Shown piece after piece: positions 1-64,000 of a stretch of DNA of 64,000 nucleotides. A program made the position numbers and the translations under genes. Positions within the stretch are counted from its first letter, which is position 1. Each line of letters begins with the position of its first letter. The notes beneath the pieces are model-generated. The model was given only the letters and a program-made list of their open reading frames with translations. It did no database searches and was not told where the DNA came from. Source of the DNA: Candidatus Woesebacteria bacterium RIFCSPLOWO2_01_FULL_44_24b (GTDB taxonomy: Bacteria > Patescibacteriota > Microgenomatia > UBA8517); contig MGHM01000020.1 of NCBI GenBank assembly GCA_001793235.1, positions 33,677 through 97,676 of the forward strand. The letters run 5' to 3'.

Positions 1-470
1 ACTACTTTTTCGCTCACTCTATATAAATACACCTCACCATCAAAGTTCACAAATATTCTGTCTCCCTCGCTCAAAAGTCTTAGTTGATAAAAAACTGCAT
101 TGTATTCCGAAAAATTTACCGGAGAGTTTGTTGAATGGGCAAAGAGGTATACCCGTCTGCCCTCACCCGGGTGGCCAGTATTTACAGCGTGCGCGATGCC
201 TTGTTTTAATGCCGCTTTATACACATCTTCATCAAACGGATTCACATCTTTTATCACTTTCGCGGTGGCACCGATTGTCGGGATAGATACCACAAATTCA
301 TCTACAGCGGGTGGCTTTGAGAGAGGCGTCTGAATTGTTTCCTGGGAAGTTCCCCCACTGACCTCAGCCAACCCAGCTTGATAATCCATATCAAGCTCCA
401 AACTGGGCCCATAAAAAAAGACCATAAATGCCAGGGCGAGGCTTGAAACATTCGCGCCAAGGAGGCGCAT
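1..470 (-). CDS. Sortase-family transpeptidase; the start codon is at 470 and the 3' end runs off the window start, so the catalytic Cys region is not visible
   Basis: Not in the ORF track; hand translation of the minus strand from ATG at 468-470 gives 'MRLLGANVSSLALAFMVFFYG...' with an N-terminal hydrophobic anchor, then 'VVSIPTIGATAKVIKDVNPF...LKQGIAHAVNTGHPGEGRRVYLFAHS...GDRIFVNFDGEVYLYRV'. This matches the sortase beta-barrel motifs (IPxIG...G.GH...PG; His in 'LFAHS'). It lies directly downstream of an LPXTG substrate gene. Confidence 0.55.
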   Translation of the reverse strand, partial: MRLLGANVSSLALAFMVFFYGPSLELDMDYQAGLAEVSGGTSQETIQTPLSKPPAVDEFVVSIPTIGATAKVIKDVNPFDEDVYKAALKQGIAHAVNTGHPGEGRRVYLFAHSTNSPVNFSEYNAVFYQLRLLSEGDRIFVNFDGEVYLYRVSEKV

Positions 471-567
471 AAACCTGAATCTTTTTTTCTCTTTTTGGGT
501 TAAAGCAAGCCGAAGCTCGCCTTGCTTACCGGCCGAAGACTGGTAGATAATTCCTCGTGGGAACATA

Positions 568-1140
568 TTAAACTGTCTTGTGTTTCTCGTACCAAAATAC
601 TCCAGTCGCGCCAAGTAACAAAACCAACAGTCCAAGGCCAAGGTGCTCAGGTCCGGTCTTCGGGAGCTCACTGTCTCCGCCACCACCGCGCCCTGTTACC
701 GGACTTGGTGTGGGCGAAGCTGCAGGGGTTGCACTTGGCTTTGGGGATGCAGTTGGTGTTGCTGAAGGCCTTGGAGTAAAAGATGGATTGGCTACAGCAT
801 AAAGATCACAATTTAGCCCAGACTCTTCAACTCTCTCGATACACGCTGAGCTTGAGCTACCTGGAAAGTAACGTACTTGCCCGCAGCCTGAGATCGGGTT
901 GGCACAAAAAGAGTCATTTCGAGCGTCCGTAAGCTTTGCATCGGTGTCCGTCAGGCTGCATCGCCCGTCATTATTAGTATCCCCTTTAGGGCAATCATAA
1001 GTCTCACAGCGGACAATTACACGGCCATCAGTGCACTGGGACCAGCTAGTATTTACGCCTTGAGCACGCACAGCGCCGGGTAAAGCCAGAACCAAGAGCA
1101 CGAACCCAACCATCGCTTGTACTTTATGCATAACGGTCAT
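568..1140 (-). CDS. LPXTG cell-wall-anchored surface protein (sortase substrate)
   Basis: Signal peptide 'MTVMHKVQAMVGFVLLVLALPGAVRAQG', a Cys-rich domain, a Pro/Thr/Ser-rich linker, then the C-terminal sorting signal 'LPKTG' followed by a hydrophobic stretch and a 'KHK' tail. Confidence 0.7.
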   Translation of the reverse strand: MTVMHKVQAMVGFVLLVLALPGAVRAQGVNTSWSQCTDGRVIVRCETYDCPKGDTNNDGRCSLTDTDAKLTDARNDSFCANPISGCGQVRYFPGSSSSACIERVEESGLNCDLYAVANPSFTPRPSATPTASPKPSATPAASPTPSPVTGRGGGGDSELPKTGPEHLGLGLLVLLLGATGVFWYEKHKTV

Positions 1141-1606
1141 ATTGGAAACCTAACTTTCTTTTGAAGAATTGGATATTTTATCATCTTGACAAAATTTGTA
1201 AAGATGCAAAAAAATTTCTGCCTTAAAGGAGCGGGTAGTACGCCTGCCCTACATACCACCCGTCCCCTCAAGGCAGAACAGCTATTGACAAGATATGCTA
1301 CATATGTCTAGTCTTAAGTACTGAATTATCTCACTTGCCTGTCTTTGAGATAATTCGTGTATTTCTTGAAAAGAGCATTGCTATTCGTGGAGTCCCGGTG
1401 TTACACCGAGAACAATCGATAGTGATGCTCTTTTCTATTCCGTTAGGAAAACCATTTACTCTAGGAAAATTATATAATCGAAAATAGCCCCTGTCAAATC
1501 CTATAGCTCCGATAGATTATTTTGTCTCACCCTATAGTAAACTTAGTCCCAAGTAAGTTCCGGTTTGACGACCTTATTTAATTGTAGACTGAAATTGTGG
1601 ATAACT

Positions 1607-2908
1607 CTACTTTAGAGTTTTTAGTACTTCGGAGACAAGTTTATAGCCGCTTGAGTCGACAATATTCTTAAAACCCTGCCGTCTCCCCTGCTCCCGCCGC
1701 TTTTCTTCAAACTGGCTTTTCCTGATCTCCCCCAAAAGACCAACTTCACCGACAACCAAAGTATCTGTTTTAACGGAAATGTTTTTAAGTGAAGTGGCAA
1801 TGGCCATCGCTACCGCCAAGTCCACCCCCGGATCTTTTACTTTTATTCCTCCGACGACATTAACAAAGACATCCTGTTCCGAAAGTCTGAGCCCGCAGTG
1901 GCGGGTCAGGACCGCAATCATGAGCTCTACCCGTTTTGGGTACAAGCCGTGTACAACTCTACGCGGAAAAGCCAATTTAGTGGGAGCAACCAGTGCCTGA
2001 ACCTCAACCAAAATAGGCCGTGTACCCTCCATTACACAGCTAACTACGGCGCCAGGCACTCTCACCCTTTCTTTCTCCAGAAACAAAGTATCGGCCTTGT
2101 CCGCACTCTCCATGCCCTTACCGCTCATCTGAAATATCCCCACCTCGGAAGTATCTGCAAACCTGTTTTTTACCGACCGAAGAATTCTTAGAGGGCTTAC
2201 CTTATCTCCTTCAAACCAAAGAACCGTATCTACCATATGAGCCAACGTGGCTGGGCCAGCCACGGTGCCATCTTTAGTAACGTGCCCTACCAAGACCACA
2301 GGTACGTTATTTGCCTTCGCAAAGCGAATTAATTGTAAAGTCGCGCCTTTAACTTGGCTAATTGTCCCGGGTGAGCCGGTAAGACCATCTGAATACATTG
2401 TTTGGACGGAATCAATAATTACGACCTTAAAGCCTGACTTTTTATATTCTAATTCGAGTGTTGCAAGTACAACATCCACATCGGTTTCCTCTAAAAACGC
2501 AATCTTCGCGGCCTCTATACCCAGCCTGGTAACCCGGGTGTTTACTTGGCTAATAGACTCCTCACCTAATACATAAAAGACACTCCCCACTCCACTTGCA
2601 ATCTGAAGTAACAAGGTCGACTTCCCTATTCCCGGCTCCCCGGCAAGCAGAATTACTTGCCCCGGGACCATCCCCCCGCCTAAAACGCGGTCGACTTCAG
2701 GTTCTTTGGTGGATATTCTTATTAACTCGCGGCGGCCGACGTCTTTTAAGTATTGGGCTTTCCTCGCTTCCTTTTTTGAAGAACCTTTTACCTTCGCTTC
2801 CCGAAACTCAACGAAACTAGCCCAGCTCTGGCAATTCGGGCATTTACCCAGCCATTTCGGGGACTCAAACCCGCAACTTTGGCATACAAACGATGTACCT
2901 TTGGCCAC
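1607..2908 (-). CDS. radA: DNA repair protein RadA/Sms
   Basis: N-terminal C4 zinc finger (CQSCG...CPNC), Walker A 'GEPGIGKST', KNRFG-like motif 'KNRFADTSEVGIF' and a Lon-like C-terminal domain. The ORF track extends to 3004, but the likely start is GTG at 2908 ('VAKGTSFVCQSCG'). Confidence 0.9.
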   Translation of the reverse strand: MAKGTSFVCQSCGFESPKWLGKCPNCQSWASFVEFREAKVKGSSKKEARKAQYLKDVGRRELIRISTKEPEVDRVLGGGMVPGQVILLAGEPGIGKSTLLLQIASGVGSVFYVLGEESISQVNTRVTRLGIEAAKIAFLEETDVDVVLATLELEYKKSGFKVVIIDSVQTMYSDGLTGSPGTISQVKGATLQLIRFAKANNVPVVLVGHVTKDGTVAGPATLAHMVDTVLWFEGDKVSPLRILRSVKNRFADTSEVGIFQMSGKGMESADKADTLFLEKERVRVPGAVVSCVMEGTRPILVEVQALVAPTKLAFPRRVVHGLYPKRVELMIAVLTRHCGLRLSEQDVFVNVVGGIKVKDPGVDLAVAMAIATSLKNISVKTDTLVVGEVGLLGEIRKSQFEEKRREQGRRQGFKNIVDSSGYKLVSEVLKTLK

Positions 2909-2939
2909 AATGAAGCTATTATAACCCGGAGAAGAGATT

Positions 2940-3191
2940 CTAGTAAGTATTAGGCTCGGGATATTTACCAGAATCTCCAGGTCTTGGGGTGGACAAATAA
3001 TCAAACGGCTTATTTAATGTGCTTTCCACCTCTTTGCCAGGGGCTGTATACCTCTCCTCAGCCATTTGGAGTTCTGACACAGTTAGTGGAGCTTCAACAC
3101 CCGAGTCTGTCATAATCTTATTACTACTATTGAAAAAAGAAAATGCTACCACTATCCCTATTATTATAATTACGAGCAGTATTTTAATCAT
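2940..3191 (-). CDS. Small membrane-anchored hypothetical protein
   Basis: 83-aa ORF with N-terminal transmembrane segment 'MIKILLVIIIIGIVVAFSFF'; sits between radA and a large secreted-protein gene on the same strand. Confidence 0.3.
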   Translation of the reverse strand: MIKILLVIIIIGIVVAFSFFNSSNKIMTDSGVEAPLTVSELQMAEERYTAPGKEVESTLNKPFDYLSTPRPGDSGKYPEPNTY

Positions 3192-3193
3192 AT

Positions 3194-4864
3194 TTAATTA
3201 GGCACCATAACTCCGGTCCCACTAAACGTCTTTTGCACCGCATTGCCAGGAAACTCAACAGATGTCATAGTCGAGGCAATATACTGCTCCAAACAAACAT
3301 TGTTATATGTCACGCCATCAAGACCAACTGAAGTCCCAGTACAGATAGGGTCATTAGGGCCAGATACAATACGCCCAAATTGAGTTGTCCAAAACGCTCT
3401 GTCTTTTGGAGGGTTACCTCGGTTTGGTGAATATTGGCTATTTGGCCCATACCATGCCGCCTCAAGTCTTCGGGTAAGACCCAAGTCACCGGTTAATCTC
3501 CAAATGGATTGATTAAATGCATCAGCAGCAGTCTGCTCTAAGTTTCGTTGATAAACTGTTGTCGATCCGCAAATAGTAATTCCAAAGTCCCAAGACCAGC
3601 TTGCAGTGGAAGCATACCATTGCTCACATCCAATTCCCTGGTCCAAAGAAGTCTGATCTGTCACTAAAATGATCGGTCGCACTCCAGGGTCGCCATTTTC
3701 ACTTCTTCTTGCAAATCTCTCCAAATTACTGGTTGGCCTTCCTGAATAATTCCAACCTTGCCAATGAGAAACACTGCCTGATGCATCTCTTGTCCATACT
3801 TCATAAGAATGGTAAGCCCCAAACCTCTCCTGGGGGTTACTGGCAAAGTGAGTCCTAAAGTAGATATCAACACCATCCATTCTTGTACTAAATCCTTTCA
3901 TTGAGGTATGCTTGATCGAATTTTCAGCGGCCGAGGTGTTAAAATGGCCATGAAACATGGGATTATATCCTGCTGCTAGTATCCAGGATGAAGGCGGGTC
4001 ACCATGCTCATGCCCTGTTTCACATCCGTTATAAACCGGAGCATGCCACCTATCCATTGGTTCTCCGCACTTGCCCATACCAGACATTGTTGTTGCAGTG
4101 GGAGTAGGGGATGGTGATGTTGATGTGGTTGGGCGTGGAGTTACAGTTGGTCTAATGGTAGGAGATGCAGTCACTATAGGAGACGGACTATTAGTCGGGG
4201 TCGGCACACTAGTAGCCTCGCCTGAACCAGGTGTGTAAGTTATAACCAGTCTTGGATCGTTATTTATAAACTTCCTCCCCCAACTACCACCCGTACCCCT
4301 GAGAATAAAAGAAATAACACTACGCTCGCCACTCCCCACCAGCTCACCAACCACTCCTGTCACGTCTACTTCATAACCTTTCCCCACCTTCCACTGAGTA
4401 TCTTCATTTATAGAAGTTTTTATTGAAGTAAGCCCTCGAGATGAGGGTTTACTTGATTCGCTAAAGGGAGCGGACGAGACTGAGTTATCCCCATAAATAT
4501 CATATTCTACTCCTATCCACTGATCCCTAGGCACACTAAACTCGATTTTAGCTGATTGAACTTGTGCTCCCTTGGAGATTGTAGCGCCGGTAAACCTTAT
4601 ACCGAGATAAGAAGCTGATGGGGTCTCCCCTGTCCCTATCCACTTTTCGCCCGGGGGGTAATCATATTTGGATCCGTCCTCATTGATGATATCGCCTGCC
4701 TGCTGGACGGATAAAGTTACAGTTTCAGAAGCCATAACTTGAGCTTTACTTCTCACATCTCCGTTAAAACCTGGAAAAGTTATGACCCCAACAAACAAGG
4801 CAACAACTATTATACTAAGCCCAAGCACCCCAAGACCTATAAATCCTTGTGATTTGCCTCTCAC
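3194..4864 (-). CDS. Large membrane-anchored or secreted hypothetical protein with a Pro/Thr-rich linker
   Basis: 556-aa ORF with an N-terminal transmembrane segment, a central 'PTPTNSPSPIVTASPTIRPTVTPRPTTSTSPSPTPTATT' linker and a W/H/C-rich C-terminal domain of unknown function. Confidence 0.55.
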   Translation of the reverse strand: MRGKSQGFIGLGVLGLSIIVVALFVGVITFPGFNGDVRSKAQVMASETVTLSVQQAGDIINEDGSKYDYPPGEKWIGTGETPSASYLGIRFTGATISKGAQVQSAKIEFSVPRDQWIGVEYDIYGDNSVSSAPFSESSKPSSRGLTSIKTSINEDTQWKVGKGYEVDVTGVVGELVGSGERSVISFILRGTGGSWGRKFINNDPRLVITYTPGSGEATSVPTPTNSPSPIVTASPTIRPTVTPRPTTSTSPSPTPTATTMSGMGKCGEPMDRWHAPVYNGCETGHEHGDPPSSWILAAGYNPMFHGHFNTSAAENSIKHTSMKGFSTRMDGVDIYFRTHFASNPQERFGAYHSYEVWTRDASGSVSHWQGWNYSGRPTSNLERFARRSENGDPGVRPIILVTDQTSLDQGIGCEQWYASTASWSWDFGITICGSTTVYQRNLEQTAADAFNQSIWRLTGDLGLTRRLEAAWYGPNSQYSPNRGNPPKDRAFWTTQFGRIVSGPNDPICTGTSVGLDGVTYNNVCLEQYIASTMTSVEFPGNAVQKTFSGTGVMVPN

Positions 4865-4906
4865 GAAGCAATTATATTTGTAACCAACATCACAATCAAG
4901 AGGAAG

Positions 4907-5353
4907 TTAGGGATTGGTCGTAATGTAATTACATGCTATCCCACAGGAAGCACAATTCGAGGTATCCATGGCACTGGACACATTATCCAAAGAAGCGCAG
5001 AGGGCATAACTTGCACTCGACAAGAGATTGTATGAATATATTCTTGACGGGCTTTCGGGGTCCCCGGGCTTGTTATCCATATAAACACTGGCCGAGGTGC
5101 ACGCGGGGGTGGAGCCGTTCCCTACTAGGTTTGCTCCGGTTGTAACTGCGTTGTAGTAGGCCGCAGTTGGGTAAACTCCACAGTCGGCTCGATATTTTTC
5201 AAGCCCGGAGGCAATTAATGCCAAGTCGGCCTTTCTTCTCTCATCGCGGGCTTGCTGCCGCGAGCCACCCAAAGCAAAGGCCATTGCCGAGAAAACAATT
5301 ATTATTATGACGATAACTACCAATACCTCAAGAAGAGTAAAGCCTTTGCGCAT
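4907..5353 (-). CDS. Type IV pilin / pseudopilin (prepilin-type N-terminal cleavage and methylation domain)
   Basis: N-terminus 'MRKGFTLLEVLVVIVIIIIV' shows the G|FTLLE prepilin peptidase site followed by a hydrophobic helix; C-terminal Cys pairs. Confidence 0.8.
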   Translation of the reverse strand: MRKGFTLLEVLVVIVIIIIVFSAMAFALGGSRQQARDERRKADLALIASGLEKYRADCGVYPTAAYYNAVTTGANLVGNGSTPACTSASVYMDNKPGDPESPSRIYSYNLLSSASYALCASLDNVSSAMDTSNCASCGIACNYITTNP

Positions 5354-5374
5354 ATATCCATTCTATATCAACTG

Positions 5375-6475
5375 TTACTTGTAGCCAACAGGTTTTGCTG
5401 AAGTCACGAGAAGCCCCAATGAAAGTCTTTTTTCTTTCTTGTCTACTTCTTCAATGTAGCAATTAACCTTTTGCCCTTCCTTGAGTGCCGTTGCCGGCGG
5501 GATTTTTGTAATGTGAATAAGGCCTTCCACTCCTGGAGCAACCTCAACGAACGCGCCAAAATCACTGACCCGGACAATTGTCCCTGTTATTTTGTCATCC
5601 GGGTGATATTTTTCTGTGGCCGTCTCCCACGGGTCAGCACCGGCCTGCTTCATTGAAAATGAAAGCTTATTGTGCTCAACCCCGATAACTTTCACGTCAA
5701 CCTTGTCACCAACTGCAATAACATCCTCGGCTCGGGCCGTCTTAGCCCATGAAAGCTCGGACACATGCACAAGTCCCTCCACTTCAACTTTTTTGTCATC
5801 CATGGGAACTGTGATTTGTACAAACGCCCCAAAATTGGTAACCGTGGTAACCACGCCTTTAAACTTGTCCCCAACTGATATACTTTTGAGAGCCTTATCC
5901 ACATCCTTCAGGCTGTCGGCTTCCGACACTGCTTTCTCAGAAAGCACTATCCTTAAATTCCCCTCATCCAGATCAATAATTTTTGTCTTTACATGCTTGC
6001 CCACTGCCCCTTCGCCCATTTTCGTTAGCACCGCACCAAGCTGTGAATTGGGGATAAACGCCGTTTCATTCTCAAGAGCGGCCACCAGGCCATGGGGGTT
6101 CACCGACTTAACTATCACTTCGATAACTTTTCCTTCTTCCTGAGCTTTTTTGATTTTTTTCCAGAAGTCATCTTGTGCCGCTCCGCGCAAGGATAAAAGT
6201 GTCGCGCCATCACGACTTTCCGGCTCCATCACCATTGCAGCTATTTCATCCCCCGCCTTCAAATTTTCAATGAGATTTTTAGCCTCCAGAAAATTTCCTT
6301 CACGCACGAGTCCTTCGCTCTTGCCGCCAATATCAAAAACTGCGGTACGAGCGCTCATTCTTAGAAACTTTGCGTTTATTTTTTGTCCTTTGGTAAAGCT
6401 TTTTATTTTGTAACCCGTGGAGGCAAGAAGGTCCTCCATGCTTACCGATTTGGAGTCATTTTGTGTTTTTGTCAA
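5375..6475 (-). CDS. rpsA: 30S ribosomal protein S1 (four S1 domains)
   Basis: Repeated S1 RNA-binding domains ('GxV..vt.fGaFV.i..gveGLvHiSe' pattern recurs four times); 366 aa. Confidence 0.85.
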   Translation of the reverse strand: MTKTQNDSKSVSMEDLLASTGYKIKSFTKGQKINAKFLRMSARTAVFDIGGKSEGLVREGNFLEAKNLIENLKAGDEIAAMVMEPESRDGATLLSLRGAAQDDFWKKIKKAQEEGKVIEVIVKSVNPHGLVAALENETAFIPNSQLGAVLTKMGEGAVGKHVKTKIIDLDEGNLRIVLSEKAVSEADSLKDVDKALKSISVGDKFKGVVTTVTNFGAFVQITVPMDDKKVEVEGLVHVSELSWAKTARAEDVIAVGDKVDVKVIGVEHNKLSFSMKQAGADPWETATEKYHPDDKITGTIVRVSDFGAFVEVAPGVEGLIHITKIPPATALKEGQKVNCYIEEVDKKEKRLSLGLLVTSAKPVGYK

Positions 6476-6521
6476 TTGTCATGCCACCTTTCATTTGGTT
6501 TATTCCTGGACCTCAAAATTG

Positions 6522-6641
6522 GCATGGCAATGACCTATTTTCACGACCCGTTGCCGGGTAGCTATCGTCGGCGCTGCTGCGTTTCACTTCTAAGTTCGGA
6601 ATGGAATTAGGTGGTACCACAGCGCTCAAATCACCAAGCCA
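6522..6641 (-). rRNA. rrf: 5S ribosomal RNA
   Basis: The reverse complement contains the conserved 5S motif 'CCGAACTTAGAAGTGAAAC' (plus-strand positions 6581-6599). The gene lies ~75 nt downstream of the 23S 3' end on the minus strand. Ends are approximate. Confidence 0.8.
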
Positions 6642-6826
6642 ATTTTAAGGTCCAAGCTTTGTATTTTACACTTTGAATAACTGGAAGAAAAGATTTTGTC
6701 ATTATACGAAATCAAACGTCATTGGACCAATTCGCACCAGTAAGCTTAACGACTTGCGTCGCTTCCACTGCTGGCCGATTAAACCGATGTTCTCTCGGAG
6801 GTCTCATAACGAACCCTCATCTTAGG

Positions 6827-6863
<37 letters not shown>

Positions 6864-7096
6864 ATGGGAATGTAGCTACCCGGCGCTGCCACTGATGTGA
6901 CAACCGGCACACTAGGGATTCCCCCATCCCGGTCCTCTCGTACTGGGGACAGCTCCCTTCAAGGTTCAACGCACACACCGGATAGAGTCCGAGCTGTCTT
7001 GCGACGCTCTGAACCCAGCTCACGTAGCACTTTAACGGGCGAACAGACCGACCCTTGGGAGGTACTTCCCCCCCAGGATGTGCTGAGCCGACATCG

Positions 7097-7938
7097 CTTT
7101 AAACCCATCTACTTACGTAGTGGCCTGACTATACCTTCGTCCTCTACAACATGAAGTAGGACGCCGACGTGTTATATGAATTAAAAAATTCATATCTACT
7201 CCCTTACGAGCTAGTCGATACGGGGTTATATCGGAATTTTGTACCGCATACTTTTAATTATGTGCGGGTAGATTGTTTCCCTGAGTGTTGGAGTACTTGA
7301 GTATAAGGTTCGTATTCTAAAGTACGTTTTATCCTTATTTAATCGTGACTCTATTCCAAGTTCTCCCAAACTTTTTATTAAATTACCTTGACTCTTTAAA
7401 TCAAATTGTTGGCAATTAAAATAACTGCTTCTATATGTTTTTGAACCATCGTCCATATACCAGACAGCTAAAGATAGTGGGGATAACTTTAAATTATCCG
7501 GAATTATCTTTTTGCCATTCAGGTAAAATCTGCCATAGAAAACAGTAAGTTCGGGAATGCTTTTGATAAAGAATCTGTAACCAACACGGCCTGCATTGCC
7601 TCGATAAGCTTTGGGAGGAGTGATGACAATATCTTTTAAAATTTGATATTTCCAATCAACGTACTCTTTTTGCTTTATAAGCGAAGCTTGTGAACTTCGT
7701 TCATCGAATGCGTAATTTGCAAATGCGCATTAGTTTTCTTTCTCAAATATCCATCACCAAGGATGCAACCCAAAATTATTTGTTGTTGAATATCCGATAA
7801 ACTTCCCACGGTGTTGTCCCCTGAATTCAGCTTAACCCAAAGTTAAACCGAATTTCAAGTTGGAGTTCACCGTTATGAGTCGGTATTTTTAAAACAGCAT
7901 TCCGGTATTTCTACCGGAAGACCCCGATGTCATTGTTG
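7097..7938 (-). mobile_element. Group I intron in 23S rRNA at an E. coli ~L2500-equivalent site
   Basis: The exon junction is reconstructed as '...GTTCGCTACCT | intron | CGATGTCGGCTCAGCACATCCTGGGG...'. The 5' exon ends in U and the intron ends in G, as expected for group I; the ~842-nt insert carries a LAGLIDADG ORF. Confidence 0.7.
7226..7830 (-). pseudogene. Intron-encoded LAGLIDADG homing endonuclease, disrupted by a frameshift
   Basis: Frame A from GTG gives 'VGSLSDIQQQIILGCILGDGYLRKKTNAHLQITHSMNEVHKLRL*', which is the first LAGLIDADG motif. A +1 frame then continues '...KQKEYVDWKYQILKD...LAVWYMDDGSKTYRSS...KIPI*', carrying the second motif. The ORF track lists only the 76-aa 3' fragment (7226-7456). 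Confidence 0.6.
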
Positions 7939-9294
7939 AGGTAGCGAACCGCATCGTCGATATGGACTCTCGGATGCGACTACTCTGTTATCCCCGGCGT
8001 AGCTTTTATCTATTAAGCTCCGTCCGCACCCATTGCGAAACGGAGGATCACTAAGACCTACTTTCGTACCTGCTTGGCCCATCGGCCTCGCAGTCAAGCT
8101 GGCTTATACCTTTGCGCTTACCCCACGATTTCCATCCGTGGTTAGCCAACCTTTGCGTCCCTGCGTTACCTTTTTGCAGGGTACCGCCCCAGTAAAACTG
8201 CCCATCTGACACTTTTCCCGGACGCGTTTCAAGCGTCCCTGAGTAAGATCTGCCACATTTTAAAGAGAGGTGTTACATTGGCGTCCCGCAAAGCGGGACT
8301 CCCTCTTACGCTAGACAATTAAAATGCACAGCTCAATGCCAGAATACAGTAAAGCTGCACGGGGTCTTTTTGTCCTGGTGTGTGTAGGCCGCGTCTTCAC
8401 AGCCATCGCAATTTCGCCGAGTGATAGTTTAAGACAGTTGTCAGCTCGTTACGCCTTTCGTGCGGGTCTGAACTTACCAGACAAGGAACTTCGCTACCGT
8501 AGAACAGTTATAGTTACTGCTGCCGTTTACTGGAGCTTCATTTCAGAGCATCCCGCCAAAGGCGGGGCACCCATCCACTTAACTTACCAGCACTGGGCAG
8601 GCGTCAGCCCGTATACTTAAGCTTTCGCTTTTGCACGGACCTGTGTTTTTGGTAAACAGTCGACTGACAATCGTTAGCTGCGATCCCTACACCATAAATG
8701 GTGAGGGACAGGACATCTTGCGAACTTACGTCCAGCTAATTTGCCGAGTTCCTTAAACTACCTTCTCTCGCTCGCCTTGGTCTACTCGACCAACCCACCT
8801 GTGTCGGTTTGCGGTACGGCTCGCTTTGATACTCACTGCGAATTTTTTCTTGTAAACTGAAACGGTCAGAATTGGCGAACTCTCGCTCACCTCTGCATCG
8901 CCGCTTAATTAATCATCTTGATGGGTTTTCCAATCAAGACTATCTCACGGCTTACACTCCAATCAATAAGAAGCTCTGACGCTCCAATTCAGTCAATCCC
9001 CAGTTGCATGCAGTCCCTTGCGGGTGCAAACGCATCAAAACAAGTACGGGAATATTAACCCGTTATCCATCGACTACGCCCTTAGGCCTCGCCTTAGGTG
9101 CCGACTTACTCCCGGAGGACGAACCTCGCCGGGAAAACCTTGGGTTTTCGGCGTCCCGAATTCTCATCGGGATTTCACGCTACTCATACCGGCATTCTCA
9201 CTTCCAAGCGCTCCACCATGGTTTCCACCACAGCTTCACTGCACTTGGAACGCTCCCCTACCACCTCGCTCGCAGAGCGAGAAATTCTAAATTT

Positions 9295-9425
9295 AAAATT
9301 TGAAATTTTTAATCAAATAAAAATACTAAAATCTAAACTTCAAAAATTAGAAATTAGATATTAAAAATTGATTTAAAATTAAAAACTAAAAACTAAAAAT
9401 TCTCGTTCTACGAACGAGATCCGTA
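9295..9425 (-). other. AT-rich expansion of ~130 nt inside 23S rRNA at the helix-45 position
   Basis: Between the conserved flanks 'GGGCTAAAGTATACTACCGAAGCTACGG' and 'GGTAGGGGAGCGTTCC' (reverse-complement sense), the normal ~25-nt helix is replaced by '...aaaatactaaaatctaaacttcaaaaattagaaattagatattaaaaattgatttaaaattaaaaactaaaaactaaaaat...'. Bases 9382-9410 of the tail are a noisy ~7-nt period rather than a clean tandem repeat. Confidence 0.5.
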
Positions 9426-9502
9426 GCTTCGGTAGTATACTTTAGCCCCGCGAAATCTTAGGCGCGGAATCCCTTGACCAGTGAGCTGTTACGCTATCTT
9501 TA

Positions 9503-9537
<35 letters not shown>

Positions 9538-10923
9538 TTTTGGAATTCCACTTCCTTAAACACTGAGTATACATTTTGGGACCTTAACTGACGGTCTGGG
9601 TTGTTTCCCTTTCGTCTCTAGAGCTTAGCCCCTAGAGACTGTCTAGTCCGTTAATGTGATTGTAATTCGGAGTTTGATTAAATCGCCTTGGTTTCCCTTG
9701 GCGACCCATTCAGTAGCTCTACCTCCAATCCACCTAGCGGACCACGGTGCCCATACACCTTTCGGGGAGAACCAGCTATCTCCAGGCTCGTTTGGCATTT
9801 TACCCCTAGCCACAAGTCATCCGAGCATATTGCAACATACAACGGTTCGGCCCTCCTTCCCGCTTTCGCGGGAATTCAGCCTGCTCATGGCTAGATCGCC
9901 TGGTTTCGGGTCTATCATGCACTACTAATTGCACTATTAGTACTCGCTTTCGCTGCGCTTTTGAGCCATAAGCCCTTAAGCTTGCAGTACACGATAACTC
10001 GCCGGTTCATTCTTCAATAGGCACGAGATCACTCGCGCTCTGCGCGAAAGTTACGAAGTGATTAAGTTAATAAGTTATTAAGTTTTGTTTTACTTAATCT
10101 CTTAATCGCTTAATGTCTTCATATCTTTTGTGCAAAGCACAAGCTCTCTCGGTTTGTCTGCAAACAGTTTCATGTTCTATTTCACTGTGCGTTCCGCACT
10201 TCTTTTCACCTTTCCCTCTCGGTACTTGTTCACTATCGGTCCTTTGTTATATTTAGCCTTGGAGGATGGTCCCCCCAGATTCCCACAGATTGTGACCGTG
10301 GTACTCAGGTGCCCACTAGGCTGATAATTAGTTTTGCTTACGCGAGTTTCACGCTCTTTGCTCATCCATTCCAGAATGTTCTGCTACCAATTATCAATGC
10401 CATATCGTGAGTCCTACAACCGATCACCCCATTAGATAAAAATATCTAACGGGGCAAAATTTGGGCTGTTGCCGTTTCGCTCGCCGCTACTTAGGCAATC
10501 TCGTTGATTTCTCTTCCTCACCCTACTTAGATGTTTCAGTTCGGATGGTTCCCTCGCCTGCAGCTATATTCCGGTAAACCGGAAATTTTACCACAGTGTG
10601 GCCCAGGATGAACTGGGCCAGGTTTCCCCATTCGGACACCGCCGGATCAAAGCTTCGTGGCAGCTCCCCGACGACTTTCGCGGCCATGTACGTCCTTCAT
10701 AGGTAACAAAGGCCAAGGTATCCACTGTTTGCATTTTTTAGACGCTTGATTCCGTACAATCCCGCTGAGCGGGACGGACACAACTCCCTCGAGTTGTATA
10801 CGGAATCGCCTTTTCTTCCAGTTGTCAAAGTACAAAATATTAGAGTTAAAGAGTAAAAGAGTAAAAGGTAAAAGTTTGGTCTTTCACTCTCTTGCTCTCT
10901 CGCTCTTTCACTCTAAGTGGGTG

Positions 10924-10997
10924 GACCTGGGCGGACTCGAACCGCCTACCTCCTCATTGCAAATGAGGTGTTCAAACCTGCTAAACTTCAGGCCCAA
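10924..10997 (-). tRNA. tRNA-Ala (anticodon UGC)
   Basis: Reverse complement 'GGGCCTGAAGTTTAGCAGGTTTGAACACCTCATTTGCAATGAGGAGGTAGGCGGTTCGAGTCCGCCCAGGTCCA' folds as a cloverleaf with a G3:U70 pair and anticodon loop 'TTTGCAA'; it sits immediately upstream of the 23S gene. Confidence 0.85.
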
Positions 10998-11040
10998 GTC
11001 TTACAGATTTTAAAAATAAATGTGCATGGTTTTTTCTTCG
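10998..11040 (-). promoter_or_regulatory. Candidate promoter region for the tRNA-Ala/23S/5S unit
   Basis: AT-rich segment 'catgcacatttatttttaaaatctgtaagactt' with a -10-like 'TAAAAT' ~12 nt upstream of the tRNA-Ala 5' end, lying downstream of the upstream gene's terminator. Confidence 0.3.
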
Positions 11041-11075
11041 AAACAAAAAACCGAGCTTCTAAGCTCGGCAATCCA
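11041..11075 (-). terminator. Rho-independent terminator for the 11186-12436 gene
   Basis: Minus-strand sense 'CCGAGCTTAGAAGCTCGG' is an 8-bp GC-rich stem, followed by 'TTTTTTGTTTCG'. Confidence 0.6.
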
Positions 11076-11185
11076 TGAGTCCTATCCTTTTTCAGGCACG
11101 CACTAGGTGCGGCTTTGTTGTAATAGCAGATTAAAAGAAATTCTCATTAAGTTTCCGAACTTAGGTAAAAAGTATTATATAGTAC

Positions 11186-12436
11186 TTACAGAGCCCCGTC
11201 AACCAAGCTCCAAATGTCCCTGACTCCATCGCTTTTTGGCTTTCTTGGGGAGCTCATCATCTTTTCAAAGACTCCCGCCTTCAAGCACCATTGTATAAAT
11301 TCTGCAGATTTTTTGGGGTTTGCCATCAGTGGTATGCCTCGCCATTTTTTCGCTTTAGCTATCACACTCTTGTCTCTCGCCCAGAGCCGTTCTTGCTCTT
11401 CTTTTGATGGAATTAAATTGTTCCTAGCCAGAAACCAGAGATTATCATACTCCTGCCTCCCAACGGGTTGAGTAAAAAGAAGGATTACGCCACCTGTTTG
11501 CCTTGGAGTATAAAGGGCCTTAAAGGCCTGCTCGCTTGGCTTGGTCACCTCAAGTGCAAGTGTATTTTTTTGCATTACCTTCTCATAGCCCACTACCACC
11601 AGTCTGTCGTAGGAATGGCTATAAACTTCGGTGTATGCAAGCTTACCCATCTCAGCCAAAAACTGCTTAGTATAGGCCGAGTCCCTCGAGGTCACATAAA
11701 ACCTGAAACGGCTCTCAAGCTCATTTAGCCTCATGGCAAGTTCGCGGTAGAAATCAAGCCCAACGGCCGCACCTGAAACCGGCAAGCTCACTTTTATTTT
11801 GACCTTACTTTGAGCTTGAGCCTGCTTAAACTTGTACTCAAACTTGGACTCTTTGAGCTCATGCCCGAGTTTCAGGCTCAAGGGATAATGAACTACCTCA
11901 GTGTGAGGAGCGCCAAGCCTGAGCCCAGTGAGCCTACTCGGAACTATGGTGAGGTCAGCCCCGGGTACGCTCCAGGCTTGTTGGGGGCTATCATCGGTAA
12001 CGACCACAACGAGCTTGACCTCAAATCCTTCAGCCTCAAGGTCAGGTTTGATGGCACTAATCTGGTGGGCTAGCCCAAAGTGCGTAGACACAAATACCAC
12101 TCGTTTGGGGCTGGGCTTAAGGCCTGTGAGCATAGCCTCAACCTGAGGCTGAAGTGCCTTCGCCCTTAGCCTCAAGATGTGTGTATAAATGCTCGTGAAA
12201 ACACGCTCAGCAACCCCGTACTGCAGGGCTTCGGCAAGCTCACGGAAAACCGGATTATTTGAGCTCAGGCGGTGCATAAAAGTGGTGGTCGAGTCCAACG
12301 AGCTAAATAAGCTCACCCTAGCACCCTTGGGCAAGCCCTCCATCAAGGCATAAGCTACTCGAAGGTGCCCAAGGCCAGCCTTGGCAAAAGTAAGCACAAT
12401 GAGCGTGTCGGGTGAGGTAAGATTTTCGAGAGCCAT
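11186..12436 (-). CDS. Hypothetical protein, possibly a GT-B fold glycosyltransferase (MurG/MGDG-synthase-like)
   Basis: 416-aa ORF with the N-terminus 'LIVLTFAKAGLGHLRVAYALMEGL', a Rossmann-like start with a conserved His. GC content is visibly higher than in surrounding genes. The assignment is weak. Confidence 0.45.
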   Translation of the reverse strand: MALENLTSPDTLIVLTFAKAGLGHLRVAYALMEGLPKGARVSLFSSLDSTTTFMHRLSSNNPVFRELAEALQYGVAERVFTSIYTHILRLRAKALQPQVEAMLTGLKPSPKRVVFVSTHFGLAHQISAIKPDLEAEGFEVKLVVVVTDDSPQQAWSVPGADLTIVPSRLTGLRLGAPHTEVVHYPLSLKLGHELKESKFEYKFKQAQAQSKVKIKVSLPVSGAAVGLDFYRELAMRLNELESRFRFYVTSRDSAYTKQFLAEMGKLAYTEVYSHSYDRLVVVGYEKVMQKNTLALEVTKPSEQAFKALYTPRQTGGVILLFTQPVGRQEYDNLWFLARNNLIPSKEEQERLWARDKSVIAKAKKWRGIPLMANPKKSAEFIQWCLKAGVFEKMMSSPRKPKSDGVRDIWSLVDGAL

Positions 12437-12487
12437 AATTCAGTTTACATTATTGACAAACATACATACATATGTAATTATGTATGT

Positions 12488-12748
12488 ATGCCAAACCTAG
12501 TCAGAACGACCATCTTACTTCCCGAAGATTTAGCTCAAGCAGCCAAGATGAAGGCATTACAAGAGAAAAAATCCCTCAGCGAGCTGATTCGCGAGACACT
12601 TGAGCCCAGAGTTTCCGGAGCCAAACCTGCTAAACCAGCTGGCGACCCAATGGCCAGCTTGGGAGTGTTTAAGATTGGAATCGATAAAATATACAACAGA
12701 CGATCTGAGCTATATGAAGAGCACCTCCAAAACAAACTCAGTGGCTAA
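12488..12748 (+). CDS. Ribbon-helix-helix antitoxin (VapB/CopG-like)
   Basis: 86-aa protein 'MPNLVRTTILLPEDLAQAAKMKALQEKKSLSELIRETL' with an RHH signature; its stop codon overlaps the downstream PIN-domain gene start. Confidence 0.55.
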   Translation: MPNLVRTTILLPEDLAQAAKMKALQEKKSLSELIRETLEPRVSGAKPAKPAGDPMASLGVFKIGIDKIYNRRSELYEEHLQNKLSG

Positions 12749-13178
12749 ACAAGTACTTTTCGACACAAATGTGCTTATATATTCGCTCGACTCAGCATCG
12801 CCTCAATTTGAGGCTGTGCGCAAATTGTTTGCCAGAGTAAAAAATGGTGAGATTGAGGCTGTTGCCGCTCATCAAAACATCGTTGAGACAGAAAATGTAC
12901 TCGTCAATATCTATAAGAAGAGCTTAGATGAGGCAAGAGACGCAATTGACAATGTCTTGTTTAGCTTCAATTTCAGCTTAATCTGTCCGCTTCCGAGCAC
13001 AATTTCGTTATATCACAGACTAATCCAAAGGTACTCAAGCAAGACTAAAATTGATATCTATGATATTTATTTAGCCTCGACTACGCTCGTTAACGGAGTA
13101 GACTCGATAGCAACATACAATACCAAGCATTTCGAAGGCCTTGGGATTACTGTTATTTCTCCTGGAATTGGTACTTGA
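12742..13178 (+). CDS. PIN-domain ribonuclease toxin (VapC family)
   Basis: 'VAKQVLFDTNVLIYSLD...' is a PIN N-terminal motif with conserved acidic residues. GTG at 12742 overlaps the antitoxin stop codon ('GTGGCTAA'); an alternative in-frame ATG lies at 12714. Confidence 0.65.
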
Positions 13179-13335
13179 CACCTATCACTCTCTGTTGTAT
13201 ATTGCTAACTATCAATTAGTACTTCTTTAATCTTCTATATAACGATTAGCTTAATCTACTAAATAAATATTAGATTTTAAACATCCATTTGATTTTCCCG
13301 GAGCGGGGTTTTTGTTTCAATAGACTTGTTTTAGA

Positions 13336-13376
13336 GGAGGGGCATCCTGTTCCTTTTGGGAACAGGGCTCCCCTTC
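13336..13376. terminator. Long imperfect hairpin between convergent genes (candidate bidirectional terminator)
   Basis: 'ggaggggcatcctgttcc ttttg ggaacagggctcccc' has an 8-bp perfect inner stem plus a GC-rich extension, followed by a second hairpin 'tctgagacacagtctcaga'. Confidence 0.3.
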
Positions 13377-13514
13377 TGAGACACAGTCTCAGAACTTTTC
13401 CATCGGAAACGAACAATAGAAAGGTAAACAATTGCTGTTTACTCATTACTATTTATTAGTGACCGGTGAAGTACCTTAACATTGCAAGCGATTCTGTGAA
13501 GCTCATCAAAGAGC

Positions 13515-14084
13515 CTAACTCTTTTTGCTAAATGGCAGTAAATCTTTTTTGGTAAGAAGTACGGAGCGAAGGCAAGTTTTCAAAAGTGCATAGCTGGGCT
13601 TAGCCTGAAAGCCAATGTAACAAATAGTTTTCCCGGCCGCCTGGCATTCAGAAACTGCTGGAATTAAATCCGAGTCGGAGCTAATTAAATATGCGGTGTC
13701 GTATTTATCACGAAAGGCACCAACCAAAAGTCGGGTTGCGATATTTACATCAACGCCCTTTTTGTGGTAAGCCTTAGCAACCTTAAGCATATAACCAAGC
13801 TATACCTCAATGCCTTGACCAATAAGATTGCCAACAAGAATATTCTGAGAGCGAAATAGTTCGTAACTTTTAGGATTATTTCTCTCAGTTCTGATAGCGC
13901 CGACAAAATAAACCGAACGTATCAGTTTTTCGGTCTTAACCAGAGACTTAAAAAAGCCCATATATGAAAACTTAAGGCTACCTCTGATACCAAGATCTTT
14001 AAGGCGGTGGTAAAAATTACTGCCGTCCACAAAGACAACTGCACGAGGTTTGGAGGATTTCTTGCTCATTATTAAATGTAGCAC
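13515..14084 (-). pseudogene. NYN/LabA-like (PIN-related) domain gene interrupted by a single in-frame TAG
   Basis: ORFs 13800-14084 ('AVVFVDGSNFYH...YFVGA...') and 13515-13790 ('KKGVDVNIATRLL...AYLISSDSDLIPAV...GKTICYIGF') are in the same frame and together form one LabA/NYN domain. They are separated only by TAG (13800-13802) plus three codons ('IEV*LGYMLKV'). TAG is used as a normal stop elsewhere, for example in radA. Confidence 0.6.
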
Positions 14085-14299
14085 AAAAATACCCCGTGAC
14101 TAAAAAATCACGGGGGGAGTTAGTAAAAGTATAGTAGCAAAAAGAAGTTGATATTTCAAGTATTAAAAAGGCTTATACAGGCTTTTTGACGAGCTTCACA
14201 GTAAGAAAGCCCCACGTCGCTCCATTCGGAGCTATGTTAGGGGTGAAAAAAGAAAGAAGTGCTCGCCATGTGGCGAAGCTTTACGTGGACTTCTTGTGG

Positions 14300-14420
14300 G
14301 TCACACAGAGGTTAGGAATGAAGTAGCAAGTAGAATGTAGAAAGTAGTATGGGAATTTTGTATCTCCCTTGCTACATGCTTCATGCTACATACTACATGT
14401 TTCCTAGCTTCTCTGTGACT
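14300..14420. repeat. ORF-less inverted-repeat copy of the heptamer-repeat IVS-cassette ends, with an extra outer inverted repeat
   Basis: Left arm 14321-14357 'aagtagcaagtagaatgtagaaagtagtatgggaatt' and right arm 14371-14400 'gctacatgcttcatgctacatactacatg' are inverted copies of the inverted repeats flanking 57583-57951. An outer imperfect inverted repeat flanks them ('tcacacagag', 14301-14310; 'ctctgtgact', 14411-14420). Confidence 0.5.
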
Positions 14421-14460
14421 CAATAAGGAGTTCACTAATCATGTCCAAGGAGGACAAGAA

Positions 14461-15777
14461 ATGCGTACATGGATTATCGGATTAATTGTGGTAGTCGCCA
14501 CACTTTCTGTCGGCCTACTGCCAGCAATGGCGTGGGATGGGCATGTCGATGTATCTTATTCGTGCGACGGCGGGCTCACGTATTACGAGGCTTCTGCTTC
14601 GTCGTCGTGGCCTGGTTTTCAGGTTGATTGGGGGGGAGATTCCCATCGAGGGAGTCTCTCTGAAGGAGAATCTGCATCAGGCACAGCCGTGTTTTTCTGG
14701 CCGGAAGTAGGTCATCACTTTACGGCTTCATGGTCGGCAGAATTTCAGGTAGAATGCCAATCTGAAGAACCAAACCATCCGCCACGGCGCACCGTTGTGC
14801 ACCACAACAACCGACCTCGCCCATTCAACACAATGTGCGTTTTGAACAACCCAGATGGGCTGTTCTCAAGCGGTGGCGTTGAGGGGCTCAACGGCGCGTT
14901 CTGGACCTACCAGAATGATGGCGGCTATGAGGGGAACCTTGTGGTTGCAAACATCAACTGGCGAACGTCTGACGGCACAAGTTTCGTGCTAGCGGGAGAC
15001 CCTTCTGGGAATTCCACACAGGCTAGGGTTGTCGACTTAGACAACGCCAATCCCTGGTCACGCTGTGAGTTGGTTCAGCCCGAGTCGCAAGGCCAAGGTG
15101 GTGGTCCAGCAAATCTTCCTGAAATTCAGGATTGGTGGTGGGACGTAGTCTACACCAAGGAAGAGGCTGAACTTATCTACTTGCGAGTGTCGAACATTTT
15201 TGAGGATGAACGTGATCCTGCATTCTGCTGGGAACACGCTCCTGAAAAACCACCCGCGTGGGTACGTGTCCGTATCATGAATGGTGAGGAGCTCATCATG
15301 AGTTTCGAGCCGACTTTCATTGAGACGGAGCGCCGGCCCAACAATATTAGTTGCTGGGAATGGGAGTACAACCTTCTACCTGATTGGCATGTGCTTTATG
15401 ACGCCCAGTTCGTAGGGGTTCCGCTTATCACTGAGCGAGTCGACATCTCATATCGTGGGATGGAAAAACCGGCAGCTGGATGGTGGAATGTTCACGAAGA
15501 AGGTCTGGCTCTCTACCCCGGTGACGATGAGTCCCTGCTGTCAGCAGAGATGAACTTCGCACTCAATATTGAGAGCGAAGAAGTTGCTAAAGTAGAAGCC
15601 GAAGAAACGGTAGAATACACCGTTGTCCCAACAGACACGCTGAGCGGCATTTGTGCGCAATTCGGCGCAAACCAGATTTATGGCCAGTCAGGCTGTATCG
15701 AGCAGGTCAAACTGCTTAATGGCCTTGAAGGGTCAATGATCACGGTTGGCCAGGTGCTGATCGTCCCGCAAAGCTAG
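14461..15777 (+). CDS. Secreted protein with a C-terminal LysM peptidoglycan-binding domain
   Basis: Signal peptide 'MRTWIIGLIVVVATLSVGLLPAMA'; a Shine-Dalgarno sequence 'aaggagga' upstream; the C-terminus 'YTVVPTDTLSGICAQFGANQ...VKLLNGLEGSMITVGQVLIVP' is a LysM domain. GC content and codon usage are atypically high for this window. Confidence 0.7.
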   Translation: MRTWIIGLIVVVATLSVGLLPAMAWDGHVDVSYSCDGGLTYYEASASSSWPGFQVDWGGDSHRGSLSEGESASGTAVFFWPEVGHHFTASWSAEFQVECQSEEPNHPPRRTVVHHNNRPRPFNTMCVLNNPDGLFSSGGVEGLNGAFWTYQNDGGYEGNLVVANINWRTSDGTSFVLAGDPSGNSTQARVVDLDNANPWSRCELVQPESQGQGGGPANLPEIQDWWWDVVYTKEEAELIYLRVSNIFEDERDPAFCWEHAPEKPPAWVRVRIMNGEELIMSFEPTFIETERRPNNISCWEWEYNLLPDWHVLYDAQFVGVPLITERVDISYRGMEKPAAGWWNVHEEGLALYPGDDESLLSAEMNFALNIESEEVAKVEAEETVEYTVVPTDTLSGICAQFGANQIYGQSGCIEQVKLLNGLEGSMITVGQVLIVPQS

Positions 15778-16308
15778 TCTCACTAAAAAGTGAAACGAAC
15801 ACCTCCCTTTCCATTTGCAATAGAACGCAAATCCGAATACTACGCTTGAAAGACAACGTGGCTAGCCTTTACGGCAAGTAGGATTATGCAGTCTATAGCA
15901 TACAACGATAGCCGCTAACACAGGGCGAATCAGGGACTTGTTAGTAGTTTTACTTCTCTTTCTTTCCTAGCTTCGGCTAGTTAAATCGCATTGCAACTCG
16001 CTCAGCTTAAGCTGACGCACGAAATTTCCGTTCGCGGAAACTGGTGCTCGGTCTAAGATCCGTAGCGAGTTTGACTTTATTTCAGGTGGAGATAGCTCTG
16101 CTTGAGGAAGATTGGAAATTTGGGAAATCCGTGCGGATTTCATTTTAGGAATTTATTCCTAATCTCTAAACCATTTTCTCCTTTCATCTTTTCCTCTCGC
16201 CTCTCTATCTCCCCCTGTACCATTTACCGGTGTATGCCGGTACTGAAGAGCTCAAAAGAGCGAAATGGTAGTACTTTAAAATCTAAAACGAAGTTGGTAT
16301 ATTGGAGT

Positions 16309-16623
16309 ATGGCAAAGAGGAGAACGCTGACTCAGGCCGATGTTGATGTTTTGAAAAAAGAAGTCTCATCTGCGGTATTGAAAGCAGTAGTACCTCAGAT
16401 AAAGACAGCCGTGTCTTTGGTAATAACAACGGAGTTATCCGAACAGGAAGAAAAATACGAGAAGAAGCTCGAGGAGTTCAAAAGCGAGTTCTTTGACAGG
16501 GTTGATCCTATTCTCAAGGAAGTTCCTGCAAGCCGTGAAGAACGGACAGTTCAGGCACATCAAATCGCCAATCTTTCAGACAGAGTTGAGAAGGTTGAAA
16601 AACACCTCGGACTGGCAGCTTAA
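16309..16623 (+). CDS. Hypothetical coiled-coil protein
   Basis: 'MAKRRTLTQADVDVLKKEV...EEKYEKKLEEFKSEFFDRV...' is charged and helical. The ORF-track entry (16102-16623) probably overextends the 5' end, and the start codon is uncertain. Confidence 0.35.
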   Translation: MAKRRTLTQADVDVLKKEVSSAVLKAVVPQIKTAVSLVITTELSEQEEKYEKKLEEFKSEFFDRVDPILKEVPASREERTVQAHQIANLSDRVEKVEKHLGLAA

Positions 16624-16740
16624 CCCAACTTCATAATAGTGAGTAGTGCAAAATGGTTAGCCATTTCTAGTTGACCATTTTTCATTACTCACTACCCAGT
16701 TATAACAAATACTAGATAGTAGAATTACTAGATAACAAAA

Positions 16741-16770
16741 ATCCCCCATCGAAAGGTGGGGGATTTTTTG
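16741..16770 (+). terminator. Rho-independent terminator
   Basis: 'ATCCCCCATC gaaa GGTGGGGGAT' is a 10-bp stem, followed by 'TTTTTTG'. Upstream at 16634-16700 lies a separate 20-nt inverted repeat ('tagtgagtagtgcaaaatgg' / 'ccatttttcattactcacta'). Confidence 0.55.
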
Positions 16771-16821
16771 TGGCTTAAATTTACTTATCAGCCTCGGTAT
16801 GGTACTATTTTCGTACTTCTG

Positions 16822-16893
16822 GGGTGCGTGGCTCAGTGGTAGAGCGTCGTCCTGATAAGACGAAGGTCGATGGTTCGATCCCATCCGCACCCA
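16822..16893 (+). tRNA. tRNA-Ile (anticodon GAU)
   Basis: 'GGGTGCGTGGCTCAGTGGTAGAGCGTCGTCCTGATAAGACGAAGGTCGATGGTTCGATCCCATCCGCACCCA' has anticodon loop 'CTGATAA'. This is the tRNA normally found in the 16S-23S spacer; here it is on the strand opposite to the rRNA genes. Confidence 0.85.
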
Positions 16894-16921
16894 CCCAACC
16901 TACTTCTGATACAATTAAATC

Positions 16922-19054
16922 ATGGCTGAGCTAACTACTCTTTTTCTCAAAGTCCCCCGCGGCAATGAATATACTCCTGAGGCGGCGCAGACTTTTTTAT
17001 CCGCCTTAACCCAGCTTAATTTTCTTTCCCGCTGGGAAAGACTCACCGGCAGGCACCCTCAGCCTTTGGCCCTTGAGATTGTCCTTCATAACCAACAAAT
17101 CCGCTTTATGATTGCCGCAGACGCGGAGCTTGCGCCATTTGTGGAGGCGCAGCTCCAAAGTAACTACCCCCTCGTTATAGTCGAAAAAACTAAAGACCCA
17201 TTGTCTCAAGCAGGAATTTTAAACACGCAAACATTAAAACTTGCCCACGGCAATTACTATCCACTTATGACTTACCCCAGTTTTACCGATGTGGACCCGT
17301 TAAGCTCGGTGCTTACAGTTTTGTCCAAAGCCCCGGCGGAGGAGCTAATAATAATTCAAATTGCGCTCGAGGCAATAAGCGGCTCGTGGCAGCAGGCTAC
17401 TCAAAAAACTCTTGAGCGTGGCATTCGTGACCGCGAAGGCAACACCACTCCCCTTCCGGACGCCGCGATTATAAATGAGAAAATAAGTTTTCCCGGCTTT
17501 GGAGTGACTTTGCGAATTGCAGCCAAGCAAAAACATACACTAAATACTTTAGTCAGTGCCTTTGGGGTATTTACAAAAACGGGCGGCAATTCCATTTCTG
17601 TTAAAAAGAAGGGCTTGCTTTCCAAAGACCGGACGCTTGATTACCTTGTTTCAAGGCGCGTTAGCGGAAGCGATGTTTTAAATATTGCCGAGCTCGCGAC
17701 TCTTTGGCACTTGCCAAGCGAGAAAGTCAAAATCAGCTCGATTGTCTGGGGCAATGCAGTCCTTTCAGAGGCTCCGGACAACTTGCCATCGGCCCTTGGA
17801 ATGAGCGAGGATGAGCGCAAGGAAGTCAACTTTTTTGCCAAAACTCAGTTTAAAAATACCGAGGCGATATTCGGGCTAAAGGATGTGGACCGCAGGCGCC
17901 ACGTCTGGGTTGTCGGCAAAACCGGAACCGGTAAGTCAACTCTCATTGCCAACATGGTTATTGATGACCTGAAAAAAGGCCGGGGTGTGGCAGTCATTGA
18001 CCCACATGGCGACCTTTGCGAGACGGTCCTCAACTACATTCCAAAAAACAGGATTAACGAAACTATATACTTTAACCCGGCGGACAGAGATTATCCAATT
18101 GTCATTAATCCCCTGGAAGTAAACACCAAAGAGGAAGCGGAGCTTGTAGTTTCCGGGCTTATGTCAATTTTTACCAAAGTCTGGGCCAACGTCTGGTCTG
18201 CCCGCATGGAGTATATACTTAGAAACTCGCTTCTGAGTTTAGCCGAAATCCCGGGTTCAACGTTGATTGATGTCTTGAGGCTTCTGTCCGAAGAAGATTA
18301 TAGAAACAAAATGGTTCAGAAAATGCATGACGAGACCTTGAAAAGCTTCTGGGTCAATGAATTTAATAAAATGCCAGACAAACTCCGCGCCGAGGCAGTC
18401 TCGCCGATTCAAAACAAAGTCGGCCAATTTGTGACTTCCCCCATGGTAAGGAGTATCTTAAGCCAGTCAAAAAGCACAATATCTCTGGGACAGGTTATGG
18501 ACCGCGGCATGATATTTTTGGCCAACCTTTCCCAGGGGCGCTTGGGCGAGGACAATGCGGCCTTACTCGGGGCAACTCTCATCACTAAGTTTCAACTGGC
18601 CGCAATGCACAGGGTTGATGTCCCCGAGAGTGAGCGCCATGATTTCCACTTGTTTGTGGATGAGTTCCAAAATTTTGCAACTGACAGCTTCATCAAAATT
18701 CTCTCAGAAGCCCGGAAATACAGGCTTAACTTGATGCTTGCCAACCAATACATGGGGCAAATTCCAGAGGGTGTCCAGAAGGCAATTTTAGGAAATGCCG
18801 GTTCACTCGTGAGCTTTTCGGTTGGTGCTGACGACGCGGCCATTATTCACAAAGAATATGCCGAGGTTTTCTCACAAAATGATTTGGTGAATTTGGCGAA
18901 CTTCCAGATTGCGGTGAAGCTTATGATTGATGGCCACAGCACCCGACCGTTTCTGGCCCACACTCTCCCGCTCCCTGCATCAAGTAACCTGAATAAACAA
19001 AAAGTATTGGAGGTTTCAAGACAGAGATGGAGTAAGAAGATTAAAGAGGGTTAG
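16922..19054 (+). CDS. FtsK/TraD/HerA-superfamily P-loop ATPase (TrwB/TraD-type coupling-protein-like ATP-binding domain; no N-terminal transmembrane segment)
   Basis: Walker A 'VVGKTGTGKSTLIAN' followed by 'VAVIDPHGDL', and Walker B 'HLFVDEFQNFAT'; 710 aa. The architecture matches conjugative coupling-protein or DUF87-type ATPases. Confidence 0.6.
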   Translation: MAELTTLFLKVPRGNEYTPEAAQTFLSALTQLNFLSRWERLTGRHPQPLALEIVLHNQQIRFMIAADAELAPFVEAQLQSNYPLVIVEKTKDPLSQAGILNTQTLKLAHGNYYPLMTYPSFTDVDPLSSVLTVLSKAPAEELIIIQIALEAISGSWQQATQKTLERGIRDREGNTTPLPDAAIINEKISFPGFGVTLRIAAKQKHTLNTLVSAFGVFTKTGGNSISVKKKGLLSKDRTLDYLVSRRVSGSDVLNIAELATLWHLPSEKVKISSIVWGNAVLSEAPDNLPSALGMSEDERKEVNFFAKTQFKNTEAIFGLKDVDRRRHVWVVGKTGTGKSTLIANMVIDDLKKGRGVAVIDPHGDLCETVLNYIPKNRINETIYFNPADRDYPIVINPLEVNTKEEAELVVSGLMSIFTKVWANVWSARMEYILRNSLLSLAEIPGSTLIDVLRLLSEEDYRNKMVQKMHDETLKSFWVNEFNKMPDKLRAEAVSPIQNKVGQFVTSPMVRSILSQSKSTISLGQVMDRGMIFLANLSQGRLGEDNAALLGATLITKFQLAAMHRVDVPESERHDFHLFVDEFQNFATDSFIKILSEARKYRLNLMLANQYMGQIPEGVQKAILGNAGSLVSFSVGADDAAIIHKEYAEVFSQNDLVNLANFQIAVKLMIDGHSTRPFLAHTLPLPASSNLNKQKVLEVSRQRWSKKIKEG

Positions 19055-19768
19055 TTATCTGTTGTTCCACCAGTCTCGAAGTTCATCAATCACTTCTCCC
19101 GTTTCTTCCCTTAACTCACCAAGTATTTCTTCGGCCTGCTCGGCTGTGTCATTTAAGAATTCCCGTGCCTCATCTGTAAAATCAGGGCACTGTATCGTTT
19201 CGCCTGTGTGATTGATAATTTCGTCCAAGGCATAATAGGGTGCCGTAACTTCCCCACCAGGTAATGGTAAGGCCTCATCGTCAAGCACTCGTCCCGAGGT
19301 TGCATTAATCCTGAGGCCGTATGGCAATGCTTCACTCTCGGTAACTGGCCAGTAATATACATTAAACTCGTCGTCTGTTCTTGCAAGAGGCTCTCTTTTG
19401 CCCAAATGTGGTTCTGCCATTTCTAAAGTGCAATTCACATTATCCATAAAACCGTATACTTGGCCTTGCCCGTCTGCCAAGACTGCTACAACTCTGTTTC
19501 TATCGGGACCGAATATATCTTGTCTATACTCCAGATAGCCTATAATTCTGGGCGACTCTAGGGCGACTTGACCTTCTCTTCTATCTATCGCAGTTAATGC
19601 TCGAATATTTGCTGCATCTGTTGCCGCATACGGATCAGTCTCTGGAGTTGCTTCTTGTGTTGGATTTTGCTCTAGAGTTTGCAAGAAGACAGGAGCGAAG
19701 AAGCTTACTCCTCCTGCGGCCGCTAACTCAATAAACTCTCTTCTTGTTAAACCCTTTCTTTCTTCCAC
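19055..19768 (-). CDS. Hypothetical exported protein (twin-arginine-like signal)
   Basis: N-terminus 'MEERKGLTRREFIELAAAGGVSFFAPVF' resembles a Tat signal (T-R-R-x-F-I); acidic C-terminal region. Confidence 0.5.
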   Translation of the reverse strand: MEERKGLTRREFIELAAAGGVSFFAPVFLQTLEQNPTQEATPETDPYAATDAANIRALTAIDRREGQVALESPRIIGYLEYRQDIFGPDRNRVVAVLADGQGQVYGFMDNVNCTLEMAEPHLGKREPLARTDDEFNVYYWPVTESEALPYGLRINATSGRVLDDEALPLPGGEVTAPYYALDEIINHTGETIQCPDFTDEAREFLNDTAEQAEEILGELREETGEVIDELRDWWNNR

Positions 19769-19788
19769 AACTTATTATACTTGAGGTG

Positions 19789-20964
19789 TCAATTCGTAAA
19801 TTCAAAACTGGCCAGCATATTGTCAAAGACTTGTTGTTCCCCTTTATCAACATTATCATCCCAGGTCATCTGAATAACCGTATTTTTATACCAGATAACC
19901 ACATATGCCCGCCACTTGCCGGTCAGCTCTCCTTGAATAACCTGTGCATCCCCACCGCCTAGTTTTTTAAGTTCAATCTTTGGCGGGTTACTCCAGCCGG
20001 ACAAGGTTCTCGTTGATGAGATAATCTCGCTTGCGGTAAGAGCGGCATTAGTAAGGTTACTTGAAGTCTGAATAACTAAGTTGTTTACTGTCTTATTACT
20101 CGCGTCGCGGCTTATTTCTGACTTATTGGCATAGATCCCCTCTTTTTCGTCTTTCTCGGCGGTCAGCGTCCATTCTGACGGATACTTGATGGTGTAATTA
20201 AAAGTAGTATTTTCAAAAGTCTGCCAGCCTGAGGTGTCGACCAAAAAAATAATACTATCTATGATTTTTTGGAATTCTTCTTCTTTTTCTGGAGAATCAA
20301 CAAAAAAATTTATTATTAATTCATTGACAACAATCTGCCACTGATCATCGAATGAAGCTTTTACAGCATCTTTACCTCCTACTCTTATCTCTTCAACTTC
20401 CGCTTCTGTAAAATCCGTAAACCCTGGTTTTTCTGGATAAATAGTCAGTAATTCTGTATTGTCTTCCCCAATACTCACAGAATTTTCCTTTTCATCAAGC
20501 ACTTCATAATCCTCAGGGATAGTCATCTGAACTAATAAATCTATATTTTTATACAGCTTTGTGGGCACAGGTGTGGGCGTGGGAGCCGCAACCACCAGAG
20601 CTTCGGTTACTAAAGGGGTGATAGTTGGGGCCGGCGCGCGCATGGTGTAATTATTTCCCGTAACGCGGGCTACAAAATAAATAGTGGCAACCAGAAGTAC
20701 CGCCGGGATGAGAAACAAAAGCTTTCGCAAGGGATGATGCTTGACCATAACATTGGGGCTTGACGATGATGGTGGCGGTGGCACAATTTCCACAACCGGC
20801 GCCTCCGCCACTGGTTGGGGAACTACTTCAACAGTCGGTGTAATCTCTTGGGCTGGCACCTCCTCAACACTTAAATTTGGACGATGACTTGTATCAAAGC
20901 CCTCCGGCGAGCCCCGGGCAGAATCACTTGCCCCGAGCGTAGTCTCTGACGAAGTGGGGTCCAT
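19789..20964 (-). CDS. Single-pass membrane hypothetical protein with a Pro-rich N-terminal region
   Basis: 391-aa ORF; Pro/Val/Glu-rich N-terminus, a transmembrane segment 'LLFLIPAVLLVATIYFVA', then a large extracytoplasmic domain. Confidence 0.5.
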   Translation of the reverse strand: MDPTSSETTLGASDSARGSPEGFDTSHRPNLSVEEVPAQEITPTVEVVPQPVAEAPVVEIVPPPPSSSSPNVMVKHHPLRKLLFLIPAVLLVATIYFVARVTGNNYTMRAPAPTITPLVTEALVVAAPTPTPVPTKLYKNIDLLVQMTIPEDYEVLDEKENSVSIGEDNTELLTIYPEKPGFTDFTEAEVEEIRVGGKDAVKASFDDQWQIVVNELIINFFVDSPEKEEEFQKIIDSIIFLVDTSGWQTFENTTFNYTIKYPSEWTLTAEKDEKEGIYANKSEISRDASNKTVNNLVIQTSSNLTNAALTASEIISSTRTLSGWSNPPKIELKKLGGGDAQVIQGELTGKWRAYVVIWYKNTVIQMTWDDNVDKGEQQVFDNMLASFEFTN

Positions 20965-22060
20965 GGTTATTCATTGTATACCAATTAATTCCACCTTGTC
21001 ATTCCCGCGAAAGCGGGAATCCACACTAATAATCTGGTCTGGTTACAATAGATTCCGGATCAAGTCCGGAATGACAATGAAGTTTCTCTTGGCAGCCTGA
21101 CAGCGATTGAAATATGGAACCCTACGACCCCATCACCATTTCAAGTGACTAAATTAGTTTTCACTTCAAATTAAAGTCTTGCTAATTTAATAACCAGAAA
21201 TGGTGAGGGGAAGAGTTCGGTTTATTTTCCCCAAAACCGTGACTTTAAAGGGGGGTGTTAATCCCGTGAGATAGTCTTGCGACATCTAACAGGACGTGTG
21301 TTTATTCACACTCCTTAGAAAGGAGGTGATCCATCCGCTCCTTCCAGAACGGATACCTTGTTACGACTTAAGCCTTATCGCTAGTTTCACCTTCTTCCGA
21401 TCACTCGGAATTCGGGTGCCCCTAACTTTACTGCCTTGACGGGCGGTGTGTACAAGACCTGAGAACGTATTCACCGGGATTTAGCTGACTCCCGATTACT
21501 ACCAATTCCGCGTTCATGAGGGCGAATTGCAGCCCTCAATCCCCACTGAGACATCGTTTATGGGATTAGCTCCGCCTTACGGCTTGGCAACCCATTGTCG
21601 ATGCCATTGTATTATGTGTGTAGCCCTGGACATAAGGGCCATGCTGACCTGACGTCGTCCCCACTTCCTTCTGATACAAAGATCAAAAAGTCTCCTATGA
21701 TTATTCAACATAGGACAGGGGTTGCGCTCGTTACCCCACTTAAGGGAACACCCCACGGCACGAGCTGACGACGGCCATGCAACACCTGTGCTATCATCCC
21801 AAATAAATTTAGGATCATCCCAATTTTCATCAGAACTAAAACGATAGCATGTCAAGTCCAGGTAAGGTTCTTCGGTTTGTCTCGAATTAAACCACATAAT
21901 CCACTGGTTGTGCAGGTCCCCGTCAATTCCTTTGAGTTTTAAACTTGCGTTCGTACTCCCCAGGCGGTCCGCTTCACGCGTTAGCTTACGCCCCTCTCCC
22001 GCTAAGCGGGAGAAAAAAGCTAGCGGACATAGTTTACGGCTAGGACTACAGGGGTCTCTA

Positions 22061-22928
22061 CTATATTGTTACATTCTCTAATTAATAGAGAAGATCTTGT
22101 CATTTCTGCAAGATTCTACATATTACTATGCAGCTCGGACTATATCATAACCCGTCCCGTTAGATAATTTATCTAATGGGATTGGGTCCCGACATGTAGT
22201 CTCTACGGGGTCTGTATTCTCGCTGAATAAGGAAGAAATTTATATTTAAATTCCGGTAAAATGAATTTGAAAACTTGTTTTCGAAGTTTACTCAAACTTT
22301 GTTTAGGAAAATAAATTATATCTCTACCCTTATTTTTGTGAGTTAAAGTTTCAATCTCAAAATTAGTGAGTATTGCTTCTTGCAACCTTTGTACATCTTT
22401 CGCAGTAAATGAATGAGTTTGGATGGACAGTCCAGCGTATTCTGCCGAACCATCATCCATAATCCATACTGCAAAAGAAAGTGGATTGCTTAGCAATACA
22501 TTTATGTTTGCAGGCACAATCTTTTTAAAAGACGGGTAAAATAAGTCATAATATGCAGTAAATTCTGGATGGGTATGAGTGACGAATTCGGCAAATTTAT
22601 AATCTTTTTTACCAACTCGCTGCTCAAAAACATTAACATCCATTGAAATAAAATTTGCAAATACAAAATATTTATATAAAACTAATGGAAGTTGATTTCT
22701 CGAGTGCTTAATATGCAATCGAGCATTCTTTCCATGAAGTTTTATTGCTCCATCTCCTAAAAGTGTCCCTACCAACACAGCCTTTTGAGTTTCACTTAAA
22801 CAGACTTCCCTCGGTATTGTCCTCATAATTTCAGTATACTAAAGATATACCGAAATAGTAGGATATTCACCGATACAGTCAGTTTTTCTCACTGCTAATT
22901 ACTTAGCAGGGGGACTAGAGTTTTACTC
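22061..22928 (-). mobile_element. Group I intron in 16S rRNA at the E. coli position ~788 site
   Basis: Exon 1 ends '...GGGAGCGAAAGGGAT' (E. coli '...GGGGAGCAAACAGGAT'), and exon 2 resumes 'TAGAGACCCCTGTAGTCC' (E. coli 'TAGATACCCTGGTAGTCC'). The 5' exon ends in U and the intron ends in G; the ~868-nt insert contains an intact LAGLIDADG ORF. Confidence 0.7.
22203..22826 (-). CDS. LAGLIDADG homing endonuclease (intron-encoded, intact)
   Basis: 207-aa protein with both LAGLIDADG motifs ('AVLVGTLLGDGAI' and 'SFAVWIMDDGSA'), lying entirely within the 16S intron. Confidence 0.8.
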   Translation of the reverse strand: MRTIPREVCLSETQKAVLVGTLLGDGAIKLHGKNARLHIKHSRNQLPLVLYKYFVFANFISMDVNVFEQRVGKKDYKFAEFVTHTHPEFTAYYDLFYPSFKKIVPANINVLLSNPLSFAVWIMDDGSAEYAGLSIQTHSFTAKDVQRLQEAILTNFEIETLTHKNKGRDIIYFPKQSLSKLRKQVFKFILPEFKYKFLPYSARIQTP

Positions 22929-23842
22929 CATCCCTTTCGCTCCCCTAGCTGTCGTTCCTCAGCGTCAAGATTTGCTTAGTCACCCGCCTTCGCCTTCGGA
23001 GTTCCTGTCGATATCAACGGATTTCACCCCTACACCGACAGTTCCAGTGACCCCAACATTCTTCAAGCACGTAAGTATCGCGTCCCTTTCCCCAGTTAAG
23101 CTGGGGTCTTTGAAACGCGACTTTACGTGCCGCCTACGAAACACTTTACGCCCAATAAATCCGGGCAACGCTTACACCCTTCGTATTACCGCTGCTGCTG
23201 GCACGAAGTTAGCCGGTGCTTATTCTACCCCGCCTTTCAGAGGGGTCAAAAGAAGTTTACAACCCGAAGGCCTTCATCCTTCACGCGGCGTCACGGCATC
23301 AGACTTGCGTCCATTGTGCACGATTCCCTGTTGCTGCCACCCGTAGGTGTATAGGCCGTGTCTCAGTCCTATTCTGGGGGTACGCGCTCTCACGCCCCCT
23401 AACCGTCGTAGTCTTGGTAAGCCATTACCTCACCAACAAACTGATGGTGCGCAGGTTCCTCCATCGGCGGGCAGTTAAGCCCTTTGCCCTTGCGGGATTA
23501 TGCGGTATTACCCCACCTTTCGGTGGACTATTCCACACCAATGGGTAGATCCCTACGTGTTACTCAGCCGTTCGCAACTGTTCCGGCAAGCCGGAACCGT
23601 TCTACTTGCATGCATAAAGTACGCCGCCAGCGTTTACCCTGGGCCAGGATCAAACCCTCAATTAAGTGGATTTATATTAAAATCCTGGGACCAATTCCAA
23701 TCGCTGTCAGACTGTCAAAGAGCTTTAGCTCGAAGACCCCTTCGTAGTTCCGGTAAAACCGGAACGAAGTGGGGTCAAAGTTCTAAAGTAATCTTGAAGT
23801 TATTAACCCCGCCTTGTTCGGCTGGCAAGTTAACTTGATTAG

Positions 23843-23880
23843 TGGGAGTAGTATAACAAGCGAGGTGAAGTTAGTCAATC
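23843..23880 (-). promoter_or_regulatory. 16S rRNA promoter (sigma70-like)
   Basis: Minus-strand sense 'gaTTGACTaacttcacctcgcttgtTATACTact' has a -35 TTGACT (plus 23873-23878), a 17-bp spacer and a -10 TATACT (plus 23850-23855), ~175 nt upstream of the mature 16S 5' end. A near-identical promoter is reused at 25040-25076. Confidence 0.55.
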
Positions 23881-23882
23881 AC

Positions 23883-24449
23883 TTACGAACGATTCTCCTC
23901 TTCATCTTTATACTCGTACATAAAGGTAAGGAGAATCTCAACAAACTTTATAATTTCTTCAGCAGTAATCTTATCGCCTAACTTCAGTTCATGGTTTTTT
24001 TGGTTTCCTAAATCTTTAAGTTTTTCCACCCATTTATTTGCATTAGGAGGAATGTAACCTGATTTTTTAAGTTCCACCACATATTCAATAAACTTTTTCT
24101 TTTCCTTTGAGCCAGCGACATTTACCGCAAGGTGCATTATCAATTTCCTTCCAAGAAGCTGAGTTGCGGTATAATCTCCGTTTTTGAGAGTACTGCGCAA
24201 TTCCTTATACACAGTCTCCAAGTCTTCATCCAATCCTTCTATCTCCTTTCCTAATAGTGGACCGGGAATAACCTCACTACCTCTCAAATAAGTAGGCTTA
24301 CCACAATTAGGACAAATATATATCCATGCAAACTCGCTATGAAAATAGCCTGAGTCACTAGCCACTTGATGTCCACAAAACCCACAAACGTATTCTTGTG
24401 GTTTAAGTTTATTCAAATTCGACCATTTACTAGACGATATTTTCGACAT
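23883..24449 (-). CDS. Zinc-ribbon plus DUF4145-domain protein (DUF4145 is typically linked to restriction or abortive-infection contexts)
   Basis: '...YVCGFCGHQV...YICPNCGKP...' is a CxxC...CxxC zinc ribbon; the C-terminus 'NANKWVEKLKDLGNQKNHELKLGDKITAEEIIKFVEILLTFMYE' matches the DUF4145 signature (R.xGN.aaH). The ORF track offers a longer start at 24569; the start chosen is the ATG at 24449 ('MSKISSSK'). Confidence 0.55.
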   Translation of the reverse strand: MSKISSSKWSNLNKLKPQEYVCGFCGHQVASDSGYFHSEFAWIYICPNCGKPTYLRGSEVIPGPLLGKEIEGLDEDLETVYKELRSTLKNGDYTATQLLGRKLIMHLAVNVAGSKEKKKFIEYVVELKKSGYIPPNANKWVEKLKDLGNQKNHELKLGDKITAEEIIKFVEILLTFMYEYKDEEENRS

Positions 24450-24714
24450 TGAGCTATTATATTCCAACTTTCTATTGAGGTCAATTGAGGCCGACTTGTG
24501 TCCCACTTGCTCCGCTAGCCTGCGTAGCTGTCCCAACCCCAAGAACAGTGTTGAGTTGAACGTATTCAACCGGAATCTTTACAGGTTCATCGTCATGGCG
24601 TTCCCTAGAAATAGCGGGACTGTTCATAGCTGAAGCAACTACTCCTACTCCGAAAACAAATTTTCCTAAATTATTGGGCATATTTCATTATATCACCCCC
24701 ACCACTTTTTGAAG

Positions 24715-24972
24715 TTATTTCTTCCTATTATTAACCCACCATCTTTTAAAATACTGAAGCGTCAAGGTTGATAATAAAAAGCCTATTGAGGGAATAACTG
24801 CATTAAGCCATGGGCTTGCTACTCCTATCGCCCACATATAAGCTCCAATGCTTATGTAAGTAAACAAAATCAAAAGCCCGCGGCGGGTAAAGCTTGTCTC
24901 CCACCCTTTGTCTTCCTCAACTTTTTTATTTCTTTTTTCAATTTCGGCAACTCTTTTTTCTAAGTCTTTCAT
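24715..24972 (-). CDS. Small two-transmembrane-segment hypothetical protein
   Basis: 85 aa with a charged N-terminal helix and then two hydrophobic segments; driven by a consensus promoter at 25040-25076. Confidence 0.4.
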   Translation of the reverse strand: MKDLEKRVAEIEKRNKKVEEDKGWETSFTRRGLLILFTYISIGAYMWAIGVASPWLNAVIPSIGFLLSTLTLQYFKRWWVNNRKK

Positions 24973-25039
24973 AGTGGAATTATATCAGGCCAAAGAAAAA
25001 CCTGTTCGTGTTCACAAGAAAGTCACGGAACTTTCTATA

Positions 25040-25076
25040 TGCTCGTATTATAACAATTGAGGTGAATTAGTCAATC
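25040..25076 (-). promoter_or_regulatory. Sigma70-like promoter, a near-duplicate of the 16S promoter
   Basis: Minus-strand sense 'gaTTGACTaattcacctcaattgtTATAATacgagc' has a -35 TTGACT, a 16-bp spacer and a -10 TATAAT; it shares ~25 of 28 nt with 23852-23880. Confidence 0.5.
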
Positions 25077-25101
25077 TAATCTGCTCCCCACTTTTTGAAG
25101 A

Positions 25102-25413
25102 TTATTCTTGTGGAGCAAGCTGAAGCATTCGTTCCAAGGTTGCTTGAGGCATGTTCATGCAGAATTTATAAAACTCTAAGTTCTCCATTTTCGCCTGGCT
25201 AATCACTCCCGACTCGTACAAATCTTCCATCATGGGTATCATGGTTTCCAATGCTAAAGATTTAGTCTCGGGAGAGGTTTCGCTCGCACTTCTTACGGTA
25301 TCCCACCTATACTGAGGCCAGTCATCGGTCTCTAACTTCAAATCTCTTAAAGGCATTTCCTGAAAAATCCTGATTTCATCTACCAATATTCCGTTTAATG
25401 TTTCCCCAGCCAT
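25102..25413 (-). CDS. Small acidic hypothetical protein (leaderless start)
   Basis: 103 aa. The ATG is immediately preceded by 'TGGTATATTTCTGGC', an extended -10 that places the transcription start site at or next to the start codon. Confidence 0.4.
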   Translation of the reverse strand: MAGETLNGILVDEIRIFQEMPLRDLKLETDDWPQYRWDTVRSASETSPETKSLALETMIPMMEDLYESGVISQAKMENLEFYKFCMNMPQATLERMLQLAPQE

Positions 25414-25466
25414 GCCAGAAATATACCATTAACAATACGAAGATTCAATGAGGACTCTATCCAAGA

Positions 25467-25832
25467 TTATTTCGGTCTCCTCAGTGGGCTCCCCAGAGGA
25501 CCTTCTTCACTCAACAACTTTTTCGCGGCAGCCACACCATCTTCAGGCAAAGTCCAAACATTAATAAGAAGTTTACTGAAGTTCTTTCTGTACTTCACCA
25601 TCTCTATATCAACTTCGTCAGTCCTTTTGGGCTCAAAGTAATCCTCATAAACCCGGACCAGCTCTTGATGTTTTTCAACCAATTGTCCTCTCTCCTCCAA
25701 GTTCAAACGCAAACCAATCAGTACAGAGCGCTTTTCACTTTCATTAAGGCTCGTGATTGCTTCTTGAAGATCGTAAGACAAAGAAGACTCTGGCCCTTTA
25801 CCATTCAAATATATTTCTGGCATTCTAACCAT
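25467..25832 (-). CDS. Small hypothetical protein (leaderless start)
   Basis: Begins at the ATG at 25832 ('MVRMPEIYLNG'); the ORF-track start at 25850 is a TTG inside the promoter. It has the same 'TGGTATATTTCTGGCATGG' leader as the adjacent gene, plus a 13-bp palindrome spanning the start. Confidence 0.4.
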   Translation of the reverse strand: MVRMPEIYLNGKGPESSLSYDLQEAITSLNESEKRSVLIGLRLNLEERGQLVEKHQELVRVYEDYFEPKRTDEVDIEMVKYRKNFSKLLINVWTLPEDGVAAAKKLLSEEGPLGSPLRRPK

Positions 25833-25897
25833 GCCAGAAATATACCACAAAACAAAAAACTGAGCAAATGGGCAGGTCCCGCTAAGCGGGATATAGC

Positions 25898-26155
25898 TTA
25901 CCTCTCCTTCGGAGGTCTAGCTACGTTTACCACAATCTTTCTTCCATCAACTTCTTTCTCGTTCAATGCAAGTGCTTTTTGAGCATCTTCTCCTTTTGCA
26001 AATTCCACAAATCCAAAGCCCTTTGAGCGCTTGGTAAACTTGTCAGTTATAACAACCGCATCCACAATATCGCCGTAGCTTGCAAAAAGCTCGAGAAGTC
26101 CGTCTTTATCAATGCTGTAAGGAAGATTCCCTACGTAAAGTTTTTTATCGTTCAA
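25898..26155 (-). CDS. RRM-type RNA-binding protein
   Basis: RNP2 'LYVGNLP' and RNP1 'KGFGFVEF' motifs; 85 aa. Confidence 0.8.
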   Translation of the reverse strand: MNDKKLYVGNLPYSIDKDGLLELFASYGDIVDAVVITDKFTKRSKGFGFVEFAKGEDAQKALALNEKEVDGRKIVVNVARPPKER

Positions 26156-26224
26156 TTAACTCACCCCCATACTGCTCTTCAGGAGGTGAAATTTGAGTGT
26201 CTCATATTCCCTACCCTCGAAACA

Positions 26225-26410
26225 TTAGTATTGTACCACAAACAGCACGCTAACTAAACCAATGAGTACAAATACGGCCGAAAGCAAGGTCGCTAGGCTC
26301 AAAAACACCATTAACTTGGGAGCTTTTAACTCTTCCCGCTTCATTACAACAAAAAAAGCCAACGGGGTGGCGGTCAAAAACATTATGGCAAAACCCTCAA
26401 AGAAAAACAT
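26225..26410 (-). CDS. Small membrane protein (hypothetical)
   Basis: 61-aa ORF, almost entirely hydrophobic with two transmembrane segments; located between GT2 and RRM genes on the same strand. Confidence 0.3.
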   Translation of the reverse strand: MFFFEGFAIMFLTATPLAFFVVMKREELKAPKLMVFLSLATLLSAVFVLIGLVSVLFVVQY

Positions 26411-26413
26411 AAC

Positions 26414-27142
26414 TTATTGTACATTATTCTTGCCGTTATGGTTGCCCCAGCCGCCGTAAATAAGCTCGGCAAAGCGGCCGGTGGTGTTTCGGCCCACAAG
26501 CTGCTCCACGCCGCCAATTAAGCTGCCTAAAATAACTCGCGCAATACTTACGTTTTCATACCTTCTCGGGGAAGGCCTAAACCTGCTTTCTAGCATCCTA
26601 AATTTATAGCCCTTTGCCACAGCTCTATGGATTAGCTCAACGTCTTCGCTAATTCTCAAGTTCCCGTCAAACCCCCCAAGGCGCTTAAATACGCTTTTTT
26701 TGATCCAGAGACACTGGCCTTCGCCATCCGGAAGCATAGTGCTCTGCCTGATGTATTTACCACGATTCCATGTCTCATAAACCATTCTTATTTCAAAAGC
26801 AAAGCCATTTGTGTCAAAATAACAGCAGGCCAAGTCAGCCTTCTTGTTTTTAAATTCCAAATAACTTTTTGCCAAGAAGTCCTTCGCAAAGGTAATGTCC
26901 GCGTCCAAAAACAAAAGTGTATCTCCTTTGGCATACTTCACACCGTTATTACGGCCCACGGCTTGGCTGCCGCCTTTAACTACCCTTGCCCCGAAAGACT
27001 TGGCAACCTTCATTGTCCGGTCACTCGAATTGGCATCGGCAACAATCACGTCAAAGTCCTGAAAGTTTTGCGTCTTCAGGCACGCCAGGAGATTGCCGAT
27101 ATACTCCTCCTCGTTGTAAGCTGGTATTACTACTGAAACCAC
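26414..27142 (-). CDS. Family 2 glycosyltransferase
   Basis: 'VVSVVIPAYNEEEYIGNLLACL...FDVIVADANSSDRT...LFLDADI' is a GT-A fold with a DxD motif. The likely start is GTG at 27142; the ORF-track ATG at 27214 would overlap the divergent dedA start. Confidence 0.7.
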   Translation of the reverse strand: MVSVVIPAYNEEEYIGNLLACLKTQNFQDFDVIVADANSSDRTMKVAKSFGARVVKGGSQAVGRNNGVKYAKGDTLLFLDADITFAKDFLAKSYLEFKNKKADLACCYFDTNGFAFEIRMVYETWNRGKYIRQSTMLPDGEGQCLWIKKSVFKRLGGFDGNLRISEDVELIHRAVAKGYKFRMLESRFRPSPRRYENVSIARVILGSLIGGVEQLVGRNTTGRFAELIYGGWGNHNGKNNVQ

Positions 27143-27170
27143 TATCTGTATTGTATAATGGAAAACGCCA

Positions 27171-27842
27171 ATGGAAGTACTGCACTTTGACCTGACTGAA
27201 ATAATAAGAACCATTGGTTATGCCGGGCTTTTTGCCATGGTCTTTGCCGAGTCTGGCCTCTTCTTCGGCTTCTTTCTTCCGGGCGACAGCTTACTGTTTA
27301 CAGCGGGTTTTTTGGCCTCACAGGGCTTTTTTGACGAGCGGGTCCTAATCCCCCTATTTGCAATAGCGGCCATTCTTGGGGATTCCGCGGGCTATTGGAT
27401 TGGTGCCAAAGCTGGTAAGTGGCTCATGCGCCAGAAAGAGAGCTTCTTTTTCAAGAAAAGCTATATCGAGCGCGCCAGGAAATTCTATGACAAGCACGGC
27501 GGCAAAACCCTAATCCTTGCACGTTTCGTGCCTGCCGTGAGAACATTTGTGCCGATTGTCGCCGGAATGACGGGCATGAATTACTCTAAGTTTTTAACTT
27601 ACAATGTGGTCGGTGGAATTCTCTGGGGCTCGGGAGTCTCAGCCGCAGGGTATTTCTTGGGCAGCCGCATTCCCCATGTTGATAGATATTTACTGCCGAT
27701 AATTTTGGTGATTATCTTTGTCTCAGTCCTTCCCGGCCTTATTCATATGAGGAAAGACATTTTGAGACTTATTAAGAAAAATCCCCTCTTAAGAAAGCTC
27801 CTGAGGCTTGAAGAAGAGTATATTGGCGAGACCCCTGTATAA
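27171..27842 (+). CDS. DedA / SNARE-associated (TVP38/TMEM64) family membrane protein
   Basis: 'GYAGLFAMVFAESGLFFGFFLPGDSLLFTAGFLA' is the canonical DedA motif (F/Y-x-E-S-G-L-x-x-P-G-D); multiple transmembrane segments. Confidence 0.8.
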   Translation: MEVLHFDLTEIIRTIGYAGLFAMVFAESGLFFGFFLPGDSLLFTAGFLASQGFFDERVLIPLFAIAAILGDSAGYWIGAKAGKWLMRQKESFFFKKSYIERARKFYDKHGGKTLILARFVPAVRTFVPIVAGMTGMNYSKFLTYNVVGGILWGSGVSAAGYFLGSRIPHVDRYLLPIILVIIFVSVLPGLIHMRKDILRLIKKNPLLRKLLRLEEEYIGETPV

Positions 27843-27882
27843 ATTTATTGCATATTCCCGGTATTTTTTAGTATAATTTACT

Positions 27883-28416
27883 ATGTCAGAAAGGCTGTTC
27901 CGCCTTCCCGGGGACGAGGGGATTTATGATTTCTCTCGACTTGACTACGGTGAAGGATTTCAAAAAACACTGTTGCCTTGCGAAGTAATCAGGGACGAAG
28001 AATTATGCCTTGGGATTATAGGCAATTCTTGCTTGAGGCCGGACAAGCTTCATCTCAATGAAAGAGATAAAAACCCTGTTGTCGTAAGTATCCAAAGCAC
28101 AGGAGAAATAAAAAGGCTGGACTTACCTGGAAAATCAGCAGAAATCATATTTGATCCTGATAGTTGCGGAAAGCACACCGCTCGCGAAATAGTGAGTACT
28201 ACTATGGGTGGAAGGCCAGATAGACGTGATAATCTCTACACGGCAACAGTCGGACAAATTAACAGTGCAGGTTGGGTTGCTTTTTGGGCTCCAATCCAAC
28301 TTGAATACAAAACTCGCCATGCTCGAATTGTCGCCAACACAACAATAAATTACAATATTGACCCAACCGAATCTGACTTAGCAAACTTAGCCAGTGTTCT
28401 CACAAAAAGGCAATAG
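27883..28416 (+). CDS. Hypothetical protein
   Basis: 177-aa ORF with no recognisable motifs; intergenic spacing is consistent with an independent gene. Confidence 0.45.
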   Translation: MSERLFRLPGDEGIYDFSRLDYGEGFQKTLLPCEVIRDEELCLGIIGNSCLRPDKLHLNERDKNPVVVSIQSTGEIKRLDLPGKSAEIIFDPDSCGKHTAREIVSTTMGGRPDRRDNLYTATVGQINSAGWVAFWAPIQLEYKTRHARIVANTTINYNIDPTESDLANLASVLTKRQ

Positions 28417-28451
28417 TAAGAAATAATCAATAATCTGGTTTATAATGACTT

Positions 28452-28973
28452 ATGGCGAAGCCAAATGCTATGCCCGAGGTTGACTCCGTCAAAAAAGAAA
28501 CAGTCCGCTTGGGGAAATACCTCAACGAAGTAACAACCATAACCGACTCCACAGGCAAAGTGCTCCATAAGTTAGTTAAACCAGTGATGACCGAGTTTTA
28601 CCTCCGTGACGTTATCCAGGTGATAGTCGGGGCCACAATTCTGTCCATCCCGATAGCCTTTACCGAAGAGGTCTGGAAGCTTGGCGAGAAGTTGCCGTGG
28701 GCAAACATCGCGACCCTCGTCGGTGTTTCGCTTTTCTTTATTGCAATTTTTGTCTATTACAACTACTACATGGGGAGTCTCTCTAAAAACTGGTTCAACT
28801 TCATCAAGCGAGTGGCCTCAACTTATCTTATTTCGCTTTTGGTTGTTTCTTTTTTGATGACTATTATTGACCAAGCAAGTTGGCAGGCTTTGTGGGAGCT
28901 ATCCCTCAAGCGAGTCTTTATCGTCGCCTTCCCCGCCTCAATGAGCGCTGTGGTGAGTGATTCTATAAAATAG
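28452..28973 (+). CDS. Hypothetical integral membrane protein
   Basis: 173 aa with four predicted transmembrane segments. Confidence 0.5.
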   Translation: MAKPNAMPEVDSVKKETVRLGKYLNEVTTITDSTGKVLHKLVKPVMTEFYLRDVIQVIVGATILSIPIAFTEEVWKLGEKLPWANIATLVGVSLFFIAIFVYYNYYMGSLSKNWFNFIKRVASTYLISLLVVSFLMTIIDQASWQALWELSLKRVFIVAFPASMSAVVSDSIK

Positions 28974-29322
28974 AGTTGTAATTCTTAAGTTCTACTACTT
29001 TTACTTCCTTCACTTTTCCTTGATGCTTAATATTATCAGTCACCAGAATTGCACCAAATTGGCTAGCTAAAGAAATAAAACTGGCATCGTAATATGTTAG
29101 ACCGAACTTGGACGCAAACTCATAGGTGCTCTGGGCTAGTTTCTGAGATTCGTTTACATATAAAATTGGTAAGTTGTAAAACTTCTCTAATACAGTTTTT
29201 GCTTTGTTCACAGCTAGCTGTTTACTCTTAAGAAGCGCATCCGCTTTATCTAAGTTATCCTCGCTGTCTGAATTCAGCCATTTGATTATAACCGAAGAGT
29301 CTACTGCGATATATTTCGGCAT
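28963..29322 (-). CDS. PIN-domain toxin (VapC family)
   Basis: 'MPKYIAVDSSVIIKWL...YYDASFISLA...LVTDN' is the PIN acidic-residue pattern; its start overlaps the upstream antitoxin stop codon. Confidence 0.65.
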   Translation of the reverse strand: MPKYIAVDSSVIIKWLNSDSEDNLDKADALLKSKQLAVNKAKTVLEKFYNLPILYVNESQKLAQSTYEFASKFGLTYYDASFISLASQFGAILVTDNIKHQGKVKEVKVVELKNYNSIL

Positions 29323-29585
29323 TAGTGGGATTGCCTGTCTTTTTCTAAAAACTCGGCAGCACTCATTGCCCCCCGGCCTTTAACAGCCCGTGATTTCCTG
29401 ATTCCCTTCCAAATCTTTTCCCAATCATATTTAGGCTTATGAGGCTTTAAGATAACTTCATCCTGTTTCACCATGGAAACTGAGACAACAGAATCGGTCG
29501 ATAACCATTTAGCAGCCTTCCTAATCTGGTCAGGTATTGTCAGCTGGCCTCGGCTTCGTACCATACTTACTTTTTGCAAATTCAT
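29322..29585 (-). CDS. AbrB/MazE (SpoVT-AbrB) type antitoxin
   Basis: 'VRSRGQLTIPDQIRKAAKWLSTDSVVSV' is a swapped-hairpin beta-barrel motif; it lies upstream of and overlaps the PIN gene. Confidence 0.6.
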   Translation of the reverse strand: MNLQKVSMVRSRGQLTIPDQIRKAAKWLSTDSVVSVSMVKQDEVILKPHKPKYDWEKIWKGIRKSRAVKGRGAMSAAEFLEKDRQSH

Positions 29586-29615
29586 ATTTTCAGAATATCA
29601 GATTATCTGAATATG

Positions 29616-30806
29616 TCAATTTGTGGGTTCAAATCTGTAGATCTTATCATCCCCCTCACGCACGTTTCCCCGGCCGTCGCGGTTACTGGTACTAAAATAA
29701 ATCAAGCCGTCCGGACCTTCGATTACATCGCGAATACGGCCGAAGCTGATGTCCATCTTCTCATAACTCACAATTTCTTCAGGATTACTGTCGTTTACTA
29801 CCACCCTAAAAAGTCCTGCTCCACGGAGTGCCGTAAAGAAGAAGTTATTTTTAAACTGCGGAAAAACTCTGCCGGAATAAAAGCTTGCTCCAGATGGCGC
29901 TTCAGCAGGAGTAAAAACCAGCTTCGGGCTCTCCATCCCCTGAAGCGACCGCTCATGGCTCACGACCGGCCAGCCATAGTTTAAGCCCTTCTTTATCACA
30001 TTTACTTCATCCCCTCCCCCGGGCCCGTCATTGCCACTGGGCCCATGCTCAGTTTCAAACATTACCCCACTTGTGTGCCAAGCTATGCCTTGGGGGTTCC
30101 TGTGGCCATAGCTCCAAATCAATGATGAGAAAGGATTGTCAGTGGGAACCGTGCCGTCGTCGTTCATGCGAAGTATCTTGCCGTTTAATACATTCAAGTT
30201 TTGAGCCTGCTCCTTGGTGGTTGCATCCCCGGTAGTCACATACAATTTATCATCTGGACCAAATTGTATTCTGCAGCCAGCATGAAAGCGCGCGGCAGGA
30301 AAGCTATCCAAAATCACGCGGTCCCGCACCAAGCTGTCGCCTTTGTCAACAAATCTCTCAACCTTATCTGCCATCCCGGAGCCGTTCTGATACGTCAAGC
30401 ATGCATAAACATATTTATTGGAATTATAATTTGGGTGAATAGTAATGCCCATCAAGCCGCTCTCGGCCACTTCCACCACTTCAGTCAACTGAATTAAAGG
30501 GTTTGAATTCAAAGTCCCATTTACTACTTCACGAATAGTGCCACCTCGCTCACTCACAAGCATCCGCGCGGGAGAGGTAAAAACCATGCTCCAGGGAGTA
30601 TCTAGCCCGCGGGTGTATTCAACTATTTCGTAATCAACAGGTTCCAGATTTTCTTGTGAATTTTGCGGTGTGGGAATAAGATTTATTACTTTACCAGGCC
30701 GAACCCCATTTTGGGGCAAGTTATAAGCATAAGCCAAATAAGCCAAGATAGCTAGAACAATAAGTGCAAAAAAAATTACTAATCTTCTGGACTTAAGAAG
30801 TTGCAC
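29616..30806 (-). CDS. PQQ-dependent soluble sugar (glucose/sorbosone) dehydrogenase, membrane-anchored
   Basis: N-terminal transmembrane anchor; beta-propeller motifs 'GLMGITIHP', 'SYGHRNPQGIAW' and 'GPDGLIYFSTSNRDGRG', typical of the YliI/Asd family. Confidence 0.8.
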   Translation of the reverse strand: MQLLKSRRLVIFFALIVLAILAYLAYAYNLPQNGVRPGKVINLIPTPQNSQENLEPVDYEIVEYTRGLDTPWSMVFTSPARMLVSERGGTIREVVNGTLNSNPLIQLTEVVEVAESGLMGITIHPNYNSNKYVYACLTYQNGSGMADKVERFVDKGDSLVRDRVILDSFPAARFHAGCRIQFGPDDKLYVTTGDATTKEQAQNLNVLNGKILRMNDDGTVPTDNPFSSLIWSYGHRNPQGIAWHTSGVMFETEHGPSGNDGPGGGDEVNVIKKGLNYGWPVVSHERSLQGMESPKLVFTPAEAPSGASFYSGRVFPQFKNNFFFTALRGAGLFRVVVNDSNPEEIVSYEKMDISFGRIRDVIEGPDGLIYFSTSNRDGRGNVREGDDKIYRFEPTN

Positions 30807-30846
30807 TGGAGTTATTATACCAAAAACTTGCTTACCACGTTCTACG

Positions 30847-30921
30847 TGGTGAGCCCGGGAGGGCTCGAACCTCCAACCATCACCTTAAAAGGGTGTTGCT
30901 CTACCATTGAGCTACGGGCCC
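30847..30921 (-). tRNA. tRNA-Lys (anticodon UUU)
   Basis: Reverse complement 'GGGCCCGTAGCTCAATGGTAGAGCAACACCCTTTTAAGGTGATGGTTGGAGGTTCGAGCCCTCCCGGGCTCACCA' has anticodon loop 'CTTTTAA' and an encoded CCA. Confidence 0.85.
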
Positions 30922-31011
30922 AGGAAACTCCAATATTATACCTTTTGGCTAAGGAAACTTCAAAATAAATATATCCTTGCCTTTTCGGACCAAGAATATA
31001 TACTAAAAGTA

Positions 31012-31710
31012 ATGATTAATAAAAGTTCAGTAAGAGATCGGAACAAAGAATTTTTCAAAGCTTGTATCGAGCTGAGGAAACAAGGTCTCAGTTACAGCGA
31101 GATTCGTGCTCAAGTGCCAGTCGCAAAGTCAACTCTCCAAAATTGGCTGACTTTAGCAGGCCTGACTCTTACAAAAGAACATCTCGAAATACAGTTACGA
31201 AAAAGGGTAGAAAGCAGAAGTGCAGCAACTGAAGCCTCGAGGCTTACAAGAGCTCAAAATACAGAAGATGAAATTAACAAAATGATTCAAGAGACTCGGA
31301 AATTCTTTGGTGATCCCCTCTTTATCACAGGAACTATCTTATATGAGGCAGAGGGTAGCAAGTCAGGTCAGTGCAAATTTTCCAATTCAGACTCTAGATT
31401 AATAAAAACCTTCCTCTTGTTTCTTGAGAAATTTTTCAAGGTAGATAAAACAAAAAACATAGGATTTTCTCTTTTTGTTCATATCACCAGGAAATATGAT
31501 CTAAATAGGATCAAGTCTTTCTGGGCTCAAGAATTACTTGTCCCAGTGGAAAATGTAAAAGTTTATTGGAAGAAAAATGAAGTTGTTAATAGAAGGAAAA
31601 ATCTTGATTATGTGGGACAAATGCTTGTTAGTGTAAGGGGAATACGCACTTTTAGTAGAAAACTACTGGCGATTTCGGATATAATACTCAGGCCATATTA
31701 TAGAAGTTAA
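31012..31710 (+). CDS. Helix-turn-helix protein with a possible degenerate LAGLIDADG-like C-terminal domain (free-standing endonuclease-like), located in a tRNA cluster
   Basis: N-terminal helix-turn-helix 'LRKQGLSYSEIRAQVPVAKSTLQNWL'; the central 'LFITGTILYEAEGSKSGQCKFSNSDSRLIKTFLLFLEKF' resembles a single LAGLIDADG motif. The ORF-track 5' end (30907) overlaps tRNA-Lys, so the ATG at 31012 is preferred. The assignment is weak. Confidence 0.4.
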   Translation: MINKSSVRDRNKEFFKACIELRKQGLSYSEIRAQVPVAKSTLQNWLTLAGLTLTKEHLEIQLRKRVESRSAATEASRLTRAQNTEDEINKMIQETRKFFGDPLFITGTILYEAEGSKSGQCKFSNSDSRLIKTFLLFLEKFFKVDKTKNIGFSLFVHITRKYDLNRIKSFWAQELLVPVENVKVYWKKNEVVNRRKNLDYVGQMLVSVRGIRTFSRKLLAISDIILRPYYRS

Positions 31711-31717
31711 ATATTTT

Positions 31718-31786
31718 GCCCGGTGGTGTAGTGGTAGCACGCCAGGTTTTGGCCCTGGAAACTGGGGTTCAAGTCCCTGCCGGGCA
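31718..31786 (+). tRNA. tRNA-Gln (anticodon UUG), with an atypically short 69-nt body
   Basis: 'GCCCGGTGGTGTAGTGGTAGCACGCCAGGTTTTGGCCCTGGAAACTGGGGTTCAAGTCCCTGCCGGGCA' has anticodon stem 'CCAGG/CCTGG' and loop 'TTTTGGC'; the D-arm and T-arm look short or atypical. Confidence 0.6.
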
Positions 31787-31810
31787 GCAAGCAGGCATAA
31801 ATTCCTGATG

Positions 31811-31885
31811 TGACCCCATTGGGATTTGAACCCAAGTTACAAGAATGAAAGTCTCGTGTCCTAGACCAGGCTAGACGATGGGGCC
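31811..31885 (-). tRNA. tRNA-Glu (anticodon UUC)
   Basis: Reverse complement 'GGCCCCATCGTCTAGCCTGGTCTAGGACACGAGACTTTCATTCTTGTAACTTGGGTTCAAATCCCAATGGGGTCA' closely parallels E. coli tRNA-Glu; anticodon loop 'CTTTCAT'. Confidence 0.85.
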
Positions 31886-31922
31886 CCTAGTTTGAGTATT
31901 TTAGCACAAAACTTGCTAAAAT

Positions 31923-32459
31923 ATGTATATGGTCAAACATGGGTCAAAGCACTTGAGGCATAACACCCCTACCCAGGAAGAGCTAAAGGAGATCAAAAGA
32001 AACCCGATTTATCTGGTTTTAGATAATGTACTTGATACATATAATATCGGTTCGCTTTTCAGGCTCGCGGACGCCATAGCGGCCGAAAAGTTATATATTT
32101 GCGGAGACTCCGAATATCCGCCATCGTCAAGAATCCACAAATCTGCCGTCGGCACCGAAGAATGGGTGCCTTGGGCGAAAGCAGACAAAGCAATTGAGGT
32201 TATTAAGAGATTAAGAGATAAAGGAGTACGGATAATCTCGGTTGAACAAAATCCCCAAGCTACCAGCTACAAACTACTAACTCCCAATTTTCCTTGTGCC
32301 ATTGTTGTGGGCCACGAAACCAAAGGTGTTTCAAAAGAGGTTTTAAAGCTCTCCGACATTATTGTTGAGCTCCCAATGTACGGCGTCAATAAATCATTTA
32401 ATGTATGGGGATCAGCAGCTGTGATTGCCTACAAAATACTCGAAACTTTAGGAAGATAG
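31923..32459 (+). CDS. SpoU/TrmH-family RNA 2'-O-methyltransferase
   Basis: 'IYLVLDNVLDTYNIGSLFRLADAIAAEKLYI' and the C-terminal knot motifs 'VELPMYGVNKSFNVWGSAAVIAY' of SPOUT methyltransferases. Confidence 0.8.
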   Translation: MYMVKHGSKHLRHNTPTQEELKEIKRNPIYLVLDNVLDTYNIGSLFRLADAIAAEKLYICGDSEYPPSSRIHKSAVGTEEWVPWAKADKAIEVIKRLRDKGVRIISVEQNPQATSYKLLTPNFPCAIVVGHETKGVSKEVLKLSDIIVELPMYGVNKSFNVWGSAAVIAYKILETLGR

Positions 32460-33197
32460 AGCTTCTTCTATAGTTTGCTTTAAACTCTCATATGGAACCG
32501 CTCCTGGCACAAGCCAAACCTCGCCTTTTTTGTTTACTATAAAGTTACCAGGCGTTCCGGTCACTCCTGCTGTTATTCCTCCCTGATAATCATCTTCAAC
32601 TACGCCTTCGTGCCGAGATTCACTAAAGCACTTGTCAAAAGCTGCTTTATTTATCCCCAGCTTGACTGCCGTAGCCGAGTGGTCCGCCAAAGCCACAGCC
32701 TGATTGCCAAAAACTTCGTCGGCATATTTCCAGAAAGCATCCTTCCCACCAAGCTCAGCCACACACTCAGAAGCATTGGCCGCCGGTCTTGCTTTCGGAT
32801 GAATCGAGTCAAGCGGAAAATGCCTGTAAACCCAAGACATTCTTTCTCCATACTCATCTTTCAGCTGTTGAGCTGTCGGGTGGAAACTCCCACAGAAGGG
32901 GCACTCGAAATCCGAATATTCTATTAGGGTTACATCGGCCGATGCCGAACCGCGAATATGATCATCCACGGTTACTTTAGGCAATTCTGCGGCATCCGCG
33001 GCTTCAAGTCTCCCGGAAGTAGGCCCAGATGGCGCTACGGGGGCGTTATTATTTACGGTTGGTGTAGTAGGAGTGCCACCTTTGCCCAGATCGCTTACCT
33101 TTTGCCAGAGCACCCCCACTGCAAACGCAAGGGCTATAACAACTACCAAAAGAATTGGAGCTACTCTATCGTAAAAACTTGCTGTACGTTTTACCAT
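32448..33197 (-). CDS. DsbA-family thiol:disulfide oxidoreductase (membrane-anchored)
   Basis: N-terminal transmembrane segment and a thioredoxin fold with active site 'CPFC' ('YSDFECPFCGSFHP'). Confidence 0.75.
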   Translation of the reverse strand: MVKRTASFYDRVAPILLVVVIALAFAVGVLWQKVSDLGKGGTPTTPTVNNNAPVAPSGPTSGRLEAADAAELPKVTVDDHIRGSASADVTLIEYSDFECPFCGSFHPTAQQLKDEYGERMSWVYRHFPLDSIHPKARPAANASECVAELGGKDAFWKYADEVFGNQAVALADHSATAVKLGINKAAFDKCFSESRHEGVVEDDYQGGITAGVTGTPGNFIVNKKGEVWLVPGAVPYESLKQTIEEALSS

Positions 33198-33224
33198 AAT
33201 GCGACTGACGTCGTGAAACTCATT

Positions 33225-34199
33225 CTAATAGTTCGGAGGCTCTTTGTCTAGATGCTTTAAAGCCTCCATTCCCGCCATACATCCAAAACCGGCAGCAGTC
33301 ACTGCCTGGCGGTAATGAAAATCATGCACATCCCCCGCAACAAATACGCCCTCCTTACTTGTTGCCATCTTATACCCGTCTTTCTCATACCTTTTAACAT
33401 ATCCCTTCTCGTCCAGCTCAACTTGGCCTTTAAAAATTTCAGTCGCGGGAACGTGGCCGATTGCCACAAAAGCGCCCTCAGCCGGAAGCTCGGCGGCTTT
33501 CCCATCTTTATCTTTCACAATAACCTTCTCAAGCTTGTCGCCGCCCACAAATTCAGTAACTTCAGAATTCCAAATTACATTAATCTTTTTATTGGCAAGT
33601 ACCTTCTGCTGCATAGCCTGGGAGGCCCGAAACGCGTCTCTTCTGTGAATGATTGTTACTGAAGTTGCATATTTGGTAAGTACCAGTGCCTCCTCCATTG
33701 CCGAGTCTCCGCCGCCAACCACCACCACCCGTTTCTCCTTAAAAAATGGCGCATCACACGGGGCACAAGAACTTACCCCCCGCCCGCGGAGCTTTTCTTC
33801 ACCGGGAACTCCGAGCCAGTGAGTGCCGGCGCCGGTTCCGATAATCACAGCATTGGCGGAGTACTCCCCGGCATCAGTCTTTAATTTAAAAGGGTTTGAG
33901 GAAAAATCCACACTAACCACATCTTCTGCCTTAAATTCAGCATCAAAGCGCTCGGCTTGAGCGCGCATTTTAGCCACCAACTCCGGCCCCTGAATGCCTT
34001 CTGGAAAACCCGGGTAATTATCTACGTCGGTCGTAAGCATCAGCTGCCCCCCCCAGTTAGCGCCCCCAAGAATCAAGGTAGAAGCTGCGCCACGCGTTGA
34101 GTAAACCGCAGCACTAAAAGCAGAAGGGCCAGACCCTATGATTGCAACATCCCAAGGCTGACCCTCCTGCGGTTTTTCAAAGAATTTAGTATTCTCCAT
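33225..34199 (-). CDS. trxB: Thioredoxin-disulfide reductase
   Basis: FAD motif 'DVAIIGSGPSAFSAAVY', redox-active 'CAPCD' and NADPH motif 'VVVVGGGDSAMEEA'. Confidence 0.9.
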   Translation of the reverse strand: MENTKFFEKPQEGQPWDVAIIGSGPSAFSAAVYSTRGAASTLILGGANWGGQLMLTTDVDNYPGFPEGIQGPELVAKMRAQAERFDAEFKAEDVVSVDFSSNPFKLKTDAGEYSANAVIIGTGAGTHWLGVPGEEKLRGRGVSSCAPCDAPFFKEKRVVVVGGGDSAMEEALVLTKYATSVTIIHRRDAFRASQAMQQKVLANKKINVIWNSEVTEFVGGDKLEKVIVKDKDGKAAELPAEGAFVAIGHVPATEIFKGQVELDEKGYVKRYEKDGYKMATSKEGVFVAGDVHDFHYRQAVTAAGFGCMAGMEALKHLDKEPPNY

Positions 34200-34207
34200 C
34201 AGGAATC

Positions 34208-34468
34208 TTAAACAGTGTCTCCACCCGTTCCGTCAGCTGGTGGCATTCCTCCAACCACTGGGCCTCCCATTACTGACGGCTCAGAAGCTGCTGGCACTGG
34301 AGGTACTACTGACTCTGGCTCCACTGGCTCAATAACCGGTGGATTCACAGATGCACTACCCAATCCAGACCCCATTGATCCAACCGGCTCAACAGGCGCT
34401 GCCGGTGCTGTTCCTGCCATACCTCCTCCAACAACCGGCACGGCTGGCTTCATTTTATTATCATCCAA
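34208..34468 (-). CDS. Pro/Gly/Val-rich low-complexity small protein (doubtful)
   Basis: 86-aa ORF between trxB and trxA on the same strand; it is entirely low complexity and an antisense ORF of similar length exists. Confidence 0.25.
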   Translation of the reverse strand: MDDNKMKPAVPVVGGGMAGTAPAAPVEPVGSMGSGLGSASVNPPVIEPVEPESVVPPVPAASEPSVMGGPVVGGMPPADGTGGDTV

Positions 34469-34483
34469 AATACATCACCTCCT

Positions 34484-34807
34484 TCAATTAACTACTTTCT
34501 TGATTAAATCTTCAAATCCCTTTTTCCCGGCAAACCCAACTTGTCTTCCCTCTTCCCTGCCACCTTTAAAAAGGATAGTGGTAGGGATAGACATTACGCC
34601 ATATTTCCCCGGATTATCCTGATTTTCATCAACATTTATTTTGGCGATAACTACTTTATCTTTATATGCTTCGGAGAGCTCCTCCAAAACCGGTTCCGCG
34701 AGCCTGCAAGGCCCACACCAAGGCGCCCAGAAGTCTACAAGTACAGGGGTTTTACTTTGAAGAACCCTTGCGTCGAAGTCGCCATCTGTAATGTTCACCG
34801 TTGCCAT
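34484..34807 (-). CDS. trxA: Thioredoxin
   Basis: Active site 'WAPWCGPC' and 'GVMSIPTTILFKGG'; 107 aa. Confidence 0.9.
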   Translation of the reverse strand: MATVNITDGDFDARVLQSKTPVLVDFWAPWCGPCRLAEPVLEELSEAYKDKVVIAKINVDENQDNPGKYGVMSIPTTILFKGGREEGRQVGFAGKKGFEDLIKKVVN

Positions 34808-34854
34808 ACGTAAATCACTATACTAACCTAAGCTCAGCGAGTCAAGAATTAATT

Positions 34855-36363
34855 TCACAAACTATACATTTCACTATACTTCTTTTTCAAGTAATCCAAA
34901 AAATAATCAGGCGATAAGGGCTTGCCGGTCACCCTTTTAACAAGCTCCTTCGGCCAATATAAACTGCCGTATTGGTGGATATTTTTCCGCTGCCAGGAAA
35001 GAATGGTCCCAAAATCACCTTCGCGGATTAGTTTCGCCAAAGCCAACTCCCTCTTCATAAAAAACGTAAATTGCGCAGCATACAAGTTGCCTAAAGTGTA
35101 CGTTGGAAAATAGCCAAACGAGCCGTGGCTCCAATGTACATCCTGTAAAACCCCTTCCGAGTCGCTCTTGGGTTCCACCCCCAAATACTTTTTCATCTTG
35201 GTTCTCCAAACTTCGGGCAAGTCCTCGACTTTAATTTTACCATTAATTATGGCCTCTTCAAGCTCAAACCGAAGAGCAATGTGGAGGTTATAAGTCACTT
35301 CGTCAGCTTCTACTCTAATAAGACTCGGGCGGACCATGTTAAATGCTTTACTAAGACTCTCTGCTGTTTCAGCATTTAATTCCTTTTGATAAAAGGCCTT
35401 GAGAACCGGCTCCAAAAACTCCACAAACTCACGGCTTCTGCCAACCTGATTTTCCCAAAAGCGCGATTGAGATTCATGAATACCCAAGCTCACCCCGCCG
35501 GCAAGTGGAGTGCCATCAAATTCCCGCACGATCCCCTGTTCATAAAGCGCGTGTCCGCCTTCGTGCATGGCAACCATCACGGACTCAATAAAATTGTGAG
35601 GAGAATATCTGTTGGTGATTCGCACATCCCCCGCCCCTAGCTCAATAGTAAAAGGGTGGGCTGCCACGTCCATTCTTCCAGCGCTAAAATCATAGCCTAT
35701 CTTATTTAAGACAAAATCGGCAATTTGTTTTTGATAAGTCGGGGAGTACTCAGTAGTCAACAACTTATTTTCATCAATTAAATACGCTTGGGACTTTTTA
35801 ATTTTTGTGAGTAGCGCGCCAAGTTCTTTGACCAAACTGCCAAAGATTACTTTTCCTTCTTTGGTCGTAAAGCCGGGCTCATACATATCAAGTAATGCAT
35901 CATACGGTTTATCGCTATAACCAATGTGCTCAGCGATGATTTTACTTAAGGCAATCACTTTTTTAAGGTGGGGCTCAAATAATTTATATTTATTTTTTTC
36001 TCGAGCTTCACGCCAGGCAAAAAATGCTTTTGAAGTGGTTTCGCTTAAGTTCACAATTGTCTCCTGAGGAACTCTGTGATAAAACTTTGCGCCTTGAACA
36101 AGATTCCTAACTATTGCCTTCTCATGTGCATTCAGGTTCCTAGCTTCTTGGGCCTTCTCTAATGTCTTTTTAAAATCCGTGTCCAGCCATTTGTCGGAAG
36201 TGAGCTTTGTGAGGTAGGCGCTCTGGGCAGACCTTGCTTCCATCGCCCGGCTCGGTAAATTAACCTCCAAATCCCAACTAAGAAGTGCGCTTACGTTATT
36301 AAGAAGAGAAATCTCGCGGTACTGGCTGACCAATTTTTTAACATAAATGTTTTCAATTTTCAT
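34855..36363 (-). CDS. Carboxypeptidase Taq (M32 metallopeptidase)
   Basis: Zinc motif 'HEGGHALYEQG', 'HPF' and 'DxRxT'-like ('DVRITNRY') motifs. The start is taken at 36363 ('MKIENIY'); the ORF-track 5' extension covers a TATAAT box. Confidence 0.85.
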   Translation of the reverse strand: MKIENIYVKKLVSQYREISLLNNVSALLSWDLEVNLPSRAMEARSAQSAYLTKLTSDKWLDTDFKKTLEKAQEARNLNAHEKAIVRNLVQGAKFYHRVPQETIVNLSETTSKAFFAWREAREKNKYKLFEPHLKKVIALSKIIAEHIGYSDKPYDALLDMYEPGFTTKEGKVIFGSLVKELGALLTKIKKSQAYLIDENKLLTTEYSPTYQKQIADFVLNKIGYDFSAGRMDVAAHPFTIELGAGDVRITNRYSPHNFIESVMVAMHEGGHALYEQGIVREFDGTPLAGGVSLGIHESQSRFWENQVGRSREFVEFLEPVLKAFYQKELNAETAESLSKAFNMVRPSLIRVEADEVTYNLHIALRFELEEAIINGKIKVEDLPEVWRTKMKKYLGVEPKSDSEGVLQDVHWSHGSFGYFPTYTLGNLYAAQFTFFMKRELALAKLIREGDFGTILSWQRKNIHQYGSLYWPKELVKRVTGKPLSPDYFLDYLKKKYSEMYSL

Positions 36364-36398
36364 GCGATGAGTGTATCTTACAGAGTATAATATAGTCA

Positions 36399-37667
36399 AT
36401 GAACTTTAAGAACTTGCGCCAAAGGCACCCGAAGTTTGTGTATGAAGAATTTGATTATCGTGTTCACAAAAATTTTCTTCAGATAAAGTTTCATTTTTGG
36501 CTGGCACCGGATACTCACTTCTCCCCCACTTTGGAAATTCCGGTGCCCGATGAAACTTCAGATAACTTAGACAATCTTGTCTTTCACTTGGGTTTGATAG
36601 AAATGATTAGTTATTGGAAAGCAACGTGCTCACCAAACATCGTTATTAAAGCCGGGAAATTGACTGGGGAACAAATTGCCTGGTGGAGGCACTTATTCAT
36701 AAACGGTCTTGGTGAATTTTTCTATCAAAATGAGATAGACTTTAATCAAGAAAACTTTCTGACTATTAATTCCGAAGGAAGCGAATTTGATATTTCCGAA
36801 ACTAAGAAATCCGAAGGCAATTTAATTTTAATAGGCGGCGGCAAAGACTCAGCTGTCACCGCAGAACTTCTTGAAGGTACCGCGCTTCTTCTTAACCCCA
36901 CGGGTGCAGCTCTCAAAGTTACAGAGATCTCGGAGCTTAATTCAATAATTATTAAACGAACCATCGACCCAACACTTCTTCAATTAAATGTTCAGGGCTA
37001 TCTAAACGGCCATACTCCATTTTCTGCTTACCTTTCTTTTCTTTCTCTGCTTGTTGCAAGGCTTTATGGTTTTAAAAATATCGTTGTTTCAAATGAGGCA
37101 AGTGCGGGAGAGGCAAACTTGGAATACTTGGGTTTAAAAGTAAATCACCAATACTCCAAATCATTTGAATATGAAAAATTGTTTAGAGAATACACAAAAA
37201 AATATCTATCAAAAAAGATAAATTATTTCAGTTTCCTGCGTCCCTTAAACGAGCTGCAGATCGCAGCACTCTTTGTGCAAACCGAAAAGTATGACAAAGC
37301 ATTTAATAGCTGCAACATAGGAAGAAACGAGTATTGGTGTGGGGAATGTCCCAAGTGCGCGTTTAGCTTTCTTATCTTATCTTCTTTAATAGACAAAACA
37401 CGTCTCGAGAAAATATTTGGCGAAAGCGATTTCTTTAAAAATGAAAAAATAAAAAGGCATATCAAAGACTTAACCGGCGAGGGCAAACATAAACCCTTGG
37501 ACTGTGTGGGGACTGAAGAAGAAAGTAAAATGGCTCTCAAATTAATTGGCAGTCCCAATGACCAAGGAGTTATTTATAGAATAAAAAATGATTGGTCGGA
37601 TGAGCATTTTTTACCGGAAGAATATAGTAAACTCCTAAAGGACAAAATGGCATCCCTCAAATTATGA
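36399..37667 (+). CDS. PP-loop-like (QueC-superfamily-like) ATP-binding protein with a C-terminal Cys cluster, translationally coupled to murD
   Basis: 'NLILIGGGKDSAVTAELL' is an SGGxDS-like PP-loop, followed later by 'NIGRNEYWCGECPKCAFSF', a zinc-ribbon-like motif. Its stop codon overlaps the murD start ('ATGA' at 37664-37667), and a TATAAT box lies 13 nt upstream of the ATG. Confidence 0.5.
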   Translation: MNFKNLRQRHPKFVYEEFDYRVHKNFLQIKFHFWLAPDTHFSPTLEIPVPDETSDNLDNLVFHLGLIEMISYWKATCSPNIVIKAGKLTGEQIAWWRHLFINGLGEFFYQNEIDFNQENFLTINSEGSEFDISETKKSEGNLILIGGGKDSAVTAELLEGTALLLNPTGAALKVTEISELNSIIIKRTIDPTLLQLNVQGYLNGHTPFSAYLSFLSLLVARLYGFKNIVVSNEASAGEANLEYLGLKVNHQYSKSFEYEKLFREYTKKYLSKKINYFSFLRPLNELQIAALFVQTEKYDKAFNSCNIGRNEYWCGECPKCAFSFLILSSLIDKTRLEKIFGESDFFKNEKIKRHIKDLTGEGKHKPLDCVGTEEESKMALKLIGSPNDQGVIYRIKNDWSDEHFLPEEYSKLLKDKMASLKL

Positions 37668-38944
37668 GTGAAATTCAAGGCGACACAATATTAATTGCCG
37701 GTTTTGGCCGGGAAGGCCAGAGTACACTTGCCTACTTGCGCGAACATTATCCAAGAGTTCAAGTCGCAGTAGCTGACAGAAACGCCGACGCAATAAAGTA
37801 TGTGCACCACCGGACTTTTTCCGGCGAGGGTTACCTTGACGAGATCGAAGAATTCGACACAGTCATCAAGTCACCCGGCATTCCCCCGGAGGAAATTTTC
37901 AAAAAAGCAAAGCATTTAACAACTCATACTAATATCTTTTTTGAAGCATGCCCGGGTAGAATCATCGGTGTTTCCGGAACCAAGGGTAAAAGCACTACAT
38001 CAACCCTAATCGCCCACGTTCTGACAGAAGGAATGAAGAAAAAAATAAGATGGAAAACTATCATGCCAGATATAAGGCTGATCGGAAACGTTGGAAAACC
38101 TGCTTTGGATTATCTCGAAAGCTCAAATGAAGACACAATTTTTGTAATGGAGCTTTCCAGCTATCAATTGATGGATGTTCGCTATTCCCCATATATTGCA
38201 GTTTTACTTCCAATATATGAAGAGCATCTTAATTACCACGGCAGCATGGAAAATTATGTTGCCGCTAAAGCAAACATAACAAAATACCAATCGAGCGATG
38301 ATTACTTTTTTTATTACGAAGGGAATGATTACTGTAAGTCTATTGCATCAAAAAGTCCGACTACGCAAGTTTCCTTCAGAAAATTTATCGGCGACACCCC
38401 ACTCCTGGGAGAAGCAAATCAAATTAATGCCGGTGCGGCAGTTGCCGTTGCCACTCATTTCGCGATTCCCGGCAAGAAGATACTGACTGCACTTGGCACT
38501 TTTAAATCCCTCCCCCACCGACTAGAAAACATTGGAACTTACAAAGATATAGAATTTATAAACGATTCTTTGGCTACTATCCCCGAAGCCACAATGCACG
38601 CCTTAGAAGCTCTTGGAGATAAGGTAGAAACACTTATAGCGGGAGGCTTTGACCGCGGAATAAACTTTTCAAAGCTTGGACCCGAAATTGCCACATCCGG
38701 TGTAAAAACATTGATATTATTCCCGGACACCGGTAAAAAAATTGCAGAAGCGCTGCCGAAAAAAAATACCATAAAAATATTTCACACGGACTCAATGAAA
38801 GAAGCAGTCAAGCTCGCATACAAGAATACTTCAGAAGGAAAAATTTGTCTTCTTTCACCCGCATCCACAAGTTTTAACCTATTCAAGGATTATGAAGAGC
38901 GCGGAAATGCTTTCCGTGCCTCGGTACAAGAACTAGGAAAGTGA
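37664..38944 (+). CDS. murD: UDP-N-acetylmuramoyl-L-alanine--D-glutamate ligase (MurD or a MurD2-type)
   Basis: Mur ligase motifs 'IGVSGTKGKSTTSTLIAHVL' and 'MELSSYQL', and the overall three-domain layout. Confidence 0.85.
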   Translation: MSEIQGDTILIAGFGREGQSTLAYLREHYPRVQVAVADRNADAIKYVHHRTFSGEGYLDEIEEFDTVIKSPGIPPEEIFKKAKHLTTHTNIFFEACPGRIIGVSGTKGKSTTSTLIAHVLTEGMKKKIRWKTIMPDIRLIGNVGKPALDYLESSNEDTIFVMELSSYQLMDVRYSPYIAVLLPIYEEHLNYHGSMENYVAAKANITKYQSSDDYFFYYEGNDYCKSIASKSPTTQVSFRKFIGDTPLLGEANQINAGAAVAVATHFAIPGKKILTALGTFKSLPHRLENIGTYKDIEFINDSLATIPEATMHALEALGDKVETLIAGGFDRGINFSKLGPEIATSGVKTLILFPDTGKKIAEALPKKNTIKIFHTDSMKEAVKLAYKNTSEGKICLLSPASTSFNLFKDYEERGNAFRASVQELGK

Positions 38945-39757
38945 TTTTGCCCAGTGAAGAGCGCCCCAAAGGCCACCGAAGTCGGCAATTTCAGCCATTC
39001 TAACTTGAGGCAACTCGTGGAAAATCGTGAGCATATTTTGCAAGTTCACTATCACACTTTGAAGGGGGATTTTTTTTGAAACCGCGCCACCCAAAACAAC
39101 CACTTCCGGCGACCAAAATAAAATTAAGTTGTTAAGACCATAGGCCACGAGGCGCGCTTCCTCTTCCCAAACGGCCGCATCATCAATTTCATGAGCAGCT
39201 TTGCCATGCCTTCGCATAAATTGTGAGCCAGCAACTAAATCCTCAAATACGCGTGCTTCGCCATCAAAAGTGTTGTCAAAGTCGATAATTTGTTTACCAA
39301 TTTCAAAGCCCAAAGCATTCGTATCAATTTTCTGGCTTACCACACGCACCCCGTTGACCCCAGTACTCACGGTCATATAGGCCACAATGTTAAAACCCCT
39401 TCCAGCCCCCTTTACAGCCTCCCCAAGACCAACCAAAGCCGTGTCGTTTTCTAAAAACACCTTGGCTCCGGTCAACTTTACAAGTTCCTCCCCCAAAGGC
39501 TTGTTGTTCCAATTGGGCAAATTGGGCGCCCTCGTAATCATGGTTTTTCCCTGATTTAAGGGCCCCGCAATACCACCTATTAGGGCACTCATCCCACTGA
39601 CCAAGCTTTTTGCTTTCTGAGTAAGAATGTTAACTCCCTCCCCGAAATCTTGAGGGGTCGGATAAATTTCAGTGTTTGCGATAGTCTCGCCATCAATGCT
39701 AACACCAATCCGCGTATGACTCGCCCCGATATCAAACAAAAAATATGGAGGTTTCAT
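38933..39757 (-). CDS. ROK-family sugar kinase (glucokinase-like)
   Basis: 'LFDIGASHTRIGV' (ATPase N-terminus), 'ENDTALVGLGE' and a conserved C-terminal 'GGAVS' region. Confidence 0.75.
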   Translation of the reverse strand: MKPPYFLFDIGASHTRIGVSIDGETIANTEIYPTPQDFGEGVNILTQKAKSLVSGMSALIGGIAGPLNQGKTMITRAPNLPNWNNKPLGEELVKLTGAKVFLENDTALVGLGEAVKGAGRGFNIVAYMTVSTGVNGVRVVSQKIDTNALGFEIGKQIIDFDNTFDGEARVFEDLVAGSQFMRRHGKAAHEIDDAAVWEEEARLVAYGLNNLILFWSPEVVVLGGAVSKKIPLQSVIVNLQNMLTIFHELPQVRMAEIADFGGLWGALHWAKSLS

Positions 39758-41709
39758 TTAAACTCCTTTAGCTTATCCAAATACATCTTAACAGTTGTTA
39801 CGTACTCCGCATGACTCCAGGTAAGGGGCGTGGCAGACAGCCCCAAGCCGGTATTTGGGTCCACTTGTTCAGGCAAAACCCCGGAAGTCCAAGCACGGGC
39901 GACAACCCACTCCAGAATTTCTTTAGCAGGTGCCAGATGCGCTTTTTCTCGGGCAGAGACAATATAATACTGGGCAAGCCAAAGCGACGTCACAATCCAC
40001 GGGTTACCTGGTGTTGATTTATCTGCTTGGCAATAAGTGTCCCCTTCAAACCTGGCAACTCCGCCGACACCACCTTTGCAAATAAGTTTAGCTCTAAATG
40101 TCTCAAGGGAACTTTTCATCATAGGATCATCCAGGGCAAGTACTCCAAACTTAAACATCGCATAAAAACTGCTGGCATCGACCGTTTCGTCATGGAGCTC
40201 ATGGCCCTCCTCAAAATCAACATATTTATAAAAATAATTACCCTGCTTGTTGTAAAGGTGTTTAATTATTGCGGCTTTGAGCTCCTCAGCGCCGCGCGCG
40301 TACCTTTCCTGATCTTTTTCCTTACCCAAGAGACCGGCAAACTTCGCCGCCGAGCTCAAGGCATCATAGACTGCGCCGGCCGTAAAGGTGTGAACTCCCC
40401 AAACACGCTCCCAGATATCATAAGTTGCACTTGGGAGCCCATTGGCGTTTCTGAAGCCAACCATAAACTCCGAGGCTTTCTTTATTAGGTTATTGTAAAT
40501 GTTTTCAATAAACTCAAGGTCGGAAGTGCCTTCATAATGCTTCCAAAGAGCGGAAATCACAAGCGCTGTTTCGTCCTCCTGAATCGGCAGCCTATGGTGC
40601 CCATCTGGAGTAATCCACCCATGCCACGAGCTCCCAAGAGATTTGTCCGGTCTATACTTGTGGAAAAAATAGCCATACTCAGTAATTGTAGCGTTACTAA
40701 ATTCAAAGAATTTTCTGGCGACTTCATGATACCCGGCCGCGTCCAGCGCAATTGCAGTTAAAGCCCCGTCACGATGCCAAATATAAGCATAGTTATCCTT
40801 GCCGTACTGAAGCATGTTGGAGTCTCCGGAGGCCAGTATCCCCCCGGTGTTATCTACATGGGTACGGATTATCAAAAGGGACTTTTGGAAAAGCTCGCGG
40901 ACTCCTTGTTCCAAGTCTCCAAAATCTTTCTCAGTTTTTCCAAGCCATGCGCGCCAAAAATCAATTGTCGACTCAGTAATATGCTCCGGGGACTTTTTAT
41001 CTACATAAAAATGAAGGTCCTTCACATCCGACAAGGTCTTGCCCATACATATCCAATAACTGACGGTGAACGTTTGCCCCGCATCGGCAGACTTTTCAAA
41101 CGCAACGGTCGAGTCACAGGTGCCGTGCTCGATGGCGTTCTTACTCAATATCCCGTCTTCCGCATCCTTCCAAGTCCCCTCGCGGCCTTCAATTCCAGAC
41201 AAGCCAACTGTATAGTCACTCATATAATTCCCGTCCACTCTCCCCCCGATGAGAGCCAGCCTGCGGCCTTTATAGTGCACAACTGTGTGGTCTTTGGGGT
41301 CATAATAAACAGTATCTTTGCCGTGCGTGCCGTACATTCTAAACTGGTGATTCAAAAAAAGCCTGATGTTTCGTTTGCTTTTAGCAAGATTTTTAATAGT
41401 AATGTTTCTTACCAAAATATTCTTCTCGTTATAAACAACGTCAAGGAAGGTTAATTTAAGGTTTAAATTTTGATTTATTGCCTCGATTTTACTGGCCAGG
41501 CTTTCGGGTTGATAGTCAATGGTAAGTTGCCACATAGGGTCATCGAGCCAAGAAAACATCCCCTCCACCCATATGCCAATTTTGCACTCAGCCTCTTCAG
41601 TCAGGTGATTCTCAAGCCCAACGTAGTCAAAATACAAATCTTTAATTTGGGCATGATTATCAAACCCAACAAGCATACTGCCATTGCCCAAGACTAGTGA
41701 TTTAGCCAT
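39754..41709 (-). CDS. Glycoside hydrolase family 15 (glucoamylase/glucodextranase-like)
   Basis: 651 aa; an (alpha/alpha)6 catalytic domain with GH15-like 'WxRDGA' ('IWHRDGALTA') and 'LWLAQYY' motifs, plus an N-terminal beta-sandwich domain. Confidence 0.8.
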   Translation of the reverse strand: MAKSLVLGNGSMLVGFDNHAQIKDLYFDYVGLENHLTEEAECKIGIWVEGMFSWLDDPMWQLTIDYQPESLASKIEAINQNLNLKLTFLDVVYNEKNILVRNITIKNLAKSKRNIRLFLNHQFRMYGTHGKDTVYYDPKDHTVVHYKGRRLALIGGRVDGNYMSDYTVGLSGIEGREGTWKDAEDGILSKNAIEHGTCDSTVAFEKSADAGQTFTVSYWICMGKTLSDVKDLHFYVDKKSPEHITESTIDFWRAWLGKTEKDFGDLEQGVRELFQKSLLIIRTHVDNTGGILASGDSNMLQYGKDNYAYIWHRDGALTAIALDAAGYHEVARKFFEFSNATITEYGYFFHKYRPDKSLGSSWHGWITPDGHHRLPIQEDETALVISALWKHYEGTSDLEFIENIYNNLIKKASEFMVGFRNANGLPSATYDIWERVWGVHTFTAGAVYDALSSAAKFAGLLGKEKDQERYARGAEELKAAIIKHLYNKQGNYFYKYVDFEEGHELHDETVDASSFYAMFKFGVLALDDPMMKSSLETFRAKLICKGGVGGVARFEGDTYCQADKSTPGNPWIVTSLWLAQYYIVSAREKAHLAPAKEILEWVVARAWTSGVLPEQVDPNTGLGLSATPLTWSHAEYVTTVKMYLDKLKEFK

Positions 41710-42904
41710 TTTTAGTCAGTCTAATTTCCATGTCCGCCAAGACGTTCATGTAGTAGCGGAATGCATCGTACGGTGAATCGTAGGGGTTAAAGTAAGCATG
41801 CACATCTCCATCGTTAAACCACTTAACACACATGTAGTAGAAGTGGTCCGATGTAGTGAGCCTCCGCCAATCTTCTTTTATTTTTCTGTTTTTGCTTTTT
41901 TGGACCCTGTCTTCAAGGGCATACAACTTTTTCATTGCGTCCTCCTGCATGGAGTTACTAAGCCATGCAGACAAATCCCGCTCCACGTCCGCCCAGGAAA
42001 CGTAATTTGGCGCATCAATTGCTCCCACCGGTTTATAGCGCTTCACCGCCTCGCTTGGAGTCACAAAATCATTGTCCGGGTGTTTCAAGAGCTCCCCTGG
42101 AAGGGCTCTGAGGAAATTAAATATCCCCGTGTCCTCCCACTGGTGCTCACCGAAAGTTTCATAATCCATAAAAAGGTTTATAACCTCGCCGTTACCGTTT
42201 ATAGCATTTGCCCAAGAAGCGAACTTTTCGGAAGTCAAAGGATATTCTTTCCAGGTTTTTTCCGAGAATCTGAAGGCGATATCATCACTTAACTTATAAT
42301 TTTTAAGCAAGATTTTAATTTTTTTTACTCCTACCGGTGAGTAAACAAAATTCGGGCTGCGCCAGCCCAGGATATGGTCTGCCCCCTCTGCGAGTATCCC
42401 TTTGTAGCCCATCTTCTCAACCTCTACAGCTAAATCATTATTGTAAATTAGCTCGGTGTTTCTAAATACTTCAGGTTTATTCACTCCGAATACTGCCTTA
42501 AGTTTTTTGGCATGAAGTTCAATCTGGCTTTTAAACTCATCTTTTGAATGAAGAAAAGAAAGCGAGTGATAATAAGTTTCGCTTAAAACCTCAACCCGGC
42601 CGGTGTCCACAAGGCGCTGAAAAGACTCCAGGGTTTCCGGAGAAAACCTTTCAAATTGCTCAATGGCAAGGCCCGAAAGCGAAAAGCTAACCTTAAATTC
42701 GGGATGCAATTTTATAAGCTCCAGTAGAAGTTTATTTGTGGGCAAATAACTTTTGCCGGCAACTTTATGAATAATTCTTTTGTTGTTTAAATTGCTCTCA
42801 CTGTCATCGTCAAAATACGCCGACTTTGTACCTATATCAAAATAGCGATATTTTTTAATTCTCAAGGGCTGATGAACCTGGAAGTAGAAACATATTGAAC
42901 TCAT
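41702..42904 (-). CDS. Glycoside hydrolase family 57 (alpha-amylase / 4-alpha-glucanotransferase family)
   Basis: N-terminal 'FYFQVHQPLR' and 'MDYETFGEHQWE' GH57 signature regions. Confidence 0.8.
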   Translation of the reverse strand: MSSICFYFQVHQPLRIKKYRYFDIGTKSAYFDDDSESNLNNKRIIHKVAGKSYLPTNKLLLELIKLHPEFKVSFSLSGLAIEQFERFSPETLESFQRLVDTGRVEVLSETYYHSLSFLHSKDEFKSQIELHAKKLKAVFGVNKPEVFRNTELIYNNDLAVEVEKMGYKGILAEGADHILGWRSPNFVYSPVGVKKIKILLKNYKLSDDIAFRFSEKTWKEYPLTSEKFASWANAINGNGEVINLFMDYETFGEHQWEDTGIFNFLRALPGELLKHPDNDFVTPSEAVKRYKPVGAIDAPNYVSWADVERDLSAWLSNSMQEDAMKKLYALEDRVQKSKNRKIKEDWRRLTTSDHFYYMCVKWFNDGDVHAYFNPYDSPYDAFRYYMNVLADMEIRLTKNG

Positions 42905-44097
42905 AGTAATGAATTATAAATTCCAATACACTTGTTGGCTGCTGCCTCCCAATTACAAACCGAGGCATCACGCGCGCCGTTTACTGCCAACTCATCGTGC
43001 AAGCTTTTATATTTAATAACCGAGAGAATTTTATCTGCCATATCCTCAACATCCCAGAAGTCCGTTTTTAAGGCGTTTTTCAAGACCTCCGAAACACCGG
43101 AGGTCTTTGAAATTAAAACCGGCGTGCCATGAAGTAAGGATTCCAATGGCACCATACCAAAGGGTTCCGCAACCGAGGGCATTACAAAAAGATCGGCAGA
43201 AGCATATGCGGCCGAGAGCTCACTTCCGCGCAAAAACCCAGGGAAAAGCACTTTGTTGGAAATCCCCAGCTCTGCCGCTTGCCTCATGATTTGCCCTTCC
43301 ATGTCGCCCGCGCCCGCTATTACAAATATAACTTTGGGGTCGTAGGTCAGAACTTTCTTGGCAGCGTAAAGTAGGTAATCTGCACCTTTCATAATCGTGA
43401 TTCGCCCTACAAACAGAACAATTTTATAACCCAGCTTCTTAAGCTCCTCGATGCCGCTCACTCCTCCGCTATACTTATTCACACTAATGCCATTGTGCAC
43501 TACTTCGATTTTACCCGGATCAATGCCGTACTCATTCACCAGAACCTGTTTTGTAAAGCCGCTTACCGAAACTACCTTGTCGGCCGCAAGCACCCCTTCC
43601 CGCTCGCGCTCAAAAATATAGCGATTTGGCTTTCCGGCTGTTCTATCCACCTCGGTAGCATGGACATGAGCAACAAAGGGTGTGTGTTTTGCGGCACTTG
43701 CTGCAATGCCCGCGCCAAAGCTCAGCCAATCATGGGCGTGCACCACATCAAAACTCTCACTTTCGGCTATGCGCTTGGCAAGGAGGGCGTAGCGCTTTAC
43801 TTCTTCAAAAAGGGTCGAGCAGTATTGACCGCCGGGCTCAACACCATTTGCGAGTAGCTTGTATTTTTCGGACGTAATATAGGGAACCAATAATGAGTTA
43901 ATTTCGGTGATACTCAGGTTCCCGATATTGGCAAAGCGAAACCGAAAAGGCTCGGCAAAATCCCCAAGACGCTTGGGAAGAACAAAGACAAGCTCGATAT
44001 TTTGAGCCACAAGAGCCTTGGCCAACCCTTGGCAGGCCACTCCTAAACCACCACTATTATAGGGAGGGTACTCCCATCCAAACATCAAGACTTTCAT
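42901..44097 (-). CDS. GT4/GT5 glycosyltransferase (glycogen / alpha-glucan synthase-like)
   Basis: 'MKVLMFGWEYPPYNSGGLGVACQGL' (GlgA-like N-terminus) and 'EPFGMVPLESLLHGTPVL' (E-x7-E region); clustered with GH57 and GH15. Confidence 0.75.
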   Translation of the reverse strand: MKVLMFGWEYPPYNSGGLGVACQGLAKALVAQNIELVFVLPKRLGDFAEPFRFRFANIGNLSITEINSLLVPYITSEKYKLLANGVEPGGQYCSTLFEEVKRYALLAKRIAESESFDVVHAHDWLSFGAGIAASAAKHTPFVAHVHATEVDRTAGKPNRYIFEREREGVLAADKVVSVSGFTKQVLVNEYGIDPGKIEVVHNGISVNKYSGGVSGIEELKKLGYKIVLFVGRITIMKGADYLLYAAKKVLTYDPKVIFVIAGAGDMEGQIMRQAAELGISNKVLFPGFLRGSELSAAYASADLFVMPSVAEPFGMVPLESLLHGTPVLISKTSGVSEVLKNALKTDFWDVEDMADKILSVIKYKSLHDELAVNGARDASVCNWEAAANKCIGIYNSLL

Positions 44098-44119
44098 ATA
44101 TTGTATTCACATCAAAAAA

Positions 44120-44653
44120 CTAGAGTAGAAATCCATAAAGAATTAATACTAGCCCCGCGGCAGCCCAATAAAAAACAGTTTTATCGCGAGTGAGTGTCAC
44201 ACTCACATTTCTCAACCAATGGGTAATGTTGCCCAAATCGCGAAAATCAAGATATTGGTCTATAAGTAAATGCAGTAAGAAGGCAAGCACAAGTCCCCTG
44301 CCAAATAAATTACTCGATGAGCTCAAAACAAAAAATGCAAAGACATAAAAAACAAGCTGAAACATTGCGGTGTGGAAGATAAGGCTGGTCCGCTCTGAGC
44401 GGGTGTTTGCTAGTAAGCTCATAGTCTCGAGAACCTTGCCCTGTGACAGCATCCGCGATGCCCGCTGGGAAGTTAATTCATGGGGGCGAAGAAAATAAAC
44501 ATAAATCAGGTGATCAACATCCGGCAAGATTGCGCCAATTGCTCCCCCTACCCAGAAGGCCAGGAAGTCAATTGCGAACCATCTTCGTGCAAGTGAAATC
44601 AGAAGGAAAAACAGTAAGAAGGAAACATAATAAATGAGCAGTTGTTTTTTCAT
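44120..44653 (-). CDS. Hypothetical integral membrane protein
   Basis: Four or five transmembrane segments; the start is taken at 'MKKQLLIYY'. Confidence 0.5.
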   Translation of the reverse strand: MKKQLLIYYVSFLLFFLLISLARRWFAIDFLAFWVGGAIGAILPDVDHLIYVYFLRPHELTSQRASRMLSQGKVLETMSLLANTRSERTSLIFHTAMFQLVFYVFAFFVLSSSSNLFGRGLVLAFLLHLLIDQYLDFRDLGNITHWLRNVSVTLTRDKTVFYWAAAGLVLILYGFLL

Positions 44654-44752
44654 GCTTGTACACACCCAGCCATTAACCCATATTAGCGCAAATAATTGGC
44701 AGTGACAATTATGAAGATTGAGTAATTTGCTTTGACGTTATAAAATGACCGC

Positions 44753-45049
44753 ATGCTAGAGCATGAAGGCGGGCCGCCGGAACATCAAAAGTTATTACCA
44801 TTGCGAGGCGCAATGCATCTGGTAGCGTCCACGGCATATGATACTTGGGTATGTGCTCAGGCAGTTTTCGCTCCAAAAGGAAAGTTGTTAAGGCCTGATG
44901 GATTTAATTATTATGAGGCCGAAATATTAGCTGAGGGTAAAGTTGTCAGGTATGGAGGGACGTTGGGCATTTTAGACAAAGGCAATCTTTTTCATATTGG
45001 CAATCACTTAACAGGAGACTTTGTCTTACCGGACAGGAAACCAAAATAG
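44753..45049 (+). CDS. Hypothetical small protein
   Basis: 98-aa ORF in an otherwise empty 400-nt gap; no motifs recognised. Confidence 0.3.
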   Translation: MLEHEGGPPEHQKLLPLRGAMHLVASTAYDTWVCAQAVFAPKGKLLRPDGFNYYEAEILAEGKVVRYGGTLGILDKGNLFHIGNHLTGDFVLPDRKPK

Positions 45050-45115
45050 GAATCGTTTTGCTCATTTCTTAGATTCATTCTTCAGTTGTTTCAATTTCCA
45101 CATAAGAGTTCTCGG

Positions 45116-45421
45116 CTATCGCCTGCGCTCCTCTTGTGTGTCCGCTTTCTGGGCTTTCAGCTGAGAAAGCTTCCACATAAATAGTTTTCCTTTGGAGCGG
45201 ACACCCGGGGCATCACTTACAAAACTGCGAGCAGCCTCTAGGAACCCTCTTGGAGTAGTCTTGGCAAGCTTTATATAAAGCGACTTGTTTTTTTCATCTC
45301 CAAGCTCAACCGCTAAGTCATAGCCATACTTTTGAAATTCACGGCTAATAAATTTATCTTTATCAAAATTTTTTAGCCCGGAGGGCCAAGCTTTGCTTAT
45401 AATGTCGCCAATTTTTTGCAT
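45116..45421 (-). CDS. Hypothetical basic protein
   Basis: 101-aa ORF whose 5' end overlaps the pth 3' end. Confidence 0.35.
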   Translation of the reverse strand: MQKIGDIISKAWPSGLKNFDKDKFISREFQKYGYDLAVELGDEKNKSLYIKLAKTTPRGFLEAARSFVSDAPGVRSKGKLFMWKLSQLKAQKADTQEERRR

Positions 45422-45912
45422 GTTTCATCCAAAACTTTATCTAATATCTCCTTTTCCTCAGATGTAAAATCTTGTAGCACATACTGCTCTCCTGGAGTTC
45501 GATTGTTTGAATCACGATTATCAACTCCAACCCGCACCCGCCAGAAGTCATCGGTTCCAAGAGCCTTCTCGATAGAATTTATACCCTTGTGAACCTTGGG
45601 GCCCTTGCCTTTTTGAATTTTATACTCGCCAAGTTTGATGTCTAAGTCATCGTGAACGATATATAAATCAGTAGAAAGTAGCATGTAGTATGTAGCAAGG
45701 GATTTCACAGACCCCCCGGAATTGTTCATCATAGTTAAAGGCTTTGAAAGAATTAGCTTATCTTTCTGTGCAATTTCCGAGTGGAGCTTTTTGGAAATTG
45801 AAAATTGTAAATTGTAAATTGCTGCCAGCTTGTCTAGCAAAATAAAGCCCACGTTATGCCTTGTGTTTTTATATTTATCACCAACATTACCAAGCCCGAC
45901 TACTACCTTCAT
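45397..45912 (-). CDS. pth: Peptidyl-tRNA hydrolase
   Basis: 'VVGLGNVGDKYKNTRHNVGF...MNNSGGSV...IVHDDLDIKLGEYKIQKGKGPKVHKGINSI' are Pth motifs. It contains an in-frame copy of the heptamer repeat at 45670-45705. Confidence 0.85.
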   Translation of the reverse strand: MKVVVGLGNVGDKYKNTRHNVGFILLDKLAAIYNLQFSISKKLHSEIAQKDKLILSKPLTMMNNSGGSVKSLATYYMLLSTDLYIVHDDLDIKLGEYKIQKGKGPKVHKGINSIEKALGTDDFWRVRVGVDNRDSNNRTPGEQYVLQDFTSEEKEILDKVLDETCKKLATL

Positions 45913-45930
45913 CAGCCAATTGTAGCATGA

Positions 45931-46290
45931 TTACTTCAGAAGCTTGTCGGTGTATTTACTAACGTAAGGCACTTTCCAGCGCTCTCCCTGCAAAGCTTTA
46001 TATATCAAAACAAGCCAGAGAATAAACCCAACCAAAGTAGTCAATGGTATAAACACGGCAAAGACCGCGGTTACCCCAAGTAGCCACTGAATTAATGCCA
46101 AGCCACCAAGAACTACTATTGACTGCATTGCATGGAAGCGAACATAGTCATTTTTTTCCAACAAAAGCATAACAATGCCCGTGATTGGCCCCACAACATA
46201 TGAAAGCGCAGCTGCCGTTTCTTTTTTAAGCCCTGTTCCAGTTTCTGCCATCAAAATCACCCCCTTATTAAGGATTCTACCATTATTCAT
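45931..46290 (-). CDS. Small membrane protein (DUF4870-like)
   Basis: Three transmembrane segments and 'RFHAMQSIVV'-type motif. Confidence 0.5.
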   Translation of the reverse strand: MNNGRILNKGVILMAETGTGLKKETAAALSYVVGPITGIVMLLLEKNDYVRFHAMQSIVVLGGLALIQWLLGVTAVFAVFIPLTTLVGFILWLVLIYKALQGERWKVPYVSKYTDKLLK

Positions 46291-48748
46291 GTATCCTTCT
46301 AAATATCAATTTTGAGATCTCCACCAATATAAACATTACGGCACTCGCAAGGAAAACTTCAGCCCAAAGGTCCAAGCCTATCGGAACAATCTCAAAAAAC
46401 GCTCCAAGCTGGGGAATAACAAACGGAGCGAGTTGCAGTACCCCTCCTCCGAAAACCGCTACTAAGAGCCACTTGTTATCGAAAAACCCTTCCTTCCAAA
46501 ACGGGAGCGTCAATGTCCGCACAGAAAAAACGTAGATGAGCGAGTTCACTCCGAGGGTTGCAAACGCAACCGACCGTGCCAATTCTATATCCCCAAATCG
46601 CAAATAATTACTTACAAATATTACAAGTGCCATTATCCCGCCGGCAAGCGAAATCATAAAAATGAGCCATTTCATCCATCTGTTTACCAATTTCTCACCA
46701 GGCGAGCGGGGGGGCTCATTCATAATCCCACTCCTCTTGGGGTCAACAGTGAGGGCGAGATTGGGAAAGCCGTCTGATATGAGATTAATCCAGAGAACCT
46801 GCGCCGCAGTTACCGGCAGAGGAAGACCGGGAATCAATATTATGCCCAAGATAATGGCGCCGATGACGGTAAATATCTCCTCAAAGGCATCACTCATAAG
46901 GTATAAAATTACTTTCCTGATGTTTTCAAATATGCCCCTTCCCTCCTCGATTGATGCGACGATTGTTGCAAAACTTGAGTCCAAAAGTACCAAGTCGGAA
47001 GATTCTTTTGATACATCACTTGCGCCCGCAACCACTATTCCTATGTCTGCTCTGGACAAGGCTGGCGCATCATTCACGCCGTCTCCTGTCATTGCCACAA
47101 CCTCCCCGTTAAGCTTTAGCGCTTCAACTATTTTTAACTTCTGCTCAGGAGTGGTGCGTGCAAACAATATAGCTGTTTTTGAGCTTAGAAGTTTGGATAA
47201 CTCGTCCGGACTCATCCTTAATAATTGCTTACCCAAAATCACGGAATCTTGATTAACCTCTACATTTAGCTGCTTTAAAACTGAAAGCGCCGTATCTGGG
47301 TAATCTCCGGTTATGACTATCAGGCGTATGCCGGCGGCACGAGTTTGCGAAAGCGCCTCGGCGACACCCTCGCGCACTGGATCATTAAAAGCCAGAAGCC
47401 CAACCCACTCAAGCTTGCCGTTCACTACATCTTCTTGCGAAAGCTTAGTAACTTCGCCCTGCACTCGTCTGCGCGCATAACCCACCAGTCTCATCCCGTC
47501 TTTGGTAAGTAGCTCAATCTCCTTATTTATTTCGCTCTTTTTCTCACTTGAGAGTGTGCTCCACTCCACCAAAAACTCTGGAGCGCCGTTAACATAAATA
47601 ATGTTTTCCCGCCCCTCTTTATGGAGTGTTGCCAAAAAGCGGTCTTTCGAGGAAAACGGTAAGTCATCAATCCGTGGAGCCTCGGCAAGAATAGCCTTTT
47701 CATCCGCGGTTGCCAAAATCTTTTTGGACCATTCATACGCGGCAATTACGATGGGGTCGTCCTGATCGTTTGTCAAATAAACCTGCCGAGCCAAAACAGG
47801 GTCTTCGCCATAGCTTTTAACAACGCGCATGACTCCCTCGGTCAAAGTCCCGGTTTTATCTGCACATATCGTAGTTACCCCACCCAACGTCTCCGCAGAT
47901 ATTAAATTACGAACCAAACCTTTTCTTTTTAAGATCCTCTGCATGCCTATTGCCAAAACCACGGTCAGGGCTACTAATAATCCTTCCGGAATGGCCGAAA
48001 CTGCAAGTGCCACGGAAGTCAGAAACACCTCAACCAGTTCTTTGCCGGCCAGAAGGCCAATTACAAAAACAGTAACAATGAGAAATATCGTCAAATACGT
48101 CAACTGCTGGCCAAAGTGGGCAAGCTGACGCCTCAGGGGCGTGTCCACCGAGACCCCTTGTACTCCTAATGCAATTTTGCCCATCTCCGTGTTGGCACCA
48201 GTAAGCACAACCTTCATATAAGCGCGGCCCGCTGTGACCACTGTGCCCATAAATACGGGGTCTTTACTTTTTTTCTCAACTGCTACCGACTCGCCGGTCA
48301 ATACTGCCTCGGATACGTAAAAGTGGCTAGCGTCAAGTATTTCACCATCGCCGGGAATTTTATCTCCACTGTTTACAACCACGGTGTCGCCCGGCACGAC
48401 TTCTTCGATGTTTACCTGAATTCTCTTGCCGTCCCTGATTACATTTGCATGGGGGTGAATCATGCTTTTTAAAGCCTGAAGAGCTCGGCTTGCCCGCTCC
48501 TCCTGAATGTAGCCCAGAATAGTATTCAAAATTACGGCAAAGCCAATGACAATTGTGTCCGGAATTTCGCCCAAAAGAAGAGTGACTATGCCAGCTGCCA
48601 ACAGAATATAAACAAGCGGGCTTTTAAACTGGGACAAAAATATCTCAAGCCTTGTTGGAGGAGGAGTTTCCGGGAGTTCATTGCGGCCGTTTTTTGCAAG
48701 AAGCTCACGAGCCTCTGTTGAAGTCAAACCACTGAAATTCTTACCCAT
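46283..48748 (-). CDS. P-type ATPase, cation-transporting (type IIA, Ca2+/Mg2+-like)
   Basis: Phosphorylation site 'ICADKTGTLTEG', 'TGES', 'MTGDGVNDAPAL' and 10 transmembrane segments; 821 aa. Confidence 0.9.
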   Translation of the reverse strand: MGKNFSGLTSTEARELLAKNGRNELPETPPPTRLEIFLSQFKSPLVYILLAAGIVTLLLGEIPDTIVIGFAVILNTILGYIQEERASRALQALKSMIHPHANVIRDGKRIQVNIEEVVPGDTVVVNSGDKIPGDGEILDASHFYVSEAVLTGESVAVEKKSKDPVFMGTVVTAGRAYMKVVLTGANTEMGKIALGVQGVSVDTPLRRQLAHFGQQLTYLTIFLIVTVFVIGLLAGKELVEVFLTSVALAVSAIPEGLLVALTVVLAIGMQRILKRKGLVRNLISAETLGGVTTICADKTGTLTEGVMRVVKSYGEDPVLARQVYLTNDQDDPIVIAAYEWSKKILATADEKAILAEAPRIDDLPFSSKDRFLATLHKEGRENIIYVNGAPEFLVEWSTLSSEKKSEINKEIELLTKDGMRLVGYARRRVQGEVTKLSQEDVVNGKLEWVGLLAFNDPVREGVAEALSQTRAAGIRLIVITGDYPDTALSVLKQLNVEVNQDSVILGKQLLRMSPDELSKLLSSKTAILFARTTPEQKLKIVEALKLNGEVVAMTGDGVNDAPALSRADIGIVVAGASDVSKESSDLVLLDSSFATIVASIEEGRGIFENIRKVILYLMSDAFEEIFTVIGAIILGIILIPGLPLPVTAAQVLWINLISDGFPNLALTVDPKRSGIMNEPPRSPGEKLVNRWMKWLIFMISLAGGIMALVIFVSNYLRFGDIELARSVAFATLGVNSLIYVFSVRTLTLPFWKEGFFDNKWLLVAVFGGGVLQLAPFVIPQLGAFFEIVPIGLDLWAEVFLASAVMFILVEISKLIFRRIHE

Positions 48749-48766
48749 GCTTCATGCTAACACAAT

Positions 48767-49159
48767 TTATCTCCCTTGAAGCTGGTATAACTTCAATCCT
48801 TTTACTTTTCTAAAATGCTTTTCGTTCTGAGTTGCTACTTCTGCACCAAGCTCTAATGCAGATGCGGCAACAATTGCGTCAAATCCACGTATTTGCTTTT
48901 GCCTAATTATCTCACCTGTTTTTTTTGCAATCTTTTCATCCAACTCAACTCTTTTTATTTTACTAAGCATCCTTACAGTTTCGTCAACAATCGTTTTTTT
49001 ACTCATACTACTTCCTGCCCACAATTCAAAAATCACTACTGTTGGGACATACAATTCACAAATTCCGTCTCTGAATAACTCAAAAAGTTGAGGGTACAGG
49101 CCTGTCTTTGCCCGAGCGAAATCTATAAAGACCGAAGTATCTATAACTATCTTTCTCAT
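48767..49159 (-). CDS. PIN-domain toxin (VapC family)
   Basis: 'MRKIVIDTSVFIDFA...YVPTVVIFEL...FDAIVAASALELGAEVATQNEKHF' is the PIN pattern. Confidence 0.7.
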   Translation of the reverse strand: MRKIVIDTSVFIDFARAKTGLYPQLFELFRDGICELYVPTVVIFELWAGSSMSKKTIVDETVRMLSKIKRVELDEKIAKKTGEIIRQKQIRGFDAIVAASALELGAEVATQNEKHFRKVKGLKLYQLQGR

Positions 49160-49428
49160 CTTTTAGAAGCTTGTTCCAATCTTTTGTTTATGTCTTCTCT
49201 AAACCTTTTCATATCCTTCAAGTCTTTATCTGTCAAGAAAGGTTTCATATTTTTAATCCACTTCATATGCTTATCCCAATCAAATTCAGGTTCATCTTTG
49301 TGAACCAAATTGACAAGAACTATCCCTTTTCTACCGTCTGTCACAGAAATGGCAACTTTTTTCTTAAGAAGATCAAGATAATAAGAGAGGTTATCCCTGA
49401 ATTCAGAAACCGTCACTGTTCTTGTCAT
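49156..49428 (-). CDS. Phd/YefM-family antitoxin
   Basis: 'RTVTVSEFRDNLSYYLDLLKKKVAISVTDGRKGIVLV' matches the Phd/YefM N-terminal domain; its stop codon overlaps the PIN start. Confidence 0.6.
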   Translation of the reverse strand: MTRTVTVSEFRDNLSYYLDLLKKKVAISVTDGRKGIVLVNLVHKDEPEFDWDKHMKWIKNMKPFLTDKDLKDMKRFREDINKRLEQASKR

Positions 49429-49459
49429 ACCTCCATATTAGTACGTGACGTACAGGATG

Positions 49460-51163
49460 TCAACCTCTCTGCAACTTATACAATTTTTTTATCTCTACCA
49501 AAGTTGTGGCTTGGTTTACCGACTTATCGTCACGGAACTTGACCAGTCTTGGGAACCTAAGTGCCAAGCCTGCCGTATGTTTTGGAGATTTTGTGAGCTC
49601 ATCAGCTGCCAACTCCACCACAACCTCAGGCTTTACCCAAAAGTCGGGGGTCAAGTCTTTATGAACTTCATATTCTTTGGGTTTTTCATGAGTTACCAAA
49701 TTTTTTAGCCTATTATTTAACTCTTTAAATTGCTCATCGGTAAGCCCTGTTCCAACTTTTGTAATAGTTAGTATTTTGTCATTACTCCTGACTCCAGCCA
49801 AAAACTGGCCAATGCCAAAGCTGGCCCTCTTTCCACGTCCTTGAGTGTAGCCCATAATAACCGCATCCACCGTATCCGCAAGCTTACCACTGGCCTCTTC
49901 AACCTCTTTGATTTTTACCCAGCGCCAGCCGGTTCTGCCCGGAATATAGCCGCTTTCTGCTTTTTTGACCATGGCTCCCTCAAGTCCGCTTTTTAAAAGT
50001 TCCGAATGTCTGGCACGAATTTTTTCCGCTTCTGTTGTAAGTAAAAAATCGTCTACAACAAAGACTTTATTTGGCTTTAAAATATCCTTGAGGGTTTCTC
50101 GTCTAGTCTCATAGTTCTCGCCCATCACATTTCTTCCACCCACGAGCATCACATCAAAAATTTGAAAAGTGAGTGGAGTTTTCTTTGCGTTTTCAGCTAT
50201 ATCGTGTTTCCTGCGCCTATTCATTGTTACCTGAAAGTCCGCCATCTTCATTGTTTCAGCGTCCAGCCCCACAGCTTCGGAGTCCAGGATCGCGCTCTCG
50301 ACTTTCAAATACTTACCAACATCATTAAGCTCCGGAAACATTTCAGAGATATCATTTAAATTTCTGGTATAAGCACGAACTGGCTTACCTTTTTGATAGT
50401 GAATTTGGACTCTGAGCCCATCAAACTTGGGCTCCACCGCAACCTTGCCCATTTTTTTGACCATCTCATCGGCACTTTTGAGCCGCTGTGGCAGTGCCGG
50501 CATTATAGGCACCCCAACCACCGGTTTAACATTTTTGCTTGCCTTATCAACCCCGCCTTTTTTTACTTCCTGAGCCAGTTTGCCAACATCGGGCAATACT
50601 TGATAGGCTGACTCAAGCATTTTAGACTTGGATTTATCCCCTGTCTCCATCCAGGACAGGGCATCAAGAATAGTCTTGTCCGAAAACCCAAGGCGTAAAT
50701 TTCCCACCGGAATCCTGGCCACGAACTTGGCACTCAGGGGGTCGAGTTTCTTAAGCAAAGCCGCGGTCGCGCCCATTTTTCTCTCCTGGCTTCCCTCTCC
50801 TTCATCTTGCGCAATTTTGACAAGCTCGGCATAAACTTCATTTACAGTAAGATTACACTTCCTGTCTGGAGCCAGTTTATATGCCACAGCCCCAAGATCT
50901 CCTGCAGCTTTATACTGTTTTAGTATTTCCTCCTGGGCTACGCCATAAGCTCTCGAGATAATCTTGATCATCATTCGCTCAGCCAGATTGAAAACTATGC
51001 CTTTATAACTTGGGGCGAGTGTTCCGAGCGAAAGATAAACGGCTTTGTCAATTTCATCAGCCGAAATCTCATTAAAAAGCTCGGCTAGAATTTTGGTTAT
51101 TTCAATTCTCGATGAAGTACGCTCTAGCCTTTCAAAATATTCTGAAAGTTGACTCACTTTCAT
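49460..51163 (-). CDS. lig: ATP-dependent DNA ligase
   Basis: Adenylation motif I 'KFDGLRVQIH' (KxDG), an N-terminal DNA-binding domain 'MKVSQLSEYFERLERTSSRIEITKIL' and an OB-fold C-terminus. Confidence 0.85.
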   Translation of the reverse strand: MKVSQLSEYFERLERTSSRIEITKILAELFNEISADEIDKAVYLSLGTLAPSYKGIVFNLAERMMIKIISRAYGVAQEEILKQYKAAGDLGAVAYKLAPDRKCNLTVNEVYAELVKIAQDEGEGSQERKMGATAALLKKLDPLSAKFVARIPVGNLRLGFSDKTILDALSWMETGDKSKSKMLESAYQVLPDVGKLAQEVKKGGVDKASKNVKPVVGVPIMPALPQRLKSADEMVKKMGKVAVEPKFDGLRVQIHYQKGKPVRAYTRNLNDISEMFPELNDVGKYLKVESAILDSEAVGLDAETMKMADFQVTMNRRRKHDIAENAKKTPLTFQIFDVMLVGGRNVMGENYETRRETLKDILKPNKVFVVDDFLLTTEAEKIRARHSELLKSGLEGAMVKKAESGYIPGRTGWRWVKIKEVEEASGKLADTVDAVIMGYTQGRGKRASFGIGQFLAGVRSNDKILTITKVGTGLTDEQFKELNNRLKNLVTHEKPKEYEVHKDLTPDFWVKPEVVVELAADELTKSPKHTAGLALRFPRLVKFRDDKSVNQATTLVEIKKLYKLQRG

Positions 51164-51363
51164 ACGTTTTCCCTAATATACGTGGAGAAAAATACAAATG
51201 CAAATACTACCACTCCAATGAAAGCAACGCCAAAAAGAAGACTAATAAGGCCGTGCCACTCGTGGTGCACTACTTTGTTCAAGCCCTCTCCCACCAAAGT
51301 CAACCCAAAAAGTGTGGGCAGAACCAAAATCATATATAAAAATTGTGGGTCAGTTGGAATCAT
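51160..51363 (-). CDS. Small two-transmembrane-segment membrane protein
   Basis: 67 aa; 4-nt overlap with the downstream ligase start; His-rich loop 'HHEWHG'. Confidence 0.35.
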   Translation of the reverse strand: MIPTDPQFLYMILVLPTLFGLTLVGEGLNKVVHHEWHGLISLLFGVAFIGVVVFAFVFFSTYIRENV

Positions 51364-52425
51364 TTAATGCTTCAGCACATACCTCGCAGCCTTCGTGCTC
51401 CCCTCTTTACCTATTATATTCTTGTTTAGTAGGTCTTTTAAATCCCTCAATATTGTATCCTCCGAAATCATGGGCATAATATCCTTCAAATCCTTCATAA
51501 TCGCCTTCCCGTGGTCCGACAAATACTCAATGAGCTTCATCTGCCGTGCGGAAAGAGCAACCTGTTCACCTATTTTGACCCTCATCCTGGAGTCTACAGA
51601 CAATTGTCTCACCTTGTCTTTGATTTTGGTAAGCTCAATTGCGACAAGACCTATAAAATACTCGAGCCAGGCAGTCAGGTCGCGGGTAGAAATTTCGCCC
51701 CCTTGCGAGTCAACCTTAAAGAATGCCGTGTAATAGGCTGCCAAGTCGCGGTCCAAGTGCTCCTCCAAGGCAAAGAAGCGTTTAATATCGTAGCCTTCTT
51801 TGAGCATCACAAGAGTACTGAAAGCACGCACGGTCCGGCCATTCCCCTCTATAAAGGGGTGAATGGTGACCATCACATAATGAGTTATGCCAGCTTTAAT
51901 AACAGGGTGGACGTCAATAGCCTCCTGCGAGTTGAGCCAATTCATAAAGTCGGCAATCAAATAAGGCACTTCTACCGCAGGCGGGGGCGTAAATATCACC
52001 TTACCCGTTCCCTGTTCCTTAATTACCACCTGAGTGGTCCTAAAAACTCCGGCGCGCGCGGGCTCTACAATTTTGTCAACTGTGTTTTTGTGAATATCAA
52101 GCAAAGACTCGACGTCATACCCGCCTCGCTTGGCGGCAAGCTCGTCCAAGAGTGTTACCACGTTTCTATAATTAATAACCTCCTGAATATCACGATCGCG
52201 AGCCACCACCGCCTCACCTTCCAAAACCTGTTTAGTCTGAAGAAGGGTCAAGTCGTTGCCCTCTATCTGGGTTCCATGGTAAACAGTCCGGACAATCGCA
52301 TCGGACTTGAAGTCTTTTACATAGTCCGGCACTAAGGGCGCATTTTCGATTACATCCTTTGCTGCCTCAACTTGGCCTATACTTTTCAGAATACTGTTTG
52401 TGATAATAAACTTTGGTGAATACAC
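51364..52425 (-). CDS. Fic-family protein (AMPylator-type) with a C-terminal winged helix
   Basis: Canonical Fic motif 'HPFIEGNGRTVR' (HPFx[DE]GNGR). Confidence 0.8.
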   Translation of the reverse strand: MYSPKFIITNSILKSIGQVEAAKDVIENAPLVPDYVKDFKSDAIVRTVYHGTQIEGNDLTLLQTKQVLEGEAVVARDRDIQEVINYRNVVTLLDELAAKRGGYDVESLLDIHKNTVDKIVEPARAGVFRTTQVVIKEQGTGKVIFTPPPAVEVPYLIADFMNWLNSQEAIDVHPVIKAGITHYVMVTIHPFIEGNGRTVRAFSTLVMLKEGYDIKRFFALEEHLDRDLAAYYTAFFKVDSQGGEISTRDLTAWLEYFIGLVAIELTKIKDKVRQLSVDSRMRVKIGEQVALSARQMKLIEYLSDHGKAIMKDLKDIMPMISEDTILRDLKDLLNKNIIGKEGSTKAARYVLKH

Positions 52426-52466
52426 CGTAGCTAATTATCGCAAATTCTGCGGAGAAAACAAGTCGC

Positions 52467-52958
52467 TTATTCTACAGGAGTTAAAAGGAATTTGTGAAGA
52501 AAGACTATTTCCTCATTATAAAGTATTTGTTCTCGACCAATCATCAGGTTAAATTCCTGTTCATCGCTTTCAATATCGTAGCCATACAGCCATTTTCTAT
52601 CTTCTGACTCGTAATTAAATACTGTTTCTAGACGTGTCTGATCCAGTCCTTTTTCTATTGCTTCTGTTCTGAATTCACTTATTTGTTTTCTGGTAATTCC
52701 TAGTTGCAGCAGTGTTTCGTCATCCAAAGTACCCCCGGCATAAAGTCGTGTATATCTTTTGTCGCCGGCTTGCACTATCTCTTGGCCACCACCTGACCTT
52801 TTACCAATCCACTCGTCGTGGTAGTTTCCTTCTGGGCCTCGATAATCACTTGAACTAAAAAGAAATGCTCCTCTTTCAGTCGTCAGAACATTAGTATCGT
52901 TGATATAACCACTTAGAAGTCCCTTGGTTAAAATATCTTTTATCTCCGGTGAAATCAT
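52467..52958 (-). CDS. Hypothetical protein
   Basis: 163 aa; conserved-looking 'KRYTRLYAGG' block; no family assignable from sequence alone. Confidence 0.45.
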   Translation of the reverse strand: MISPEIKDILTKGLLSGYINDTNVLTTERGAFLFSSSDYRGPEGNYHDEWIGKRSGGGQEIVQAGDKRYTRLYAGGTLDDETLLQLGITRKQISEFRTEAIEKGLDQTRLETVFNYESEDRKWLYGYDIESDEQEFNLMIGREQILYNEEIVFLHKFLLTPVE

Positions 52959-52972
52959 TAAACGATTATAAT

Positions 52973-53815
52973 CTAGGCCGTCAATTTATACAATGTTTCT
53001 GGAATTATATTGGCCAAGTCATCGGCGTTGTAATAAACCCCCTGCTTTTTATAAAGCGCGTCCCCTGCGGCTTTTGTAACATACGCCGCCGAAGTGGCCG
53101 CAAGCATTGGCTCATTTTTGGCCAAAAGCCCAACAGTCAGCCCGGCCATCGCATCCCCAGTTCCCCCCTTGGTCATGCCCGGATTTCCACCATGAACCTC
53201 AAAGCGCTCATTAGACGAATACACATAAGTAACCGGACCCTTCAAAACTATAATACAGTCATATTTTTTAGAAGCTTCATCGGGGTTCAAATCTCCAAAA
53301 AGTATTTTGTATTCTTTTTTATTCGGAGTAACAATTGCGCCTTTTGGAATCCACTCTGGCTCCATAACTTGCAGGCTCCCGCCGTCTACTACCCACTTTT
53401 TGTTCGGAAACTTATCCAAAAGCTCCTGAGTTATCTTTCTTGAAACATTATATGCCTTATCTGAGGCATTACTTGGCCCCGTATTCGCCTTTTCGTTATG
53501 TGCCCTCATGAAGCCGGGACCAATCAACACAGCATCGGATTTCTTAATATAGTCTTCAACTTCGCCAAATGGGACCCAAATAAAGTTAAAAAGTCTAGAC
53601 TTTAAGTTTGCCGCCACGTCTCGAAGGGACTTCTCGGGGGAACTGAAAAAAACCATATCCACGACACGAGATGCGGACTGGACCGCAAAAAATGGTGCGC
53701 CATGAAAGAGGCTAGAACCGCCAATTATAACTACCTGGCCATTATCCTCTCCAGAAGAATTTTTATCCGGCCTGTATAATCCCCTAAGCTCACTCGCGGC
53801 AAACTTTCTCATCAA
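52973..53815 (-). CDS. nnrD: ADP-dependent NAD(P)H-hydrate dehydratase (YjeF C-terminal / Nnr2)
   Basis: 'VVIIGGSSLFHGAPFFA' and 'GNPGMTKGGTGDAMAGL' carbohydrate-kinase-like motifs. Confidence 0.75.
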   Translation of the reverse strand: MMRKFAASELRGLYRPDKNSSGEDNGQVVIIGGSSLFHGAPFFAVQSASRVVDMVFFSSPEKSLRDVAANLKSRLFNFIWVPFGEVEDYIKKSDAVLIGPGFMRAHNEKANTGPSNASDKAYNVSRKITQELLDKFPNKKWVVDGGSLQVMEPEWIPKGAIVTPNKKEYKILFGDLNPDEASKKYDCIIVLKGPVTYVYSSNERFEVHGGNPGMTKGGTGDAMAGLTVGLLAKNEPMLAATSAAYVTKAAGDALYKKQGVYYNADDLANIIPETLYKLTA

Positions 53816-53841
53816 TATACTTTAACTCACGCGGCTAGACT

Positions 53842-54042
53842 TTAATAGTCAACTCCGTACCTTTTAACACCAATGGGCTCCTCCAGAAGTTTCCTGGCTT
53901 CAGGACTATAGTGTCCATAATTTCTCTTCTGAGGCGGAAGAAATTTCTCATTCACTACTAACTCTCCTGATTCTTCGTCTTCAACAAACATCTCGTCTAT
54001 AAAGGTTGGTAATTCTAGTTTTTGCTCACCTTCCGGACCCAT
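53842..54042 (-). CDS. Small acidic hypothetical protein
   Basis: 66-aa ORF; no motifs. Confidence 0.3.
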   Translation of the reverse strand: MGPEGEQKLELPTFIDEMFVEDEESGELVVNEKFLPPQKRNYGHYSPEARKLLEEPIGVKRYGVDY

Positions 54043-54089
54043 ACCTATAGTTTACTATTTCAGGTTAATTTTGACAATGTGGCTATAAT

Positions 54090-54572
54090 TTGCCTATGTC
54101 GAAAGTTGAATCTATTTCTCAAACTCCTGATTTTGAACTAAATGCTCAGGGTTTCGTACACGAAATAAGTAAATTCACAATCATACAACCTTGGTGGGAA
54201 CATGTAGTACCCATCGGAGAACCAGTCGTTGTATGGGCGGAATATAAGGATGATATAAAAATAAGAGAACTTCAATACATTGAAAACTTCCTAAGAAACA
54301 TAGACGAACCGAAAGCTGCAGACCATGTAAGCGAAATAATGTCTGAACTAGAAGAATTTTCGGAAAAATGTCGCCTTATCTCTGTACATATAAGCGGACC
54401 TGAGATCACAAGACTCAATAAAGCCATTCAAAAAGTAGATGATTTAGCAGAAAGATATGGTGGTAAAAAAGACCTAGAATTGTCTAGAATCAACACAGAC
54501 ACGGGCATCAAGGGGCTCTGGCGTGTTTCTAATATCTATATCTTTGGAGAGACGGAATATCCACGTAGTTAA
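54090..54572 (+). CDS. Hypothetical protein
   Basis: 160 aa; its end overlaps the recF stop codon; no motifs. Confidence 0.4.
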   Translation: MPMSKVESISQTPDFELNAQGFVHEISKFTIIQPWWEHVVPIGEPVVVWAEYKDDIKIRELQYIENFLRNIDEPKAADHVSEIMSELEEFSEKCRLISVHISGPEITRLNKAIQKVDDLAERYGGKKDLELSRINTDTGIKGLWRVSNIYIFGETEYPRS

Positions 54573-55609
54573 AGAGTTATTTTATTAACTCCCTTAAAAT
54601 CTTCAACAAAATGAGGGTCTGCTGAAGTAATAACAGTCTGTTGATTCCGGGAAATTTCGGAGACTATTTTTCTGTGCTCATGGTCAAGCTCCGAAAAAAT
54701 ATCATCCAGCAAAAGTGTTGGTTTTTCATGAGTTTTTGCCTCAACAAATGCTAGCTCGGCAATTTTGAGCCACAAAACCCCCATTCGCTGCTCGCCCCGG
54801 GAGCCATATTTTGCCAAGTCTTTTCTATTTTTAAAAAAAATAATATCGTCCCGATGTGGCCCAACCAATGTTGTCGCCGCCGCAACTTCTTCAATTTTAT
54901 ACTCCAAGAGTCTCGACTCGGAAATGATGCTTTTGTCATAATTAACTTCATATTTTCCGTCATTTAAGTTCTCGGTGGAATTAATAAAACTTACAAGCTC
55001 CTCACGCTTTTGGGTTATATACTCGCCGTTTTTAATTAAGAGCTTATCCCAAAAATAAAGGTGTGAGCGCGAAATCCCCTCTTCTCGGATTCTCAATAGT
55101 AACCTGTTTCGACGTCTTAACCCCTTCTCATACGAAAGCGCGGCACGTCGGTATTCCCGGTCTACCTGCGAGAGCACGGAGTCCAAAAATTTTCTACGAA
55201 GCGATGGCGATTCGGTAACTAAGTCCAAGTCTTTGGGCATAAAAAGCACGGTCTTGAGTCTCCCGGCAAAGTCAATATGCCGTTTGCCAACACCATTTAC
55301 AAGAACTTTTTTCCTGGCGATACGCTCGCTCAAGTTTCCTCTTGTGATAACCCCACGAGTAAGAACCGCTTCAAGATTTGTTTTATCACTCAAAAGTCCT
55401 TTTGCCCTCGCAAGTTCTTTATCATAATTAATCATCTCTTCATCTATTCTGGCTTTGAAGCTTTTGCCGGTGGAGAGCAAATTTATGGCCTCCAAAATAT
55501 TGGTCTTTCCCGAAGCATTGGGGCCAATGATTACAGTGACGTCCTCAGAAAACTCCAACAGTTTGTCGTCAAAATTGCGAAAATCTTGTAATCTTACTTT
55601 CCGAAGCAT
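54569..55609 (-). CDS. recF: DNA replication and repair protein RecF
   Basis: 'MLRKVRLQDFRNF', Walker A 'GPNASGKTNILEA' and the signature / Walker B region 'LLLDDIFSELD'. Confidence 0.85.
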   Translation of the reverse strand: MLRKVRLQDFRNFDDKLLEFSEDVTVIIGPNASGKTNILEAINLLSTGKSFKARIDEEMINYDKELARAKGLLSDKTNLEAVLTRGVITRGNLSERIARKKVLVNGVGKRHIDFAGRLKTVLFMPKDLDLVTESPSLRRKFLDSVLSQVDREYRRAALSYEKGLRRRNRLLLRIREEGISRSHLYFWDKLLIKNGEYITQKREELVSFINSTENLNDGKYEVNYDKSIISESRLLEYKIEEVAAATTLVGPHRDDIIFFKNRKDLAKYGSRGEQRMGVLWLKIAELAFVEAKTHEKPTLLLDDIFSELDHEHRKIVSEISRNQQTVITSADPHFVEDFKGVNKITL

Positions 55610-56461
55610 TTAAATTTTTTGGCAATGCGGGCAGTAGTAAGTCCCTCGGCCACCTAAGGCGATCTTTTTGAATCTATCTTTTTTGCATCTTGTACACAAA
55701 GCACCTTGCTTGCCATAGGCCAGAAAGTACTTTTGATAACTCCCTTCGCCACCGTCCGGAGTAACAAACGCAAGCTCGCTTGCTCCCCCGGCCTCTATTC
55801 CCTTTTTCAAAACTTTTTCTATAGATTTAAAAAGCTGAGTTTGTTCACTTAAACTTAAGCTGTTCGCGGCTCTTCCGGGGTGGACTTTAGCATCCCACAA
55901 GGCATCATTGGCATAAATATTTCCAACTCCCCCCATTTTGCTCTGGTCCATTAAAACCACTTTCACCTGCCTTTTTGTTTTCCCCAAAATTTCTTTGAAA
56001 GTTTTCAAGTCCAGCTTGCCAAAAGGTTCCGGGCCCAATTTTTTAATAAAGCCAAACTCTTCTACATCTTTGGTTTTGGTTAGCTTTATCCAGCCAAAAC
56101 GGCGGATGTCGTTGTAATACAAAAAACCTTTATTGTCTAATTTAAAAATTACATGAGTGTGCCCGCCTGGAACTCCACCGGAAACTTTCTTGGACAAAGC
56201 CGGGTGTTTTACAAGTTTTGGCCCTCTGTAAATAAACTGGCCGGTTAGCTTTATATGAGTTACCGTGGAGTATCCATTATCAAAATCAAAAACCAAAACC
56301 TTGCCGAACCTTCTAATGCTTTTGAATTTTGCGCCAACTATTGGCGTAAAGTCATCAGGTGCAACTTTTTTGTTTTTGACTTCAACATCCATTACTTCAT
56401 GGCCAACGACAAATTTTTCAAGTTGATTTCTAATTGCTTGGACTTCAGGAAGTTCCGGCAT
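55610..56461 (-). CDS. mutM: Formamidopyrimidine-DNA glycosylase (Fpg/MutM)
   Basis: N-terminal 'MPELPEV', a helix-two-turn-helix region and a C-terminal zinc finger 'CTRCKKD...CPHC'. Confidence 0.85.
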   Translation of the reverse strand: MPELPEVQAIRNQLEKFVVGHEVMDVEVKNKKVAPDDFTPIVGAKFKSIRRFGKVLVFDFDNGYSTVTHIKLTGQFIYRGPKLVKHPALSKKVSGGVPGGHTHVIFKLDNKGFLYYNDIRRFGWIKLTKTKDVEEFGFIKKLGPEPFGKLDLKTFKEILGKTKRQVKVVLMDQSKMGGVGNIYANDALWDAKVHPGRAANSLSLSEQTQLFKSIEKVLKKGIEAGGASELAFVTPDGGEGSYQKYFLAYGKQGALCTRCKKDRFKKIALGGRGTYYCPHCQKI

Positions 56462-57545
56462 ATTTTTGTATTATACTCCTAACTTCATTCTCAAATCTCT
56501 CTTTGCTAAATTTCTTTGCGTGATTCCTGATAACATCTTTATTCCACTTTATCTTTTCTGACTTCTTAATGGCCTTAGCAATTGCCTCAGTGGTTAATTC
56601 ATTGAAGAATAAACCAGTCTTTCCTTCCACCACGCTTTCCAAATAGCCTTCTGCACGAAACGCAATAGTTGGCGTTCCGTAACTTGCGGCTTCCAAGGGA
56701 GTCATGCCAAAGTCCTCATCTTTCTGGGCAACTATGAAAGCATTTGCATTTGTGTACAAATTGGCTAACTCATCATCTGAAACTCGCCCAAGGAACTCAA
56801 CTTTATTACTCGCAATTTTTCTTAAGTTTTTTTCTTCAACCCCTGAGCCAAAAATCTTCAATTTAACATCAGCTTTTTTACAAGCTTTGATAATTAAATC
56901 AAAATTTTTAGTCCTCACCATTCTGCCGCCGGTTAAATAATGTGTAGAATGTAGCATGTAGGATGTAGCATGGGGAGATTCAATAGGCGGATACACAACA
57001 GCGTAATCCTTGCGCCTGTAAAACTTCTCAATTCGCCTGCCAACATTTTTAGAGTTTGCAATAAAATATGTCACTTTTTGAGCCTGAGTAAAGTCATACA
57101 TTCTCATAAAGTGATTGACGACCAAAGCGTAAATTTTGACAGCACCGGCAAACCACAAACTTTGCCAGTCGCGTGAAGTGTCATATCCCCACAAATATCT
57201 TGGCGGCGTATGAAGGTAACAAATCTCTTTTTTAGCGCCCTTCATGCCCTTGGTTACAGCCCAAGAGGCGCTTGTTATCACTAAATCATATTTTGAAAAG
57301 TTGAAACTATTCCAAACCAAGGGAACCAAAAACCGCAAAGGAGAAATAAGTTTATCTGCAAAAGGCAAATACGAAAACCAAGACTGAATTATTTTTTTAT
57401 CTTTAAATTCTTTCCCACATGGAGAGTCTTTTTTAAAATAAATTGTATAAATTGGAGCCTTGGGATAAATCTCAGAAAGCGCCAAAAGCACTCTCTCCGC
57501 TCCCCCAAATTCGTTTAGATAATCGTGTACCAGTGCAATTCGCAT
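56445..57545 (-). CDS. Family 4 glycosyltransferase
   Basis: 'MRIALVHDYLNEFGGAERVL' (GT4 N-terminus) and 'EDFGMTPLEAASYGTPTIA' (E-x7-E). The start is taken at 57545; the ORF-track start at 57563 reads into the heptamer repeat. An in-frame heptamer repeat copy lies at 56941-56976. Confidence 0.8.
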   Translation of the reverse strand: MRIALVHDYLNEFGGAERVLLALSEIYPKAPIYTIYFKKDSPCGKEFKDKKIIQSWFSYLPFADKLISPLRFLVPLVWNSFNFSKYDLVITSASWAVTKGMKGAKKEICYLHTPPRYLWGYDTSRDWQSLWFAGAVKIYALVVNHFMRMYDFTQAQKVTYFIANSKNVGRRIEKFYRRKDYAVVYPPIESPHATSYMLHSTHYLTGGRMVRTKNFDLIIKACKKADVKLKIFGSGVEEKNLRKIASNKVEFLGRVSDDELANLYTNANAFIVAQKDEDFGMTPLEAASYGTPTIAFRAEGYLESVVEGKTGLFFNELTTEAIAKAIKKSEKIKWNKDVIRNHAKKFSKERFENEVRSIIQKYAGTS

Positions 57546-57584
57546 ACATGTAGAATGTAGCATGTAGAACGTAGAATGGGAATT
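57546..57584. repeat. Left terminal inverted repeat of the IVS-like cassette (heptamer 'NATGTAG' units ending 'ATGGGAATT')
   Basis: 'acatgtagaatgtagcatgtagaacgtagaatgggaatt' abuts the stop codon of the four-helix-bundle ORF at one end and the GT4 start codon at the other. Confidence 0.6.
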
Positions 57585-57951
57585 ATTCCTTGTTCCGAAT
57601 GCTTTTAATCAAACCCGTTAATAACTTGTGAACTGTTACTGTTAATTCTGCGGTCTCTTCAAACTTATCTTTCTTCAAATAACCCAAATCTTTAGAAATA
57701 AGAAGCTGGTTTTGAAGCTCGGACAATGAACCTTGAGCCATGTAATAAAATTGCATCTTTTCCTGTTTGCCTCTTCTTCCAAAGCCTTCTGCAATATTGC
57801 TTGTTATCGAAACAGCAGCTCGTTGCATTTGATTCGTTAAAGAAAACCTCTCTTTTTCGGGAAACTGATTGGTAATTTTGTATATTATCAGGACCAGCTT
57901 ATGTCCTTCCCTCCACGCATTTAGCTCTGTAAATTTGGTGATTGTCCCCAT
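57583..57951 (-). CDS. Four-helix-bundle protein of the '23S rRNA intervening-sequence protein' / DGR Avd family
   Basis: 'TELNAWREGHKLVLIIYKITNQFPEKERFSLTNQMQRAAVSITSNIAEGFGR...FYYMAQGSLSELQNQLLISKDLGYL' matches the conserved pattern of the IVS-protein family (TIGR02436 / PF05635-like). Confidence 0.75.
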   Translation of the reverse strand: MGTITKFTELNAWREGHKLVLIIYKITNQFPEKERFSLTNQMQRAAVSITSNIAEGFGRRGKQEKMQFYYMAQGSLSELQNQLLISKDLGYLKKDKFEETAELTVTVHKLLTGLIKSIRNKE

Positions 57952-57990
57952 GCTACATACTACTTTCTACTTGCTACATCAGAGCAGACT
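57952..57990. repeat. Right terminal inverted repeat of the IVS-like cassette
   Basis: 'gctacatactactttctacttgctacatcagagcagac' is the reverse complement of the left arm pattern ('gatgtagcaagtagaaagtagtatgtagcATGGGGAca'). It starts 1 nt after the ORF start codon and overlaps the last codons of the exonuclease gene. Confidence 0.6.
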
Positions 57991-58884
57991 CATCTGTTTT
58001 TCCTCTTCTACTTTCTTCCCCACTTCTTTCACTCTTCGGCTTAATGTTCGAAAACCGTATTGTTCGAAAAGCTGTGTTACTTTATCCGAATCAAGCTGCC
58101 AAGACTTGGCTTTCCCCAAGTCAAAGTTAATATCAACATCCGTTACAATTTTTGCTAAGGTTTGTGATTGATAAGCCGAGTCTTTAAAAGTAGTTAGTTT
58201 TTCTTTAAGCTTTTCGGGCAGCTCGTCCAAATACTTATAAATATTATCTAAAGTTTTGTATTTTGCCAGAAGTGTGACCGCGGTTTTGGGACCAATACCG
58301 GGCACTCCTTTATAGTTGTCTGAAGGGTCCCCAACCAGTGCTTTAAAATCCACTATCTGCCCGGGCCCCACTCCCATTCGCTCAACGGTTTCTTTGACTC
58401 CAAACTCCTTGGCGTCCGTAAGACCCTTGAGAGGCATATACAAAAACGTCTCCCCTTTTTCATCAACAAGCTGGAGCATATCGCGGTCCCCGGTAATTAT
58501 TAAGGTTTTTATTTTGGCTTTTTTCACTTTCTCGGCAATGCTTCCGATAACATCATCCGCCTCAAAGCCTGCTTTATCATAAATCGGAATTCCCAGGGCA
58601 CGAATTACATTTTGAGCTTTTTCAAACTGAGTCGAAAGCGCCTCCTCCATTTCCGGTCTCTGTGCCTGATAACTTTCAAGAATCTTTTTTCTAAAAGTGG
58701 GTTCCGGGCGGTCAAAAGCAAAGATAATGTGCGTGGGGGCCACATCCTGAATAACTTTCAAAAGCATGGAAATAAGCCCATAAACGGCATTAATGGGCTC
58801 GCCGTTTCGAGCAGTTAACGGAGGCAGGGCATGATAAGCCCTGTGCATTATGGCGTTGCCGTCAAATAATACAAGTTTGTTCAT
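57979..58884 (-). CDS. 5'-3' exonuclease (standalone Pol I N-terminal / FEN-like domain)
   Basis: 'LVLFDGNAIMHRAYHA', acidic metal-binding residues 'GFEADDVIGS...ITGDRDMLQL' and a helix-hairpin-helix 'GVPGIGPKTAVTLL'. Confidence 0.85.
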   Translation of the reverse strand: MNKLVLFDGNAIMHRAYHALPPLTARNGEPINAVYGLISMLLKVIQDVAPTHIIFAFDRPEPTFRKKILESYQAQRPEMEEALSTQFEKAQNVIRALGIPIYDKAGFEADDVIGSIAEKVKKAKIKTLIITGDRDMLQLVDEKGETFLYMPLKGLTDAKEFGVKETVERMGVGPGQIVDFKALVGDPSDNYKGVPGIGPKTAVTLLAKYKTLDNIYKYLDELPEKLKEKLTTFKDSAYQSQTLAKIVTDVDINFDLGKAKSWQLDSDKVTQLFEQYGFRTLSRRVKEVGKKVEEEKQMSLL

Positions 58885-59114
58885 TTTTCAGAACTTAATA
58901 ACTTAAAGTATTCTTCTCTTGAGATTTTAGCAGTTCTTAGATTATTTTGAACTATAAACGTGGGGACTTGTTTATACATTGGAATTAAAATGGGACGAAC
59001 AAAGCCTTTCTTTATATAAACTAGGTGATCTCCTTTTGTTCTTATGTATTTCCACCCTGATTTTTCAAACACTCCTGCAAGTTTTTTCCAATGAACTGGC
59101 GCAACATGAGGCAT
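58881..59114 (-). CDS. HicA-family toxin (mRNA interferase)
   Basis: 'HWKKLAGVFEKSGWKYIRTKGDHLVYIK...ILIPMYKQVPTFIVQNNLRTAKISREEYFKLL' is a YcfA/HicA fold. Confidence 0.65.
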   Translation of the reverse strand: MPHVAPVHWKKLAGVFEKSGWKYIRTKGDHLVYIKKGFVRPILIPMYKQVPTFIVQNNLRTAKISREEYFKLLSSEK

Positions 59115-59117
59115 TGA

Positions 59118-59399
59118 TTAATTGACAGCAGGAAATCTAAATGGTTCAAAAATAATTCGCGGAGACTTCCAATTTTTCTTCTCTTTCTCAAAACCTGCTT
59201 CTTCCAAAAGCTGATTTAATTTGCCTTTCTTTTCAGCTTCCTCAAGAACTATTTCAACTGCTTCGTGAAGGTTTTTCCGAGCTTTTTCTTCAGTCTTGCC
59301 ACATGAGCTTACATCGAGCTCGGGATTATATGCTACATACGGCGCTTCTTTTGAGCGCCCGTCATACATCATCTTTATTGTCATTGGTAGGTTTTGCAT
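59118..59399 (-). CDS. HicB-family antitoxin
   Basis: 'YVAYNPELDVSSCGKTEEKARKNLHEAVEIVLEEA' is an RNase H-like HicB N-terminal domain; it is adjacent to HicA. Confidence 0.6.
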   Translation of the reverse strand: MQNLPMTIKMMYDGRSKEAPYVAYNPELDVSSCGKTEEKARKNLHEAVEIVLEEAEKKGKLNQLLEEAGFEKEKKNWKSPRIIFEPFRFPAVN

Positions 59400-59462
59400 A
59401 AGTGGATTATACCATAAAAATCTACTTATTGACTTCGTTATTTATTTGGATTTTAATGCATT

Positions 59463-60044
59463 ATGGCCCAAAACAACATTGAGGTTGAAATAAAAATTCA
59501 ACTTTCCAAGGCCGAGTTTGATGACATTAAAAAGAAAATAAAAAAGACTTCAAAGTTCGTTAAATCATCTCACCACGTTGATAGTTATTATAATTCTGGC
59601 CATAAAAATTTTCTCAAGCCAAAATATCCATACGAGTGGCTGAGTATCAGGGCCAGGGACGGCAAAATACTTTTAAACTATAAGCATTGGTACCCTGAAG
59701 GCGTGAAGCACACCACTCATTGCAATGAATATGAAACGGAAGTCTCCGACAAAGTGCAGCTCAAAAAGATACTGCACGCACTTGAAATCAAAGAAATTAT
59801 TACGGTGGATAAAAAAAGAGAAACATACATTTATAAAAAGACAATCGAAATTGCTTTCGATGAAGTTGTGGGCTTGGGCTATTTTCTTGAGGCAGAATCT
59901 CTCAAAAATTCGGGCGGGGTAGAAAAAACTTACAAAAAACTTGAGAGGTTTGTAAAGTCCCTTGGAGTAAATGAAATAAAAACAATTCCCGGAGGCTATG
60001 CCGCTGCCATGATGAGAAAAAAGGGATTAATGAAAGCTAGCTAA
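59463..60044 (+). CDS. CYTH-domain protein (triphosphate tunnel metalloenzyme / class IV adenylate cyclase-like)
   Basis: N-terminal 'IEVEIKIQL' (the ExExK motif) and a beta-barrel pattern. Confidence 0.7.
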   Translation: MAQNNIEVEIKIQLSKAEFDDIKKKIKKTSKFVKSSHHVDSYYNSGHKNFLKPKYPYEWLSIRARDGKILLNYKHWYPEGVKHTTHCNEYETEVSDKVQLKKILHALEIKEIITVDKKRETYIYKKTIEIAFDEVVGLGYFLEAESLKNSGGVEKTYKKLERFVKSLGVNEIKTIPGGYAAAMMRKKGLMKAS

Positions 60045-61884
60045 GGCCTTCGCCGTTTTCTTTCTTCCCCACAATCTTTTCAAAATCATCTTGGTCGAGA
60101 GTTTCTTTTTCAAGAAGTCCTGCGGCCACTTTGTCTAAAAGTTTCCTGTTTTTTTTGACGAGTTCAATGGCTTTTTTATGAGCCACTTCCATAAACTCAC
60201 TGACTTCAAGGTCAACGCGCTCCTTCATAGCCTCTGAAACATCCCCGGACTCCCATGGAAGAGTATTAGCCGCGTCTTCCCCTTGATACCCGAGGTTCAC
60301 GGGTCCGAGTTTACTCATACCAAAGTCTGTAACCATTGCACGCGCCAGAGCAGTTGCATGCTCAATGTCATTTGAAGCTCCTGCCGTCATCTCATCAAAC
60401 ACAACTTCCTCAGCGGCGCGGCCCCCAAGCATGGCGGCAATCTGGTCCAGAAGACGACTCCTGGTCTCGTGAGTTCTATCATGCGCCGGTGGAATTAAAG
60501 TGTGTCCCAAGCTCATGCCGCGGGCAACGATTGATATTCTCTGAACAGGATCGGTCTTAACCAGAAAGTGAGTAACGATTGCGTGCCCCGCTTCATGATA
60601 CGCAGTCAGTCTTTTATCCTCCTCAGACTGAAGCCGTTTCTTGGCCGGGCCAAGCTTGACCTTTGTCGCTGCTTCTTCAATGTCGCTCATCTCCACTGCC
60701 TCTTTATCCTCTCGGGCCGCGGCAATTGCTGCCTCATTGAGCATATTTTCTAGGTCAGCCCCGGAAAAGCCAACGGTGCGGTCAGCAATTCTCCCCCAAT
60801 TAATATCCTTGCCAAATTTTTTATTTTTGGCATGAATGTGAAGAATCGCCAGCCTTCCTTCTTTGTCGGGCATATCCAAAACCACCCGGCGGTCAAAGCG
60901 CCCGGGGCGGAGTAAGGCCGGGTCCAGCAAATCCCCACGGTTTGTTGCCGCAATTACGGCAACATTGTCATTTGGCGTAAAGCCGTCCATCTCAACCAGA
61001 ATCTGATTCAAGGTCTGCTCGCGCTCATCATGCCCGCCCATGACTCCGCGGCCGCGCTGCCTGCCAATCGCGTCAATCTCATCAATGAATATAATGGACG
61101 GCGCTTGGGCTTTGGCTTGTGCAAAAAGATCACGCACGCGGGAAGCTCCAACACCAACGAGCATCTCCATGAACTCCGAGCCCGCCATTGAAAAAAATGG
61201 CACTCCCGTTTCTCCAGCTACCGCGCGTGCCAGAAGGGTTTTACCTACACCTGCCGGTCCAAACAGGAGCACGCCTTTTGGAGTCCGCGCACCTATTTTA
61301 GTGTACTTAGTTGGGTTTTTCAAAAAATCAACCACTTCCTCGAGTTCCTTTTTTGCATCATCCACACCGGCTACATCCTTAAAAGTCACCGACTGCTTGC
61401 CTTTGGCAAAAAGCTTAGCTTTACTTCGGCCAAAGCTAAATATCTCCTGTGCGCCTCGTGATTGCATTCTAAAAATTACCATAAATATTACAGCAACCAC
61501 AATGAGCGGCAAAACTATGCCGACAACTTCGGCAATTGCCCGCGAAATGGTTTGGTCAGAGACAGTATAGTCAACACCCGCCGGGTCAATGCCCGAGCGC
61601 TCCAAAAGCTCGGGGAAGCTGACACTGGCCTCCTTGGTAGAAACTTTTTCCGACCCATCTTTGTAAGTTAATGCTAGGCGCTCCGTCTCCACTTCGACCA
61701 TTTCCACTTGGCCGTCTTTAATGTCCTCCAATGCTTGTGAAAGCTCAAGTTTGCTCTCGTCAATTCTGGTCTGAAACAAAACTCGAAAAAATGGGGCCAT
61801 AAAAAGTACAAGAAGCCCAAGAATTGCAATCCTCCAGAGATTTATTTTAAATTTAAGCTCAATTCTTTTCTTTTTAGTTGCCAT
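60037..61884 (-). CDS. ftsH: ATP-dependent zinc metalloprotease FtsH
   Basis: Two N-terminal transmembrane segments, AAA '[20 protein letters not shown]', second region of homology (SRH) and 'HEAGHA' zinc site. Confidence 0.9.
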
Positions 61885-61903
61885 CAGTTACAGATTATAT
61901 CAC

Positions 61904-62257
61904 TCATCTCACCTTAGTGCCATTGGGGACGACCTCGGGTAAATTAAAAAGTATCGGTTTAGTTTCTTCATCGTCCTTGGGAACAGCCATAAGCATCATG
62001 CCTTCGCTAAAGTCCCCTTCCGACCCGATTTTTTTAGGTTTTAAGTTAACAATAAACGGAAATTGTTTACCAGTTAAATCCTCCGGCGCATAAAACTTCA
62101 TAATGCCGGAAAATATTGTGCGCTCGCCAATTTCCTCCCCCAAGTCGACTGTTAATTTAATCACCCAATGGCTCCACTCGGGAACTTCTGCTTTGGTTAC
62201 AGTCCCAACCCGAATATTCAACTTTTGAAAGTCGTCTATTGATACCTCATCACTCAT
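61904..62257 (-). CDS. tRNA-binding protein (CsaA/Trbp111, EMAP-II-like OB fold)
   Basis: 'FQKLNIRVGTVTKAEVPEWSHWVIKLTVDLGEE' is the Myf-domain pattern. Confidence 0.7.
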   Translation of the reverse strand: MSDEVSIDDFQKLNIRVGTVTKAEVPEWSHWVIKLTVDLGEEIGERTIFSGIMKFYAPEDLTGKQFPFIVNLKPKKIGSEGDFSEGMMLMAVPKDDEETKPILFNLPEVVPNGTKVR

Positions 62258-62299
62258 TTTATGAAACCCACTTTCTCATAAGCAAAGCTTGTGTCAAAA

Positions 62300-63283
62300 T
62301 TAGCTAACGAAGCCAATTTTGTCATAAACTTCAGTAAGTTTCTTGTGAGAAATTTCCTGCGCCTTTTTTGCCCCACCCCGCAACGTCTCCAATAATTTAT
62401 TGTCATCACCGCGAATTTGAGCATATTTTTCTTGAATTGGTTTAAGTTTTTCAACAACTATATCGGCAACTTTTGACTTAAAGTCACCGTAAGACAAGCC
62501 TTGCATCTGGCGCTCGGAGTCTTCCATACTAGTTTCGGCAAACTCAGAATGTATACTTAATAAATTAGTAATTCCGGGCTTTTCCGGGGAAGCTTTAACT
62601 TCGGCACCACTATCAGTTACGGCAGACATTATTTTTTTTCTAACTACATCCGGCTCGTCAAATAGAAAAACCGAAGCACTTGTGTTGGGGTCACTTTTGC
62701 TCATTTTTTTTTCTGGATCGACAAGGCTCATAATCCGAGCACCCGTTTCACCGACAACAGGCTCCGGAAGCAAAAATGTTTCCCCATAGCGAGAGTTAAA
62801 GCGCTCAGCAACATCTCGAGCGAGCTCTACGTGCTGTTTTTGGTCGTCCCCGATGGGTACATGCGTGGTGCTATAAAGGATAATATCGGCAGCCATAAGG
62901 GCGGGATAATCAAAAAGGCCAACATTTACAAACTGCTTTCCTTCGGACTTATCCTTAAACTGAGTCATTCTACTCATCTGGCCCATCGAGATATTACAGT
63001 TTGCAATCCAGCCTCCGTTTGCATGGTCAGCATTCATAGACTGAACAAAAAGTATTGATTTTTCCTGATCAATTCCGGCAGCCAGAAGAAACGCCGCAGT
63101 GCTAAGAGTGTTTTCTCGCAATACTTTAGGGTCCTGCTCCACGGTTATTGCGTGCATATCAACAACACAAAAGATATTAAGGCCATCATCCTGCCCCTTT
63201 GCCCAGTGCCGCACAGCTCCCAAGTAATTACCAATATGAAGATTCCCCGAGGGCTGTATGCCAGAAAAAACAACCTTTGCCAT
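62300..63283 (-). CDS. trpS: Tryptophan--tRNA ligase
   Basis: HIGH-class 'SGIQPSGNLHIGNYLGA' and 'KMSKS'. Confidence 0.9.
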   Translation of the reverse strand: MAKVVFSGIQPSGNLHIGNYLGAVRHWAKGQDDGLNIFCVVDMHAITVEQDPKVLRENTLSTAAFLLAAGIDQEKSILFVQSMNADHANGGWIANCNISMGQMSRMTQFKDKSEGKQFVNVGLFDYPALMAADIILYSTTHVPIGDDQKQHVELARDVAERFNSRYGETFLLPEPVVGETGARIMSLVDPEKKMSKSDPNTSASVFLFDEPDVVRKKIMSAVTDSGAEVKASPEKPGITNLLSIHSEFAETSMEDSERQMQGLSYGDFKSKVADIVVEKLKPIQEKYAQIRGDDNKLLETLRGGAKKAQEISHKKLTEVYDKIGFVS

Positions 63284-63498
63284 TAGGCTATGTTAGCTTA
63301 AATTGAAGTAAATTGGAAGTTAAAATTTGTTGCCTCACGCTGCCTGAGTGCCCGACTCGAACGGGACGCCAAGTCGTAAGTGTTTAGGGTAGCTAATCCG
63401 ATATTCCTCTCACGACGTATCGGGTAATACTCGATTGCTAACCGTACCCACAAAGGGACCGACCCTTTGCCAATCCTCAGGCAGAGAAAGGCAACAAG

Positions 63499-63571
63499 TA
63501 CCAGCGACAGGGATCGAACCTGTGACCCGCGGTTTATGATTCCGCTGCTCTACCAACTGAGCTACGCTGGC
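63499..63571 (-). tRNA. tRNA with CAU anticodon (elongator Met, or Ile2 if lysidinylated)
   Basis: Reverse complement 'GCCAGCGTAGCTCAGTTGGTAGAGCAGCGGAATCATAAACCGCGGGTCACAGGTTCGATCCCTGTCGCTGGTA' resembles E. coli tRNA-Met(m); anticodon loop 'ATCATAA'. Confidence 0.75.
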
Positions 63572-63639
63572 GCATCAACATATTTTATCAAACTTGCCTC
63601 AAGTTGACCACTCTGGTATCATATTCAAGCAAATAGCTA

Positions 63640-64000
63640 ATGTCTAACAGCTATTTTTACATGCGGGGTAGTGTACGGCTGCACGGAAGGCTCAAAATGG
63701 GCCCGTCTAGTAGCAATATTAGAATGAGAACTTGGCTATATCGGCGAAACCTAAATTATTAAACATGGCAACGCCGAGGAAAGGCCCCACTTAGCGGGGA
63801 ATCCGTAGAGACTATACGCCGAGCCCCATTAGATGAGAAATCTATCTAACGGGGATGACATAGTCCGACACTCACCGAAAGATGAGGTAACAGAAAAGCA
63901 TAATCTTCCAGACCGGGTCCGACTCCCGGCCCCGCAACAAGGCACAATTCTGCGCCTTGCTTCGGAGGGTACAGTACTGTACCCTCCTTCGCCAGGAGCT
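63640..64000. ncRNA. Candidate structured non-coding RNA (identity unresolved; RNase P RNA or similar possible), truncated by the window end
   Basis: 360 nt with no ORF of 60 aa or more on any frame; dense hairpins ('ccccacttagcgggg', 'ccccattagatgagaaatctatctaacgggg', 'ccgggtccgactcccgg') and a perfect 24-nt palindrome 'ggagggtacagtactgtaccctcc'; contains 'GAGGAAAGGCCCC' and 'GGTAACAGAAAAGC', which loosely resemble RNase P conserved regions I and V. Confidence 0.3.

Follow-up and report, generated by a model that had tools for sequence, protein, structure and literature searches.

Separated 16S and 23S-5S rRNA genes around an antisense VirD4/TraD-like ATPase gene: a probably native arrangement in Candidatus Woesebacteria

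The window, the whole 64,000-nucleotide stretch of DNA that was analysed, matches a contig of a Woesebacteria MAG (GCA_001792455.1), from an ultra-small bacterium of groundwater. Five RNA genes were identified in it using Rfam and ARAGORN, all with E-values of ≤1e-10. The minus strand carries the 5S rRNA gene (6522–6638; RF00001, 74 bits), a 4038-nt 23S rRNA gene (6711–10748; RF02541, 2294 bits, full-length model), a tRNA-Ala(UGC) gene (10918–10996; ARAGORN and Rfam) and a 2347-nt 16S rRNA gene (21319–23665; RF00177, 1254 bits). An earlier note on this DNA had described a separation of about 10.5 kb between the 16S and 23S-5S genes; this was real, with a measured gap of 10,570 bp, and the tRNA-Ala gene was found to abut the 23S gene as described, 169 nt upstream of it. 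The tRNA-Ile(GAU) gene (16822–16895; ARAGORN and Rfam, 73.5 bits) had been placed about 6 kb away, inverted relative to the canonical order and directly before an ATPase gene. It lies on the plus strand, opposite to the rRNA genes, 5.8 kb from tRNA-Ala and 26 nt from the downstream 710-aa ATPase gene (16922–19054).

Both large rRNA genes contain insertions. The insertion in the 23S gene, of ~841 nt (~7097–7937; bounds from blastn against relatives and Rfam), holds a LAGLIDADG remnant ORF (7226–7456; 23.7 bits to PF03161). The 869-nt insertion in the 16S gene (22061–22929; bounds from intron-less relatives) holds a LAGLIDADG homing endonuclease ORF (22203–22826; PF03161, 132.7 bits) and gave a weak group I intron match (30 bits). 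An S1 (rpsA-like) gene (5375–6475; S1 domains by Pfam) begins 46 nt downstream of the 5S gene on the same strand, and also follows the 5S gene in four relatives.

Between the two tRNA genes, a 416-aa ORF (11186–12436, minus strand) is matched by homologues in the equivalent place in L008 (59%) and L092 (40%) and by fragments in L010; within a subset of the clade it is a conserved backbone gene. It had been labelled a GC-rich GT gene. There was no match in Pfam, NCBIfam or PDB to uphold the GT label, which only a UniRef name suggests, and its GC content is mildly raised at 49.9% (z = 1.5, against 43.5 ± 4.3% for the 40 other ORFs of the window). The predicted VapBC pair was found at 12488–13178 on the plus strand, comprising a VapB-like gene (12488–12748), with a DUF6364 match of 24.3 bits that is below its Pfam cutoff, and a PIN/VapC gene (12714–13178; Pfam PIN, 36.8 bits). 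The NYN gene (13515–14084, minus strand) is amber-interrupted, as had been noted, by a single TAG codon (13800–13802), and the Pfam NYN match (60.5 bits) runs across this stop. The two arms of a 23-nt inverted repeat (13494–13516 and 14179–14201; 21/23 positions matching) enclose the gene; the repeat is present at no other site in the window, with 0 matches expected by chance. The 438-aa LysM protein gene (14461–15777, plus strand; Pfam LysM, 27.4 bits) encodes a C-terminal LysM domain. Its GC content of 52.7% is the highest among the window ORFs, although the excess is mild (z = 2.1) for a gene that had been called GC-rich. No homologues of the VapBC, NYN and LysM genes were found in the spacers of relatives; they are strain-specific cargo, and to this extent the earlier reading of the spacer is supported.

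A small plus-strand ORF (16102–16623; ORF list and gene calls; 104–129 aa in public annotations) precedes the tRNA-Ile gene, and its 45 C-terminal amino acids are matched in L008 by an ORF that likewise lies before tRNA-Ile. Directly downstream of the 16S gene, and on its strand, are a 391-aa ORF (19789–20964), kept at this position in five relatives, and a 237-aa ORF (19055–19768), kept in two of these (L007 and L008), the stop codon of which abuts that of the ATPase gene. Neither has a family match in Pfam or NCBIfam.

The ATPase gene (plus strand; Pfam DUF8128 and DUF87/TrwB_AAD_bind) encodes a VirD4/TraD-like P-loop protein. It shares with the type IV coupling proteins (VirD4/TraD/TrwB) the P-loop NTPase core and the Pfam domains TrwB_AAD_bind, DUF87 and TraG-D_C. 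However, it scores far under every NCBIfam family cutoff, its resemblance to TrwB in the PDB is limited to the P-loop region, and a DUF8128 domain forms its N-terminus. The window encodes neither VirB4 nor a relaxase, and no other type IV secretion gene is present. The homologue search matched 6,892 ATPase homologues, and a published survey counted 5,713 VirD4 homologues across 2,918 Patescibacteria genomes, most of them not adjoining virB4 (PMC12102498). The gene is a widespread chromosomal gene of Patescibacteria and no marker of a mobile element. An extended -10 box, TGATACAAT (16907–16915), is kept in eight relatives; as it ends 6 nt before the ATG, a leaderless ATPase mRNA is suggested.

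The promoters, terminators and boxA elements described here were assigned by consensus or conservation. A promoter scan identified TTGACT-17-TATACT with a TG (23878–23850, minus strand) upstream of the 16S gene, where a consensus promoter had been proposed (23843–23880). The promoter and leader region (23710–23878, minus strand) contains the motif pair AAGTTAACTT...TTAATAACTTCA and a boxA-like GCTCTTTGACAGTC (23723–23710, minus strand); promoter, leader motifs and boxA are all kept upstream of 16S in eight relatives. The 16S leader is predicted to pair with the 3' trailer (dG -58 kcal/mol). In the window, the scan found no canonical intrinsic terminator in the stretch that separates 16S from the ORF after it, and relatives have strong hairpin-plus-T-run terminators right past the 16S processing stem.

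Promoter and terminator scans placed a promoter-plus-leader module (11045–11202, minus strand) before tRNA-Ala, agreeing with the terminator and promoter-like region described previously. It includes an 11-of-12 promoter match, TTGACG-17-TATAAT (11202–11174, minus strand), an invariant AACTTAATGAGAA (11153–11141, minus strand), a UGCGUG-carrying hairpin and an intrinsic-terminator-like hairpin (11069–11050, with a T-run to 11045, minus strand). The module is kept in five relatives and has no matching Rfam family. The position of the terminator-like hairpin, between the conserved promoter and tRNA-Ala, counts against simple high 23S expression. A boxA-like CTTTGACAACTGG (10818–10830, minus strand) between tRNA-Ala and 23S, which doubles as the 5' arm of the stem flanking 23S, is at the same place in seven relatives, and the 23S 5' and 3' flanks are predicted to pair (dG -41.8 kcal/mol). 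Since a conserved promoter-like site, a boxA-like element and a flanking stem accompany each rRNA gene separately, and genes on the opposite strand intervene, the rRNA genes are almost certainly transcribed separately, and the earlier view of uncoupled units is well supported at the level of sequence.

The spacer was compared with related genomes in a synteny table of 16 relatives with ATPase identities of 50–95%. The 16S gene lies 0.17–3.6 kb downstream of the ATPase gene, in convergent orientation, in 15/15 relatives with a contig reaching that far, and tRNA-Ala-23S lies upstream of the ATPase gene in 10/10. The tRNA-Ile gene is 21–584 nt from the ATPase start in 13/14 relatives that include the start of the gene. 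In L094 (84% ATPase identity), the contig extends 301 nt upstream and tRNA-Ile is absent from that stretch. All testable relatives share this backbone, with 16S-23S spacers of 3.5–12.6 kb, and the layout is still shared where ATPase identity has fallen to 50% and 16S identity to about 75–80%. The smallest form, the 3.5-kb spacer of L018, consists of the ATPase gene and two tRNAs only, and 174 bp separate the ATPase gene from 16S in L011. Across relatives, the interval from tRNA-Ala to tRNA-Ile ranges from 0.24 to 6.4 kb, and the convergent zone between the ATPase and 16S 3' ends from 0.17 to 3.6 kb. Other cargo at the same place includes HepT/MNT and HicAB modules and PKD/SH3 proteins. An ATPase homologue stands apart from any rRNA gene or tRNA-Ile at ≥78 other Patescibacteria loci in a genome scan and at 8 further loci in a metagenome scan; the absence of the layout from other lineages was judged on a sample of genomes. 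In a neighbour-joining tree, the Woesebacteria-clade loci all grouped together, with L011 and L018 apart from them; two origins of the layout, frequent losses or an unreliable tree may account for this.

The tRNA-Ile gene forms a plus-strand cassette (16780–16895) with a promoter-like TTTACT-17-TACTAT (16780–16808), which is kept in L007 and L008. The tRNA gene sits between two direct copies of an 8-bp sequence, TACTTCTG (16814–16821 and 16901–16908). In L113 the entire cassette is inverted relative to the window, with clean breakpoints. The left breakpoint is marked by a palindromic hairpin between an A-run and a T-run (16737–16769, no strand), which has the look of a bidirectional terminator, and collinearity with L113 extends as far as GGGGGATTTTTTGTG. 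The tRNA-Ile gene is in the minus, rRNA-strand orientation in L113, L112 and L011, and the plus-strand orientation in the window is one of two states among relatives. Fragments of tRNA genes adjoin tRNA-Ile in four relatives. The cassette appears to have been repeatedly inverted and replaced in the clade, in an order of events that we infer.

A split of this kind is already published for Microgenomatia, with rRNA genes 3–12 kb apart. In 9/12 circularised Microgenomatia genomes, 16S and 23S are 2.9–11.7 kb apart, in the category 'type D, unlinked by distance' (Lui et al. 2021, PMC8172020, S1 Table), and Patescibacteria show clade-level conservation of unlinked rRNA genes (Brewer et al. 2019/2020, 10.1101/705046). 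As in those genomes, the locus has three rRNA genes on the same strand, a gap of several kb with opposite-strand genes, 23S and 5S together, homing-endonuclease insertions in the rRNA genes and a clade-specific pattern. Those studies give distances and categories only, whereas the gene content described here adds the antisense VirD4-like ATPase, the flipping tRNA-Ile cassette, two cargo intervals and the conserved tRNA-Ala leader; no published description of this specific gene order was found in the literature. One published genome, with a 16S that SILVA assigns to Woesebacteria, has an operon whose spacer measures 1,660 bp (PMC8172020), which counts against the reading favoured below.

The locus is probably a native, vertically inherited and long-split layout of this Candidatus Woesebacteria lineage (CPR/Patescibacteria, Microgenomatia). 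Positions, synteny, conserved sequence elements and orientation states were read directly, and the evolutionary order is reconstructed from them. An ancestral 16S-tRNA-Ile-tRNA-Ala-23S-5S operon would have split long ago, with the conserved ATPase gene, in antisense orientation, separating 16S from the spacer tRNAs. Three units would result. The first would be 16S, equipped with a separate promoter, a boxA-like element and flanks that pair with each other, and transcription may run on into the two downstream ORFs. In the second, the conserved promoter and leader would lead into tRNA-Ala, the boxA-like element, 23S and 5S, and transcription might also reach the S1 gene. The third would be tRNA-Ile from its own promoter, abutting the leaderless-type ATPase promoter. 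The 10.6-kb distance would be the product of two variable intervals, tRNA-Ala/tRNA-Ile and ATPase 3' end/16S 3' end, the former holding in the window strain one clade-conserved gene plus VapBC, the dead NYN cassette and the LysM protein.

The earlier note attributed the split to mobile or foreign DNA inserted into a compact spacer, and a recent mobile element or genomic island, with an inversion carrying tRNA-Ile along, is the foremost alternative, although an unlikely one. The absence of VapBC, NYN and LysM counterparts at the site in relatives, the different cargo found there instead, the top-ranking GC content of LysM, the significant inverted repeat around the NYN pseudogene and the tRNA fragments, which show recombination at the site, are all consistent with it. 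Variable strain-specific cargo (toxin-antitoxin, surface proteins) by tRNA genes and partial tRNA copies also resemble genomic islands. However, the split, the antisense ATPase gene and the 391-aa and 416-aa ORFs are common to relatives down to 50–66% ATPase identity, and relatives largely show the same unlinked arrangement with unrelated content and no mobile-element hallmarks. Domain searches of the window and relatives found no integrase or transposase domain, and no relaxase was found. The proposed att-like direct repeats of the tRNA-Ile 3' end were searched for and were absent. Integration at a tRNA 3' end was rejected, as the variable DNA sits 5' of both tRNAs. At most, insertion would apply to the 12.4–16.1 kb cargo segment and not to the unlinking.

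Much less likely is a single long operon, in which polymerase from the 16S promoter would read through 10.6 kb into tRNA-Ala-23S-5S, antisense to the ATPase, tRNA-Ile and LysM genes. The lack of a detected canonical terminator past 16S or at the 237-aa ORF/ATPase junction in the window would allow this, boxA-type antitermination could make polymerase processive, and tRNA-Ile retains the rRNA-strand orientation in three relatives. Against this, any read-through would meet at least four plus-strand genes head-on, as well as terminator-like hairpins at 14115–14092 and 11069–11050. The terminators directly after the 16S stem in relatives, the 11-of-12 promoter before tRNA-Ala, conserved in six lineages, and the self-contained flanking stems on both 16S and 23S also oppose it.

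In favour of an assembly artefact, through contigs mis-joined at rRNA repeats or a chimeric MAG contig, short-read metagenome assemblies typically break or are wrongly joined at rRNA regions, and the source is a MAG, but misassembly across 10.7–21.3 kb is excluded for practical purposes because six assemblies carry the identical arrangement (six contigs from ENA, JGI and NCBI, of varied samples and record-name formats, spanning all or part of 23S-tRNA-Ala...tRNA-Ile-ATPase...16S at 100% identity), independently assembled divergent relatives have the same gene order, and circularised Microgenomatia genomes have comparable 16S-23S spacings.

The native, long-split layout favoured here can be set beside the split operons of reduced or unusual genomes, listed for Rickettsia, Wolbachia, Buchnera, Borrelia, Helicobacter, Thermus/Deinococcus and Dehalococcoidia (PMC8172020, 10.1101/705046). 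As in these classical cases, 16S would be transcribed apart from 23S-5S, and the arrangement is strongly conserved within its clade. In most classical split operons, distances of tens to hundreds of kb separate the genes, and the spacer tRNAs are scattered; here, in contrast, all lie within about 17 kb, tRNA-Ala abuts 23S, and tRNA-Ile stays in the interval.

In a canonical rrn operon, tRNA-Ile and tRNA-Ala lie on the rRNA strand in a 16S-23S spacer of a few hundred base pairs, and shared upstream promoters lead to co-transcription of the 16S, 23S and 5S genes. Rfam and ARAGORN analysis of the window showed a different layout. The 5S (6522-6638), 23S (6711-10748) and 16S (21319-23665) genes were all on the minus strand, with 10,570 bp between the 16S 3' end (21319) and the 23S 5' end (10748). 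The tRNA-Ala(UGC) gene (10918-10996, minus strand) was in its canonical place, 169 nt upstream of the 23S gene. The tRNA-Ile(GAU) gene (16822-16895, plus strand) was 5.8 kb away from it on the opposite strand, within a spacer of 10.6 kb that also carries five plus-strand ORFs. The spacer genes included a 416-aa ORF (minus strand), a VapB-like/PIN pair, an NYN gene interrupted by a single TAG codon (13800-13802), a LysM protein, a small ORF, a 710-aa DUF8128/DUF87/TrwB-type P-loop ATPase (16922-19054, plus strand), and a 237-aa and a 391-aa ORF (both minus strand). The 416-, 237- and 391-aa ORFs had no match in Pfam, NCBIfam or PDB sequence searches. The coordinates and gene list of the earlier note were correct, apart from a 'GT' label, for which the same searches gave no support, and a description of some genes as GC-rich, which holds only mildly. 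The remainder of the window comprised ordinary housekeeping genes (FtsH, RadA, S1, a Mur ligase, an ATP-dependent DNA ligase and a P-type ATPase). The S1 (rpsA-like) gene begins ~46 nt past the 5S gene on the same strand (6475-6522), with RadA further downstream; no terminator was detected at the 5S-S1 junction, and the linkage is kept in four relatives (L018, L091, L093 and L110).

Unlinked rRNA genes are reported to be common and clade-conserved in Patescibacteria (10.1101/705046). Lui et al. found them in 27 of 34 circularised CPR genomes, and listed nine of 12 Microgenomatia genomes in which the 16S and 23S genes are 2.9-11.7 kb apart (PMC8172020), the same range as found here for the window and its relatives. 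The 10,570 bp gap places the window among the unlinked rRNA genes of Brewer et al., and the co-stranded rRNA genes with opposite-strand genes between them correspond to 'type D' of Lui et al. 2021 (PMC8172020). As the split has already been published for the group, the phenomenon itself is known.

The neighbourhoods of ATPase homologues were fetched at falling identity, genome and metagenome collections were scanned (at least 600 rows, mostly distant homologues, and 16 loci, respectively), and the rRNA and tRNA genes were located in all loci. The relatives are designated by L-numbers, with the identity of their ATPase to that of the window in brackets. The tRNA-Ala to tRNA-Ile gap, the distance from the ATPase gene end to the 16S 3' end, and the whole spacer measured 5825, 2264 and 10,570 bp in the window; 4781, 2111 and 9414 bp in L113 (84%); 5375, 3100 and 11,223 bp in L008 (81%); 4889, 2897 and 10,400 bp in L112 (78%); 6432, 3301 and 12,574 bp in L092 (66%); 4455, 1263 and 8126 bp in L091 (66%); 2323, 260 and 5063 bp in L110 (65%); 235, 3497 and 6088 bp in L093 (64%); 1001, 3646 and 7622 bp in L096 (63%); 6062, 1825 and 10,349 bp in L097 (59%); and 401, 722 and 3535 bp in L018 (50%). 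Five further loci gave the ATPase-16S distance only: 2117 bp in L107 (95%) and 2903 bp in L101 (89%), neither of which covers tRNA-Ile, 2206 bp in L007 (83%), 3309 bp in L010 (72%) and 174 bp in L011 (52%). L094 (84%) gave none of the three distances.

The 16S gene was convergent with the ATPase gene and 0.17-3.6 kb downstream of it in all 15 relatives whose contigs reach it, and tRNA-Ala-23S(-5S) was upstream of the ATPase gene in 10/10 relatives with enough contig. In 13 of the 14 relatives that cover the start of the ATPase gene, tRNA-Ile was 21-584 nt away from it; the exception, L094, has 301 nt of upstream sequence. In the spacer-length comparison that the earlier note had proposed, the extremes were 3.5 kb (L018) and 12.6 kb (L092). 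The L018 spacer contains the ATPase gene and the two tRNAs, and nothing else. Outside this group, at least 78 loci from the genome scan carried an ATPase homologue but had neither an rRNA gene nor tRNA-Ile within reach; these represent other Patescibacteria lineages, including Levy-, Shapiro-, Gottesman-, Roizman- and Collierbacteria, Parcubacteria groups, Saccharibacteria and Dojkabacteria. The metagenome scan added eight loci that were likewise without either. In a neighbour-joining tree, the Woesebacteria-type loci formed one clade, with L011 and L018 placed elsewhere as a second rRNA-linked pair. The 'broken' rRNA operon is a stable trait of the lineage and results from neither misassembly nor recent mobile-element insertion, which agrees with the published surveys.

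The ATPase gene is of a Patescibacteria type, yet many public MAG records that contain it bear the titles Gammaproteobacteria, Nevskiaceae, Pseudomonadales or Bdellovibrionales (L011, L015-L018, L020, L025 and other genome-scan loci). In L011 and L018, the gene adjoins a 16S gene 75-80% identical to that of the window, and the taxonomy of these records looks wrong.

The spacer proteins of the window were compared with the relatives by tblastn, which separated a backbone, kept at the same site, from strain-specific cargo. The ATPase was kept at the same position in all relatives, the 391-aa ORF in L007, L008, L010, L091 and L092, the 237-aa ORF in L007 and L008, and the 416-aa ORF in L008 and L092, with fragments in L010. 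VapBC, NYN and LysM had no tblastn counterpart in the relatives and are unique to the window strain; the cargo of the relatives in that interval differs and includes HepT/MNT pairs, HicA/HicB and PKD/SH3 proteins. Toxin-antitoxin and surface-protein cargo gathers in two fixed intervals, from tRNA-Ala to tRNA-Ile (0.24-6.4 kb) and from the ATPase 3' end to the 16S 3' end (0.17-3.6 kb).

The earlier note had attributed the separation of the rRNA genes to mobile or foreign insertions into a former spacer. This applies at most to the VapBC-NYN-LysM segment and does not account for the separation. Islands that target tRNA genes typically encode a tyrosine or serine recombinase at one end and are bounded by attL/attR, a direct repeat copied from the tRNA 3' end. 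No integrase, recombinase or transposase domain was identified in any spacer ORF of the window (Pfam) or in the spacers of the relatives (precomputed Pfam tables), and the variable DNA lies on the 5' side of both tRNAs. The tRNA-Ile 3'-end patterns (31 nt and 22 nt, up to 3 mismatches) occurred once each in the window, so the att-like repeat sought at the suggestion of the earlier note was absent, and a general repeat search of 10.7-21.4 kb showed no bounding repeats. The sole tRNA-related repeat was a 14-nt match between the tRNA-Ala D-arm and the interior of vapB, near chance expectation. As to base composition, GC richness was mild both for LysM (z = 2.1) and for the 416-aa ORF (z = 1.5); with LysM as the sole, weak outlier, composition was discounted as an argument for a foreign source. 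The window showed a single local hint of mobility, a 23-nt inverted repeat (21/23 positions; none expected by chance) that brackets the TAG-broken NYN gene exactly (13494-14201) and has only these two copies in the window. The NYN segment, which has a promoter-like site of its own and, in its 5' region, a terminator-like hairpin, may represent a decayed mobile cassette of small size.

The ATPase was also considered as a possible mobile hallmark. A TrwB/VirD4-type P-loop NTPase domain was present (PF10412, 38.2 bits against a cutoff of 20.5; PF01935, 38.5 bits; PF12696, 25.9 bits). The curated T4CP family cutoffs were not reached, the best NCBIfam score being 42.7 bits against 250 (CD1115 family), with 41.1 bits against 366 for SXT TraD. 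No relaxase, VirB4 or mating-pair-formation gene was found in 20 scanned ORFs (10 in or beside the spacer and 10 of the largest elsewhere in the window) or in the Pfam tables for ~10 kb around the ATPase gene. In all, 6,892 homologues were detected, of which more than 100 had 63-66% identity across Woesebacteria and other Patescibacteria. In a published survey, 5,713 VirD4 homologues occurred in 2,918 Patescibacteria genomes, mostly not near virB4 (PMC12102498). Given the thousands of chromosomal homologues, the low NCBIfam scores and the lack of a type IV secretion or relaxase gene among those scanned nearby, the ATPase was rejected as a marker of conjugation or mobile elements and regarded as a common chromosomal Patescibacteria gene.

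Proteins of the window matched exactly those of a Candidatus Woesebacteria MAG contig (GCA_001792455.1, MGGP01000014.1). Misassembly was excluded because, of 17 contigs with an identical ATPase protein, the six independent ones that were fetched (ENA, JGI and NCBI) were 100% identical across both tRNAs, the rRNA genes on either side and all intervening DNA.

A conserved -10 box of the extended type, TGnTACAAT, lies just upstream of the ATPase gene in the window (16907-16924) and in the relatives, with its end 6-8 nt from the ATG. The ATG of the 391-aa ORF is likewise preceded at 6-8 nt by a -10-like box (20962-20978); these boxes read TACAAT or TATAAT, in many cases with TGn, and no Shine-Dalgarno sequence was found at either start. 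These features suggest that both mRNAs are leaderless. The ATPase gene and the 237-aa ORF are convergent, and their stop codons abut (19052-19057), with zero spacer and no terminator-like structure between them.

The inversion of tRNA-Ile proposed in the earlier note was borne out by the relatives, in which the cassette of promoter and tRNA occurs in both orientations. The tRNA and the ATPase gene share a strand in the window and 10 relatives (L007, L008, L010, L018, L091, L092, L093, L096, L097 and L110), and is on the rRNA strand in L113, L112 and L011. The cassette spans 16773-16900 in the window, about 7061-7230 in L113, 9805-9926 in L112 and 157-296 in L011, and in the window has its own promoter-like sequence, TTTACT-17-TACTAT (16780-16808). 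Between the window and L113, the flanks are collinear and the cassette is cleanly inverted, with the left breakpoint at '...GGGGGATTTTTTGTG|' and the right one at '|TACTTCTG...ATG'. No convincing inverted repeats and no recombinase were found at these breakpoints; an 8-bp direct repeat, TACTTCTG, flanks the window tRNA-Ile (16814-16821 and 16901-16908). Partial tRNA copies lie beside the intact spacer tRNAs in L007 (about 6395-6414), L008 (about 9746-9767, 9903-9977 and 4016-4372), L092 (about 9911-9963) and L110 (about 9837-9869), and those of tRNA-Ile adjoin the intact gene in all four. Two tRNA-Ile sequence types, which do not follow ATPase identity, occupy the site. Together with the two orientations, these point to a cassette that has been flipped and replaced repeatedly among the relatives. 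The six contigs from the window's own population show one orientation and no sign of active switching. Some partial copies are 5' fragments between the promoter and tRNA-Ile, and others are 3' pieces whose T loop carries an 18- to 47-nt insertion. In L008, a tRNA-Ala-like and a tRNA-Ile-like copy share homologous ~47-nt T-loop inserts.

The suggestion that the rRNA genes are uncoupled transcription units is supported at the level of sequence signals. The 16S unit would start from TTGACT-17-TATACT (23878-23850), followed by a leader with AAGTTAACTT...TTAATAACTTCA and a boxA-like GCTCTTTGACAGTC (23723-23710); the promoter, leader motifs and boxA are kept upstream of 16S in the relatives. The pairing of the 16S leader with the 3' trailer had a dG of -58 kcal/mol in the window and -49 to -76 kcal/mol in the relatives. 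Several relatives have a clear hairpin and T-run terminator closing the 16S unit. No canonical terminator was found between 16S and the 391-aa ORF in the window, and transcription could possibly read through into the 391- and 237-aa ORFs.

The 23S unit has a promoter-like TTGAC(G/T)-17-TATAAT (11202-11174), kept in six lineages. It opens a leader module upstream of tRNA-Ala in the window (11045-11202, minus strand), L113, L008, L093, L096 and L110, in which the promoter is followed by an invariant AACTTAATGA(G/A)AA (UUAAUGA(G/A)AA), a UGCGUG hairpin and a terminator-like hairpin (11069-11045). The tRNA-Ala gene begins 21-48 nt after this hairpin, and after it comes a conserved boxA-like CTTTGACAACTGG (10830-10818), which is also the 5' strand of the 23S flanking stem, with the 3' strand in the 23S-5S spacer (dG -41.8). 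The hairpin and tRNA-Ala of L093 are only 21 nt apart, too close for a second promoter to fit, and the rRNA unit thus probably depends on passage through the terminator-like hairpin. Since each gene has a separate promoter-like site, boxA-like element and flanking stem, co-transcription of 16S and 23S is argued against.

The module upstream of tRNA-Ala may serve the 23S-5S unit as a structured leader or as a small RNA. Rfam gave no match above 17 bits. RNAalifold analysis of four leaders recovered the terminator only, and one sequence was out of register in the MAFFT alignment. A long-range helix beside the invariant motif could be drawn in each sequence, but at -7 to -13 kcal/mol was not clearly above chance. 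A tiny ORF was discounted, as the peptides were not conserved and UGCGUG is out of frame in the window. We also considered a joint reading, speculative and in our estimation improbable, in which the operon split brought dedicated, separate control of large-subunit rRNA, the tRNA-Ala module is an undescribed structured leader or attenuator, and the invertible tRNA-Ile cassette is a movable promoter beside the ATPase gene. The leader module would then set the output of 23S-5S, and possibly of S1, independently of 16S.

A literature search, of incomplete coverage, found no account of a conserved spacer ATPase, a flipping tRNA-Ile cassette or a tRNA-Ala leader. New as far as found are the antisense spacer ATPase, the two fixed cargo-collecting intervals, the flipping tRNA-Ile, and the conserved 23S promoter and leader. 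The locus offers a concrete, testable model of how ultra-small bacteria organise the synthesis of 16S and 23S when the two are not co-transcribed, and affects methods such as full-operon amplicon sequencing and rRNA-based binning, which presuppose linked operons.

Both large rRNA genes were over-long in the window. An insertion of 869 nt in the 16S gene (22061-22929) gives a weak group I intron signal and contains a LAGLIDADG endonuclease ORF that is intact (22203-22826), and one of ~841 nt in the 23S gene (about 7097-7937) contains a C-terminal LAGLIDADG remnant only (7226-7456). The rRNA insertions of the relatives are at other positions or absent. A tRNA gene at 63662-63938 (plus strand), overlooked by standard ARAGORN, has a 206-nt group I intron in the anticodon loop (Rfam RF00028, 67 bits). 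Excision of 63693-63898 leaves a 71-nt tRNA with the anticodon CAU; ARAGORN -i reads CAA, with a slightly shifted junction. This gene is consistent with the group I introns reported in Patescibacteria tRNA genes (PMC13011429).

Follow-up and report, generated by a model that had tools for sequence, protein, structure and literature searches.

The imperfect palindrome at 14.3 kb of the DNA analysed here, a stretch of 64,000 nt that we call the window, is very probably an ORF-less relative of a family of cassettes that encode a four-helix-bundle protein of Pfam family PF05635 (23S_rRNA_IVP) between inverted arrays of 7-nt repeats. A member of this family that carries its gene lies at 57.5 kb in the same window. 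We read the palindrome, with a probability of roughly 0.6, as an ORF-less hairpin of the type of the rRNA intervening sequences (IVSs) that stands outside the ribosomal genes, is passively carried and, by analogy with those IVSs, would be cut by RNase III once transcribed. The locus bears on two long-standing questions, the origin and movement of rRNA IVSs and the role of the S23p/PF05635 protein.

Architecture of the palindrome

The core of the palindrome consists of two inward-facing arrays, A1 and A2, of four GTAGNAN heptamers each, ending in GGG and CCC on the two sides of a short loop (Table 1). Array A1 has TAG stops in all three frames, and A2, read on the minus strand, runs GTAGTAT GTAGCAT GAAGCAT GTAGCAA and then GGG, one of its units being degenerate. 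An earlier note on this DNA had reported an inverted pair of both cassette arm types at 14300–14420, separated by 13 nt and nested within a second imperfect inverted repeat. Direct reading confirms the pair and the nesting; the spacing is to be corrected to a 12-nt loop, or to 10 nt between the extended arms, which an inverted-repeat search places at 14297–14354 and 14365–14422 (58 nt, 74% complementary). The outer inverted repeat, which encloses the core, is unrelated to the heptamers, has no second copy within the 64-kb window and has no counterpart in the 57.5-kb cassette.

With at most one mismatch allowed, GTAGNANGTAGNA is matched 24 times in the window against 2.3 expected, a count reached in 0 of 100 shuffles, and the pattern GTAG...GTAG...GTAG is matched 11 times against 0 in 50 shuffles. 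RNA folding of 14290–14430 gives −61.4 kcal/mol (z = −7.8) for the plus strand and −46.9 kcal/mol (z = −6.0) for the minus strand; in the predicted fold the inverted ends form a long stem, a feature typical of IVSs. At the palindrome Rfam has no family, either at the gathering threshold in a scan of the whole window or at E ≤ 10 in 14050–14480, and its sole matches are sub-threshold ones to generic microRNA-precursor hairpins.

The element is intergenic, between divergently oriented ORFs, 3.3 kb from the tRNA-Ala and 23S genes, and so outside the apical loops of 23S helices 9, 25 and 45 where IVSs sit. The 12-nt loop between A1 and A2 leaves no PF05635 ORF there, and the ATGGGAATT remnant opens an ORF of only 25 codons. 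With the source contig extended by 9.4 kb and 9.3 kb, no further GTAG arrays appear, and this is the one palindromic copy in about 83 kb. All eight assemblies with the LysM locus downstream of the palindrome are 100% identical there, as are the seven with the cassette, so they carry no presence/absence information.

Table 1. Positions of the palindrome, the cassette, the solo arrays and the 23S hairpins in the window
Feature	Position	Strand	Remarks
Whole imperfect palindrome, ORF-less hairpin	14297–14422		Inverted-repeat search and RNA folds
Outer left arm, GTCACACAGAGGTTAGGAAT	14300–14319	+	Pairs with 14400–14419; non-heptameric
Array A1	Units 14323–14350, GGG 14351–14353	+	GTAGCAA GTAGAAT GTAGAAA GTAGTAT, then GGG
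Loop, AATTTTGTATCT	14354–14365		12 nt, between GGG and CCC inner ends
Array A2	CCC 14366–14368, units 14369–14396	−	CCC, then TTGCTAC ATGCTTC ATGCTAC ATACTAC
Outer right arm, TTTCCTAGCTTCTCTGTGAC	14400–14419	+	
Cassette arm A5	57550–57580	+	GTAGAAT GTAGCAT GTAGAAC GTAGAAT, then GGG
Four-helix-bundle gene	57583–57951	−	122 aa; Pfam PF05635 23S_rRNA_IVP, E = 8.6e-37
Cassette arm A6	57950–57977	−	GTAGCAA GTAGAAA GTAGTAT GTAGCAT
Solo array A7	32260–32283	−	GTAGTTT GTAGCTG GTAGCTT, then GGG; fourth G at 32256
Solo array A3	45671–45701	+	Antisense in peptidyl-tRNA hydrolase CDS
Solo array A4	56944–56975	+	Antisense in interdomain linker of family-4 glycosyltransferase (gene 56445–57545, −)
ORF-less AT-rich hairpin	9271–9407	−	137 nt; arms of ~7-nt repeats; 23S helix 45 apical loop
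ORF-less hairpin	10042–10139	−	98 nt; arms of 8-mer tandem repeats; 23S helix 25 apical loop

A PF05635 cassette with matching arms

The cassette at 57.5 kb consists of the four-helix-bundle gene and the two arms that frame it tightly. The last AT of A6 and the following G make up the ATG of the gene; A5 begins about 3 nt past its stop and ends 4 nt before the ATG of a glycosyltransferase. In the mRNA sense, A6 and A5 are predicted to form a stem of about 27 bp that closes around the ORF.

Palindrome and cassette agree in their heptamer unit, in their GGG/ATGGGAATT inner ends and in the inward-facing orientation of their arms. GTAGNA(T/A)GGG closes all GTAGNAN arrays in the window; its exact form GTAGNATGGGAATT is confined to window positions 14344 and 57571. 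Arrays A1 and A6 moreover have the units GTAGCAA, GTAGAAA and GTAGTAT in common, in the same order, so that the similarity extends beyond a GTAG periodicity. These agreements bear out the suggestion of the earlier note that the palindrome is an ORF-less counterpart of the cassette. The further suggestion, that the ORF was lost, describes only one of its possible histories, since no four-helix-bundle remnant came to light in the loops of ORF-less hairpins when all six-frame segments were searched with a profile.

Homologues of the downstream glycosyltransferase with 75–77% identity were traced to their contigs, in which the gene order around it is conserved. In two of these relatives (L135 and L139) the stop of a 5′-3′ exonuclease gene abuts or overlaps the glycosyltransferase ATG, with neither PF05635 gene nor arms; in the window precisely A6, the ORF and A5 are interposed between the homologous exonuclease stop and the glycosyltransferase ATG. 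The alignment with these syntenic relatives, which lack gene and arms alike, shows the cassette to be an insertion. It lies between two operon genes and outside rRNA.

Heptamer arms across PF05635 genes

Heptamer arms are a general feature of PF05635 genes. We scanned JGI metagenomes with an alignment of the four-helix-bundle protein and kept 80 loci (54–67% identity), in nearly all of which, as judged by eye, tandem 7-nt repeats reach the ATG and inverted repeats overlap the stop. Across 72 loci, self-identity at a lag of 7 nt is 0.57 upstream and 0.56 downstream of the gene, against about 0.26 at other lags or inside the ORF. A conservative detector found an array at the ATG and/or the stop in 62 of 78 loci, with a background of 0.47 arrays per kb.

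The repeat unit differs between lineages (GAAT in 27 loci, GTAT in 22, GATT in 12, GTAG in 4, GAGT in 3, and others). Both arms use the same unit in 38 of 48 loci, where about 14 would be expected by chance on a rough estimate from unit frequencies, and this covariation between arms supports a paired stem. The unit also follows protein similarity, if weakly: pairs of loci with the same unit have 60.9% identity and pairs with different units 56.4% (permutation p < 0.0005).

ORF-less hairpins in other genomes

Copies are not confined to this locus, there being seven arrays in the window (A1, A2, A5, A6 and three solo arrays inside genes) and at least 119 loci in a scan of the genome collection with GTAGNANGTAGNANGTAGNANGGG, for which a rough chance expectation over the entire collection, made uncertain by the uneven distribution of GTAG-like words, is a few tens at most. 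Among the matches listed, 33 are palindromes of the form (GTAGNAN)n GGG - loop - CCC (NTNCTAC)n with loops of 4–123 nt, and a four-helix-bundle gene is enclosed or adjoining in 5 of the 119. Hairpins of the GTAG type without an ORF occur in Chloroflexota, Firmicutes, Bacteroidota, Acidobacteriota, Nitrospirota, Gammaproteobacteria and Patescibacteria; viral contigs, inspected as a check for a phage vehicle, gave only 12 matches. In most other contigs examined, the ORF-less hairpin uses the unit of the local cassette (for example, L159, L165, L170, L179 and L217). Where arrays are separated by 330–400 nt, the apparent cargo is an ordinary small host gene in one case (L099), and the stretch contains no ORF in another (L083).

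The distance from an ORF-less hairpin to the neighbouring ORF ends is mostly no more than about 16 nt, and often the first arm contains the host stop. By a simple long-ORF heuristic, which is not gene prediction, 34 of the 60 classifiable hairpins lie between co-directional, 20 between convergent and 6 between divergent ORFs; the divergent setting, that of the 14.3-kb copy, is thus the rarest for the family. In two contigs several GTAG hairpins occupy successive spacers between the genes of an ordinary operon, rhodanese-TusA-GNAT-ThiF-PALP in one (L112, 1290–3188) and acyl-CoA dehydrogenase-HdrD-like-EtfA-EtfB in the other (L118, 1392–7006), with host ORFs terminating within hairpin arms in both. 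A cassette array of the integron attC kind was considered for these two contigs and rejected, the genes between the hairpins being ordinary metabolic operons.

The two arms of an element draw on a common repertoire of units without mirroring each other exactly. Of 162 variable unit positions, 105 are complementary, compared with 58 ± 5 after shuffling across elements and 102 ± 4 after shuffling the order of units within an element. As complementarity is no better than in the within-element shuffle, stem pairing is no more than approximate.

Solo arrays inside coding sequences

Three arrays in the window lie singly inside genes. A3, a perfect four-unit GTAG array with a GGGA end, encodes SLATYYMLLST in the peptidyl-tRNA hydrolase gene (45397–45912, minus strand). 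The hydrolase aligns gap-free to solved hydrolases across this segment, which means that A3 replaced native sequence with no change in length; the array resembles a templated patch more than a simple insertion. The same gene has a second 7-nt array, TTGTAAA × 4.4, at 45791–45821. Array A7 lies antisense in a SpoU methylase gene (31923–32459, plus strand) and encodes QATSYKLLT.

The linker that holds A4, from YPP to YLTGGR of the glycosyltransferase, is hypervariable across 60 homologues. Different lineages have translated repeat elements at this one site: GTAT-type units in L135 (4574–4611), GTAGNTA units flanking a small palindrome in L139 (4605–4634) and, in L137, a palindrome some 60 nt long (within 4001–5134).

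Solo arrays inside long ORFs are antisense in 41 of 41 cases. Because 7 is not a multiple of 3, three GTAG units place a stop in every frame of the strand on which they read 5′ to 3′, which accounts both for this strict orientation and for the position of all but one of the 33 listed palindromes outside long ORFs.

Hairpins in and near the rRNA genes

Two further ORF-less hairpins interrupt the 23S gene of the window. Alignment to the Rfam large-subunit rRNA model places them in helices 25 and 45, the classical IVS sites. A similar hairpin with 8-mer arms (AGAGTAAA / CTCTCTCG, 10842–10914) lies between tRNA-Ala and the 5′ end of the 23S gene. The AT-rich 7- and 8-mers of the rRNA hairpins differ from the GTAGNAN unit of palindrome and cassette.

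About 10.3 kb of protein-coding DNA (10996–21319) stands between the 16S and 23S genes, both of which are on the minus strand. It contains PIN and NYN genes, the orphan gene for a LysM protein, a gene for a TrwB/VirD4-like ATPase and, on the opposite strand, tRNA-Ile (16822–16895). Just past the end of the window come another TrwB-like gene and a gene for a tyrosine integrase (L235). The 16S gene (21319–23665) is 2.3 kb long and holds a LAGLIDADG ORF (22203–22826), as is typical of rRNA insertions in the candidate phyla radiation. Rfam also identifies a group I intron (67 bits) at 63683–63887 on the plus strand, beside tRNA-Met.

The LysM gene and its surroundings

The palindrome ends 39 nt upstream of the ATG of the LysM gene, a distance of 61 nt when taken from the heptamer core. 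The gene has a GC content of 0.52–0.55 against about 0.41 in its flanks, and its product has a hydrophobic N-terminus and a C-terminal LysM domain, in agreement with the GC-rich gene for a secreted protein described previously. A horizontal origin is plausible. Among 5.8 billion sequences a homologue search returned only the protein itself, and a promoter scan found no plus-strand consensus upstream of the gene.

Several other features surround the palindrome. A putative 14-codon upstream ORF (14442–14486, plus strand) with its own AAGGAG overlaps the LysM start, and a putative 46-codon ORF with a TTG start (14186–14326, plus strand) terminates with the TAG that belongs to the first GTAG unit, in keeping with the host stops seen within first arms elsewhere; both are read from the sequence. 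On the minus strand, a strong terminator-like hairpin (14092–14115; a 10-bp stem with 6 GC pairs, followed by TATTTTTG) stands directly upstream of the start of an NYN fragment, and a promoter-like site lies at 14159–14131. A short, unannotated minus-strand transcript may run between these signals and the palindrome. The NYN-domain gene (13515–14084, minus strand) appears split, with a 91-aa ORF that matches profile positions 72–138 only and, upstream of it, a 94-aa ORF with no Pfam match; it may be a frameshifted pseudogene.

The setting raises the alternative, touched on in the earlier note as a regulatory palindrome, that the palindrome is a dedicated cis-regulatory hairpin of the 5′ leader, maintained because it controls the stability or translation of the LysM mRNA. 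It lies close upstream of the ATG and abuts the AAGGAG of the 14-codon ORF, the base of its predicted stem pairs CUUCUU with AAGGAG, and the plus strand, which is the LysM sense, folds 14.5 kcal/mol better than the minus strand. However, the Shine-Dalgarno sequence of the gene itself, AAGGAGG at 14447–14453, is outside the hairpin, and the folding advantage of the plus strand is not general in cassettes or intercistronic hairpins. The family as a whole shows no bias of orientation with respect to its flanking genes and is found mostly at 3′ ends or between cistrons, the palindrome matches no Rfam family, and the gene, an orphan, has no homologue in which conservation could show. We regard dedicated control of LysM as unlikely.

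Proposed mechanism and alternatives

Our preferred reading, that of a passively carried hairpin of IVS type, suggests the following course. Transcription, most likely within the 5′ leader of the LysM mRNA, would produce a long stem-loop that tolerates shifts of register. This stem may be a substrate of RNase III, as the stems of rRNA IVSs are, in which case cleavage would process or destabilise the transcript, a role distinct from that of a terminator or operator. For the RNase III step taken by itself, argued from that analogy, we would put the odds a little below even. Because each arm carries stops in all three frames, on either strand, the element would also block read-through translation from either side.

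An alternative at the level of DNA is that the heptamers are bound by the four-helix-bundle protein or by a host factor, the palindrome being an operator or a site related to recombination or replication. The conserved GTAG cores, together with variable positions that are not complementary in register, suggest that it is sequence, more than exact pairing, that is kept, and the unit tracks the similarity of the four-helix-bundle protein, although weakly. Nor is a significant strand asymmetry of stem stability seen in a comparison based on G:U asymmetry: sense stands against antisense at 43 versus 30 for cassette stems (p = 0.20) and 17 versus 12 for intercistronic hairpins (p = 0.72), so that a role in RNA is not favoured over one in DNA by this measure. 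On the other hand, relatedness of the hosts can account for the association of unit with protein, and the arms have a consistent inverted orientation and a shared unit, both of which a stem needs. ORF-less hairpins far outnumber the four-helix-bundle genes near them among the matches listed, and binding data for PF05635 are confined to diversity-generating retroelements. We give a DNA-level site as little credence as LysM control.

The earlier note had suggested a MITE-like derivative of the cassette without its ORF; a MITE in the strict sense would be a non-autonomous transposon moved by a transposase that acts in trans. The palindromic ends are indeed similar to the ends of an element in this genome that has an ORF, the cassette is a discrete insertion, and there are many ORF-less copies for each copy with an ORF. 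Against this, no target-site duplication is seen at the cassette junctions or at the 14.3-kb element, whose flanks CTTCTTGTGG and TCAATAAGGA hold no direct repeat; the arms are tandem heptamer arrays of variable length and not fixed terminal repeats; and the cargo is an Avd/S23p-like four-helix-bundle protein, not a transposase. As hairpin loops are also free of gene remnants and the source contig has the single palindromic copy, the MITE label is not supported, and we consider such an origin very unlikely. Finally, a bidirectional intrinsic terminator or a chance palindrome of low complexity, which a long stable hairpin in an intergenic region could bring to mind, is scarcely credible, as a terminator scan does not list the palindrome and no T-run follows the stem 3′ on either strand, while chance is excluded by the shuffles and by recurrence in many genomes.

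Implications

To judge from this locus, elements of IVS type are not tied to rRNA: the same design occurs between ordinary genes, with or without an ORF, in many phyla. Inverted heptamer arms, a start codon phased by the array and stops in three frames make up a simple search signature. The cassette offers a clean pair of empty and filled sites for studying insertion, and the elements are candidates for RNase III processing and for recognition of the repeats by the protein. In annotation, heptamer arrays may pass for CRISPR-like or simple repeats, and some are translated within essential genes. Genes of the 23S_rRNA_IVP family have been reported inside cas loci (PMC3936711); we speculate that some of these might be cassette insertions rather than part of CRISPR function.

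A more far-reaching proposal, which we hold to be improbable as it stands, is that heptamer hairpins are the ORF-less majority of a pan-bacterial selfish family whose autonomous members encode a PF05635 protein that recognises arrays of 3–5 units and promotes copying. The four-helix-bundle protein, pentameric in solved relatives, would then help to copy the element into hairpin loops, stop/start junctions and the tips of rRNA helices. If true, this would explain the origin of rRNA IVSs, the lineage-specific units and the length-neutral patches of array inside genes.

Comparison with known systems

Like the rRNA IVSs of Salmonella, Leptospira and Coxiella (PMC4990558) and the rRNA insertions of the candidate phyla radiation (PMC11270868), the present elements are extended stem-loops formed by inverted ends, some with a PF05635 (S23p) ORF in the loop and others without. 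The parallel is closest for the IVS in helix 45 of Coxiella, in which three to four GACAGAT heptamers directly precede the S23p ATG inside the stem, as tandem heptamers precede the ATG of the present cassettes, and RNase III cuts at the first heptamer (PMC4990558). Unlike rRNA IVSs, the palindrome lies in an intergenic leader and the cassette between operon genes; RNase III excision is established for rRNA IVSs and would extend to the 14.3-kb element by analogy. The S23p/PF05635 protein is still termed functionally uncharacterized (PMC4990558, PMC11270868). In the open-access literature we found heptamers noted for Coxiella only, and nothing on PF05635 cassettes with heptamer arms, whether of the GTAG type or in general, on extra-ribosomal ORF-less copies or on in-gene arrays; an earlier account may exist elsewhere.

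The intergenic heptamer repeats of cyanobacteria and Beggiatoaceae (for example, TAACTGA) are likewise tandem 7-nt arrays that often end at a start codon and are scattered across phyla. They differ in their unit, in being almost all direct (169 direct sets versus one inverted) and in that no link to PF05635 is reported for them (PMC4679880).

The cassette protein and bAvd (PF22296), an accessory protein of diversity-generating retroelements, are members of one four-helix-bundle superfamily. The cassette protein scores 39.2 bits as bAvd-like (cutoff 40) against 126 bits as 23S_rRNA_IVP, and among the window genes annotated there is neither a reverse transcriptase nor a template/variable repeat pair.

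Correia elements of Neisseria and REP/BIME elements of enterobacteria are, like the present family, short palindromes between operon genes and at 3′ ends. Both are co-transcribed as mRNA hairpins, which in Correia elements are cut by RNase III and in REPs stabilise the upstream mRNA. Correia elements differ by their defined terminal inverted repeats and by a TA duplication. REPs have one GTAG head and depend on REP-associated tyrosine transposases (RAYTs); the present family differs in repeating GTAG every 7 nt in an array. A link to REP and RAYTs through GTAG was considered and set aside, as sister elements use GAAT, GTAT or GATT units; with GTAG only one of several units in the family, the resemblance to REP in this motif is probably a coincidence.

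Rickettsia palindromic elements introduce repeat-derived sequence that is translated in essential genes, in tolerant loops. The translated repeats in the peptidyl-tRNA hydrolase, glycosyltransferase and SpoU methylase genes resemble them in this respect, and differ in that the in-gene arrays are single-armed and always antisense and leave the length of the hydrolase unchanged.

Follow-up and report, generated by a model that had tools for sequence, protein, structure and literature searches.

The 16S rRNA gene of this Candidatus Woesebacteria (CPR) bacterium, known from a metagenome-assembled genome, is interrupted in its 790 loop by what is, at a probability of roughly 88%, a mobile group I intron of IC type with an IC3-like core. 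The complete bacterial 16S rRNA gene, intron included, was located on the minus strand of the window (the whole 64,000-nt stretch of DNA that was analysed, to which all coordinates refer) at 21319..23665, using the Rfam model RF00177 (1253.9 bits, model positions 1-1533) and BLAST to E. coli K-12 rrsH (L201). It spans 2347 nt, as against the 1533 positions of the SSU model. BLAST aligned window positions 23663..22930 with E. coli 2-788, and the sequence from 22060 onward with E. coli 789 onward, so that an insert of 869 nt (22061..22929, minus strand) falls precisely at the boundary of E. coli positions 788 and 789. The flanking exons, on the same strand, are a 5' exon at 22930..23665 (E. coli 1-788, aligned from E. 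coli 2) and a 3' exon at 21319..22060 (E. coli 789 to the end). Removal of the insert in silico gave a 16S rRNA of 1478 nt with the junction GGGAT|TAGAGACCCC, in agreement with the intron-less relatives L020 and L051, in which the gene runs uninterrupted across 788/789. The insertion site, S788, corresponds to the 790 loop (helix 24) of 16S rRNA, and a single 16S gene was seen in the window. GC content is 34% in the intron and 52% in the exons. An initial annotation had placed the insert at site 788 and held that the exon junctions could be reconstructed exactly; the site and the 3' end (22061, the terminal G) are as it described them, and its 5' end, 22928, fell one base short of the true end at 22929. 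The minus-strand orientation of gene and intron had gone unmentioned.

The intron RNA could be divided into the parts of a group I intron, all on the minus strand. The internal guide sequence (IGS), 5'-CUCUA GUCCC-3' at 22911..22920, was read from the sequence and is complementary to both exons. Its GUCCC (22915..22911) pairs with GGGAU, the last five bases of the 5' exon (22934..22930), to give P1, in which U788 at 22930 is the 5' splice-site U; 97.5% of P1 cells were paired in the alignment described below. Its CUCUA (22920..22916) pairs with UAGAG, the first bases of the 3' exon (22060..22056), to give P10, which has 5 bp in the window copy and is only moderately supported across the family, with 73.8% of cells paired. 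P2 (22892..22909) is a hairpin of 7 bp with a GNRA loop, CUGCUAA-GUAA-UUAGCAG, and showed double compensatory changes at 7 of its 7 pairs in the family. The P3 5' strand CUGAC (22878..22882) pairs with GUCGG (22189..22193) in a pseudoknot with P7, with 100% of cells paired and double changes at four of the five pairs. The P4-P5-P5a domain (22811..22873) was supported by alignment pairing, compensatory changes, RNAalifold and the single-sequence MFE fold. It comprises P4 (UCGGUG, 22873..22868, with UACCGA, 22816..22811; 97.9% of cells paired), a J4/5 that carries the conserved GAA, P5 (UCCU.., 22863..22857, with ..AGGA, 22826..22820; 94.6% of cells paired) and P5a (22855..22846 with 22838..22829). 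The P6 5' strand GGGaaGUCUGU... (22797..22810) pairs with ACAGACCCC (22207..22218), with double changes at seven pairs, and the helix was also found by RNAalifold. The body of an open reading frame (ORF) thereby comes to lie in loop L6.

The 3' half of the core was delimited by the Rfam alignment, covariation and RNAalifold. At 22196..22218 it contains the P6 3' strand (22218..22207), J6/7 GUAGA (22206..22202) and the P7 5' strand GACUAC (22201..22196), and at 22138..22193 the P3 3' strand GUCGG (22193..22189), an extended P8 hairpin (22188..22149), J8/7 AUGAU (22148..22144) and the P7 3' strand AUAGUC (22143..22138). The core sequence CCCCGUAGAGACU is invariant across the S788 intron family. 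The 3' peripheral domain (22062..22133; covariation, RNAalifold and MFE fold) consists of P9 (CUGCAUA-GUAA-UAUGUAG, 22133..22116; 99.1% of cells paired, five double-change pairs), P9.1 with a conserved GAAA loop (22114..22094; seven double-change pairs) and P9.2 (22092..22074), followed by a conserved GUAACA tract. The intron ends at the 3' splice site with a terminal guanosine (ωG, 22061), placed by junction mapping and invariant in 16 of 16 homologues.

The S788 family as assembled contains 16 ORF-bearing introns, one ORF-less intron (L164) and some decayed members, and is spread over several phyla. The hand-drawn P1-P10 structure was counted on an alignment (A2) of 16 homologous introns at S788, in which 88.6% of cells were paired, as against 38-42.5% when the 3' partners were slid by 1-3 columns. 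Compensatory double changes occurred in 44 of 75 pairs, the covariation score was 0.437 (0.14 or less with slid partners), and the observed values were not attained in any of 500 shuffles. Among the remaining helices, 80.7% of cells were paired in P6, 97.9% in P7 and 81.3% in P8. The P2 cells of the window copy were scored as unpaired because MAFFT had misplaced P2 of this copy by one column; in the sequence the hairpin is fully paired. The 5' splice site has a U·G pair in all 16 homologues, and the IGS tracks the exon: in Acidimicrobiia the pairing GGGAU:GUCCC is replaced by AGGAU:GUCCU, and in three sequences G to A in the exon is accompanied by C to U in the IGS. RNAalifold independently found P1, P2, P4, P5, P6, P7, P8, P9 and P9.1.

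With the Rfam group I model RF00028 the window copy scored 30.3 bits (E 1.3e-5), below the gathering score of 50, owing to the approximately 620 nt of ORF in the P6 loop; the alignment nonetheless takes in AGACUA... and GAUAUAGUC, the conserved P7 and J8/7 sequences. A search at the gathering threshold limited to 21960..23030 returned nothing, not even a truncated SSU match. L164, the one S788 homologue scored with this model, lies inside an SSU rRNA (1927-2150, 224 nt), is 85% identical to the window intron in the shared core, and reached 76.4 bits. It is the covariation, the Rfam score of L164 and the splice-site anatomy that identify the insert as a group I intron, which is what the initial annotation had called it, and the covarying part includes a P3-P9 core with its P3/P7 pseudoknot. 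As to subgroup, the intron looks IC-like and its core, by resemblance, IC3-like: it is very similar to the IC3 tRNA introns of bacteria (Azoarcus tRNA-Ile; cyanobacterial tRNA-Leu and tRNA-fMet) in the compact core sequences AUCGGYGAAA, ACRCCGAGG, GUAGAGACUA and GAUAUAGUCC, and like them has GNRA loops on L2 and L9. Its core also resembles that of the tRNA-Met intron in the window. What sets the S788 intron apart from these tRNA introns is its location in rRNA, the ORF in its L6 and the additional P5a, P9.1 and P9.2 elements. The initial annotation had named an IC/IE model for the check; of the two, IC is favoured by the core resemblance, and IE was rejected, as nothing was found in its support.

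The ORF (22203..22826, minus strand) encodes a predicted homing endonuclease of the LAGLIDADG_2 family with 207 amino acids and a stop codon. Residues 16-181 matched positions 2-168 of the 168 positions of Pfam LAGLIDADG_2 (PF03161), at 132.7 bits (cut-off 25; E 1.6e-38). Both LAGLIDADG motifs are present, as had been noted at the outset: motif 1, LVGTLLGDGAI (22746..22778, minus strand), contains D25, and motif 2, FAVWIMDDGSA (22443..22475, minus strand), contains D125, these being the two catalytic aspartates. A total of 375 protein homologues were found, and the alignment of 31 of these (A1) gave 44 invariant columns, including the GDG and DDG motifs; G20, T21, L23, G24 and D25 of motif 1 and W121, M123, D124, D125 and G126 of motif 2 are all invariant. 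The nearest solved structures, by PDB sequence matches, are 6x1j_A and I-SceI (E 1e-10 to 1e-9); both motifs align with those of 6x1j_A, and the second also with that of I-SceI. On the basis of this conservation the endonuclease is likely to be active, as the initial annotation had suggested. The ATG lies in the P5 3' strand, codons 1-8 (MRTIPREV) coincide with P5'/J5/4/P4'/P6, and the UAG stop codon falls in J6/7. No obvious Shine-Dalgarno sequence was seen upstream of the ATG.

From these features, splicing and homing may be pictured as follows. The intron would be transcribed within the pre-16S rRNA, and the IGS CUCUAGUCCC would pair with the 5' exon end GGGAU to form P1, where U788·G marks the splice site, and with the 3' exon start UAGAG to form P10, while the P3-P9 core would fold about its P3/P7 pseudoknot. 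The first attack, after U788, would come from an external guanosine bound in P7, and the freed 5' exon would then attack after the terminal G (22061), which would join the exons as a normal 16S rRNA of 1478 nt and release the intron. The predicted target of the monomeric, I-SceI-related enzyme of 207 amino acids encoded in L6 is the S788 site of intron-less 16S rDNA, with cleavage at about GGGAT^TAGAGACCCC; the intron-less target around the expected site reads GCTAGGGGAGCGAAAGGGAT^TAGAGACCCCTGTAGTCCTAGC. Repair from an intron-bearing copy would insert the intron.

An unlikely alternative, although the most credible of those considered, is that the group I-derived RNA has lost its own splicing and needs the LAGLIDADG protein as a maturase, or host factors, in which case the ORF would be kept for splicing and not for homing. 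The ORF overlaps core helices, and it is intact and strongly conserved here yet decayed in family members L017 and L021 and in the paralogous 23S intron of the same genome; a bacterial LAGLIDADG maturase is also known from Thermotoga (PMC3984707). Against this, the two motifs and their catalytic aspartates do not vary, as nuclease activity requires, and the core is intact in the ORF-less L164 and in the ORF-decayed L017 and L021, which persist at S788; this argues that the RNA is independent of the protein.

Classical bacterial 23S intervening sequences (IVSs) are cut out by RNase III without ligation. Were the insert a non-intron sequence of this sort, the 16S rRNA would be left fragmented, a reading that we regard as very improbable and have rejected. 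Although IVSs of this type are known from bacteria and are probably present in the 23S genes of CPR (PMC11270868), the insert has no terminal stem: the duplex between its ends reaches -15.6 kcal/mol, compared with -16.0 ± 3.4 kcal/mol for shuffled sequences (z = 0.1). The presence of a full, covarying group I core, an IGS that pairs with both exons, and a homologue (L164) above the Rfam group I threshold also speak against it, as does the site, which is a universally conserved functional loop and not a variable helix. Because the source is a metagenome-assembled genome, it could further be asked whether a fragment of a mobile element was misjoined into the 16S gene in the metagenome bin. Such a chimera is scarcely credible and was rejected, for the same intron is found at the identical nucleotide in at least 16 independent assemblies, including contigs of approximately 1.6-1.8 Mb; the identical protein occurs on 17 contigs of up to 119 kb, and the complementarity between exons and IGS is specific to S788.

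Group I introns or "insertion sequences" encoding LAGLIDADG enzymes were reportedly described in CPR rRNA genes by Brown et al. in 2015. The window element shares with CPR insertion sequences a CPR host, a position in a highly conserved 16S region, an excess of 100 nt or more over E. coli (here 869 nt), a group I-like RNA and a LAGLIDADG_2 ORF of approximately 210 amino acids. A survey of CPR rRNA insertion sequences by Tsurumaki et al. (2024) found 43 LAGLIDADG_2 ORFs among group-I-type 16S inserts, reported ORF-less and ORF-decayed copies at shared sites, and named 16IS4-7 and 16IS10 as common 16S sites, the positions of which are shown in figures only (PMC11270868). With its CPR host and these surveyed LAGLIDADG-encoding 16S introns, the S788 insert belongs to a known kind of element; it is a well-documented peculiarity of CPR and no new kind of element. 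The sole enzyme characterised in that survey, I-ShaI, is a homodimeric LAGLIDADG_1 protein of a 23S site (PMC11270868), unlike the window enzyme, which belongs to LAGLIDADG_2, is monomeric with two motifs, and is encoded at 16S S788. In the literature examined we found no characterised CPR rRNA intron, no characterised CPR LAGLIDADG_2 enzyme, and no characterised S788 intron or enzyme of this family.

Outside CPR, the 16S introns of Thiomargarita are similar in being bacterial, of group I and LAGLIDADG-encoding, and a Thiomargarita locus (L050) encodes a relative with 33% identity. Salman et al. are said to have described these introns in 2012, with over-long PCR products and insertions at S795, S1078, S1396 and S1495; the host phylum is different, as are the sites. 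The yeast mitochondrial I-SceI (21S rRNA omega intron) and 6x1j resemble the window enzyme as monomeric two-motif LAGLIDADG proteins of group I introns in rRNA genes, whereas they are organellar, have another target site and are only distantly related. Nuclear S788 introns of fungi and myxomycetes occupy the identical rRNA site by E. coli numbering, for example Mcr.S788 of Mucilago crustacea, which belongs to subgroup IC1 (PMC8395846). These introns differ in residing in eukaryotic nuclear rDNA and in belonging to subgroup IC1, and the description consulted makes no mention of a LAGLIDADG ORF (PMC8395846).

In silico, the 515F-806R (V4) primer pair would yield a product of 1162 bp from genomic DNA, compared with 293 bp without the intron. 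Primer 806R has two mismatches to the genomic DNA, one of them at its penultimate 3' base, which costs it the match at its 3' end, and 515F has one mismatch. It had been claimed that the intron breaks the 785F/806R region and that the organism would be missed by standard amplicon surveys; the 806R mismatches and the lengthened V4 product make the claim on surveys plausible, in silico only. The CPR survey raises the same concern about amplicon surveys (PMC11270868). The S788 intron conforms to the known pattern that group I introns with an endonuclease gene are frequent in the conserved regions of CPR 16S rRNA genes, and such introns lengthen or break standard amplicons and defeat naive annotation of rRNA and tRNA. 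For the annotation of this genome, the true 16S rRNA is 1478 nt, a "hypothetical" protein becomes a homing endonuclease, and a tRNA-Met gene is seen to be hidden by another intron. Assays of splicing and cleavage could draw on the S788 family as a ready-made set of test cases.

The S788 intron was also observed in Acidimicrobiia and Chloroflexi, and two further homologous introns were noted in the window. One, an 842-nt insert with a decayed endonuclease gene, follows U2500 of the 23S rRNA; an Rfam E-value search of the window 23S gene gave no group I match within it, and its 5' half was detected by the S788-family sequence profile only. The other interrupts tRNA-Met at position 33/34, with an Rfam group I score of 67.1 bits and a match to the S788-family profile at E 8.6e-17. 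An extension of P8 is private to the 16S and tRNA introns of the window. A wider reading, which we put forward tentatively and consider doubtful as a whole, is that one IC-type ribozyme lineage colonised 16S S788, the 23S site after U2500 and tRNA-Met 33/34 in this genome, that the S788 element passed across phyla to Acidimicrobiia and Chloroflexi, its guide sequence adapting to the exon there, and that the start of the ORF within core helices acts as a switch. A P8 extension shared in this way by the 16S and tRNA introns would be a sign of exchange within the genome or of ectopic transposition. Since core helices are formed by the very nucleotides of the start codon and the eight opening codons, translation and folding of the ribozyme would exclude each other, an arrangement that could provide an intrinsic splicing/homing switch. 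In a pattern search of metagenomes for ORF-less copies with a short P6, L164 was the only match at S788; most matches were related introns at other sites, namely 23S ~2593, 16S S793, 16S ~1400-1500 and 23S 1931.

A complete bacterial SSU rRNA gene was located on the minus strand at 21319..23665 (Rfam, 1253.9 bits), with a length of 2347 nt as compared to the 1533 positions of the Rfam model. BLAST against E. coli K-12 rrsH gave two alignment blocks, window 23663..22930 corresponding to E. coli 2-788 and window sequence from 22060 on corresponding to E. coli from 789 on; the insert therefore occupies 22061..22929 (minus strand), totals 869 nt and follows U788, a position termed S788 in rDNA-intron nomenclature. 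The initial annotation had placed a group I intron at 22061-22928 in 16S site 788: the E. coli alignment confirmed the site and the 3' end (22061), while the 5' end was one base short and the minus orientation of gene and intron had been left unstated. Excision of the insert in silico resulted in a 1478-nt 16S gene with GGGAT joined to TAGAGACCCCTGTAGTCC, and in two insert-less relatives (L020 and L051) the 16S sequence is continuous across this point. The intron has 34% GC content, versus 52% for the 16S exons, and its only long ORF (22203..22826, minus strand) encodes a 207 aa LAGLIDADG_2 protein.

A search of the window copy with the Rfam Intron_gpI model, which the initial annotation had put forward as a check, aligned the conserved AGACUA (P7) and GAUAUAGUC (J8/7-P7') within 22116..22329, with the alignment forced across the ORF and a score of 30.3 bits (E 1.3e-5) that lies below the gathering score of 50; by itself, this search of the window copy is insufficient for group I identification. 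Reading of the RNA strand gave a complete group I layout. The 5' exon GGGAU and the intron GUCCC form P1, in which U788·G is the splice-site pair, and P10 is formed by the adjacent CUCUA and UAGAG, the initial five bases of the 3' exon; since its two parts pair with the two exons in this way, CUCUAGUCCC is a classical internal guide sequence (IGS). These are followed by P2 (a 7 bp hairpin with a GUAA loop), P3 (CUGAC with GUCGG), P4 (UCGGUG with UACCGA), P5 and P5a, P6 (GGGaaGUCUGU with ACAGACCCC), which encloses the ORF body, J6/7 (GUAGA), P7 (GACUA with UAGUC), an extended P8, P9 with a GUAA loop, P9.1 with a GAAA loop, P9.2, and the terminal G at 22061 (minus strand). The core appears most similar to compact IC-type bacterial tRNA introns, and for this reason IC is the likelier of the two subgroups, IC and IE, named in the initial annotation.

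In order to compare this structure across relatives, loci were drawn from a scan of GTDB species genomes, in which 554 loci encode homologues of the ORF. Eighty of these were fetched, 16 of which have a 5' exon ending at the identical nucleotide; both boundaries were recovered for 15 of the 16, and in these 15 the intron terminates with G ahead of TAGA(G/T)ACCC. The L6/ORF segment was removed from these 15 and from the window copy, and the 16 sequences were aligned. Standard pairs were found in 88.6% of the cells of the hand-drawn structure, versus 38-42.5% in controls with the 3' partners slid by 1-3 columns; two-sided changes occurred in 44 of 75 pairs, the covariation score was 0.437, with the slid controls not exceeding 0.14, and no observed measure was reached by any of 500 shuffles. 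The splice-site U·G is present in all 16 sequences, every cell of P3 is paired (100%), and in three Acidimicrobiia exon and IGS have changed in concert, from GGGAU:GUCCC to AGGAU:GUCCU. RNAalifold, run on the alignment with no manual input, recovered P1, P2, P4, P5, P6, P7, P8, P9 and P9.1, and minimum free energy folding of the window intron alone, with the ORF deleted, gave these same nested helices. The window P2 cells were scored as unpaired because MAFFT shifted the P2 3' strand by one column, although the hairpin is perfect at the sequence level.

An RNase III-type intervening sequence was considered as another identity for the insert and rejected, as the duplex between the intron ends was no better than that of shuffled sequence (z = 0.1). 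Within the group I structure, RNAalifold also paired the invariant J3/4 CUAUA with UG/UAG spanning the 3' splice site (alignment columns 92-96 with 379-383; in the window, about 22874..22878 with 22058..22062). This pairing competes with the P10 assignment, and showed no covariation in the alignment, only A to G changes giving G·U.

Metagenome contigs were also searched for copies of the core in which P6 is a short hairpin (CCGAGGGAAG N5-35 CCCGTAGAGACT), giving 120 loci. One of these, L164 (1927-2150), is a 224-nt intron with the same S788 junction and 85% identity to the window intron across 213 aligned core positions. Within its SSU rRNA it scored 76.4 bits (E 1.4e-18) with Intron_gpI, so the S788 family passes the curated group I model when no ORF is present; a P3-P7 core, on which the initial reading depended, is detectable. 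The P1-P10 layout, the covariation and this ORF-less homologue together bear out the identification as a group I intron.

The ORF matched Pfam LAGLIDADG_2 end to end (E 1.6e-38, 132.7 bits, cut-off 25). Its product has 375 homologues and shows 100% identity with a 'hypothetical protein' of Ca. Woesebacteria bacterium RIFCSPHIGHO2_01_FULL_44_21. In an alignment of 31 homologues, 44 columns are invariant, among them G20-T21-x-L23-G24-D25 and W121-x-M123-D124-D125-G126, which cover both LAGLIDADG motifs including the acidic residues; the ORF is intact with two motifs, as had been proposed. The closest solved structures by sequence were 6x1j_A, an intron-encoded endonuclease matching ORF residues 9-198, and I-SceI (E 1e-10 to 1e-9), a monomeric two-motif enzyme encoded by a mitochondrial rRNA group I intron. 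The best interpretation of these similarities is that the product would be an active monomeric homing endonuclease.

Rather than merely occupying a loop, the ORF overlaps the ribozyme core at both ends. The ATG at 22826 lies within the P5 3' strand, codons 1-8 (MRTIPREV, conserved in the family) form P5', J5/4, P4' and the P6 5' strand, and the UAG stop lies within J6/7; no obvious Shine-Dalgarno sequence was found upstream of the ATG. The invariant RNA core CCCCGUAGAGACU, comprising P6'-J6/7-P7 (window 22196..22218, minus strand, with equivalents in the homologous loci L001-L021), is translated in all three frames among family members, with tails ...TP*, ...NPVETVR... and ...PRRDCTP..., and therefore its conservation is at the RNA level. 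Such ORF/core overlap is already known elsewhere, and in those cases expression must be controlled (PMC3984707).

The family displays stages of the homing cycle: the endonuclease ORF of the window intron is intact, L164 has none, and L017 and L021 carry decayed forms, truncated or missing the N-terminal part. The ribozyme core of L017 and L021 stays intact, which fits the decay phase of that cycle. Based on established group I chemistry and the observed anatomy, the intron would be transcribed inside pre-16S rRNA and fold, exogenous G would attack after U788, the 5' exon would attack after the terminal G (ωG), and exon ligation would restore the 790 loop of helix 24; the protein would cleave intron-less S788 alleles, with repair copying the intron in.

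Brown et al. 2015 and Salman et al. 2012 are said to provide earlier precedents, in CPR and in Thiomargarita, respectively. In a survey of 380 CPR 16S genes, 48% carried inserts, 35% of the inserts matched the Rfam group I model, and 43 LAGLIDADG_2 ORFs, with proteins of about 210 aa, lay within group-I-type inserts, ORF-less and decayed copies sharing sites with ORF-bearing ones (Tsurumaki et al. 2024, PMC11270868). The sole enzyme assayed there, I-ShaI, differs in being a homodimeric LAGLIDADG_1 protein of a 23S site (PMC11270868). In eukaryotes, S788 is also a known site of nuclear IC1 introns (PMC8395846). The S788 intron is real and was correctly interpreted, and is an instance, in a public genome, of a phenomenon already described.

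With genomic DNA as template, two positions of primer 806R are mismatched: the penultimate 3' base, because of the intron, and the W position, where there is a G. A single mismatch affects 515F (GCA for GCC), 341F has one at its 3'-terminal base, 27F has two and 1492R has one, all independent of the intron. The predicted 515F-806R product is 1162 bp, versus 293 bp without the intron. The suggestion that amplicon surveys would miss this organism is plausible on this in silico check, and agrees with the proposal that insert-bearing CPR organisms may escape 16S surveys (PMC11270868).

Two further inserts are found in the window. A tRNA-Met(CAU) gene (63662..63938, plus strand) is interrupted between nucleotides 33 and 34 by a group I intron of 206 nt that lacks an ORF (63693..63898; Rfam, 67.1 bits), and is detected by ARAGORN only with the intron removed in silico. 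The 23S gene (6711..10748) carries an 842-nt insert (7097..7938, minus strand) after E. coli U2500, where the exon ends in U and the insert in G; its LAGLIDADG_2 ORF has decayed to fragments at 7675..7809 (motif 1) and 7226..7456 (motif 2), and the Rfam group I model gave no match to it. Extra length in the 23S gene totals about 1.1 kb, the part beyond this insert being due to smaller expansions elsewhere. An S788-family sequence profile (nhmmer) matched the tRNA intron (E 8.6e-17) and the 5' half of the 23S insert (E 1.5e-10), and the three introns of the window therefore share one core lineage. A P8 extension (AUUAGAU...AUCUAAC) is common to the 16S and tRNA introns, while other S788 members are without it. 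The 16S gene is unlinked from 23S-5S by a gap of about 10.3 kb (10749..21318) holding seven ORFs of 120 aa or more and an opposite-strand tRNA-Ile, and tRNA-Ala lies directly upstream of the 23S gene.

Outside CPR, the S788 intron, together with its endonuclease family, was observed in Acidimicrobiia/Actinomycetes (L010, L012, L014, L015), in Chloroflexi (L016) and in a bin labelled Clostridia (L017). Contigs bearing the Acidimicrobiales copies measure about 1.6-1.8 Mb, and the IGS of L010, L012, L014 and L015 is matched to the host exon (AGGAU:GUCCU). Occurrence outside CPR with a host-matched IGS suggests cross-phylum transfer. A related core was found at 16S S793, 5 nt downstream of S788 (between GGATTAGAT and ACCC), in L104, L137, L152, L154, L168 and others; because these introns have a short P6, with about 840 nt following P7, their ORF is probably located elsewhere in the intron. 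In metagenomes the related core motif was commonest at 23S ~2593, and also occurred at 16S ~1400-1500 and 23S 1931.
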